Assembly: GCA_947365805.1 (NCBI GenBank)
Contig: CANAZY010000005.1
Location: forward strand, 41,889 to 105,888
Reading direction: 5' to 3'
Length of the DNA stretch: 64,000 nt
From: an uncultured Clostridium sp.
GTDB taxonomy: Bacteria; Bacillota; Clostridia; TANB77; CAG-508
The translations under genes were made by a program, and so were the position numbers. The notes beneath the pieces were generated by a model that worked only from the letters and a program-made list of their open reading frames with translations, was not told where the DNA came from and did no database searches. Below, piece by piece: positions 1 through 64,000 of this stretch (its first letter is position 1; every line of letters begins with the position of its first letter).

Positions 1-510
1 TTCATTTGTAATCCTAATTTTACATTAGAAGATATGTTTTCGCTTTCTTGTTGTGCCATTGCACTTAATACTGTTAGCATTATTTCTCCTGATATTTCTA
101 AAGTATTTATTCTTTCTTCTTCAAAGTAAATAGCAATTCCTTTTTCTTTTAATCCTCTTACATATTTTAGAGTATCAACTGTGTTTCTTCCAAATCTTGA
201 TATTGATTTTGTGATTATCATATCAAATTTGTTTTGTGTTGCATCTTGCATCATTTTCATAAAACCATCTCTTTTGTAATCTAATGTTCCTGTAATTCCT
301 TCATCTGCATAAATGCCAACATATTTCCAATCGCTATTACTTTTTATCTTTTCTTCATAATACTTTAGTTGAGAATTGTAACTGTTTATTTGTTCTTCTT
401 TTTCTGTACTTACTCTTGCATAGGCACATACTCTCAAATTTCCTTTTATCTCTTCTCCTGTTGTTCTATTAATTCGACCTTTTTTCTTCTCTATAACTTG
501 TACTTTCAAA
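1..510 (-). CDS. large serine recombinase, N-terminal resolvase domain only (3' part lies left of the window); TTG start at 510
   Basis: Own translation of minus strand from 510: LKVQVIEKKKGRINR..LRVCAYARVSTEKEEQ..ITKSISRFGRNTVDTLKYVR..SAMAQQESENIS. About two thirds identical by eye to the N-terminus of the 566-aa recombinase at 4471..6171. GAGAGG RBS at 516-521. Confidence 0.85.
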
Positions 511-576
511 ATTAACCTCTCTTTCTCAAGTTTAGAGAATCTTTATGTGCTTATTATACATCAAAAGTTAAATTTT

Positions 577-762
577 TCAAATACCTATGTGAGTTAAATT
601 ATATTCTTGTAAGATATTTTGTTTTAGTTCTAAATATCTCTTTTCTTTAATTAGTCCTGCATTAAATGTTTTGTTTAGTATTGCTATTTTTATACTGCAA
701 TTAAAAATATTTTCATTTAGTTTGATGTTTTTCGTATTATCAAAATTGATTTCGTATAACAT
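577..762 (-). CDS. 61-aa protein encoded immediately upstream of the serine recombinase; function unknown
   Basis: ORF track. AAGGAGG lies 6 nt before the ATG. A frameshifted homologue occupies the same position in the second module (6244..6419). Confidence 0.55.
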   Translation of the reverse strand: MLYEINFDNTKNIKLNENIFNCSIKIAILNKTFNAGLIKEKRYLELKQNILQEYNLTHIGI

Positions 763-804
763 AAAAATCCTCCTTAACTTGAATTAAATTTCAAAAAAGG
801 CAAC

Positions 805-893
805 AGAAAAAGCCAGTCGGCTAGCTTCGACTGACTTAAATATTTTACATTTTTTGATAATACAATTATATTATGGTGTTCTATAAAGTTCAA
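805..893 (-). promoter_or_regulatory. sigma70-type promoter plus leader terminator hairpin in front of the small-ORF/recombinase operon (module 1)
   Basis: Minus strand: -35 TTGAAC (888-893), 17-nt spacer, -10 TATAAT (865-870). This is followed by hairpin CAGTCG/CGACTG (814-833) and GCTTTTTCT, then the RBS of the 61-aa ORF. The same architecture occurs at 6446..6540. Confidence 0.55.
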
Positions 894-950
894 TTCCCAT
901 TTTTTTCCCTTTTTTCTGTTAAAATTGATAAAGTCTTGATTTTTAGGTAA

Positions 951-1194
951 GTACACTAAGTGTACTTGTATAAAATTTTTTTAAATTTATTTTTATAATC
1001 CTTATTTGTGGGTTCACTTAGTGTACTTTTTACTATTTTTTTGAAATCTTTAGTTCACTTGGTGTACTTTATTTTAAATTTCAATCAAATTCAAGTACAC
1101 TTGGTGAACTAATTGCTGTATTTTTATAAAATTTAGTACATTTAGTGAACTTTCACACTCTGATTGGCATTTTTTAGTGGTTCATTGGGTGAAT
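951..1194. repeat. array of six 15-bp iteron-like sites GTWCAC-N3-GTGWAC in both orientations, mostly 41-44 bp apart
   Basis: Sites at 951, 1012, 1053, 1095, 1136 and 1180: gtacactaagtgtac, gttcacttagtgtac, gttcacttggtgtac, gtacacttggtgaac, gtacatttagtgaac, gttcattgggtgaat. A paralogous array lies at 6599..6865. Confidence 0.8.
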
Positions 1195-1195
1195 T

Positions 1196-1311
1196 TCTAC
1201 ATCAAATCTGCTTAAAATTTTTGTTCTTTTATTAACTCTTGAAGGCTTGCCCTTCAATGTGTGTAGGCGATGTGTGAACACTCGCTTTCCTGCCCTCAAT
1301 TTTAATTGAGG
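1196..1311 (+). other. conserved three-hairpin element (candidate small RNA, oriT or single-strand origin), module 1 copy
   Basis: Near-identical to 6866..6980. Hairpins: TTGAAGG/CCTTCAA (1239-1257), GGCGA/TCGCT (1266-1286) and CCTCAATT/AATTGAGG (1294-1311). Hairpin 3 shows a compensatory change in the other copy. Strand assignment is tentative and rests on a G-T wobble that works only on the plus strand. Confidence 0.35.
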
Positions 1312-1338
1312 TAATATAATTTGTTTTTAGTATTTAAG

Positions 1339-2523
1339 CTATATTAAATATCCTTCAATATATATTTCTTTAAATAAATTACTCCACAAATTTGTATTTT
1401 TCCCTATAACATCAGGATTATCTGATTTTTCATCTAATACAATTCCAACTAATCTACTTGACATCTTATCTAGTATAAACTCAATATTTTTAGCCCATTT
1501 ATATTTATGGGTTTGAGAATCAATCTTTATTAATGCTCTAAATGCTCCAACTATTGGATATATCATTCCTTTAGGTACTATATAATGCATTTCTTTTTCA
1601 TCAAATACTGATTTAGACACTATCTCTTTTTCATTATATTTTGAGTATTTTCTACTAGTATATCTCTTACCTGTTTTTTGAGATAATTCCGCAAAATTTG
1701 TTTCTATATATTCCCAAATTTTAAAAATATCTGGTATTATTTCTCTCATATTATTGAGCATTCTTTCTCTGTCTATCTTCTCTATATTAACAAACCTTTT
1801 TAATGTGGCTTCTTTACCTGTATAACATTGTATTGGCTGCTGATCATTAAGAGTTCCATCTATATTTTGTATCGGATATAAAGTTTGACTAAACATACTA
1901 ATTAATGCAATTATTTCTCTTACATCAATTGGATTAACCCCTTCATCATTATAATGCTCATTCATTTTATATGCTATTCTATTACTAAATTTTAATTCTT
2001 TTGTAACATCTTTTAGTACATCAAAACTTTTTTGTAGTTCTTCTATTGACTTTAAATCAACTTGAACTGATGTATTTCTAGCTGAAGCTAATTCGACTGG
2101 AGAATCTATTCCTGTAAAAATCTCTAGAAACACATATCTTTCTTCTTGCATTAGTTGTTTCTCATTCAAATCAAATATCGCTCTTAGAGTATGTCCACCA
2201 TCTATATTTCCATGTATTTCTGGATCCTCTAATTGAATTTGTACTTTTCCATTTTTGTTATCATATGTAACTTTATCCACTGACAAAACTATTCCTCTAT
2301 TTAATTCATGAAAATTTTCATTTTCCTTTAAACTATCCATAATATTTTTTGCTACATTTGTTGTCATTTTTTGCTCTCTAGGATTTGTTTTCATCCATTC
2401 ATTTAATTCTAATGGTATAGTTATAGCTTTAGCATAACAAACATATTTTGCTTTTTCACCCCCTTTATTAATTGGCTCATCCATTTTTTTAAAACTTTTA
2501 GCTTCAAATTCCATTGTTACCAT
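1339..2523 (-). CDS. AIPR-like abortive-infection / DGQHR-type ParB-like nuclease family protein (cargo of module 1)
   Basis: 394-aa ORF. Motif LNRGIVLS...HGNIDGGHTLRAI resembles the AIPR/DndB-type RGI..NG(Q/H)T core. This is recognition from memory; no search was run. Confidence 0.5.
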   Translation of the reverse strand: MVTMEFEAKSFKKMDEPINKGGEKAKYVCYAKAITIPLELNEWMKTNPREQKMTTNVAKNIMDSLKENENFHELNRGIVLSVDKVTYDNKNGKVQIQLEDPEIHGNIDGGHTLRAIFDLNEKQLMQEERYVFLEIFTGIDSPVELASARNTSVQVDLKSIEELQKSFDVLKDVTKELKFSNRIAYKMNEHYNDEGVNPIDVREIIALISMFSQTLYPIQNIDGTLNDQQPIQCYTGKEATLKRFVNIEKIDRERMLNNMREIIPDIFKIWEYIETNFAELSQKTGKRYTSRKYSKYNEKEIVSKSVFDEKEMHYIVPKGMIYPIVGAFRALIKIDSQTHKYKWAKNIEFILDKMSSRLVGIVLDEKSDNPDVIGKNTNLWSNLFKEIYIEGYLI

Positions 2524-2812
2524 AAAAAAACACTCCTTTCATATATTTTCTGTTTTATAACATATGAATAAGGAATGTATCTATATTATTTAATAATTAT
2601 ATTTAATTTAAATTTTCCTTTTTCCACATCTATAAAATCAGATACTGGTAACTTAAATAAGCAAAATCGCTTACAAGCTTATTTATATTTTACATATATA
2701 ATCTTCATTTGTCAACACCTCCAAAAATTTTTTAGTTAAATGTAATTTGCATATACTATAATTACATTTAATGTTGCACATTTAAATGTGGTTAGTTCGT
2801 TTATAAACGCTT

Positions 2813-2841
2813 AAAATCCCTCACACATAGAGGGATTTTTT
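2813..2841. terminator. bidirectional rho-independent terminator
   Basis: AAATCCCTC-acacata-GAGGGATTT flanked by A-run and T-run, downstream of the minus-strand hydrolase gene. Confidence 0.6.
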
Positions 2842-2848
2842 ATTTACT

Positions 2849-2896
2849 TGTCGGAAACTCTCGTAAATTATTGTAAATTTACGAGAGTTTCCGACA
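2849..2896. repeat. perfect 21-bp inverted repeat with 6-nt loop
   Basis: tgtcggaaactctcgtaaatt (2849-2869) / aatttacgagagtttccgaca (2876-2896). No U-tail. Locally GC-richer than its surroundings. Confidence 0.8.
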
Positions 2897-2945
2897 TATT
2901 TAACTTCTATATTACGAATTTTCCTATTTTTTAGTAATATAACCT

Positions 2946-3506
2946 TTATAAATAACTTACTATATCTTCAAATGTATCATATCCACTTTCACTATTGATA
3001 TGTCCTGCATTTGGTATTAATACTTGTTCTGTTGTAATTTTATCTGCAAAATCTTTTTCTACTTCATATTTTACATATGGGTCATTATTTGAATAAAAAC
3101 AAATAATTTCATCTGCATATTGTTTTACATCTTCTAAGTTATTAAAATATATTGTTCTATTTACTGTATCGTATTCTTCATTTATTCCTAAATAATTGTT
3201 AAATCCACATACAAATATTAATTTTTTCACTTTTAATTTATTCTCTACCAAAAATTTGCAAACAAATACTGGTGCAATACTGTGTGCTATTATAGTTGTA
3301 TTTTCATTAATTAATCCTAAATTCAAATAGTATTTTAGTAATTTACTCCAATTTGCATAATTTTGATAACCAACTCCTATTGGAAATTGTGGCACATATA
3401 CTTGTTTTCCATCTGTTGATATAAAATCTTGTAACCAACTAAACCAATTTCCAAATGGACTCCCAAAACTTCCATGTATTATAAAATAATTTACTTGCAT
3501 TTTCAT
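2946..3506 (-). CDS. alpha/beta-fold serine hydrolase, YdeN/RBBP9-like
   Basis: 186 aa. N-terminal FIIHGSFGSP and nucleophile-elbow-like AHSIAP, with size typical of the family. Confidence 0.55.
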   Translation of the reverse strand: MKMQVNYFIIHGSFGSPFGNWFSWLQDFISTDGKQVYVPQFPIGVGYQNYANWSKLLKYYLNLGLINENTTIIAHSIAPVFVCKFLVENKLKVKKLIFVCGFNNYLGINEEYDTVNRTIYFNNLEDVKQYADEIICFYSNNDPYVKYEVEKDFADKITTEQVLIPNAGHINSESGYDTFEDIVSYL

Positions 3507-3521
3507 ACTCCTTTTTTAATA

Positions 3522-3860
3522 TTATAAATCTTCTTCATCAATTAGAGGAATTATATCTATTGCTGGTTCTTCATAAGGATGAACTTCTCTTAATCTTTTT
3601 AATACTCTTTTCACTATATTAATATCGCATCTTGCTTCCAATTTTTCTTCTTCTACAAATTCTAATTTATTTTTTTCTCCAATGTATGGATTAGCATTAC
3701 TTAAAGGTTTAAAAGTTCCTATACACTTTGTAGATATAGTACAATCTGTATAGTTTCCTATAATTCCTGCTCCTTCATCACAAATAGCATTTCTTAATTC
3801 TTCACTATTTTCAGCTGGTACAGTTACAACAATTTTTACTTTTTTAACATCAATATTCAT
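3522..3860 (-). CDS. small NIF3/YqfO C-terminal-domain-like protein
   Basis: 112 aa. The pattern VKIVVTVP..E.LR.AI...GAG.IGNY..C and HPYEEPAIDIIPL is typical of this small domain family. Confidence 0.45.
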   Translation of the reverse strand: MNIDVKKVKIVVTVPAENSEELRNAICDEGAGIIGNYTDCTISTKCIGTFKPLSNANPYIGEKNKLEFVEEEKLEARCDINIVKRVLKRLREVHPYEEPAIDIIPLIDEEDL

Positions 3861-3874
3861 CTTTCTTAATACCT

Positions 3875-4132
3875 CTAACTTTCTTTTAAATATTCTCTTA
3901 TATTATTTGCTAACTCAACATCCATTCTTTTTATTGCTTCTTTTGTTACTCCTACTATATGTGGTGTTACTACTACATTATTTCTTTTTTCATTTAGTAT
4001 TTCCTTATAGTTTTCTACATCAATATCAAGTCCAACATTAAATGTTGGGTTTTCATCTGCATATCTTATTAATTCATTCATATCTACTGTTTCTGCTCTT
4101 GATGTATTTATAAAAGTAGCTGTTTTCTTCAT
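3875..4132 (-). pseudogene. C-terminal about 85 aa of a D-isomer-specific 2-hydroxyacid dehydrogenase; the N-terminal about 230 aa are missing
   Basis: MKKTATFINTSRAETVD...VVVTPHIVGVTKEA matches the C-terminal NAD-domain end (MK..A.lIN.sRG...tPH.g). The upstream frame closes at a TAA four codons before the ATG. It abuts the 3' side of the recombinase at 4471..6171. Confidence 0.7.
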
Positions 4133-4470
4133 TAATCTAATTTTATAAAGATTCTCTATAACTCATTTTAATAAATTCCTTCTATTCCTTGAAATATATA
4201 GCTTTACATCATATCTACTAACCAACACAACCTATACCTGTTATGACTACCATATACACAATCGTAAATTATCTAGTATTTCAAACATTTTGCTCAATTT
4301 TTTAAAATTCCATCTATGTGTTTCCACTTACCACTTAAGCAACTACTTTAACTTTCACAACCAAATTCTGATGTTTTTCTTTACCATATTTGCCTTTTTC
4401 TTCAAAAGTTATAATCTGTGAAACCATATCAAAATCAAGTATTACATATCTTCTTTTAGTTGTAGCACTG

Positions 4471-6171
4471 CTACGCATTCCACATGTGTTGGTTATCGCT
4501 TGTTGCAATATTATTTGCCGCTTGTTTATCGCTCGTAGCAGTAAATTTATCTTTGCAGTTTATCTCTGTTCCATTTTTACATATAAACCTTATTGTATAT
4601 GGATTAATTATTCCATCTTCTAATGTTTCTCCTACGATTACTTTATCTATTAAACATTCAAATATATCTTTATCAAACTTTGGCATTATATCTATATTTT
4701 TAAATAAACTTTTAAACTTGTTTAATCTTAGTTTAATACTTTCTGTTCTATTCGTTTCTTGTAGTAGGCTTTCTATTTTTTGTTCTATTTTGAGCAATTC
4801 TACATTTAAGTTATCAAATTTTTCTGTATATTGTTCTTTATTAATTTTGCCTTCTAAATTTAATTCTAATAGATTAGCAAGTTTTTTGTTTATCTTCTCT
4901 TTGTCTTTTTCTAATTTTACTACTATTGTTTCTATAGTATTTTCTTTTAAAATATTTTCTATCTTTTCTAAAAAGGTTTCTACTACTTTTCTGTTATCAT
5001 TGCAGAGTATTCTATAACCTTGTATAAAACAATCTTCTAATATTTCTTCTGGGATTGCTTTACAATGTGAGCATTCTTCTTTTCCATGTTTTGCTCTTTT
5101 AATACATTGCCATACTACTTTTGCACAATTTCTATTTGCATTCCAATTTCTTCTTGTTAGTAAACTTCCACAAAAACCACAATATAATTTACTACTAAAA
5201 GGATATTTTTTACTGTAGTTATCATTTCTTCTTCCTGTTTCTCTGTTACCTGCTCTTTTGGTTCTTATTTCTTGCACTCTATCAAATAACTCTTTGCTAA
5301 TAATTGGCTCGTGGTGTTCTTTTAAATAATGTTTATCTGCTTCTCCTAAATTGCTTAATCTTTTATGAGATATTGGATCTATTGTAAATGTTTTTCCCAT
5401 TAACACATCTCCAATATATTTTTCATTTTTTAGGATTCCTCTTACAGTTGATTCGCACCATTTTATTGCTCCTTTTGGAGTTTTTATTCCTTTTGCTGTT
5501 AATTCTTTTGCTATTGTACTTGAGCCTACTCCTTCTACATATCTTTCAAACATATATCTTACAATACTTGCCTCATCTTCATTGATTGTTATTTCTTTTG
5601 TTTCAAGGTTGTAATTATATCCATAACAACCATTATATCCAATTAGTTCTCCTCTGTCTTTTTTCATCTTTAACCCTAGTAGGACATGTGAAGATATATT
5701 CTCGCTTTCCTGTTGAGCCATTGCACTTAACAAAGTTAATACTAATTCTCCTTGTCCTGAACCAGTATTAATGTTTTCTTCTTCAAATAAAATTGCTACA
5801 TTTTTCTCTTTTAGCATTCTTACATATTTCAAAGTATCTAATGTGTTTCTAGCAAATCTTGATATAGATTTTGTTAGTATCATATCAATTTTTCCTTCTA
5901 TTGAATCTTGTATCATTTTCATAAAGTTTGTTCTTTTAAAATCTAATGTACCACTTATAGCTTCATCTGCATATATTCCTGCAAATTGCCATTCTGATTT
6001 ACTATTTATTTTTTCATCATAATACTTTAATTGTGATTGATAACTATTTAATTGTTCTTCATTATCTGTGCTTACTCTACAATATGCACATACTCTTAAT
6101 CTCTCCTTTATTGTTGTACCTGTTACTCTGTTGATTCTTCCGTTTGTTTTCTCTATGACTTGAATTTCCAT
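4471..6171 (-). CDS. large serine recombinase (resolvase domain, recombinase/zinc-ribbon domain, coiled coil)
   Basis: 566 aa. Contains VCAYCRVSTDNEEQ (catalytic Ser region), TKSISRFARNTLDTLKYVR and a Cys-rich segment CGFCGS...WQC..., with a K/E-rich coiled-coil tail. Confidence 0.9.
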   Translation of the reverse strand: MEIQVIEKTNGRINRVTGTTIKERLRVCAYCRVSTDNEEQLNSYQSQLKYYDEKINSKSEWQFAGIYADEAISGTLDFKRTNFMKMIQDSIEGKIDMILTKSISRFARNTLDTLKYVRMLKEKNVAILFEEENINTGSGQGELVLTLLSAMAQQESENISSHVLLGLKMKKDRGELIGYNGCYGYNYNLETKEITINEDEASIVRYMFERYVEGVGSSTIAKELTAKGIKTPKGAIKWCESTVRGILKNEKYIGDVLMGKTFTIDPISHKRLSNLGEADKHYLKEHHEPIISKELFDRVQEIRTKRAGNRETGRRNDNYSKKYPFSSKLYCGFCGSLLTRRNWNANRNCAKVVWQCIKRAKHGKEECSHCKAIPEEILEDCFIQGYRILCNDNRKVVETFLEKIENILKENTIETIVVKLEKDKEKINKKLANLLELNLEGKINKEQYTEKFDNLNVELLKIEQKIESLLQETNRTESIKLRLNKFKSLFKNIDIMPKFDKDIFECLIDKVIVGETLEDGIINPYTIRFICKNGTEINCKDKFTATSDKQAANNIATSDNQHMWNA

Positions 6172-6243
6172 TATACCTCCGTTCCGCCTAGAGATAAAAC
6201 TTAATAATTTTATATCATTTTTTAAGTAAAAAGTAAATTGATA

Positions 6244-6419
6244 TTACAAAAGTTTGTAATCTTTTAGGATTTTTCTTTTAATTTCTTGATGTTCCGCTTC
6301 TGTTATTAAGTTTTCTCTAAACAAATTATTTAATAGTGATAATCCATGCTACAATTTAGCATAGTATTATCTTTTAATTGCTTAGAGTTATCTACTTCTA
6401 TTTCATAATCATGTAGCAT
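6244..6419 (-). pseudogene. frameshifted homologue of the 61-aa small ORF of module 1
   Basis: Own translation: MLHDYEIEVDNSKQLKDNTMLNCSMDYHY*. It continues in another frame as GLSLLNNLFRENLITEAEHQEIKRKILKDYKLL*. Compare MLYEINFDNTKNIKLNENIFNCS... at 577..762. This break is not at a CGG codon. Confidence 0.5.
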
Positions 6420-6445
6420 GAAATTGCTCCTTTTCTTTAAATTTG

Positions 6446-6540
6446 AAAAGAAAAAGAGCAGAGAAATTAGTTTTTAATCTAATCTCTTTGCTCTTTCTTT
6501 TTCATGCTATCATTATATTATCGCAGTTTTATAAAATCAA
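6446..6540 (-). promoter_or_regulatory. sigma70-type promoter plus leader terminator hairpin in front of the small-ORF/recombinase operon (module 2)
   Basis: Minus strand: -35 TTGATT (6535-6540), 17-nt spacer, -10 TATAAT (6512-6517). Then a 16-bp hairpin (6455-6494) followed by CTTTTTCTTTTC, then AAAGGAG and the ATG at 6419. Confidence 0.55.
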
Positions 6541-6598
6541 TTCCCTTTTTGTTCCCTCTTTTCTATTTTGGATATAATTTTCATATCTAATTTTATAA

Positions 6599-6865
6599 GT
6601 ACACTAAGTGAACTAATACTTAAATAATCTAAAGCTACAAGTTCACTAAGTGTACTTGAAAATTTTATTTTTTCTTCATATTCACTAAATGAACTTTTTT
6701 TCTAAAAGTTAAGTACACTTGGTGAACTAAATCTAAAATATTTTATTAAACTCAAGTACACTCGGTGAACTTTTGCCTAAAATGAGTGAACTTTTTCAAA
6801 TTTTTAGTTCACTATTTTTAATTTCAACGAAGAATAGCGGGTTTGAGTCAGTTCACCGAGTGAAT
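6599..6865. repeat. array of GTWCAC-N3-GTGWAC iteron-like sites (six full sites and two half sites)
   Basis: Full sites at 6599, 6641, 6680, 6713, 6756 and 6851, with half sites near 6785 and 6806. Same consensus as 951..1194. Confidence 0.8.
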
Positions 6866-6980
6866 TTCTGCATCATATTTGCTTAAAATTTTTGTTTCTT
6901 TATTAACTCTTGAAGGCTTGTCCTTCAATGTGTATAGGCATTGTGTTAAACATGCTTTCCTGCCCTCATTTTAAATGAGG
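6866..6980 (+). other. conserved three-hairpin element, module 2 copy
   Basis: Aligns base for base with 1196..1311. Hairpins at 6910-6928, 6937-6956 and 6964-6980 (CCTCATTT/AAATGAGG). Confidence 0.35.
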
Positions 6981-7054
6981 TATTTTAGGTTTTAATAGTA
7001 CTTATGTCTACTTAATTAAATATACTTATCCTTAAATCCTCTTAGTTGAAAAAG

Positions 7055-7132
7055 AATGTGCTTTTAAAATCAAGTCAAGGTTGTGCGATAGCACATTCAT
7101 TTTAACCTTGACTTGATTTTGTAAAGCACATT
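7055..7132 (-). terminator. long-stem (about 28 bp) terminator of the 9699-to-7172 operon
   Basis: aatgtgcttttaaaatcaagtcaaggtt / aaccttgacttgattttgtaaagcacatt with a 21-nt loop. On the minus strand it is followed by CTTTTTC. Confidence 0.6.
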
Positions 7133-7171
7133 ATAATTAAGATTATGGATTTATATATTAATCGTTTGCAA

Positions 7172-7411
7172 CTAATCTTTAATCTTATATTTTTTCATTA
7201 ATTCTTTTGCTTTTTCAATTCCTTTTTCTGTTATATATGTAGATTTTGCTTTATGCGTACTTCCACCTATTAGTCTTTCATCTTCTAAGATATTTAATAT
7301 ATCAAAATCATATCCTTTCCATGCTCTTTGATATTCTCCATATGGTTCTCTCTCAGTCCATGAAGTTAAATATATTAAAAGTAATGTTAATTCTTTAATT
7401 TGTTCTTCCAT
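7172..7411 (-). CDS. 79-aa hypothetical protein (last gene of a three-gene operon)
   Basis: ORF track. ATGA start/stop overlap with the upstream gene at 7411. Confidence 0.5.
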   Translation of the reverse strand: MEEQIKELTLLLIYLTSWTEREPYGEYQRAWKGYDFDILNILEDERLIGGSTHKAKSTYITEKGIEKAKELMKKYKIKD

Positions 7412-8184
7412 TATTTAATCTCTCTTTCTACAAATTCTATAAATGTTGGAACAGTTTCTAGTAAATATTTATAATCTTTAACTACTAAATATGCTTCTGC
7501 CTCTGACCCCCATGAATATGTTCCTTTATTTTCAATATTATCTATCTTTGCTTTTGTAAATTTAATTTCTTGTTTCAAATATCCTAAAATATATTCATTA
7601 TTTTCTTGTATAGACTTAAGAATTTTTTTAGCTTTTTTATAATCTCCTTTTTTGTAATACATTATAGAAAGTGGGAATAACATAAAAGTAGAATTATCTA
7701 AATAACTATTATATATTTTTTCACATTCTTCAAATCTTTCAAGTACAGCATATAATCCCATAATTAAATATCTTATCCCTTGGTTATCACTCTTACATAG
7801 TTTTAATAGTTCTTCTCCTTGTTTTATTGCTTCAGTATATCTTCCTAATTCCATTAATGTTAACATATAACTATGTTTAGTTCTCATGTATGGTCTTGTT
7901 TCTATTAATCCCCAAAATATTCCTATATTCTCTTTATTGAAAAGGTCTTCTTTTTCTAATTCTGCTTGCTCTTTATCTAATGTTTCTTTGTATCTGCCTA
8001 GTTTCTTTATTGTATTAGTTTCAAATTTTGTAATAAAGTTTTCTGCATCTATATTATTAGGATTTATTTCTAATGCTTGTTTTGCTAGTTTTATTGCCTT
8101 TGATTTTATCGGTTCGTCATACGCTTCAAATAATAAATCATCTGACTGTTCTTCCTTTATAAATTTTTCATCTTCAAAATCCAT
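7411..8184 (-). CDS. TPR-repeat-like protein
   Basis: 257 aa. Repeated helical A/Y/L-rich 34-residue-like units (ELGRYTEAIKQGEELLKL, YYKKGDYKKAKKIL). Confidence 0.5.
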   Translation of the reverse strand: MDFEDEKFIKEEQSDDLLFEAYDEPIKSKAIKLAKQALEINPNNIDAENFITKFETNTIKKLGRYKETLDKEQAELEKEDLFNKENIGIFWGLIETRPYMRTKHSYMLTLMELGRYTEAIKQGEELLKLCKSDNQGIRYLIMGLYAVLERFEECEKIYNSYLDNSTFMLFPLSIMYYKKGDYKKAKKILKSIQENNEYILGYLKQEIKFTKAKIDNIENKGTYSWGSEAEAYLVVKDYKYLLETVPTFIEFVEREIK

Positions 8185-8199
8185 TTTTTACCTCCTTTA

Positions 8200-9699
8200 T
8201 TAATATTTATTTGTTATATATTTTTGATTTTTAGTATTTGGTTTATCTGGTATAGTCATTTGTAATTTTCCACTATCTAATAATGGTCTCATGTATTTCA
8301 AATAAAAGTTTCTTCTGTCTTTTAAATCTAAATATGCCATTATTTCTTTCGTTGTTCTTGGCTCTCTACAAAATTCTAATATTTTATCTTGGTGGGTATC
8401 TTGGTGGGTATCTTGGTGGGTTGCTGTTTGTTTTTTCGTTTCATTTTCAAATCCATCATGCATAAATATTGTTGTAATAAAATAATCTCTGGTCTCATTT
8501 GTTTCAAACTCTGGCTCTTTTGAACCATTATTCTTTAATGCTCTTTTTATTTTAGGAACACCTGTATTTCTACCTTCTGTTAATTTTAATTCTTTTAAAA
8601 ATTCTCCAATTCTACGGTTTCTATATTTTCTTGCTATCATATTTTTATCTTCAATTGATTTTTCGCTTATTGAACGGTCTGGTCCTGGATAGCTTACAAT
8701 ATGGATTCTATCTTCCATTATTCTTACTTCTACTGGTTCTCTTACATCATATCCTCTATGATAAACTGCATTTACTAATGCTTCCTCTATTGCTTGGTAT
8801 GGATAATTAAAAAATCTTACCGCTTCTGCTTGTCCATCTATCTTCAATATTTTTTCTACAATAACAGTATTTTTAATATATGTTAATGCACTCTTTATCA
8901 TACTATCTATTGGTCCTTTAAATATTTGCTCTGTCATATCATCACCTTCTGGACCATTCCTTAAATCTACTACTTCTATTTGCGAATATGGAAAAAATTT
9001 TTGTGGTTCATCATTGAAAAACATTAAGCCTACATTTAGTGGTTTCATATATTCTGGTGTACCATCTATAATTCTCATACTTTTGCATAAATCCATAAAA
9101 TCCATTGTTTCAGATTCTTTTAGTAAATCACTTTTGATTTCATATAAGTAATTTTGAATTAATGGTAATTTCAAATCTCTAATCTCTGCCTCATGGTTCA
9201 TTCTGTCATCAAAAGGTATTGTTCTTGCCATATCATATAATTCTTTTTGTTCTGTCTCTGTTGCTTTTACTGTGCTTGACATTTTTCTTATATAATAGGA
9301 ATATCCTTTTGAAAAGTCTTTATCTAATGTCGTAGGACATTTATATGGTCTTGTTTGTCCTCCGAAACACCATACTACTAGTATATTTTTTTCTTTATAT
9401 CGTGCAACATCTACTATTGGTGTATATGATGGTTGAATTAACTTACATTTTGCTAATAACTCTTTTTGAATTTTATCTATTTCAGATAATTCTAAACCTG
9501 TTATTGGCATTTTAGGTCTTCCATTTTCTTCTTCAACACCAATTAGAATATATCCTCCGCCCCAGTTATCTATATCATTTGCAAATGCACAAATCGTATG
9601 TAATATTGGTTCTGGATTCCAATTTTTCTTTAATTCTAATCTTGCATTTTCTACAATGTTTTCGTTTAATATATTTTCTATACTTGTAGGTAATTTCAT
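8200..9699 (-). CDS. AlbA_2 (Schlafen-like) domain plus HATPase-like putative DNA-binding protein with C-terminal winged helix
   Basis: 499 aa. N-terminal ENARLELKKNW...ICAFANDIDNWGGGYILIGV is the typical AlbA_2 signature. Carries an internal THQD x3 repeat. Confidence 0.55.
   Translation of the reverse strand: MKLPTSIENILNENIVENARLELKKNWNPEPILHTICAFANDIDNWGGGYILIGVEEENGRPKMPITGLELSEIDKIQKELLAKCKLIQPSYTPIVDVARYKEKNILVVWCFGGQTRPYKCPTTLDKDFSKGYSYYIRKMSSTVKATETEQKELYDMARTIPFDDRMNHEAEIRDLKLPLIQNYLYEIKSDLLKESETMDFMDLCKSMRIIDGTPEYMKPLNVGLMFFNDEPQKFFPYSQIEVVDLRNGPEGDDMTEQIFKGPIDSMIKSALTYIKNTVIVEKILKIDGQAEAVRFFNYPYQAIEEALVNAVYHRGYDVREPVEVRIMEDRIHIVSYPGPDRSISEKSIEDKNMIARKYRNRRIGEFLKELKLTEGRNTGVPKIKRALKNNGSKEPEFETNETRDYFITTIFMHDGFENETKKQTATHQDTHQDTHQDKILEFCREPRTTKEIMAYLDLKDRRNFYLKYMRPLLDSGKLQMTIPDKPNTKNQKYITNKY
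8387..8422. repeat. 12-bp tandem repeat x3 inside the CDS (encodes THQDTHQDTHQD)
   Basis: tcttggtgggta repeated at 8387, 8399 and 8411. Confidence 0.85.
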
Positions 9700-9759
9700 T
9701 CTTTCACCGCCCTTATCAATTGTCCAATTTCTTTGGACAATTTAAAATTGTATAAATAT

Positions 9760-11082
9760 TTAAAATGGATCTTCAATCTCAAATTCAATTGGTTCTTGTT
9801 CTAAAAGTTCCAATTGTTCTTCAGATAAATATTTTCTATCTATAACTACACTTAATACAAATTCATTAAAGAAATTATCATTCATTATATAATACCCATT
9901 TACTTTTTCTTTATTTCCATAGCTGTCTTCAATTTTCCATCTCTGTGGTTTATCATTAATTAAATTAACTCCTGTAAATGTCATAACATGATGCATACTA
10001 ATATCGTATAAATTTAATGCTTCTTCTTTTGATAATGTTTTTAAATTTAATGTATCTTCATAATTATACAATCTAGTATCTAATATTCCAGATTTTTTAT
10101 CTCTAAATTTCAAAATATGTGCTCCCATATATACTGGAATATTATCTTTTAGTTGCTTTATTGTTAATTCTTTTAAATCGTCTATTGGTAAATTTAAATA
10201 TTTAACATAAGAGTTTTGATATACATTTCCTAAATATTTCTTTTTATACATTTTGTAATATTCCTTGTTATACATAGGCATATTTGCTATTGTTACAAAA
10301 TTTTCTAATTCCAAATCTAAAAATCTATTTTTAAATTCGATTGGTGTTACATTTTCAATCCTTTTATATTCGCCATTTTTATTTTTATACTCATAATTAA
10401 ATTCTGTTAGTGGTTCTCCTAGTATTTTGCATAATAAAATATAATTTTCTTGTAAAAACTTATTTTTTTCTTCTCTTAATGAATTGATACCTGTTCCATT
10501 TTTCTTTAGATTTAGTAATTCTATAATATCCTTTTTTACTTTTTCAGTATATAAATACTCTACTTTTTCATAGTTTGTACTTTCAACTGCATTTGGATTA
10601 TAAGAATATGGAACTATTCCATATTTATTTATAATTGCTACAAACCATTCCCAGTATCCACCTTCTGAAACAGAATATTTTATAATATTTTCCTTATGAA
10701 GATGATCAAAACTAGTATCTTCTGTATTTATTATATTTTCATAAGCATTATTTGACTTTTCTAATTTATCAAAAAATGCAATATGATTATTAGATAATTC
10801 TAAATCCATAACATTCATATTTAAATTTTTAGCTATATTATGTTTTATTAGATTCAAACCACCATATATCCAACATCTCCAACTATCTTGTTGGTCACAT
10901 CTTTTACTATCTGGTAATTCTATATTAAAAACTGGTTGATTTTCTATTATAATATCTCTATTAATACAAGCATTCTCTAGACCATTTTTAGTTATAGCAT
11001 TTTCTATTATTTTATTAGTTTTATTTGAATTATAAATTTTATTAAATTCTTCTATTTGTTCTAATTTTATTTGATCATCCAT
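9760..11082 (-). CDS. pepC: aminopeptidase C (C1-family bleomycin-hydrolase-like cysteine peptidase)
   Basis: 440 aa. QQDSWRCWIYGGLN active-site Cys context, with length and C-terminus typical of PepC. Confidence 0.8.
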   Translation of the reverse strand: MDDQIKLEQIEEFNKIYNSNKTNKIIENAITKNGLENACINRDIIIENQPVFNIELPDSKRCDQQDSWRCWIYGGLNLIKHNIAKNLNMNVMDLELSNNHIAFFDKLEKSNNAYENIINTEDTSFDHLHKENIIKYSVSEGGYWEWFVAIINKYGIVPYSYNPNAVESTNYEKVEYLYTEKVKKDIIELLNLKKNGTGINSLREEKNKFLQENYILLCKILGEPLTEFNYEYKNKNGEYKRIENVTPIEFKNRFLDLELENFVTIANMPMYNKEYYKMYKKKYLGNVYQNSYVKYLNLPIDDLKELTIKQLKDNIPVYMGAHILKFRDKKSGILDTRLYNYEDTLNLKTLSKEEALNLYDISMHHVMTFTGVNLINDKPQRWKIEDSYGNKEKVNGYYIMNDNFFNEFVLSVVIDRKYLSEEQLELLEQEPIEFEIEDPF

Positions 11083-11143
11083 TTTATCTCCTTCATACTA
11101 TTTTTAATATAAATTCCCATAATGATTTCTCTTATTTTATATT

Positions 11144-11425
11144 CTATACAATCTCTTCGCTATTTATATCAAATGATGGTGTGCATATAATTGCAAATCT
11201 TACTTTACCATCAATGCTATGTTTAGAATTTACAGGAATTAAAACGAAATCACCTTGTTCAACATTATTTTTTTCACCATCAATAGTTACAATTGCATTT
11301 CCATCTAGTATGAAATAATATTTTATACTCTTTCTATTTATAAAAATCCCATGGAATCCATCCAATTCACCTATTACAAAATCCATAGGCATATTTTTTC
11401 CAGCAAACAGGTCTCTTATTTTCAT
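11144..11425 (-). CDS. cupin-domain protein (93 aa)
   Basis: GDFVLIPVNSKHSIDG cupin motif. Start moved to ATG 11425, preceded by AGGAG. The longer track ORF lacks an RBS. Confidence 0.6.
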   Translation of the reverse strand: MKIRDLFAGKNMPMDFVIGELDGFHGIFINRKSIKYYFILDGNAIVTIDGEKNNVEQGDFVLIPVNSKHSIDGKVRFAIICTPSFDINSEEIV

Positions 11426-11720
11426 ATTATCTCCTACACTTCTTTCTTGTGCCATTTTATATTTATAAACCATTCTTCTTCCTCCAATTATATTTTTATT
11501 TATATTATCATAAAAACGCAAAAAAAGAAAGCCTTTTACCAAAGACTTCCAATTTAAGTTTTATCTCCAAACATCATTTATTTTTCTTTATAAAATTATA
11601 CTACTCCTCATACCATATCAACTTCTATCGTTACCTTAATTTTATTATTTTCAACTCTTTTAACCTTATTTTTACCTTTTCTCTCAAAACTAATAAAATC
11701 TTCAAATGCAGTAAATTCAA

Positions 11721-13103
11721 CTATTGTATCGAATCTTTTAGATATAGCACCGAGCAACATTCCACGTGGCTTGTAAATGGGAACATATCTACTGGTTGGA
11801 TTTGTTGTATTTCATATTGTTCTTCAAATTCTTTTAAATCACGTATTAGCGTTGCAGGATTACAACTTATATATACAAATCGTTCTGGTTTTATTTTTAG
11901 TATATTCTCGACTGTATGTGTATCCAATCCTTTCCTTGGTGGGTCTACAAAAACAACATTTGGTTTTGCTTTTTCTTTTTGTAGAACGTCTTCTAAAATT
12001 TGTTCTACATCACCACAATAAAATTCCATATTTTCTATTTTGTTTATTTTTGCATTTTCTTTTGCATCTTGGATTGCTTGGGCTACAATTTCAATTCCAT
12101 AAACTTGTTTTACATATGGTGATGCGAAAGTTCCTATTGTTCCGATTCCACAATATAAATCTAAAACAATATCTTCTTTATTTAAGTTTGCTCCTTTTAT
12201 GGCTGTATTGTACAATTTTTCAGTTTGTACTGGATTAATTTGATAAAAGGATAATGGAGAAATATTAAATGTAAAGTCTCCTAATTTATCTTTTATGTAT
12301 CCATTGCCATATAAGATTTTGTTCTTATCTCCCATAATGACATTGGTGTTTTTTTGATTAATATTTTTTACAATAGTTTTTATTTGTGGGAATTTAGTTT
12401 TTAGTGCTTCCACTAATTTTGCTTCATTTGGAATGGTTTTTTCATTTGTAACAAGGACGCACATCACTTCATTTGTTTTAAGTCCTACTTTTACTACAAT
12501 ATGGCGAATGGCTCCTTTTCCTGTTTTTTCGTTATAAGCCGAAATTTGATTGTGTTTCATAAAATCGATTATGAATTTTGCAATTTCTTGTGATATTGGC
12601 ATTTGAATCGCACAAGAGTCTAATTCGATTATTTCATGTGTTCTTTGTGCATATACACCTGTTATAATTTCTCCGTTTTTGCTATATCCTACAGGATATT
12701 GTGCCTTATTACGATAAAAAAATGGTTTTTCCATCCCTATGGTTTCTTTTACAATTACTTTTTTTGCTAACGTTTTATTAATTAGATTTTGTACCATATC
12801 TCTTTTTAATTTTAGCGTTTCTTCATACTTCATATGTCTTAAATTACAACCACCACATCGTTTATAGGTATTACAATCTGCATTTTGTCTAGCATTAGAA
12901 GAGGTAAGAATCTCTAAGACTTTTCCAAATGCATGTGAGGTATTAACTTTTACAATTAGTATTTTTACCTTTTCGCCTTTCATTGCACCTGGTATAAAAA
13001 CGGTAAAATTTTCAATTTTAGCAATTCCTTCTCCATCACAACCATAATCAATAATGTCTACAACATATTCTCTATTTTTTTGAACTAGTATTTTATTTTC
13101 CAT
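11721..13103 (-). CDS. rlmD: 23S rRNA (uracil-5-)-methyltransferase RumA/RlmD family
   Basis: 460 aa. TRAM-like N-terminus, Cys cluster CNTYKRCGGCNLRHM, SAM motif DLYCGIGTIG and C-terminal VDMFPFTSHVECC. Confidence 0.85.
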   Translation of the reverse strand: MENKILVQKNREYVVDIIDYGCDGEGIAKIENFTVFIPGAMKGEKVKILIVKVNTSHAFGKVLEILTSSNARQNADCNTYKRCGGCNLRHMKYEETLKLKRDMVQNLINKTLAKKVIVKETIGMEKPFFYRNKAQYPVGYSKNGEIITGVYAQRTHEIIELDSCAIQMPISQEIAKFIIDFMKHNQISAYNEKTGKGAIRHIVVKVGLKTNEVMCVLVTNEKTIPNEAKLVEALKTKFPQIKTIVKNINQKNTNVIMGDKNKILYGNGYIKDKLGDFTFNISPLSFYQINPVQTEKLYNTAIKGANLNKEDIVLDLYCGIGTIGTFASPYVKQVYGIEIVAQAIQDAKENAKINKIENMEFYCGDVEQILEDVLQKEKAKPNVVFVDPPRKGLDTHTVENILKIKPERFVYISCNPATLIRDLKEFEEQYEIQQIQPVDMFPFTSHVECCSVLYLKDSIQ

Positions 13104-13112
13104 TCTTTACTC

Positions 13113-13850
13113 CTAATTTTTTCTTTGTAAAATGTTAAAAAGCATGCTTCCATCTCTATAATCTGCAACACAACAAAAGTCTATCATTCCATTTTTATTT
13201 AGTTTTTCATAAATTTGATTATTATAGGATGCTAAATCATCGTTTTCGTTTGGTTGATGAACAAATATCACCTTTCCACCATTGTTATGTACAAATTCCA
13301 TTGCTGGCGCATCTGTATAGCCATCACCTATAAAATAAACATTTCTACAATCCATTTCTTGTCTATTATTCTTTCTTAATATATCACAAATAGCTAATAT
13401 CTTCTTCTCATCTGTCATCACTTCACCAATTCCAGAAATTAATCCACTTTTATTATGTTGCATGAGTGTTCCATAAATCCCTTTAAAATGTTTTGCTGTT
13501 TCAAGATTTTGTAAGAATTCTCTTAATCCTCCAGAAACAATATAATTCTTCGCACATGACATTTCCAAGAAATCATTTATTCCAGGATTATAGGTAATAT
13601 ATTTCTCTCCTTGCATTAATTCTTCATATGTAATCGTTTCCTTTTGCCCTACTAATAAATCATTAAAAAAGCCAAAAAATGTTTCAAGTTCATTTCCAAT
13701 ATGATTTTTTCGATATTCTGTAAGTGCATTTTCTAAATTGGCATTTCTTTCTTCTCCATTATATCCAAATTTTTTAACCCATACCCAAAACTTTGGCCAA
13801 GTTTGTGTTGTTAATGTTCCATCAAAATCAAATATATTTATTGGTTCCAT
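13113..13850 (-). CDS. HAD-superfamily hydrolase
   Basis: FDFDGTLT motif I and GDGYTD motif. Start at 13850 (GGAGG 5 nt upstream) is preferred over 13889. Confidence 0.65.
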   Translation of the reverse strand: MEPINIFDFDGTLTTQTWPKFWVWVKKFGYNGEERNANLENALTEYRKNHIGNELETFFGFFNDLLVGQKETITYEELMQGEKYITYNPGINDFLEMSCAKNYIVSGGLREFLQNLETAKHFKGIYGTLMQHNKSGLISGIGEVMTDEKKILAICDILRKNNRQEMDCRNVYFIGDGYTDAPAMEFVHNNGGKVIFVHQPNENDDLASYNNQIYEKLNKNGMIDFCCVADYRDGSMLFNILQRKN

Positions 13851-14002
13851 ATTAGCCTCCATTCTCTTGTCATTATATACAAATTTCACATAGTTTGCAA
13901 TATAATTATGAAGATTTGATTCTTACAAATTTTAAAAAATTCCCAATTTCTATTGACAACAAAATCACAAATATGCTAAGATATAATCTGTTAATACGAA
14001 AT

Positions 14003-14086
14003 GCGGATGTGGCGGAACTGGTAGACGCGCTGGTCTTAGGAACCAGTGTCAACGACGTGGGGGTTCGAGTCCCTTCATCCGCACCA
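14003..14086 (+). tRNA. tRNA-Leu, anticodon TAG, long variable arm, encoded CCA
   Basis: Acceptor GCGGATG/CATCCGC. Anticodon stem CTGGT/ACCAG with loop CTTAGGA. T-arm GGGGGTTCGAGTCCC. Confidence 0.9.
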
Positions 14087-14370
14087 GTCTGGGTGTTCTT
14101 ATAGGATTTAACGTCTTATAAAAACACTTTTTTTATTATGCCGATAATTTATGAGCGTTACATTTACACCTTTTCTTGTATTTACTGTTACATCTACATT
14201 TGATAGCTTTTTTATATAAAGTTGCTCCCGTATTACATATCGGGAGCATCCGTGGCTGTTGCTCCGCATTGCCACGCATTAATGTATATAACATAAGGAA
14301 AGTTATTGTAACATTTTCAAAAATATAGTATAATTATTAAAATATTTAGTGAGTTACGGAGAAAATTGAT

Positions 14371-14878
14371 ATGAATATTATATATAGAAAAATAAAAGAA
14401 GAAGATAAAGAAACTGTGAATAATCTATATGAGAAACTTTTAGATGATCATGGATGTAATGTAGGTATGGGAAATCGGATATGGATATTGGATTTGGAAT
14501 AAATTATTTAGTCAAGAAAATAGTTATAATGCTTATGTTGCTTCTTTGTCAAATGATTATGGAATAGAAAGTGAAATAGTTGGTTATATAATGTTAGAAT
14601 TAAATAAAAGAGAAAGTTATTCATTTATTCAAGGGTTATTTGTAGAAGAAAGATATAGACATAGAGGGATAGCTAAAAGATTAATAAATGAAGCTGAAAA
14701 TTATTCAAGAAGTATAGGATGTAAAAATATAGAAGCTGAAATAAAAAATTATCTATTCGGATTTTATAACGATTTGGGATTTTCTATGTGTAAAAAGAAA
14801 AATGATTCAACATATTTCTTTTCTAAAAGTTTAGAAAGAATCAAAGAAATAAGCGAAGACAGAGATTTGGAACGATAA
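14371..14878 (+). CDS. GNAT-family N-acetyltransferase, interrupted; needs a +1 shift at CGG 14476-14478
   Basis: N-part MNIIYRKIKEED...VGMGN ends 8 codons after the CGG. The +1 frame gives GYGYWIWNKLF...FVEERYRHRGIAKRLI (GNAT motif A). Confidence 0.6.
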
Positions 14879-14930
14879 TTTTTGATGAAATACATTTGAC
14901 AAAATAAAAAAATGTCTGTATAATAAAGAT

Positions 14931-15020
14931 AGAAAATGAGAGCCACAGAAATGTGTGCTACCATATAAATTATATGTTAAAACACCACAAAGCTTGGCAG
15001 AGCATATGTGGTGCTTTTAT
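14931..15020 (+). ncRNA. candidate antitoxin sRNA of a type I TA locus
   Basis: Promoter TTGACA (14896-14901), 17 nt, TATAAT (14919-14924). Terminator CACCACA/TGTGGTG plus CTTTTATT (14983-15020) is shared with the convergent toxin mRNA. Contains TACCATATA, complementary to the toxin start-codon region. Confidence 0.5.
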
Positions 15021-15133
15021 TATTTGCTCAAAATTACTACTATTGCAATAATCAAGGCAAATGCTATAATAGTCATTCCTACTAAACCGTATAAAAGTAA
15101 GTATATTATCATTAACATAGCTTGTTTTACCAT
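15020..15133 (-). CDS. 37-aa hydrophobic peptide, candidate type I toxin (Fst/Ldr-like architecture)
   Basis: Own translation: MVKQAMLMIIYLLLYGLVGMTIIAFALIIAIVVILSK. GGAGG lies 9 nt before the ATG. Minus-strand promoter TTGTAT (15244-15249), 17 nt, TATAGT (15221-15226). Too short for the ORF track. Confidence 0.55.
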   Translation of the reverse strand: MVKQAMLMIIYLLLYGLVGMTIIAFALIIAIVVILSK

Positions 15134-15761
15134 ATAGCACCACCTCCATTCTCACAGTCAAAACTGTGTATGTAAAGTGGTAGCACCCATGCTGCTTATT
15201 CTCATTTTCTATTGTTTATAACTATATAACATTATTACTAAAAATACAAGAGAACAAAACAAATTTTTGAGAATAATGTAAAGATACTTTTTTTGCGTGC
15301 CGTGTAATTATTGATTTTTCAACATTTTGTGAAAGTTCCTATAAGAACACTCCGACCAATAACGTTTCTGTTCGAACTAAACCAGAACAGATAGATATGA
15401 AAATCAATCAGAAATTAAAATCTGGTTGATTTTTTTGTTGTCTAAAAACAATATGAAATCATCCAAACGAAAGGATGGTGCGAAAAATGAAGATAACTAA
15501 TCAATTTATTGACCAATTTTAATATGCTCTTATTCAAAAATGGTCAATAAATTTCAAAAATACTCCCTTGAAAATCCATAAACTTTATGTTAATATTATA
15601 TAATCATGAATTTTTAATTCACTGTAATAAAAACGAGCAACGTATTTGTGATAATTTCACAAATGGAAAGGAGGTAATGTTATGATTATGAATAGTGAAG
15701 CTTTAACAAAAGAGGAAGGACACGAATAGCCAAAGAGACTAATCGTTAGGAGGTATACTAC

Positions 15762-16259
15762 ATGAATAACGACAACTCTAACATTTTCAGTAATCAATCA
15801 GGTATAAGCCTATGGGATCCACCAGAGGAATCTACATATTATGACCGAAAAATGGATTTACAAGGCGAGGTTCCCACTAGTGGTTCAATGGAGGAAGCAA
15901 AGATGCTTTTTAAATGTAAGTACAGAAAAACAAACAAAAAGAATTTAGTATCATTTGCGTTGTTTCTTACTATAGTAGTAATTCTACTACTTACATCTGT
16001 TGTTTTTTATGAAAAAACGCATGCTGAATTTGATAAGAAAATTTCAGGAAAAGAAGCAATAGTAATAAGCGAAACTGCAACTATTCATTATGATGAGCCT
16101 TTGGGACGGAATACAGATACCGTCACAAAGTCGAAAAAGCTTATCTTGACTGGAAAAGTAGCACATTTCTTACAAGATGATATGCCTATGATGGAAGTTC
16201 GTTTAGAAGACGGTACTTTCGCTTGGATATCTAAAAGAGATATTGCTATTTCAGAATAA
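15762..16259 (+). CDS. membrane-anchored protein with C-terminal SH3b-like domain
   Basis: 165 aa. One TM segment (LVSFALFLTIVVILLLTSVVF) and the ending MEVRLEDGTFAWISKRDI. Contains an in-frame CGG (16107-16109) read in the 0 frame. Confidence 0.55.
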   Translation: MNNDNSNIFSNQSGISLWDPPEESTYYDRKMDLQGEVPTSGSMEEAKMLFKCKYRKTNKKNLVSFALFLTIVVILLLTSVVFYEKTHAEFDKKISGKEAIVISETATIHYDEPLGRNTDTVTKSKKLILTGKVAHFLQDDMPMMEVRLEDGTFAWISKRDIAISE

Positions 16260-16274
16260 CTAAAACGACAATGA

Positions 16275-16317
16275 AAAATAGCGAATTGGAAATCTGTTTT
16301 TTCAATTCGCTATTTTT
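16275..16317. terminator. bidirectional rho-independent terminator
   Basis: AAAATAGCGAATTG / CAATTCGCTATTTT with a T-run. Confidence 0.7.
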
Positions 16318-16414
16318 CAGTTTATAAGAGTTTCGAAAAAAAATTTAATCTTTTAATTAAGCACAAATCTCACGCCCTACTGGTTGTTTCTTATCCTGTA
16401 GGGCGTATCCATCT

Positions 16415-16585
16415 TTATTTTTTCTCGTCATAGTGATAACTAGAACACATTGATTCATCTGGTTGTTTTGTTTTACAATCTTGTATTGGTGTAACAATAA
16501 TCTGCTCTAAGGAACATTCTTGTTCTTGGTTTTTGTTGTATTTGCAACTTGTTACTGTACAATTAATTTTTTGATTTTTATCCAT
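16415..16585 (-). CDS. DUF1540-family small Cys-rich protein
   Basis: MDKNQKINCTVTSCKYNKNQ..C. AGGAGG upstream of ATG 16585. Confidence 0.6.
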   Translation of the reverse strand: MDKNQKINCTVTSCKYNKNQEQECSLEQIIVTPIQDCKTKQPDESMCSSYHYDEKK

Positions 16586-16646
16586 AAAAAATGACCTCCT
16601 CTTTTTTAATAGTATGGCCATTTTTTCGCGTTTCTATTTAACTTTT

Positions 16647-17240
16647 TTATTTTATTTCTTTTTTTGATTCAATTTGTTTTGTCTTTGTTTCTTCAACACT
16701 TCGATTACAACATTCTTGAGGTTGTTTAAAACTTAAATACCAATTAAATCCATTTCGATTTTTTGCAATATCACTCATTCTTTCTTCTAGTGCTTGATAC
16801 GTTTGTGGCATTGGTACAATCATTGGTTCATATGGGCACCAATTAGCAGGTGTTGCACCTTTATTACAATCTGCAATTTGTAAAGCTTGTAATAACCTTA
16901 GTATTTCTGGTATGCATCTTCCTACATTCATTGGATAAACTAAAATCGCACGAACAATTCCTTTGTCATCTATGATAAACACATTTCGAACTGTTTCGGT
17001 ATTGCTTATATCATTTGAAATCATACCGTATTTTCTTGCAATCGTTCCATTTCTATCTGCTATAATTGGAAAAGGAACACGAATTCCTGTCTTACAATAA
17101 ATATCATACATCCACGCTAAGTGTGAGGCACTGCTATCTACACTTAATCCCAATAAACAAGCATTTTGTGCCTTAAAATATGTATCCGCCTTACTAAATG
17201 CTATCATTTCAGTCGTACAAACGGGGGTAAAGTCTCTCAA
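16647..17240 (-). pseudogene. peroxiredoxin (Prx6/1-Cys-like), 3' portion beginning at the active-site motif; separated from its 5' portion by a 7-kb insertion
   Basis: Begins ..DFTPVCTTEMIAF and continues with the typical Prx fold (HLAWMYDI, FPIIADRNG, RNVFIIDDKGIVRA). The N-terminal about 50 aa are at 24239..24394. Confidence 0.85.
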
Positions 17241-17264
17241 TGTGGGGATTATTATTTTTATTAT

Positions 17265-38436: not shown

Positions 38437-39174
38437 TTAAGCTGTTTCTTCTAAATATTGTTTTACTACTATTTTGGTTTCCCCATCCATCTTAATAGAA
38501 CCTTGATGTAACCATACTGCTCTTGTACAAAATCTTTGAACAGAGTCCATTCCATGTGTAACAAAAACAATGGTCTTTCCTTCTCTTTTTAAGTCTTCTA
38601 TTTTTTGGAAACACTTTTCTTGAAAATGTTGGTCTCCAACTGATAAAATTTCATCAATAAGTAAGATATCAGCATCTACATTAATGGCAACAGAGAAAGC
38701 AAGTCGCATATACATACCAGAAGAATATGTTCTTACTGGATTATCAATAAAATCTTTTAATTCTGAAAACTCTATAATTTGTTCCATTCTTTTATCAATT
38801 TCTTTTCTTGTTAATCCAAAAATAGAAGCATTAAAATAAATATTCTCTCTTCCTGAAAAATCCGGATGAAACCCTGCACCTAATTCTAAAAGAGATGTCA
38901 ATTTTCCATTTGTTTCGATTTTTCCTTTATTTGGGTATATAATTTTAGTCATTAACTTTAATAATGTTGATTTTCCACTTCCATTTACTCCAATCAAGCC
39001 AACAACTTCACCTTTTTTTATTTCTAAATTAATATCTTTTAGTATTTGTCTTACTTCTCTTTTTGTTCTGTTCCAAAACAGCAATTTTTCTTTCATTGTA
39101 TTTGTTTTATCATAATATACATTAAAAGACTTGTCCACATGTTCTACATGTATTGCTATATTATCTTTTGGCAT
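38437..39174 (-). CDS. ABC transporter ATP-binding protein (Wzt/TagH-like)
   Basis: Walker A GVNGSGKST, signature YSSGM, Walker B ILLIDE. Confidence 0.85.
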   Translation of the reverse strand: MPKDNIAIHVEHVDKSFNVYYDKTNTMKEKLLFWNRTKREVRQILKDINLEIKKGEVVGLIGVNGSGKSTLLKLMTKIIYPNKGKIETNGKLTSLLELGAGFHPDFSGRENIYFNASIFGLTRKEIDKRMEQIIEFSELKDFIDNPVRTYSSGMYMRLAFSVAINVDADILLIDEILSVGDQHFQEKCFQKIEDLKREGKTIVFVTHGMDSVQRFCTRAVWLHQGSIKMDGETKIVVKQYLEETA

Positions 39175-39249
39175 TCTTCTTTCCTCCCTTTTTATGTTTT
39201 TGTAATTATATCATAATTTAAATGAATTTCAAACATAATATAAGATATT

Positions 39250-40398
39250 TTAAAATTTATTAAAACAATCCTTTTCTATCAATTCATACCACATTTTCTC
39301 TACTTGTTCTACTTTATATTGTTGCGATTCTTCCCTTGCCTTTTCTCCTATTGTTTGTCTTAATTCTTCATTTATCATCAATTCATTTATTTTGTCTGCC
39401 ATTTCTTCTTTGTTACGATTCTCAATTAAAAATCCATTTTTTCCATTTTGTATAATTTCTTTTGGTCCTTCAGCACTATCAAATGCAAGAATCGGCAACC
39501 CATAACTTTCTGCCTCAATCAGTACTAATCCAAAACTCTCATGAAAAGATGTCATAACATAAATAGAGGATTGTAACATAAGTTCATTCAGTTCCTTTTC
39601 TTTTTGAAATCCTAATAACTGAATTTTATCCTGTAACTTCTTTTCTTTAATTTTGTTTTCTATTTTCTCTCGTTCCTGCCCATCTCCTGCAATCGTCAAA
39701 CACCAACCTGGATTTTTTTTGCTTACTATTTCAAAAACATCAATCAAATCCAAAAATCCTTTTTCAGGTGAGAACCTGCCAGCTGAAAGGACTCTTGGTT
39801 GTTTTAAGTTTGATACAATATTAGGATAATATTGTAAACAATTTGGTATGTAAATACATTTTACTGTACTTCCTTTTAATCTCTCGTTATAAATCTGTGT
39901 TAACTGTTTAGAAACTGGCACAAAATAATCAATCTTTTTAAGTGACTTTACAATTTTTGTAACATATCTTTTGTTTCCATTATTATTATGTTCCTGCGCT
40001 ATTTTAATCATTTGTTTATCACCATATTTACCAAGTAATTTACTATGGATATATCTTGTAGAAATGGCAATATCACAGTCTAGATTTTTAATTGCTTTTA
40101 TCATTAACATTCTTCTTAAGTAAAGAATTTTAATTGCTTTCATACCTTCTTTTAAAATTCTTATTACTTGGAAGTTTTTAAGTGCTTCTTTAAATTCCTT
40201 AGCATTTGGTTTTAAATTTGGCATTAAATATTCAATTTTTACTCTACTATCAATTTCAAATGCAGGTTTTTCCTCGATTCGATAATTTGCAATAATCTCT
40301 ACCTCATATTGTTTTGCAAGCATATTACTTAGAGTAGAAACTGCTTTTTCGACTCCACCTGTAGACAAATGTAAGGCTAGTATTGTTATTTTTTTCAT
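39250..40398 (-). CDS. family 4 (GT1-fold) glycosyltransferase
   Basis: SFHESFGLVLIEAESYGLPILAF (E-x7-E region). Confidence 0.75.
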   Translation of the reverse strand: MKKITILALHLSTGGVEKAVSTLSNMLAKQYEVEIIANYRIEEKPAFEIDSRVKIEYLMPNLKPNAKEFKEALKNFQVIRILKEGMKAIKILYLRRMLMIKAIKNLDCDIAISTRYIHSKLLGKYGDKQMIKIAQEHNNNGNKRYVTKIVKSLKKIDYFVPVSKQLTQIYNERLKGSTVKCIYIPNCLQYYPNIVSNLKQPRVLSAGRFSPEKGFLDLIDVFEIVSKKNPGWCLTIAGDGQEREKIENKIKEKKLQDKIQLLGFQKEKELNELMLQSSIYVMTSFHESFGLVLIEAESYGLPILAFDSAEGPKEIIQNGKNGFLIENRNKEEMADKINELMINEELRQTIGEKAREESQQYKVEQVEKMWYELIEKDCFNKF

Positions 40399-41732
40399 TG
40401 TTCTATTTCTCCTTTGTCATTTCTTATGGCAAAATTGCATTGTAGTAAAATTATTACAATATAAATACTAACTGCTGGTGAAACAAAAACATGTCCTGCA
40501 AGTAAAGCTACTACCGCAATCATAACAATTGAATAGATTGGTTCAATTCCTAACACTCTCTTATTGATGATAGAATAACGCATAAAAACAATTGCAAATA
40601 TTAAGATTGGAAGAGCAAAAAGAATGGTTCCTATTATGCCATTGCAAAACAAAATATCATAATAATCCATTTCCGTTAATTTTAATTCCTGTGTTTTACC
40701 GTTTTCATTTTCTACAAAACCAATTCCAAATAATTTGTGGGAAATGTCACCAGAATAAAATTTTTCTTTATTCGCCTTTAAAAAATCATTTCTTCCACTT
40801 ACTGATGCTGTTTTAAGTTCTTCAAAATTTTTAAACTCTGTTAATTTTGACGGTTCTTGTTTCTTTCCGAATTGAAAATCCTGTTTTGTAATAGGAAATA
40901 CATCTCCATATATTTTAGCTAAGTTTTCTCCAACTGGAGTTATTCCTGTTAGTAGATAAACTACAATTAAAAATCCAAAAAGGATTCCTGCCTTTTTATA
41001 TAAGTGTTTCATCTTTTTTGTTTTTCCTTTAACAATACAAACAAACATGACAGTTAATATTAGTATAATTAGTCCAAAATATGGCACTTTTGTTCCTAGT
41101 TGTAGTACCGCATAAACAAATAACAATGCATAAATTCCTTTTATCCATGTTAATTTTTCCTTTACTAAATCTACTACTAAAAATGGAGATAGTAAACACA
41201 AAATGGCTCCTATTTCATTGGCAGAATAAAACAATCCTACTGTTCCCGCTTTATCTCCTGCTTTATAAGTAAGAAATGCAATACCACAGATATTAGCAAT
41301 AAAAATAGTTAAAACATATAACATCAATGTTGTTGCTAATATTTTTCGATCGATATTGATTTTATACTCTTTAAAAATTGGAATAAGTGCTACCAGTATA
41401 ATTGGCAAATAAAAGTTTTTTATAAGACCTTTTACTTGAACGAACATCAAATTAATTCCATTTTCCATATAAGCATTTACTAGAAAAACTAACATGTAAA
41501 TGCATAAGAATCCATAATATATACACATACCCATTGTGTATTTTTTATCTGCTTTTATGAGTCCTAATATCACTAGAAATATCATAAAGATTGTTCGAAT
41601 CACAATTCCAAATGTAATAGTAGCATTTGCATACTGAATACTTAATCCAGTAATGATATCAATGATTGGTTGTAATAGAATAAATAGTATAATAATATTT
41701 GGTACCGTTAATTTCTCTTTTAATTTTTCCAT
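40395..41732 (-). CDS. O-antigen ligase/polymerase-like (Wzy_C) membrane protein
   Basis: Polytopic protein with a large loop. Start at 41732 (GAGAGGAAA RBS) is preferred. Confidence 0.55.
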   Translation of the reverse strand: MEKLKEKLTVPNIIILFILLQPIIDIITGLSIQYANATITFGIVIRTIFMIFLVILGLIKADKKYTMGMCIYYGFLCIYMLVFLVNAYMENGINLMFVQVKGLIKNFYLPIILVALIPIFKEYKINIDRKILATTLMLYVLTIFIANICGIAFLTYKAGDKAGTVGLFYSANEIGAILCLLSPFLVVDLVKEKLTWIKGIYALLFVYAVLQLGTKVPYFGLIILILTVMFVCIVKGKTKKMKHLYKKAGILFGFLIVVYLLTGITPVGENLAKIYGDVFPITKQDFQFGKKQEPSKLTEFKNFEELKTASVSGRNDFLKANKEKFYSGDISHKLFGIGFVENENGKTQELKLTEMDYYDILFCNGIIGTILFALPILIFAIVFMRYSIINKRVLGIEPIYSIVMIAVVALLAGHVFVSPAVSIYIVIILLQCNFAIRNDKGEIEQ

Positions 41733-42712
41733 GTTTTTCCTCTCTTTATACAATTCTTTAGTTTTTGAAATAGTACAATAAGCCATAATTGGTTTGTATA
41801 AAAAATTCTACAATTTAGCTTAAAAACATTATCTTCATTTTTATAATATCGATTATTTTTCCAATTTGGATATTGTTCTTTCATAATTTGAACAATTTTA
41901 TAAACTTCTTTTCTTCCTTCTTTATATTCCAAAAATCTTCCTGTTCCTGCATATAGTAAGTGTTTAATATAAATAAATTCTAATTCTTCTTTATACTGTT
42001 CTAATGTTCCAGATTCTTTAAATCCTTTCATTAGTGTTTCAAGTACAAGATAAATAGAGAATAACTTATCATTAAAAATATCTTGTCTCATAGTAGAACC
42101 TTGTCTTATGTAATACTCGTAATATGGCTCTTCTAAGTATGCTATTTTATTGGCATATACACCAAGTAGCGGAATCATAGCGATATCTTCATATATTCCT
42201 GTTTCTAAAAAGTAAAGCTTATTTGATTTTAACAATTTTTTCTGTATTAATTTGTTACAAGGTCCAGCTACAGAAACAATATAATCTTTTTTTAAATCTT
42301 GTGTTTTCCTAGGAATTGCTTTTTTTAGTACTTTTTTCTTTTCTGTTATTTCATAATAGTCACAAATAATAACTTCTGCTTGCTTTTTCTTTGCCATATC
42401 ATACATTTCTTCTAGCATAGTAGGAGCAATTTTATCATCTGCATCTACAAAGGTAATAAATTCTCCTGTTGCTAAATCAATTCCTATGTTTCTTGCTTTT
42501 CCTTGCCCTTCATTTTTCTTTGTTACTAATTTGATAATTTGAGGGTATTTTTCTACATATGTTTCTATGATACTTTTTGTTTTATCAGTCGAACCATCAT
42601 TAATTACAATCATTTCAAGTTCTGTTAGGGTTTGTTCTAAAATACTATCTAAACAAGTTTTTATATATTTTTCTACATTATATGCTGGTATAACAACACT
42701 TACCTTTACCAT
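41720..42712 (-). CDS. family 2 glycosyltransferase
   Basis: VSVVIPAYNVEKYIKTCLDSI...MIVINDGSTDKT...FVDADD. Confidence 0.8.
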   Translation of the reverse strand: MVKVSVVIPAYNVEKYIKTCLDSILEQTLTELEMIVINDGSTDKTKSIIETYVEKYPQIIKLVTKKNEGQGKARNIGIDLATGEFITFVDADDKIAPTMLEEMYDMAKKKQAEVIICDYYEITEKKKVLKKAIPRKTQDLKKDYIVSVAGPCNKLIQKKLLKSNKLYFLETGIYEDIAMIPLLGVYANKIAYLEEPYYEYYIRQGSTMRQDIFNDKLFSIYLVLETLMKGFKESGTLEQYKEELEFIYIKHLLYAGTGRFLEYKEGRKEVYKIVQIMKEQYPNWKNNRYYKNEDNVFKLNCRIFYTNQLWLIVLFQKLKNCIKRGKTWKN

Positions 42713-42727
42713 ATCTTCTCCCATTCT

Positions 42728-43678
42728 TTACTTTATTAATTTCAAATACCAATTGATATTAATGGATAATATTACTATTTTAAATACTTGTCTTATTCCT
42801 TTTATTTTTATATTTTGAATCATTTTTCTCTCATGAATCTGTTTTATGTATTGGTTTCTATCTTCTTTTTTAATGGATTTTAGTTTTAAAAAAATTGCAT
42901 TGGTATAATACATTTTTACATTTTCTTGTGTCTTTTGATTTATATTAAACTTATTGATAAGTTCTAGCATATTATCATAATGTATTAAAGAATCCTCAAA
43001 TCTTTTTTTCGTTTTTTGGTAATCATTATTTCTTGTAATACTATTATTGGTTTGAACATAATAATATCCATAAATATCAGTAGATACAATAGATTTTGCC
43101 ATTAATAACACAAGTGGAATTAGTCCAAAATCTTCATGGTATGTTCCTGTTTTAAAGAAAAGTTTATTTGTAATAAACAATTCTTTTTTAAATACATATA
43201 CACATGGAGAGTCAATTAGTTTGTCCAAAAATGCAAGTTGATTAAATGCCTCTTGTCCATCTAAAGCCTCAAAACATGGTCCATCTATTTTATCAATTAT
43301 TTCATTCTGACTATTAACACAAGTCAACTTAAATTTAACAATATCAATATCTTGTTCTAAATAAGGTTGGATATTGGAAATTAATGTTTTATCAATATAA
43401 TCATCGGAATCTACAAACATAATATATTTTCCTTTGGCATGTGTAATTCCAAAATTACGAGTTGCTGCAATTCCCTCATTGTCCTTCTCATAATAAGAAA
43501 TATTCTCCTTATATTTACCAAGATATTCCTTTATTACTTCTTTTGTTCCATCTGTAGAACCATCATTTACAATTACAATTTCTAGGTTTTCATCTAATTG
43601 TTCTGTGATGGAATCAATTGCTCTTTTTATCGTTTTTTCTCTATTATATACAGGAATAATTATACTTAATCTTGTCAT
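42728..43678 (-). CDS. family 2 glycosyltransferase
   Basis: LSIIIPVYNREKTIKRAIDSI...IVIVNDGSTDGT...FVDSDD. Confidence 0.8.
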   Translation of the reverse strand: MTRLSIIIPVYNREKTIKRAIDSITEQLDENLEIVIVNDGSTDGTKEVIKEYLGKYKENISYYEKDNEGIAATRNFGITHAKGKYIMFVDSDDYIDKTLISNIQPYLEQDIDIVKFKLTCVNSQNEIIDKIDGPCFEALDGQEAFNQLAFLDKLIDSPCVYVFKKELFITNKLFFKTGTYHEDFGLIPLVLLMAKSIVSTDIYGYYYVQTNNSITRNNDYQKTKKRFEDSLIHYDNMLELINKFNINQKTQENVKMYYTNAIFLKLKSIKKEDRNQYIKQIHERKMIQNIKIKGIRQVFKIVILSININWYLKLIK

Positions 43679-43701
43679 CTTGTTCCTTTCTTTGACTATT
43701 T

Positions 43702-44787
43702 TTATTGATTTATCATATCTTCTATTTTTTCTATTATAGTTTCATTATAAACTTTAGCATTAAATTTTTCTTTTATTTCATATCCATGCTCTATAAAATC
43801 CTTCATAGCATTATATATATCATCTATTTCTTTTGAAACGACTTTTCCAAATTTACCTTCTACATCTTCTTTTGCATCTGATACATTCGTTGTAATAATT
43901 GGTTTTCCTAAAACAAATGCTTCTTGAAATACAACTGGATATCCTTCATAATCAGAAGTTAGTAAGATAGCATCTGCCATTTTAAAATAAGGATATGGGT
44001 TTTTCTGTATGCCATATAGTTTAATATAATTTTGTAATTTTTTCTCTTGTATCAATTTTGTATACAAATCACTATCTTTTCCACCACCAACAAACCATAT
44101 TTGAAACAAAATTCCATCATCTTTTAACTTTTCAGCAGTTAATATAGCCCTTGTTAGTCTTTTTTCTACTTCATCATGTCTTCCAACAATTAAAAAGGTA
44201 TAACTGTTTTCTTTTTTTAATTCAATATCTTTATTCGCTAACATTTCTATCTTATGATAGTTAATAATATTTCCAATACAAATCAGTTTTTCTTCTAGTT
44301 CTGGATATATCTTATCAAACGATTGATAAGATGCTTTTGAAACAAAAACAATACGTTTAAAATTTTCACATTTTACACTATCAAAAAAGTCTCTCATTTT
44401 AGGGATATCTTTATGATAAACTTGCATATAGTCTGAATGTACCCATAAAGCATTATTAGAAGAGGCTGTTCTTGCTGTATATGATGCCATTTGTGAATAA
44501 GTAGCATAGGCTGCTGCAAAGTCAAATTTATTTTTATATATTAACGCAAATTGAATCCTTTTTGCTAAATTTAGTATTTTTCTAACAAAAACGATTTTAC
44601 ATTCGCAAGGTTTATATTCTATTACATGTATTCTACTATCTAATTCTTTTAAGAAAATTCCTTGTTTCTTTTCTAAAACTAAAGTAATATCATAATCACG
44701 TTCTATTAAGGTATTTAGTAACGTAAGAAGTGAAGTTTCAATTCCACCAACGTTCATATCATATGCTGAAAATAGCAGTTTTTTCAT
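43702..44787 (-). CDS. family 4 (GT1-fold) glycosyltransferase
   Basis: LLTSDYEGYPVVFQEAFVLGKPIITT. Confidence 0.7.
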   Translation of the reverse strand: MKKLLFSAYDMNVGGIETSLLTLLNTLIERDYDITLVLEKKQGIFLKELDSRIHVIEYKPCECKIVFVRKILNLAKRIQFALIYKNKFDFAAAYATYSQMASYTARTASSNNALWVHSDYMQVYHKDIPKMRDFFDSVKCENFKRIVFVSKASYQSFDKIYPELEEKLICIGNIINYHKIEMLANKDIELKKENSYTFLIVGRHDEVEKRLTRAILTAEKLKDDGILFQIWFVGGGKDSDLYTKLIQEKKLQNYIKLYGIQKNPYPYFKMADAILLTSDYEGYPVVFQEAFVLGKPIITTNVSDAKEDVEGKFGKVVSKEIDDIYNAMKDFIEHGYEIKEKFNAKVYNETIIEKIEDMINQ

Positions 44788-44885
44788 ATTCTTCTCTCCC
44801 AGTCTAAATTTCGTTACACATTATATCACACTTTATTTTCAAGAGCAAATAAAAAAAGAGATGTTATTTCATCTCTTACAAAATC

Positions 44886-45086
44886 TTATTCAATTCCATA
44901 TTTTTTCTTAAATTTATCTGCTCTACCACCAGTTGTATTTAATTTTAAATTACCTGTCCAAAATGGATGACATTTTGAGCAAACATCTACTTTTATATCT
45001 TTTTTTGTTGATTTTGTTGTAAACACATTACCACATGCACATGTGATTGTTGTTTCTGTAAATTCTGGATGTAATCCTTCTTTCAT
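44886..45086 (-). CDS. rpmE: 50S ribosomal protein L31
   Basis: MKEGLHPEF...CACGN...[20 protein letters not shown] before ATG 45086. Confidence 0.9.
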
Positions 45087-45180
45087 CTTGTATTCACCTC
45101 TTTCTTCCTTGTACATTAAATTTTCTAACGAATATCTTACCATATTTTAAAATTTATTTCAACCTTATGTCGTTATTTTT

Positions 45181-45336
45181 TTATTTTTTTTCATTATCTT
45201 GATTCATAATGTATTGTGCAGAAGTTTTTAATTCTTCCACAAATGGTATTTTTTTCACTAGTTTTGAAATAATATTAAATAAACATGCAATAATTAAAAC
45301 AAAAAATAAAAATTTTTTCCAAATCTTAGCAGCCAT
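45181..45336 (-). CDS. 51-aa small membrane protein (not in the ORF track)
   Basis: Own translation: MAAKIWKKFLFFVLIIACLFNIISKLVKKIPFVEELKTSAQYIMNQDNEKK. GGAGGAAAAAGA precedes the ATG. Confidence 0.4.
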   Translation of the reverse strand: MAAKIWKKFLFFVLIIACLFNIISKLVKKIPFVEELKTSAQYIMNQDNEKK

Positions 45337-45444
45337 TCTTTTTCCTCCGTTTTTCTAACTCTATTTATAATTATACTATATTTTTAAGTTTTGTCAATAT
45401 TATTCGTTTTATTGGTTATAATAAGAGTGTTATAATTTAGGAGG

Positions 45445-46116
45445 ATGAATATGAAAAAGACTTTTTCTTTTATCATTATATTGATTTTATTTGTTTTAGT
45501 ACTTACAGGATGCTCTAATAACAAAGAAAACAGCAATGAAGATTCTAGTAATACCGCTAATGCCGAAAGGACTAGTACAAATATATCTGTAGAAAATAAT
45601 ACACAAAATAATACTGTTACAAATGAAATTCGTGTTGGTGCTTTTGAAAATAAAGAGACATCTGAAGAAGAACTTGCTTCTTTTTCTACAAAACTTGGAG
45701 GAAAAAATACCCCAAGAAGTAGAAACATTGCTCTTACCACTTCTATTTTAAATGAAACAGTTGTAGGTCCTGGGGAAACTTTTTCTTTTTGTAACACAAT
45801 AGGAAAGCCAACTGCTGATAGAGGTTATGAAGAAGCTGATTCTTTTGATGCAGATGGTAATACTATTAAAACATATGGTGGTGGAAACTGCCAAGTAAGT
45901 AGTACCCTTTATAATGTTGTACTACAAATTCCAGACTTAAAAGTTACCGAAAGACATCCTCATATAAAACCCGTTCACTATGTTGCAAAAGATAAAGATG
46001 CAACCATTGCTTATGGTAGTGTCGATTTTAAATTTAAAAACAATACTGGAAATGATATTAAAATTTATGCTAATTCCGATTTATCTAGTGTGAATGTACG
46101 AATTGTTAAAATATAA
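45445..46116 (+). CDS. VanW-domain lipoprotein
   Basis: Lipobox LVLTGCS. GGGNCQVSSTLYNVVLQ is the VanW signature. Confidence 0.7.
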   Translation: MNMKKTFSFIIILILFVLVLTGCSNNKENSNEDSSNTANAERTSTNISVENNTQNNTVTNEIRVGAFENKETSEEELASFSTKLGGKNTPRSRNIALTTSILNETVVGPGETFSFCNTIGKPTADRGYEEADSFDADGNTIKTYGGGNCQVSSTLYNVVLQIPDLKVTERHPHIKPVHYVAKDKDATIAYGSVDFKFKNNTGNDIKIYANSDLSSVNVRIVKI

Positions 46117-46163
46117 ACACAAAAAGCCATTGTAGTATTACAATGGCTTTTTGTGTTTAATCT

Positions 46164-46679
46164 TTAAAAATAAGTCATAATCATGCTCACAGGAGTTGTC
46201 TTTATTCCTTTCAAATATTCAAGCTTCTGTTTTGATATGCAAATAATTTCTTGAGCAATGTATAGATTTTCTGGACTATCCACCGGATGAAGTTCACCTA
46301 ATTCTATTCTATATACATTATAAAGTTCCCAATTTGATTGCAAATGATTTTTTAATTTATAATACTGTTCAAAGTGCAATGCTTCCATGAGAATTGATGG
46401 TATATAGTAAAATATTCGAATCAACCTACCTGTGTCCTGTATAATAACAGCCTCTTCAAAAGGATTAATAGTATCTATACTTCCTTTTTTCTCATTTTGA
46501 TACCCTTTATAATTATAGCTCTCTTGCATTGGCATGTTCAAAAGTTTGTCATATCCATAAATAATTTTTACTTTCGAACTCCGGCACTTTTCATTGCCAT
46601 ATTCCTTTATGACTTCCCATGTAGTTTCTGTAGGCTTTAGCTCCTTCCGAGCAACTTCAGATACTTTTTTTCGAAACAT
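46164..46679 (-). CDS. hypothetical protein; contains two in-frame CGG codons read in the 0 frame
   Basis: Continuous ORF. The start could be 46727 or 46679. CGG codons at 46647-46649 and 46581-46583. Confidence 0.5.
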   Translation of the reverse strand: MFRKKVSEVARKELKPTETTWEVIKEYGNEKCRSSKVKIIYGYDKLLNMPMQESYNYKGYQNEKKGSIDTINPFEEAVIIQDTGRLIRIFYYIPSILMEALHFEQYYKLKNHLQSNWELYNVYRIELGELHPVDSPENLYIAQEIICISKQKLEYLKGIKTTPVSMIMTYF

Positions 46680-46795
46680 AACCTTCCTCCTTTTTAATAA
46701 AAGTAAAAAACTTTTATATACATGCAATTCCTAATAGGCAAACAATTAGTTACTTCACTATTATATCGTTTTTTACATAATATGTCAACAGTAAA

Positions 46796-46820
46796 ACAGG
46801 CCCGACATATGCGGACCTGT
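46796..46820 (-). terminator. greA terminator hairpin
   Basis: ACAGGCCCG/CGGACCTGT, with TTTT following on the minus strand. Confidence 0.5.
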
Positions 46821-46822
46821 TT

Positions 46823-47299
46823 CTATTTTTTTATTGATAGAATTTTATATTTTACAATACCTGCTGGTACTTTTATTTCAATTTCTTCTCCTTTTTTTGC
46901 TCCAAGTAAAGCTGCACCAATTGGGGATTCATTTGAAATTTTATTTTGTGATAAGTCTACTTCTGTAGAACCAACAATGGTATATTCTTCTTCCTCATCA
47001 AATTCTAAGTCTTTTACTTTTACTGTATTTCCAACTTGTACGGTTTTTGTATCAATTTCAGATTCATCAATAATTTTTGCATATCTTAGTTTTGTTTCTA
47101 AGTTTGCAATTTTAATTTCGTTTTCTGCTTGTGCATTTTTTGCTTCATCATATTCTGAGTTTTCAGATAAGTCACCAAATCCTAATGCTACTTTAATACG
47201 TTCTGCAATTTCTGCCCTTTTTTCTGTTCTTAAATATTCTACTTCTTTTTCTAATTTATCATATCCCTCTTGAGTTAATAATACTTCCTTTTCTTCCAT
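46823..47299 (-). CDS. greA: transcription elongation factor GreA
   Basis: 158 aa. [16 protein letters not shown]...[13 protein letters not shown]. Confidence 0.9.
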
Positions 47300-47380
47300 A
47301 ATAAATAGTCTCCTCTCTAACTAGAAACAAAATTGTTTCTTTTCACATTGTCTCTATCTTAAGATAATTAACTTGTTTTG

Positions 47381-48208
47381 TCAAGTATTTTTTGTTAATT
47401 TATTAGAAGTCCTTATATATTCTTCTCTATGAATGATTCCCTTTTTTCCAATTAAATTAACAATTCTAACGTTTTCTTCTTTTATTATATTTCGAATTTG
47501 TTCATATGTTTTTCCCATCATTCTTCCTTCATATACTTTTTTACTTTCAAATACTTTATCCACCACTTGCCTAGCTTCCTGTTTTATTTCATAATCATGT
47601 ATATGAATTCCACAAAATGCTTTTGCATAAATCGATGTTTTCATATTAATATCAATAACAATCGCATTAGGATTAATTGTAAATTCATTCAATTGTTCTT
47701 CTGCATAATCAAAATTGATGATTATTCTTGATTTTGATAAGCTTTTTCTTTTGTTGTTTGTAATTTGACAATAGATTCCAAAATCATCTTCTAGCATGTT
47801 TTCTAATTTCTTAAATTGTCCCATCTTTTTTGTTACAATCTGTATTCGTTTTATTTGTTTTGCAAGTTCTACTACTAGTTTTGTTAGTTCTGTAGTTTGA
47901 TTTTGAATTAGTAAGGTGATTTCTTGCTTTTCTTTTTCTTCTTTTGTCATCTTACAAATATAATCAATCATTTCTGGAATCAAATAATTAGATAAACTAC
48001 CACCTTGCAATAAATTTAAATTCAATCCCCAAATTACCCTTTTGCATTCTTCTATGCCTTCTAAATAATTTGATAAAACAATTGGTAAATTTATTTTTGC
48101 TAAAATTTTCTTTAAGAAAAGCAACTTTACTTTACGAAAACATTCTAAATTATAGTATGGCAATACACAAGCACCATTTTCATGCACTGTCATAATACAA
48201 AAGAGCAT
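47381..48208 (-). CDS. hypothetical protein
   Basis: ORF track. ATG 48208 with GGAGG 6 nt upstream. Confidence 0.45.
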   Translation of the reverse strand: MLFCIMTVHENGACVLPYYNLECFRKVKLLFLKKILAKINLPIVLSNYLEGIEECKRVIWGLNLNLLQGGSLSNYLIPEMIDYICKMTKEEKEKQEITLLIQNQTTELTKLVVELAKQIKRIQIVTKKMGQFKKLENMLEDDFGIYCQITNNKRKSLSKSRIIINFDYAEEQLNEFTINPNAIVIDINMKTSIYAKAFCGIHIHDYEIKQEARQVVDKVFESKKVYEGRMMGKTYEQIRNIIKEENVRIVNLIGKKGIIHREEYIRTSNKLTKNT

Positions 48209-48398
48209 TTTCAACCTCCATAATACCTTCTTTAAAAAAACTGGCAGTTTCGAATTTCTTTTAAATAGTTCATCAATACTTGTTAACTCTTTTAAATAAA
48301 CAACTTGAATTTTCCTTCACCTCTTAAAACAATTTGTCCTTTTATTATATTAGTAGATGTCAATTTTATGACAAAAAAGAAAGTATTAAAACTTTCTT

Positions 48399-49289
48399 TT
48401 ATTGATAATATTCTATTTTGTCAATCCAATCTTCCAATAATTCATTTAAAATTGGTTTATTCTCTACTGCTCTTGCAAATTGTGCCTTTGGTCTTGCTCT
48501 TCCGTGATAATCACTACCACCAGACATATATAATTTATGATTTTTACAAAAATTAATTAAATCCTCACTTTGTTTTTTTGTAAAATTAGAATGGCAACAT
48601 TCAAGTCCGTCTAAGTTAATTTCTTTTACTATTTTTTGAATTGTTTTTTGATGATTTTCTAATGGATATTCATATAAATGAGCCAAAAATGCGAATCCCT
48701 TTGCCTTATGAATATCTTCTATTACTTCTTGCATTTTTGGATAATCTTTTGTTTCATCAATATAAAAAATAGAATTTGGATTAGTTTGTGCTTCTCGGTA
48801 AAATGGCATTTTCATATTAATTCCATTCTTGTTTAAAATCTCTACATTTCTTTCATCTTTCCAAAGTTCCCTTTCAAAAGTAGCAGCTGCGAATTCTAGT
48901 TTTTCCATTGAAATTTGCAAATTATTGTCAAAAAGCAGTCCAATTTGACTGCCTTTCTTTTTAAGAAAATCCAAATAATTTGATTGTACTTCGTAAAGTT
49001 TTTGTTTGGTTGTAATATGATTTGATTTTTTCATCTTCTTACGCTCAAACCCATATGCTAATATTTCCATTGGCATATGATTATAAACACATTTCAGTTC
49101 TGTCCCAACAATTAGCTTTCCTTTATAATAGTCATCTATACAAATAGCATCTAATTCATCATATGCACTTATTTGATTATGGTCTGTTATTGAAATTATA
49201 CTTAATTTTTCCTGTTCCGCTTTTTGCAATATTTCAATCGGTGTAAAATCTCCATCTGAATGAGTTGTATGAATATGTAAATCAATCAT
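48399..49289 (-). CDS. PHP-domain metal-dependent phosphoesterase
   Basis: MIDLHIHTTHSDG...ITDHN...GGSDYHG. Confidence 0.75.
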   Translation of the reverse strand: MIDLHIHTTHSDGDFTPIEILQKAEQEKLSIISITDHNQISAYDELDAICIDDYYKGKLIVGTELKCVYNHMPMEILAYGFERKKMKKSNHITTKQKLYEVQSNYLDFLKKKGSQIGLLFDNNLQISMEKLEFAAATFERELWKDERNVEILNKNGINMKMPFYREAQTNPNSIFYIDETKDYPKMQEVIEDIHKAKGFAFLAHLYEYPLENHQKTIQKIVKEINLDGLECCHSNFTKKQSEDLINFCKNHKLYMSGGSDYHGRARPKAQFARAVENKPILNELLEDWIDKIEYYQ

Positions 49290-49304
49290 TCTTATTTCCC
49301 GCCT

Positions 49305-49973
49305 TTAAAATTCTTCTACTGATAGTTTTGCATAATAATCTGGATTAAACTCTTCGTCATATGGTATTTCATCGAATATTTCTGGCATTTGTTCTTTAAA
49401 GTATTTTAATAATGGAATCATAATTTGGCGAATTGCTGGATGAACATGATTATTTGCTCTTAGACTAAAAATATGTTTCCATTCTCTAATATTGGCTGTC
49501 ATTGTATATTCTGCTGCTGTTGAATGTGGCAACAAATTTCTACACATATCTGTAGTTGCTCCTAATTCTTTCATTTTAATATATCCATTTTCAGCTTCTT
49601 GCATTGTATTTTTCCATACTTCGTACATTGCTTTATCTTCTATATATACTGGATTCATAAAGCTAACTTCATTTCCGTATTTGTCTTTATTATAACTACA
49701 ATATCTAGTAGATTCCACAGAAAAACTCGCAAATCTATGTCTTGTTAAATCTTTATAAGAACCAATATCACTATAAATTCGAACTGTAACTTTTTCGTGT
49801 TCTAATACAGATTCATGTCCACGGCCAATACAGTTTTTTAATAAATTTTTATAACTTTCATCTGTTATTTTATCTTCTGAACGATAGCACGTTCTACATG
49901 CTCTTTCAATTCTTCTCATAACTTCTTTTCCGTCAAATTTCTCTACCATTACCCATGGTTCTACAATTCTCAT
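49305..49973 (-). CDS. thyX: FAD-dependent thymidylate synthase
   Basis: ThyX motif RHRFASFSVESTRY. AGGAGG before ATG 49973. Confidence 0.85.
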   Translation of the reverse strand: MRIVEPWVMVEKFDGKEVMRRIERACRTCYRSEDKITDESYKNLLKNCIGRGHESVLEHEKVTVRIYSDIGSYKDLTRHRFASFSVESTRYCSYNKDKYGNEVSFMNPVYIEDKAMYEVWKNTMQEAENGYIKMKELGATTDMCRNLLPHSTAAEYTMTANIREWKHIFSLRANNHVHPAIRQIMIPLLKYFKEQMPEIFDEIPYDEEFNPDYYAKLSVEEF

Positions 49974-50078
49974 AATCGTTCCTCCTAATTTCATTTTACT
50001 TTTCTTACTATATCAAATACTACTACTTTTTTCAACAAAAAAGAAGAAATATTTTCATATTTCTTCTTTGTATTTATT

Positions 50079-50954
50079 TTATTCTCCTCTTCCCTCAGGA
50101 AGTGCTGGCATATCTAATACAATTCTTATTTTTAATATATAACTAATCGTTCTTCCAAATTTACTATTTTTAATTCTTTGCCATAGAGATGGTTTTACTT
50201 CAACTCTTGTATTAGCAAGGTATTCTGCTTGTTCTTGATTTATTTGTTGTGTTTCTTTTGCTACTGCAACATTGGCTTTTGGTTGAGCTGTAACAGCCTC
50301 TTCTACAACAGTTTCTTCACTATCTAAGTCAAGAGGTGTTGGTATTACTTTTAGAGCATCTGCAACTTCAATTCCAATATAGCTTAATGCTTTTGAACGA
50401 TCTTCTATTCTTTCCATATCTATTTCAATATGTAGGTTAGATTCTAGATTTGTAATTCTTGCTTGGATTAGTTTTACAGCATCTTCATAATTTTGAGAAG
50501 TTTTTCCTTTTGATCTTCCAATAATTCCTAATGTATCAATAATGTCTTCACCAAATTTTTCTTCTGATGCTTTGACAGTATTTTTCCAATCCTTTTCTTT
50601 GTTTTCTACAACTTCTAATAAATCTTTTAATTCTCCAGAAAGCATAATATTTTTTTCTCTTTGACGAATTAATTCTTCAATTTGTTTTGTATTTTCTTCA
50701 AATTGATTTGTTGCATATTCTACTAAACCATAAGCTGCTTTATATACATCTTTTGGAAAGTTTTTCTTTTTTGGATATTCAATTAAATAGGTTTTAATTG
50801 ATTCAATTAAATCTTTAAAGTAAGAATCGTCATCTAATTGTACGATTTGTTTCTTACTGTTTGGATTAATCAATTTTTGTACCTTATCAATGTTTGATAA
50901 AATCTTTTCTTGTGTAATTACCATTCTTACGTTTACTATGCCGCTTCTTGACAT
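50079..50954 (-). CDS. hypothetical coiled-coil-rich protein
   Basis: ORF track only. Confidence 0.4.
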   Translation of the reverse strand: MSRSGIVNVRMVITQEKILSNIDKVQKLINPNSKKQIVQLDDDSYFKDLIESIKTYLIEYPKKKNFPKDVYKAAYGLVEYATNQFEENTKQIEELIRQREKNIMLSGELKDLLEVVENKEKDWKNTVKASEEKFGEDIIDTLGIIGRSKGKTSQNYEDAVKLIQARITNLESNLHIEIDMERIEDRSKALSYIGIEVADALKVIPTPLDLDSEETVVEEAVTAQPKANVAVAKETQQINQEQAEYLANTRVEVKPSLWQRIKNSKFGRTISYILKIRIVLDMPALPEGRGE

Positions 50955-51113
50955 TGTAAACCTCCCTCCTTTGTCCTACGTATCTACCACTTCACATTAT
51001 ACAACTTCTCTTAAAAAACTACAATAGGATTCACTAAAATTTATATTTCATTTTCGTTACAATTTTATTACAACTTTTATATAAAAGTCAACAAATTTCT
51101 ACATTTTTTTTAT

Positions 51114-51684
51114 TTATTTTTTTGCTAGTCCTTTTAGTATTGAATTATCAAATTCTTTATACAATTTTGGAATATCAATTTCTTCTTTAATCTTCGTCTT
51201 ATATACCAAGCTAGAACAAGTTAATCCAAAAATTCCGTGAAGCAATAATTTCAGAATCGCCATCAATAATTTCCCCTTTTTGAATTCCTTCTTCTACTAA
51301 GTCCTCAATTGTTTTAATATATTCAATTACTTTTTCTTTGCACATAATATTTCTTGGTTCATGTCCCCAAATTTGGCTAAGAACAATCGTCATAAAATCT
51401 TCATATTTTGCTATAATTTTAATTTGAATCAAAATAACTGCTCTTAATTTATCAATTGTATGGTCTAATTTTGAGATTTTAATATCAATACTATTTTTTA
51501 ATAGTTTCATTCCTTCTTCTACTAAGAAATTAAAAATTTCTTCTTTGCTAGAAAAATGATAATACAAAGTACCTTTTGCAACCCCTACAGTTGCTGTTAT
51601 TTCTTCAATACTAGTAGCATCATACCCTTTTTTAGCAAACAATTTCATAGAAGTTTCGAATATCTTCCTTTTTGTTTTATTCAT
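51114..51684 (-). CDS. TetR-family transcriptional regulator, interrupted; needs a +1 shift at CGG 51235-51237
   Basis: N-terminal HTH FAKKGYDATSIEEITATVGVAKGTLYYHF. The 0 frame stops 7 codons after the CGG. The +1 frame adds GIFGLTCSSLVYKTKIKEEIDIPKLYKEFDNSILKGLAKK*, giving a normal length of about 189 aa. Confidence 0.65.
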
Positions 51685-51692
51685 AGCTTCCC

Positions 51693-52265
51693 CTATTCTT
51701 TTTCTAATTTCTTTTCTTGTTCAATAATCGTTTTTATAATGGCAACCGTTTTTTCAAAATTATCATTTTTAATAACATAATCGTAATTCGTTATTTTAGA
51801 TTCTTCATATTTTAGCCTACCAATTCGTAAATCGATTTCTTCTGCTGACAGATTATCTCCTCTATTTTTAAGTCTTGTACGTAGTTCCTGTTCATTTACT
51901 TTTAGAAAAATCGTAACCATTTTGGTATCATCTTTTAATAAACGAATTAAATTTTGCGTTCCGTTTACTTCAATATCTTTTACAATGATTTTTCCACTTT
52001 CAATTTTTTCATTTAATAGCTTTCGTGATGTTCCATAGTAATTTTCGTGATGTAAATCATATTCATAAAATTCTTCTTCTTTAATTCTTTGTTCAAATTC
52101 TTCTTTACTAATAAAATGATAAGCATCTCCTTCTTCCTCTCCTGGTCTTGGCTTTCTTGAAGTATAAGATGGAAGAGAAGTCACTTCATCCATGGTTCTA
52201 ATTAATTCTTTTTTTATTGTATCCTTTCCTGCTCCTGAAACTCCTGATAATATTACTAACATCAT
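51693..52265 (-). CDS. gmk: guanylate kinase
   Basis: LSGVSGAGKDTI and TSRKPRPGEEEG. Confidence 0.85.
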   Translation of the reverse strand: MMLVILSGVSGAGKDTIKKELIRTMDEVTSLPSYTSRKPRPGEEEGDAYHFISKEEFEQRIKEEEFYEYDLHHENYYGTSRKLLNEKIESGKIIVKDIEVNGTQNLIRLLKDDTKMVTIFLKVNEQELRTRLKNRGDNLSAEEIDLRIGRLKYEESKITNYDYVIKNDNFEKTVAIIKTIIEQEKKLEKE

Positions 52266-52281
52266 TAAACACCTTTTCTTC

Positions 52282-52479
52282 TTATTCTTCTTCTATAATT
52301 GTTACCTTTCCTTCTGCAACTTCATCTGCCGCTAGAGTAACCATTGATTCTTCTTGTTTATCTGTTAATGGTTTATCTCCTTTTGATAATTGTCTTGCTC
52401 TTTTTGCTGTCACTACTACTAATTCAAATTGATTATTTACTTTTTTTAATAAATTGGTAACACTTGGTTCTACCATCAT
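52282..52479 (-). CDS. rpoZ: DNA-directed RNA polymerase subunit omega
   Basis: FELVVVTAKRARQL. Confidence 0.85.
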   Translation of the reverse strand: MMVEPSVTNLLKKVNNQFELVVVTAKRARQLSKGDKPLTDKQEESMVTLAADEVAEGKVTIIEEE

Positions 52480-52499
52480 TTTACATCTACCCCTTTTCT

Positions 52500-52757
52500 T
52501 TATTCGTCTACATCTTCTTTATCATCTTTCTCTAGTCTTCCTGCAACCGTTTCTGGTTGAACTGCTGATAATATAATATGTCCAGAATCCATAATAACAA
52601 CTGCTCTTGTACGTCTTCCATAAGTAGCATCTACTGCCATTTTTGAATCCTTTGCTTCTTGCACCATACGTTTAATTGGTGCAGACTCTGGACTTACAAT
52701 CGCAACAATTCGATTTGCTGAAACAATATTTCCAAATCCTATATTAATTAATTGCAT
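52500..52757 (-). CDS. remA: RemA/DUF370 family regulator
   Basis: [28 protein letters not shown]. Confidence 0.85.
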
Positions 52758-52769
52758 CCTTATTCTCCT

Positions 52770-53642
52770 TTATTCAATATTTTGAATTTGTTCACGGATA
52801 TCTTCTATTCTGGTTTTAATATCAATTACCAAATTGGTTATTTCTAAACTGCCAGATTTTGAACCAATCGTATTGGTTTCACGGTTCATTTCTTGAATTA
52901 GAAAATCAATTTTCTTTCCAATTGGTGTTTCTTCTTCTATCATTCCACGAAATTGTATCATATGGCTTTTTAGTCTTGTAAGTTCTTCTTCTACAGAACA
53001 TTTATCAGCATAAATAACAATTTCTTGGTTTAGACGTTCTTTATCTACCACATCCGTTTTTAAAATTTCTTTAATTCTTGTTTCTAATTTTACTACATAT
53101 TCTTCTACAAGTCCAGTAGAATATGTAATAATTTGTGAAACTTTTTCTTCTATTTCACCAATTCTTACTCTCAAGTCTTCTTTTATTTTGTTTCCTTCTT
53201 GCTCACGCATTGCTATAAAGCTTTTAATCGCCTCTTCTAAACATATTTTTAGTTCATTCCAAATCGTATCTTCATCTTCTACATTTTGAATTGTTAACAC
53301 ATCTGGAAATTTGGAAATTTCTGTTACAGGAATATTAGCATTAATATCATTTTCATTGGCAAGTTCTTTTAGTTCCTCAATATATAATTTTGCAAGTTCA
53401 TGATTCATCTTAATGTTTTTTCCTTTGGCACTATTGTTTTCAAAGTTAATATACACATCAATTTTCCCTCTTGCAATATGACTTGTTATTTCTTTTTTTA
53501 CTTTTTCTTCTAGATAACTAATACTCCTTGGCATCTTCACACTAATATCGCAATATCTGTGATTAACCGATTTTATCTCAATATTATATAATCTTCCTTC
53601 ATTTTCATAATTTGCTCTTCCAAAGCCTGTCATACTTTTCAT
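52770..53642 (-). CDS. yicC: YicC/YloC-family stress-induced protein
   Basis: MKSMTGFGRA...IKSVNHRY...QEMNRETNTIGSKS. Confidence 0.85.
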   Translation of the reverse strand: MKSMTGFGRANYENEGRLYNIEIKSVNHRYCDISVKMPRSISYLEEKVKKEITSHIARGKIDVYINFENNSAKGKNIKMNHELAKLYIEELKELANENDINANIPVTEISKFPDVLTIQNVEDEDTIWNELKICLEEAIKSFIAMREQEGNKIKEDLRVRIGEIEEKVSQIITYSTGLVEEYVVKLETRIKEILKTDVVDKERLNQEIVIYADKCSVEEELTRLKSHMIQFRGMIEEETPIGKKIDFLIQEMNRETNTIGSKSGSLEITNLVIDIKTRIEDIREQIQNIE

Positions 53643-53706
53643 GTTCTTTTACCTCTTTTCTTTGTTGTTTTCTAAAACAGGTTGATGAGGACATCGACCC
53701 CTACAA

Positions 53707-54246
53707 TTATTTTCTAATTATTTCGTTAATATCACTTAGACTGGCAATGTATTGTTTTTTCATCTTTTTATAAATAATAATAGATTTTCCTACATAGTAA
53801 ATAGCAAATGCATATGCTACTATTGCTGAATATATATGAAACTCTTTCATTTGTACCATATAAATATAGCTAGAAAACAATGTTACAATCGCTAGAACAA
53901 GACATTCAATTCCATGAATACACAAATTACCATTTTCTTTTTTATAACTAATTTCAAATAAAATAATAGTAAGAACAATTAGTCCCATACTAAATACTTT
54001 TATATCTTTAAGAAACACTGTTGTTTCAATATTTAAAGAACCTAAACTTAGCAAATAAAAAAACACCATTAAAATATCTGCAATAAAAATATTTTCAAAT
54101 AATTTTTTATTGATTTTTTCTTCTTCTTCTTTTGGTAATTGTTTTTTATCAATTACTTCTTTTTCTAATTTCTCAATGTTTTGCTTTACTCTTTCTAGGT
54201 CTTCTCTATCTTTTTCTTCTTGTGGCATTGTTTCTTTTTTTCTCAT
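53707..54246 (-). CDS. hypothetical membrane protein
   Basis: 179 aa. Charged N-terminus followed by four TM helices. Confidence 0.45.
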   Translation of the reverse strand: MRKKETMPQEEKDREDLERVKQNIEKLEKEVIDKKQLPKEEEEKINKKLFENIFIADILMVFFYLLSLGSLNIETTVFLKDIKVFSMGLIVLTIILFEISYKKENGNLCIHGIECLVLAIVTLFSSYIYMVQMKEFHIYSAIVAYAFAIYYVGKSIIIYKKMKKQYIASLSDINEIIRK

Positions 54247-54251
54247 ACCAT

Positions 54252-55004
54252 CTACTCCATTTCATCAAATTCGTACATAATAACACTTGCAAGTACAATT
54301 GGTGCTGTTTCCGTCCTTAAAATCCTTTTTCCTAATGTAACAACCTTTGTATTGGGAATTGTTTTTAAAAATTCAATCTCTTCTTTTTCAATTCCCCCCT
54401 CTGGTCCCACTAAAACTGCTATTTCTTGTACATGTTTTTCATGTATCTGTTTTAAAACCTGTTTTATTGTAGTCCTATCTTCTTCTTCATATGCCACAAT
54501 TACTATATCATATTTTTCTAATTTTTCATAGATATTTTTGAAACTTACTAAAGAATGTACCTTAGGTATTTTATCTCTTTTACTCTGCTTTGCTGCAACT
54601 TCAGCAATTTTTTGCCATCTTTCTATTTTTTTTGCTTCAGCCTTTTCATCTAACTTCACTACACATCGTTCCATCTTTACTGGAGTAATATCACTCACCC
54701 CAATTTCTGTTCCCTTTTGAATAATTGCTTCCATTTTTTCCTGTTTTGGTAACCCTTGAAAAATATGTAATGAAATACCAGTTTCCGTTGTCTCAAAACA
54801 CTCTTCTAATATCTCTCCTAAAATATTATCATTATTTAACTCTACAATTTTAGTAATATAGGATTTAGCTGTATCGACACTACATACTTGTATTAATTCT
54901 TCTTTTTGTAGTCTAAGTACATTTTTTATATGGTTTACATCTTCTCCTATAATTTGAACTTTCTTATCTTTAATCTGATTCTCTTTTACAAAAAATTTAT
55001 ACAT
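54252..55004 (-). CDS. rsmE: 16S rRNA (uracil1498-N3)-methyltransferase
   Basis: MYKFFV..., LVGPEGGIEKEE and LGKRILRTETA. GGAGGAACGAA before ATG 55004. Confidence 0.8.
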   Translation of the reverse strand: MYKFFVKENQIKDKKVQIIGEDVNHIKNVLRLQKEELIQVCSVDTAKSYITKIVELNNDNILGEILEECFETTETGISLHIFQGLPKQEKMEAIIQKGTEIGVSDITPVKMERCVVKLDEKAEAKKIERWQKIAEVAAKQSKRDKIPKVHSLVSFKNIYEKLEKYDIVIVAYEEEDRTTIKQVLKQIHEKHVQEIAVLVGPEGGIEKEEIEFLKTIPNTKVVTLGKRILRTETAPIVLASVIMYEFDEME

Positions 55005-55102
55005 TTCGTTCCTCCACACATGCATTATACCAAAAATAAAACGAAGAGTAAATAGTACTTTTCACTATTTACTCTTCGTTCTTCTCTCTTACCAAGCACT
55101 CC

Positions 55103-55984
55103 TTATGCTCTTGGGTGTGCATGTTTATATATATTTTTTATACTTTCATCTTGGAATTGCATATATACTTGTGTTGAAGATATATCAGAATGTCCAAGCA
55201 TGGTTTGGATTGATTTTAAATCAGCTCCATTTTGTAATAAATGTGTTGCAAAAGAATGTCTTAATACATGTGGTGTAATCTCCTTTGTAATGTGAGCTTG
55301 TTCTTTATAATATTTTACAATCTTCCAAAATCCTTGACGAGTTAATCTCTTTCCATTTGTGTTAACAAATAAAGCAGTTACTTTTTCATCTTTAATTAAA
55401 ATTGGTCTTGAGTTTTCAATATAATCTGCTAATGCTTTTAATGAAAGAGAACCTAAAGGAATATTTCTTTGTTTAGAACCTGTTTTACAAGATACTAATC
55501 CATCTTTTAAATTAACATCTTCTATATTTAAAGAAATAATTTCAGTTACTCTCATTCCAGTTGCATAAGCAAATTCCAACATTGCTTTATCACGAATTCC
55601 CTTTAAATCAATATTTTTTGGTTGTTCTAATAATAATTCAATTTCAGATGAAGTTAAAACACTTGGTGCTTTTTTCTCAACTTTTGGAGATTGAATTTTA
55701 TCTGTTGGATCTTTCTTTACTTTTTTATTACGTACTAAAAATTGATAAAAAGAACGAATTGATGCAATATTTCTTGAAATTGTTGATGTTTTTTTACCGA
55801 TTTGTTGTAGGTGGGAAAAGTATTGTTTCATATCTTCCTCTGTTACTTTTTGATAGTTCACTTTGTTTTCTTCTAAATAATCTTCAAATTGTACAATATC
55901 TCTTCTATATGATTGTAACGTATTCTCAGATAATTTTTTATCTTCCTTAATAAATTCTAAAAAATTGCTAATTTGTTTTTCCAT
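55103..55984 (-). CDS. xerD: tyrosine site-specific recombinase XerD/XerC
   Basis: ATGMRVTE...HVLRHSFATHLL..GADL..IQ.MLGHSDISSTQVY. Confidence 0.8.
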   Translation of the reverse strand: MEKQISNFLEFIKEDKKLSENTLQSYRRDIVQFEDYLEENKVNYQKVTEEDMKQYFSHLQQIGKKTSTISRNIASIRSFYQFLVRNKKVKKDPTDKIQSPKVEKKAPSVLTSSEIELLLEQPKNIDLKGIRDKAMLEFAYATGMRVTEIISLNIEDVNLKDGLVSCKTGSKQRNIPLGSLSLKALADYIENSRPILIKDEKVTALFVNTNGKRLTRQGFWKIVKYYKEQAHITKEITPHVLRHSFATHLLQNGADLKSIQTMLGHSDISSTQVYMQFQDESIKNIYKHAHPRA

Positions 55985-56114
55985 GTTTACTCCCTACCCT
56001 TAAACTTCTTATTTTATGTAATTCACACAATTAACATAACAACTAATGTTATATCAAAATTATTTGAAATTGTAAATAGCTTTTTTCGATTTTTTTCAAA
56101 ATATTTTTTATCCC

Positions 56115-56763
56115 TTAAAAGTATTTGGCACAAATTTCCAATAAACTTGAGGAAATGTATACTTCAATAAAAGCAGATATTTCTAGAGTTGCAAGCAATA
56201 TACAAGAAAAAATAGTATGTCTTGTGATTTCTAATTTTATCGTTTCTCTTCTTCTATCTTTTACAATTGCTTTATATAATTTCATACCACTAACTGCTAA
56301 TGCCAATATACATGGAATAAAAATAATATTTTGTAGTAAAATCGATGTTGTAACAAATAAAATACCGTTTTCCTATTCCTAATGTAGCAACAATAGATGA
56401 TATGGTATAACCCAGGCAAAATCCACGATAAAGGATAATTCCATACACAATCGGAATACCAATTACGGTTGAGCCAACAAACCATAGAGCAAGTACCAAT
56501 AAAAAATTCGAAATCAAACAATCTTTTAGTAATACTCCTTTATCAATCTGTGCATTTTCTTTTAAAGAATTGGTAAAGTCATTTAAATAACCTGTAATAT
56601 CTTCTATTTGCATTTCAGAAGCATTGTTTACAAAAATAACACCACAAATGATTCCTATTAAAAATAACAATACCACAATACTGTATTCTCTTATGTTATT
56701 TTTGATATGTGTAACAAAAATTTCTTTTACTCTACTATTTCTCTTTTTTCCTAAGTTTCTCAA
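56115..56763 (-). CDS. spoIIM: stage II sporulation protein M, interrupted; needs a +1 shift at CGG 56365-56367
   Basis: Pieces 56290..56763 and 56115..56306 join as ...SSIVATLGIGK|GILFVTTSILLQNIIFIPCILALAVSGMKLYKAI.... TTG start with GGAGGG upstream. Confidence 0.65.
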
Positions 56764-56826
56764 AATATTACCCTCCTATATCTTATACATAATGTCTATG
56801 TAATAAAATGAGATTTAGAACTTTTT

Positions 56827-58023
56827 TTATTCTTTTGTTGTGACCTTACCATATACACCACCACCACCAGCTTGTATGGTAAGTCCACCATCTCTTGCCA
56901 TAACAATATTGTGAGCAATTTTATGATTTGTTACTGCTTCTATATCATCTTCTGATAATTTATGTAAAATCGTCATTTCAGTATCAAAATAGTCTAATAA
57001 TCTATCAATTGTTTTTGCACCCAGTCCTGGTATAAACGTAAGAGGTACTTGGTATACATATGGGGGTCGATTTTCAGGACTTTTTGTTTCTTCCTTATCT
57101 TTAATCATTTCGATTCTATCAAAAACCCCCATCGTAATATTTTTAGAATCACAATCTGGACAACTTGTAATTGGGGCAATACCTTCTACATTTTTTTCAC
57201 ATGTTTCGCAATATGTTCTATGGTATTTTCCGAGTTTTGGATCTAATCCGTAATTAGCTAAAATTTTTCTTCCTTCTTGTCCTTTTACTGCTTTTACGAA
57301 TTCTTTAAAACTAATATCTTCTACCAACATTTTATTATATTCTCTTGCAATTTTAGGAAGAGAATGTGCATCAGAATTGGTTAGAAAACTTCTCGTTTCT
57401 AATTCCGAAATCGTATCTGCTAAAAAAGTATCTGAACTTAATCCTAATTCAATGGCAAAAATTTTATCAAATTTTTCCTTAAAAATCTTTGATAATCGGT
57501 CAGTACAATTTCCATAGAAACTTTTATGCGGCGTAAATGCATGTGCTGGAATTAAGATACCATTATACTTTTCTACAATATCAATTAACTCATAAGCTGA
57601 AATATCTGCTCTTTGAGAGCTTAGTGTCATATTCCTAATATGATAACTCATTTCATTTGAAAAGCCTTTTATATCTTGTAAGGTTGGAAAATAGCATAAG
57701 TTATGAGCACTCCCTGTTTTTCCTTCATCATTTTTTTCCGAAGTCTCAATCTCACTTCCTAAAATGATACATACTTTATCTTTATATACAATACCTCCAT
57801 CTGGTATTTCGTATGCTTCTCCATTTTGTAAGAATTCTTCAATGTCTTCAATAACATATGGTGAAGCACAATCAATAATTCCTACCACATTAATTCCTTT
57901 TCTTTGCACACATTCTTTTGCAATATTTTCAAAATTCAAACTCCTTGCAGCGGTTATTTTAATTGGTTTATTTGATTTACTCCTTCCTATATGAACGTGT
58001 AAATCTGCAAATATCTCATACAT
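56827..58023 (-). CDS. Endonuclease Q-like PHP-domain protein (TIGR00375-type)
   Basis: FADLHVHIGRS, zinc finger CETCEK...CPDC and C-terminal IPGLGAKTIDRLL helix-hairpin-helix. Confidence 0.6.
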   Translation of the reverse strand: MYEIFADLHVHIGRSKSNKPIKITAARSLNFENIAKECVQRKGINVVGIIDCASPYVIEDIEEFLQNGEAYEIPDGGIVYKDKVCIILGSEIETSEKNDEGKTGSAHNLCYFPTLQDIKGFSNEMSYHIRNMTLSSQRADISAYELIDIVEKYNGILIPAHAFTPHKSFYGNCTDRLSKIFKEKFDKIFAIELGLSSDTFLADTISELETRSFLTNSDAHSLPKIAREYNKMLVEDISFKEFVKAVKGQEGRKILANYGLDPKLGKYHRTYCETCEKNVEGIAPITSCPDCDSKNITMGVFDRIEMIKDKEETKSPENRPPYVYQVPLTFIPGLGAKTIDRLLDYFDTEMTILHKLSEDDIEAVTNHKIAHNIVMARDGGLTIQAGGGGVYGKVTTKE

Positions 58024-58121
58024 CTTCTTTCCTCCTCCAAAAGTGAAGCTTTTGTACTCTTCACTTTTCATTTTACCTAAAAGATAAGAGGATTACAAAC
58101 TAATCCTCTTATCTTTTGTAA

Positions 58122-58358
58122 CTATAACTTAACCTTATCTTCTAAAACATATTCAATTGGTTCACGTTTAAAATTAATTTTTGAAAAGTCTACATTTTCA
58201 TCTTGCATATGAACCTTTGTTATATCTTCCATCTCACCATTAACATTTATTTGTGCAATTTCAATAGCTTCTGCTGTTTGGTTTAAGTCTAATTTATTAA
58301 ATATTCTTCCTAATTTTGATACTGTTCCATAATAAGTATTCAAGTCTAATCCACTCAT
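58122..58358 (-). CDS. 78-aa hypothetical protein
   Basis: GGAGGGAGAAAT precedes ATG 58358. Confidence 0.45.
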   Translation of the reverse strand: MSGLDLNTYYGTVSKLGRIFNKLDLNQTAEAIEIAQINVNGEMEDITKVHMQDENVDFSKINFKREPIEYVLEDKVKL

Positions 58359-58372
58359 ATTTCTCCCTCCTC

Positions 58373-58915
58373 TTAAACAGCAATTCCTTCTGTAGCACAT
58401 ACAAACTCTTTAAATTTTTCCAAATAACAATTATTTTTTCCCTTTAAATTACGAAATTCCAATAAAATTAGAGCTTCATCTACCGGATAGCCCCTTCTTT
58501 CTGGTCGATTTAATAACATTCCTCCAAAATTATCCACAAGTTCTAATATATCACTTTCTTTTTCTCTTGGACTACTTCCACTATAACGATTTACTTCTTC
58601 ACAAATTTTACAAAACTTCTCATCAAACCCTAACGTTGCTAGATATTTTGCTCCTTCTTTGGCATAAGACTGAATTTTCGATAATTCTTGAACATTATTT
58701 ATTTTTTTACAACCACATAGTAAACATGCTGTTAATACCATATTTTTATCAACATCATCAATATGCATGTCTTCTATAAACATTCTAGCAAGTTCTGTTT
58801 TAAAAATAACGGAATTATCGAAGAAAATGTTGGCCCTTTTCTTTAGGTAATAAACAATTTCCATTTTTTTGATATAGTTATGTTCTGACAAAATATAATC
58901 TGCAAATGTCTCCAT
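58373..58915 (-). CDS. hypothetical protein (possibly HD-domain-like)
   Basis: ORF track only; weak recognition. Confidence 0.35.
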   Translation of the reverse strand: METFADYILSEHNYIKKMEIVYYLKKRANIFFDNSVIFKTELARMFIEDMHIDDVDKNMVLTACLLCGCKKINNVQELSKIQSYAKEGAKYLATLGFDEKFCKICEEVNRYSGSSPREKESDILELVDNFGGMLLNRPERRGYPVDEALILLEFRNLKGKNNCYLEKFKEFVCATEGIAV

Positions 58916-59045
58916 CGTTTTCTCCTTTCTTCGTTTCGTCATTTGTACTTACTATGATACATTTTCATTATATGATAAAATATGACATAATTCAAGCATG
59001 TTACAAAAATGTCATACATCTGTAACATGCTTGAATTATTCACTC

Positions 59046-59636
59046 TTATTCTATTAGCTTGCTAATTATTTTTTCAATTTCCTTTTCTAATGTCAACTCA
59101 CTTCCGTCATTGATAATTACATAATTTACTCGTTTTTTTAGTTCTTCTTCTGGCATTTGAATTGCTAGCCTCTTCCTTGCCATTTCTTTTGAAATCCCAT
59201 CTCTTTTGCAAATACGTTCAACCTTCTCTTCCTCTCTTGCCACAAGTCCAATGGTCGTATCACAAATTTTATCTAATCCACTCTCAAATAATAATGCTGC
59301 ATCAATGGCTACTGTTTTTTCATTTACTAATTCTGCTATTCTTTTTTTAATTTCTTCCACAACATAAACAAAGGTAAGATGATTTAGTATATTTCTTTTT
59401 TCCTCTTGTTCATAAATTAATTTAGCAAGTTCTTTTCTTTTTAATTCTCCTTTTTCATCTAATATTTCTTCTCCAAACTTGTTAGCAATCTCTTGTAAAT
59501 ACGGATTTCCTTTTTTTGATAGCTCTCTTGCTACTTCATCTGCATCAATAATACTTATATAATATTTTTCTTTTAATATCTTACATACACTTGTTTTTCC
59601 TGCTCCAGAGCTTCCTGTAATACCTATTATTTTCAT
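59046..59636 (-). CDS. coaE: dephospho-CoA kinase
   Basis: MKIIGITGSSGAGKTSV and IDAALLFESGL. Confidence 0.85.
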   Translation of the reverse strand: MKIIGITGSSGAGKTSVCKILKEKYYISIIDADEVARELSKKGNPYLQEIANKFGEEILDEKGELKRKELAKLIYEQEEKRNILNHLTFVYVVEEIKKRIAELVNEKTVAIDAALLFESGLDKICDTTIGLVAREEEKVERICKRDGISKEMARKRLAIQMPEEELKKRVNYVIINDGSELTLEKEIEKIISKLIE

Positions 59637-59647
59637 ATTGCCTCCTT

Positions 59648-60172
59648 TTATTGATATAAGGCATAACGCCCCGCATATATTTTTCGAAATCCTAATAATC
59701 CTTCAAAATCTTGTGGTTTTACCATAGATATACGTTTCTTAAAATGGTAGATTTTAGCTTTTTCTAACAAAAATGCAACAAAATAGCTACAAACATATCG
59801 ATTTTTAAATGTTACTGGAATTCCCAAAAAACGAAGGACAATTCCTATAAAATCATATTTATAATGATTACGATTGATAATAATATCGGTAAGAATTCTT
59901 TCTAGGTCTTCATATTGTTTGTCCGTAATTTCAATTTCATATATTTTACAAATTGTTTTGTTAAATTTTTGAAAAAACCTTCCATTTTTATATTCAATTG
60001 AAAAACCAGCATGTAATATGGAATTAAATTTTTTTCTTCCAAAACTATAAATAATATTACAGTTTTTTTCTAAAGAAATTCCTACATGACTATATGGATA
60101 ATTCGTAGCCATTTTAATTAGTTTTGCTGGTATCGTATTGGTATGCATTAAAAGTACATATATTTTTTTCAT
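59648..60172 (-). CDS. YiiX/YaeF-like permuted papain-fold (NlpC/P60 superfamily) protein
   Basis: YSHVGISL...C(S)YFVA pattern. Confidence 0.45.
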   Translation of the reverse strand: MKKIYVLLMHTNTIPAKLIKMATNYPYSHVGISLEKNCNIIYSFGRKKFNSILHAGFSIEYKNGRFFQKFNKTICKIYEIEITDKQYEDLERILTDIIINRNHYKYDFIGIVLRFLGIPVTFKNRYVCSYFVAFLLEKAKIYHFKKRISMVKPQDFEGLLGFRKIYAGRYALYQ

Positions 60173-60335
60173 CTTTTGCTCCTATCTAACTTACTTACAT
60201 CTCCTATTTTATACTATCATATTAACAAATCATTTTCAATATTCTCTTTAATAAATAAAATTTTTCCAATTCCCTATTGCATAAACACATGTTTGTGTGT
60301 TATATTAATACAAGAATATTTGTTTGGGTGATTTT

Positions 60336-64000: not shown

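Follow-up and report, generated by a model that had tools for sequence, protein, structure and literature searches.

Stacked large-serine-recombinase islands at the rumA 3' end in an uncultured gut Clostridia bacterium, and their conserved non-coding backbone

The genome of an uncultured gut Clostridia bacterium contains two small mobile gene islands, E2 and E1, which are stacked behind rumA and encode one large serine recombinase (LSR) apiece. E2 lies wholly, and E1 partly, in a 64,000-nucleotide stretch of DNA (the window, to which positions refer unless marked C5). The insertion mechanism has already been published for streptococcal elements (PMC4701971, PMC4120198); the backbone that recurs between the cargo and the recombinase gene is an unexplained conserved cis-element. 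The best joint explanation, which we regard as probable, is a stack of LSR-inserted islands in the rumA 3' end with the non-coding backbone as their control region.

Islands and attachment junctions

The stack is composed of the following elements:

11721..13103 (-), rumA, a 23S rRNA (uracil-5-)-methyltransferase gene and the integration target; 82% amino acid identity to rumA of the same-genus genome G133
11758..11768 (-), junction X1, att core CACGTGGAATG, boundary of rumA and E2
4476-11768, island E2, 7.3 kb
11560..11757 (-), tail c, a recombinase 3'-end segment now completing rumA; left end of E2
4476..4486 (-), junction X2, att core CATGTGGAATG, boundary of E2 and E1
From left of the window to 4486, island E1, 5.7 kb
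4300..4475 (-), tail b, left end of E1; shares homology with the right flank of junction X4 and with the tail b segments of many loci
C5 ~40701, left of the window, junction X3, inside the 3' end of the E1 recombinase gene (REC1)
After E1, a recombinase-less cassette of 1.6 kb, with a further tail relic beyond

The rumA site is empty in G133, where the next gene follows 540 bp after rumA; the same gene is about 17 kb away in the window's genome. Homology to the G133 rumA ends 36 nt before the stop codon, and the last ~12 codons are island-derived. The core CAYGTGGARTG is common to the four junctions (X1-X4). Because it sits within the 3' end of rumA as well as that of the recombinase gene, integration swaps the tails of the two genes. 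The right arms are pairwise homologous, X1 with X3 (tail c) and X2 with X4 (tail b). Tail c shows high identity to the REC1 3' end and the sequence just past it over ~245 aligned columns, encoding ...GAISKRFDTIVEF... in the recombinase frame and CSVLYLKDSIQ* in the rumA frame. The recombinase-tail ORF in tail b (listed as ORF 4335-4508) is out of frame with the E2 recombinase gene, REC2. The core was also found in 59 distinct junctions of other genomes with shuffled arms, at least five left arms (rumA and four recombinase types) being combined with three kinds of right arm.

The empty site in G133, the core shared by four junctions, the 59 shuffled junctions, the length clusters of recombinase homologues and the LSR domains (see below), together with the published mechanism, establish both modules as rumA-targeting LSR islands. 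Two contigs with close REC1 homologues are linear, which counts against this part of the explanation. An earlier note on this DNA had described the modules as tandem paralogous copies; they are instead separate islands joined at recombinase attachment junctions, larger than proposed there and ending in the recombinase 3' end rather than near the cargo.

In the predicted circular form, an island would carry the hairpin block, palindrome array, promoter, leader terminator, small ORF, recombinase gene, a tail of ~250 nt, variable cargo and then the hairpin block again, with attP inside the recombinase 3' end. Recombination at the core, which includes the GA dinucleotide reported for rumA elements, exchanges the terminal codons of rumA for those of the recombinase gene. 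Each integrated island therefore reads tail, cargo, backbone and recombinase 5' part in the chromosome, the cargo having the swapped tail on one side and the non-coding block on the other. Successive islands form a stack, here made up of E2, E1, the recombinase-less cassette and the tail relic.

Recombinases and the small ORF

1..509 (-), REC1, N-terminal 169 codons; whole gene C5:40529-42397, 622 aa
4471..6171 (-), REC2, 566-aa LSR with Pfam domains Resolvase, Recombinase and Zn_ribbon_recom
577..762 (-), small ORF of E1, 61 aa, conserved; predicted two-helix hairpin (pLDDT 77.8)
6244..6419 (-), small ORF of E2, 58-aa type, disrupted by the loss of 1 nt that intact 58-aa homologues retain

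Both recombinases possess LSR domains according to Pfam. They are 57% identical over their full length, less than the two thirds estimated previously, and 77-78% identical at the DNA level in the overlapping part. The lengths of their homologues cluster at 563-591 aa and 615-633 aa. REC1-type recombinases gain or lose a tail of ~55 aa according to their neighbour. The REC2 type never uses the tail; the REC2 stop lies five codons past the att core, likewise in all REC2-type loci.

The small ORF, 58-61 aa long and with a helical prediction, is conserved as two subtypes. Its 61-aa version has no match in Pfam or NCBIfam, and no significant fold match was obtained for the predicted structure. The small ORF previously assigned to module 2 is present but not intact, and, because it is broken, E2 looks partly decayed. 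The small helical protein may be a recombinase cofactor or directionality factor.

The non-coding backbone

1195..1311 (-), hairpin block of E1, with hairpins at 1311-1294, 1285-1267 and 1257-1239
6866..6980 (-), hairpin block of E2: hairpin 1, GGCAGGAAAG, covarying hairpins 2 and 3, conserved A/T-rich run
950..1194 (-), palindrome array of E1: five full sites (950-1151) and a degenerate one at 1180-1194
6598..6865 (-), palindrome array of E2: four full GTWCAC-N3-GTGWAC sites plus weaker ones (palindromes at 6598-6771)
810..912 (-), promoter region of E1: GGGAA-N6-GGGAA, TTGAAC-17-TATAAT (893-865), leader terminator (837-810)
6444..6540 (-), promoter region of E2: GGGAA repeats, then TTGATT-17-TATAAT (6540-6512), leader terminator (~6456-6494)
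553..580 (-), second promoter-like site of E1, TTGAAA-16-TATAAT, between the small ORF and REC1; conserved in 15 loci

The common order is two covarying hairpins, the palindrome array, the promoter with GGGAA repeats, the leader terminator, the 58-61-aa ORF and the recombinase gene. The earlier note had observed this shared order beside differing cargo, and both observations hold feature by feature on the minus strand; the alignment of the non-coding blocks that it reported amounts to 69% DNA identity across their length, reaching as much as 87% within the hairpins. The leader terminator of E2 lies immediately upstream of the small-ORF ribosome-binding site, and an alignment of 24 copies revealed three unrelated terminator sequences in the same position. 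Rfam matches of 6444..6540 to miRNAs were rejected as spurious.

Among the 17 hairpin pairs, 12 change on both sides. Cells of this kind number 70, compared with 19.6±3.7 after shuffling, and 0 of 500 shuffled sets reached that count, a result favoured by the fitting of the alignment to the structure. On the coding-sense strand, G·T (35) mildly exceeds A·C (18), which is weak evidence for a strand.

The pattern GTWCAC-N3-GTGWAC has 9 matches in the window vs 0.01 expected by chance. Sites in the E1 array are spaced by 41/42/41/61 bp in the orientation pattern >><<x, an order that recurs in other arrays, and hetero-sites (GTTCAC paired with GTGTAC) make up 79% of all sites. Distances between sites are most often 41-43 bp, and smaller maxima occur near 32, 62 and 72 bp; these values approximate multiples of a helical turn. 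The W positions of the palindromes do not covary, which is the expected behaviour of protein sites and not of hairpins.

The block was identified in 57 of 200 sampled genomes and in 26 of 50 sampled genera of the host family. A scan of GTDB species genomes detected its core 22-mer in at least 118 stretches; among the matches listed, all are uncultured Clostridia-type MAGs. Palindrome arrays are confined to island loci (the reversed control pattern gave 0 matches), and an LSR gene lies directly downstream of the block in 50 of the 103 copies with enough flank, which refutes a common chromosomal repeat with no link to recombinases. Most remaining copies belong to another, cotJC-targeting type of LSR island or to decayed islands; the block is also present in tyrosine-integrase/DnaD-like elements with no LSR nearby. 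No match to the backbone was found in Rfam, PLSDB (72,556 plasmids), INPHARED or IMG/VR, and a profile search of the window's genome located the block at three places only.

Cargo

1339-2523 (-), E1, 394 aa, AIPR (Pfam, E 3e-23)
2946-3506 (-), E1, 186 aa, Ser_hydrolase (Pfam)
3522-3860 (-), E1, 112-aa ORF
3875-4132 (-), E1, 85 aa, C-terminal fragment of a 2-hydroxyacid dehydrogenase
7060..7137 (-), E2, long terminator-like hairpin that closes off the cargo; many further copies conserve it
7172-7411 (-), E2, 79 aa, DUF6429
7411-8184 (-), E2, 257 aa, TPR protein
8200-9699 (-), E2, 499 aa, SLFN/AlbA_2+HATPase_c_4+Fic-like_C (Pfam)
9760-11082 (-), E2, 440 aa, putative peptidase C1-like protein
11144-11542 (-), E2, 132 aa, cupin-like (weak NCBIfam match)

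The AIPR, AlbA_2/Schlafen-like, TPR and 79-aa genes had been recognized before, whereas the cargo extends beyond them, to 1339-4132 in E1 and 7172-11542 in E2. PADLOC matched only the 499-aa protein of the E2 cargo, to pAgo-associated models, and nothing in the E1 cargo (1339..4132). The 440-aa ORF of E2 has no PADLOC or NCBIfam match; the Peptidase_C1_2 match comes from the cargo of a relative and not from this ORF. The AIPR match and the pAgo-associated match of the SLFN/AlbA_2 protein suggest a possible anti-phage role of the window's own cargo. The ORFs directly upstream of the block in the 57 genomes of the host family fall into 74 distinct families, including IetS, HerA, LmuB, AbiEii and PDC candidates as well as plain metabolic genes. 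Together with the empty rumA site and the att junctions, this diversity bears out the earlier view that these are small integrative elements whose cargo, in part of defence type, can be exchanged beside a conserved cis region. The segment 7060..7137 recurs in C24 of the same genome and in many loci.

Proposed role of the backbone and alternative explanations

We propose that the backbone may serve as the control region of the islands. Oriented sites on one helix face would dock a putative dimeric DNA-binding protein, the leader terminator would throttle the promoter such that the small helical protein and the recombinase are made only on signal, and the two covarying hairpins would form in single-stranded nucleic acid. 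Recombinase-specific control cannot be the whole story, since the block also occurs with no LSR nearby, and a bypass of the leader terminator by the strong second promoter immediately ahead of REC1 counts against throttling.

It is possible, although unlikely, that the hairpin block and palindrome array form a helper-dependent replication origin with which an excised island could copy itself. On this view, a phage or a DnaD-like/IstB-like element family would provide the initiator in trans, with the palindromes as its iterons, the A/T-rich run as an unwinding region and the covarying hairpins as a single-strand initiation signal. Viral arrays of GTTCAC-N3-GTGAAC with 4-5 copies and ~21-bp phasing, half the island spacing, lie within or beside replication-initiation PHROG genes in unrelated contigs (L193/L207, L199, L205, L210), but these arrays were picked by our own pattern and lack the hairpin block, and the viral initiators do not resemble in sequence the DnaD-like protein that island-type elements encode. 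Within the tyrosine-integrase elements, the block is located ~2 kb downstream of a DnaD-like and IstB-like gene pair and palindromes occur nowhere else, and one copy class has half-sites on both sides of the hairpin block; however, the window's genome has three arrays and no homologue of that DnaD-like family. The absence of the block from the viral and plasmid collections, the 42-bp spacing and the mixed site orientation, unusual for iterons, also argue against an origin. The array of L200 falls within an ORF that matches no family.

A transfer signal (oriT or single-strand origin), by which resident conjugative elements would mobilise recombinase-only islands, could account for islands that lack relaxase or mating genes and yet are spread widely over genera. 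The hairpin covariation has no clear strand preference, as expected for DNA-formed structures, and MOBV and MOBP/Q-type relaxases are encoded elsewhere in the genome. This explanation is nevertheless improbable: the regions upstream of the two Mob_Pre genes are unlike the block, which the profile search finds only at its three known places, no relaxase gene is consistently near it and the plasmids gave no match. We also give little credence to a transcribed hairpin block acting as a terminator read-through element in the put/EAR manner or as a small regulatory RNA. Two neighbouring covarying stem-loops with conserved unpaired flanks, the mild G·T excess and the conserved terminator downstream, ahead of the recombinase operon, would fit an RNA, whereas the lack of an Rfam match, the lack of a conserved upstream promoter (the 5' flank exists in at least two unrelated versions), the strong terminator preceding many copies and the block of cotJC-type islands, which points away from the recombinase operon, would not. 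Finally, the block forms a sharp border between variable cargo and conserved backbone, as would a functionless anchor linked to the recombinase gene and used as a homology arm for cargo exchange; such an anchor is highly improbable given the compensatory changes that keep the stems, the phasing and orientation order kept across genera, and the persistence of the block in three unrelated element types.

Comparison with known systems

The F-plasmid sopC centromere consists of 43-bp repeats with an inverted repeat in each. Similar to sopC or lambda-type origin iterons, the palindrome arrays iterate short inverted repeats with a period that is a set multiple of the helical repeat, whereas the islands have no ParB-type or initiator gene, their spacers are not conserved, and their sites follow a fixed order of mixed orientations.

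Known rumA-targeting elements that use one large serine integrase include streptococcal ICEs/IMEs, vanG and ICE-r elements, and C. difficile CTn5. In such elements, the 3' parts of rumA and integrase are reciprocally exchanged with a change of frame (PMC4701971; Ambroset 2016), and the recombinase gene extends across the right end, the target being GA (PMC4120198; Srinivasan 2014). The islands share integration into the rumA 3' end, att within the integrase 3' end, reciprocal tail exchange with a change of frame, and GA in the core. In contrast to these elements, the islands are 5-7 kb long, lack genes for conjugation or a relaxase, bear defence-type or miscellaneous cargo rather than resistance genes, and stack as several units, a recombinase-less cassette included. 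Their hairpin, palindrome and leader-terminator backbone is not described in PMC4701971 or PMC4120198.

The islands differ from SCC in their target (rumA rather than rlmH), in having attP within the recombinase gene and in their recombinase, which scores far below the cut-offs of the CcrC/CcrB models (134.7 bits vs 900). As in SCC/SCCmec and the tandem SCC-like cassettes at rlmH (Hossain et al. 2024, PMC11470126), they form LSR-driven, head-to-tail stacks within the 3' end of a gene for an rRNA methyltransferase; the likeness to the SCC-like cassettes extends to enrichment in anti-phage genes and to recombinase-less cassettes that are presumably moved in trans.

Two islands with the same order of elements

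The genome that contains the window (contig C5, positions 41889-105888) is 1.67 Mb long and has about 27% GC. Two recombinase modules with a common minus-strand order, as described in the earlier note, were borne out by the order itself, by alignment of the non-coding blocks, and by palindromes present in both. Module 1 consists of the following elements (window positions), and module 2 (7137 to 4471) has the same element order.

Elements of module 1
1339-2523, minus strand: abortive-infection-like (AIPR) gene
1311-1239, minus strand: three hairpins
950-1151, minus strand: five GTWCAC-N3-GTGWAC palindromes, plus a degenerate one at 1180-1194
893-865, minus strand: promoter
837-810, minus strand: terminator
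577-762, minus strand: 61-aa ORF
509, continuing past the left edge of the window, minus strand: start of REC1, a large serine recombinase (LSR)

The non-coding blocks of the two modules are 69-87% identical, and the recombinase genes are 77-78% identical over their shared part. At full length, REC1, which reaches 622 aa when read past the left edge of the window, and its module 2 counterpart REC2 share 57% of amino acids. The palindrome pattern has nine matches in the window compared with a chance expectation of 0.01, and only three loci in the whole genome possess it.

Insertion into rumA and att junctions

An empty site was found in the same-genus genome G133, where the next gene, 540 bp after rumA, is 95% identical to its counterpart located ~17 kb downstream of rumA in the genome studied here. 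The homology ends 36 nt ahead of the rumA stop codon, at CAYGTGGARTG. This core has four same-strand occurrences (X1-X4), which delimit two islands, E1 (module 1) and E2 (module 2), and a cassette that lacks a recombinase.

Att-core junctions and the segments between them
X1, window 11768-11758: rumA end
X2, window 4486-4476: REC2 end
X3, C5 ~40701: within the REC1 3' end
X4, C5 ~39061: after a 375-aa ORF
Island E2, window 4476-11768: tail c, cupin-like gene, peptidase C1-like gene, SLFN/TPR/DUF6429 operon, backbone, REC2
Island E1, most of it in the window: tail b, dehydrogenase fragment, 112-aa ORF, serine hydrolase, AIPR, backbone, REC1
Recombinase-less cassette, 1.6 kb, C5 39061-40701, left of the window: tail c and the 375-aa ORF, between X3 and X4

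The end of module 1, sought in the sequence left of the window as the earlier note had proposed, is X3. The left arms of the four junctions are all different, whereas in the junction alignment the right arms are pairwise homologous, forming tail c (X1 with X3, over about 245 nt) and tail b (X2 with X4). Each tail is doubly coding, with one frame providing a replacement RumA C-terminus and another frame a conserved ~55-aa recombinase tail; the rumA and recombinase reading frames are offset by one base. Among the fetched relatives, 59 distinct junctions combine a left arm from rumA or one of four recombinase types with tail b, tail c, or the native rumA end on the right. Together with the core, these combinations represent the footprint of site-specific recombination between attB in rumA and attP inside the recombinase genes. 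At the level of sequence, the junctions identify the islands as LSR elements that target rumA and have att inside the recombinase 3' end, with rumA and the integrase gene swapping their tails reciprocally under a change of frame. Both contigs of close REC1 homologues that were searched for a circular form proved to be linear, with no terminal overlap.

The recombinase-less cassette has att cores at both ends and no recombinase of its own, and is therefore a candidate for mobilization in trans; its 375-aa ORF has no family match. A further tail-b relic is located beyond it, also left of the window. The att core and its arms allow automatic delimiting of both islands and recombinase-less cassettes in metagenome-assembled genomes.

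Recombinases and the small ORF

Full-length REC2 and the in-window part of REC1 match LSR domains in Pfam (Resolvase, Recombinase, and Zn_ribbon_recom), and all three domains are present in REC1 homologues. Either tail continues the reading frame of the REC1-type genes (622 aa); beside the native rumA end these genes are shortened, which fits two length classes among the homologues. The REC2-type genes stop 5-10 codons past the core in every locus examined. An apparent C-terminal frameshift of REC2 was rejected as a sign of decay, since all REC2-type loci examined share this frame relation. In E2, the small ORF contains a private 1-nt deletion, so this island may be decaying, or the deletion may be an assembly error. 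The small ORF product is a two-helix hairpin according to structure prediction; the fold of the 61-aa protein has no significant match in PDB, which leaves a DNA-binding fold unsupported.

A third LSR (542 aa, 18594-20222) is encoded in the window near a 146-aa replication-initiator-like HTH protein (23667-24107, phrog_270, E 3e-10) and a 583-aa ORF (24908-26659) that is DnaB-helicase-like by eye. The region 18594-26659 may be another integrated element; it has no palindromes.

Exchangeable cargo

The PADLOC run on the cargo of E1 and E2, which the earlier note had also suggested, matched a single protein, the 499-aa SLFN/AlbA_2 protein, to pAgo-associated models, and AIPR was recognized by Pfam only. 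Relaxase and mating-pair Pfam families were absent from the scanned ORFs of both islands, a set that excludes the 440-aa and cupin ORFs. The 85-aa ORF at 3875-4132 is a gene fragment within the cargo of its island, containing no more of a D-2-hydroxyacid dehydrogenase than the C-terminal third of the NAD-binding domain.

Among the relatives, ORFs directly upstream of the block belong to 74 distinct families. Some are of defense type, including IetS, HerA, LmuB, AbiEii, Old/Gabija-like, and PDC candidates, NACHT and KAP NTPases, and a DpnII-type nuclease, and others are GNAT, MFS, metallo-beta-lactamase, and peptidase genes. The cargo is thus exchangeable and defense-enriched, yet not exclusively defensive. 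The proposal of small integrative elements that swap partly defense-type cargo beside a conserved cis-acting region is supported, and it is sharpened by the empty site, the att junctions, and the diversity of upstream families. In metagenome contigs with REC1 homologues (L239:3986-6286 and L240:2826-5814), cargo is located directly after the recombinase tail, one contig having a SIR2-like and HerA (DUF87) pair and another having three NUDIX genes and an Apyc1-like metallo-beta-lactamase-fold protein (Anti-Pycsar Pfam family).

Structure of the conserved backbone

Hairpins 2 and 3 covary, with 12 out of 17 pairs changed on both sides. In an alignment that had been fitted to the structure, 70 cells have two-sided changes compared with 19.6±3.7 in shuffles; none of 500 shuffles was as high, and slid controls were far lower. 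The strand bias is weak (35 G·T vs 18 A·C on the coding-sense strand), and individual hairpin-2 variants favor either strand. In many copies, hairpin 1 is replaced by two direct GTGAAC half-sites.

The palindromes were rejected as small hairpins because covariation is absent at their W positions and GTTCAC is paired with GTGTAC in 79% of the sites; by the same features, they behave like protein sites with a putative binder. The orientation order >><<x is recurrent. With a main spacing peak at 41-43 bp and smaller maxima near 32, 62, and 72 bp, the sites face the same side of the helix. The palindromes were likewise rejected as a ToxI-like repeat RNA antitoxin, since in islands inserted in cotJC the ToxN-like gene is preceded, downstream of the palindromes, by 58-nt repeats with a promoter and a terminator of their own.

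The promoter contains a conserved GGGAA-N6-GGGAA motif adjoining the -35 element. No more than about 30 nt downstream of it is a terminator, for which three lineage-specific sequences occur at a constant position. A second strong promoter is located between the small ORF and REC1. We infer that the backbone is a control region, in which the leader terminator and an array occupied by protein would control whether the small protein and the recombinase are made.

Distribution and genomic contexts of the backbone

The block is present in 57 of 200 sampled genomes of the family and in 26 of its 50 sampled genera. Its 22-nt core matches at least 118 stretches in the GTDB species collection, and the matches listed all belong to uncultured Clostridia-type metagenome-assembled genomes from human, mouse, or chicken gut. 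No match to the block was found among PLSDB plasmids, INPHARED phages, or IMG/VR.

An LSR follows 50 of the 103 distinct block copies that have at least 1.5 kb of downstream sequence. About 17 copies belong to islands inserted in cotJC, which possess a different LSR, their own small ORF, and the same promoter and leader pointing the opposite way, with ToxIN-like or other cargo between the palindromes. One island of this type was found in the studied genome itself (contig C24, 429-8779), inserted in a cotJC-like gene. It has a divergent 520-aa LSR, a 70-aa small ORF, and the same promoter and leader, followed by an MFS gene, a third copy of the hairpin block (at 94% identity), an ORF of the DUF6847 family, and two palindromes beside a cotJC 3' fragment; a Fic gene and another 521-aa LSR come next. 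Among the relatives, a ToxN/AbiQ-like gene, recognized by eye only, is the cargo between palindrome sites of cotJC-type islands (L052:7242-8300, L046:8300-9170, and L059); upstream it has a promoter of its own, ~58-nt direct repeats in two or three copies, and a terminator, arranged as in type III toxin-antitoxin systems.

A few other block copies belong to elements with a tyrosine integrase, a DnaD-like protein, an IstB-like loader, and topoisomerase III, and some represent decayed islands with the array abutting an att relic. In the same-genus genome G192, a conjugative-element-like region (C1:131600-147000) with ParB-, relaxase-, coupling-protein-, and VirB4-like ORFs, judged by eye from translations, is located ~15 kb from a tyrosine-integrase element that has the hairpin block; the DnaD-like and IstB-like gene pair of G192 is at C1:107061-108879.

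Possible roles of the backbone

The hairpin block and the oriented, helically phased array may possibly constitute an undescribed portable cis module common to at least three unrelated integrative-element families in uncultured gut Clostridia. Recombinase-only defense islands would then use helper replication or transfer machinery, or would excise on sensing a protein of a helper or phage. We regard this scenario as tentative and rather doubtful; if true, such a trans-acting helper site or phage sensor would explain the spread of recombinase-only islands across many genera.

A helper-dependent replication origin, a less probable alternative to the control region, has an analogy in several viral contigs, where the same palindrome forms 21-bp-phased arrays inside or beside replication-initiator genes. 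Specifically, three to five GTTCAC-N3-GTGAAC sites at about 21-23-bp spacing occur in the IMG/VR contigs L193/L207, L199, L200, L205, L208, L210, and L216 (25-65% GC); five of these contigs have the array within or next to a gene with a match to replication-initiation PHROGs. However, these viral initiators have no similarity to the DnaD-like protein of the tyrosine-integrase elements, the viral records with GTTCAC arrays have no significant match to the hairpin-block model, the DnaD-like family was not found in the studied genome, and neither E1 nor E2 has an initiator gene adjoining or containing the repeats. A role of the block as a transfer signal (oriT) is likewise less probable. The genome encodes relaxases outside the two islands; the regions upstream of its two Mob_Pre genes are unlike the block and lend no support to a MOBV-type oriT. 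Finally, for the block as a cis-acting RNA, also a less probable reading, an Rfam cmscan of positions 1-15000 yielded no family at or near the gathering threshold, the only matches being sub-threshold, spurious miRNA-type ones on terminator hairpins, besides a genuine tRNA at 14003-14083, which lies outside this finding.

Comparison with known systems

Every streptococcal ICE that resides in rumA and has a single serine integrase is described as having att within the integrase gene, which exchanges its 3' part reciprocally with that of rumA under a change of frame (Ambroset et al., PMC4701971). The vanG and ICE-r elements have the same arrangement of att and exchange, with a GA target (Srinivasan et al., PMC4120198). 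The insertion mechanism, and with it the kind of island, is therefore already known, and the conserved hairpin and palindrome backbone is the only undescribed part. In contrast to the streptococcal rumA ICEs, the islands described here are 5-7 kb long, have no relaxase or mating genes among the scanned ORFs, and are stacked. The rumA hotspot, known from resistance-carrying streptococcal ICEs, thus also works in uncultured gut Clostridia.

By analogy, the nearest functional counterpart of the stacked rumA islands is the tandem SCC-like defense cassettes at rlmH, which are mobilized by Ccr recombinases (PMC11470126). REC1, however, falls far under the Ccr cut-offs (85-135 bits with the CcrC, CcrB, and CcrA NCBIfam models vs cut-offs of 700-900), and the SCC target is rlmH (orfX) rather than rumA. 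In uncultured gut Clostridia, very small islands stack at rumA, and their interchangeable cargo consists in large part of anti-phage genes, in parallel with the staphylococcal SCC-like defense cassettes.
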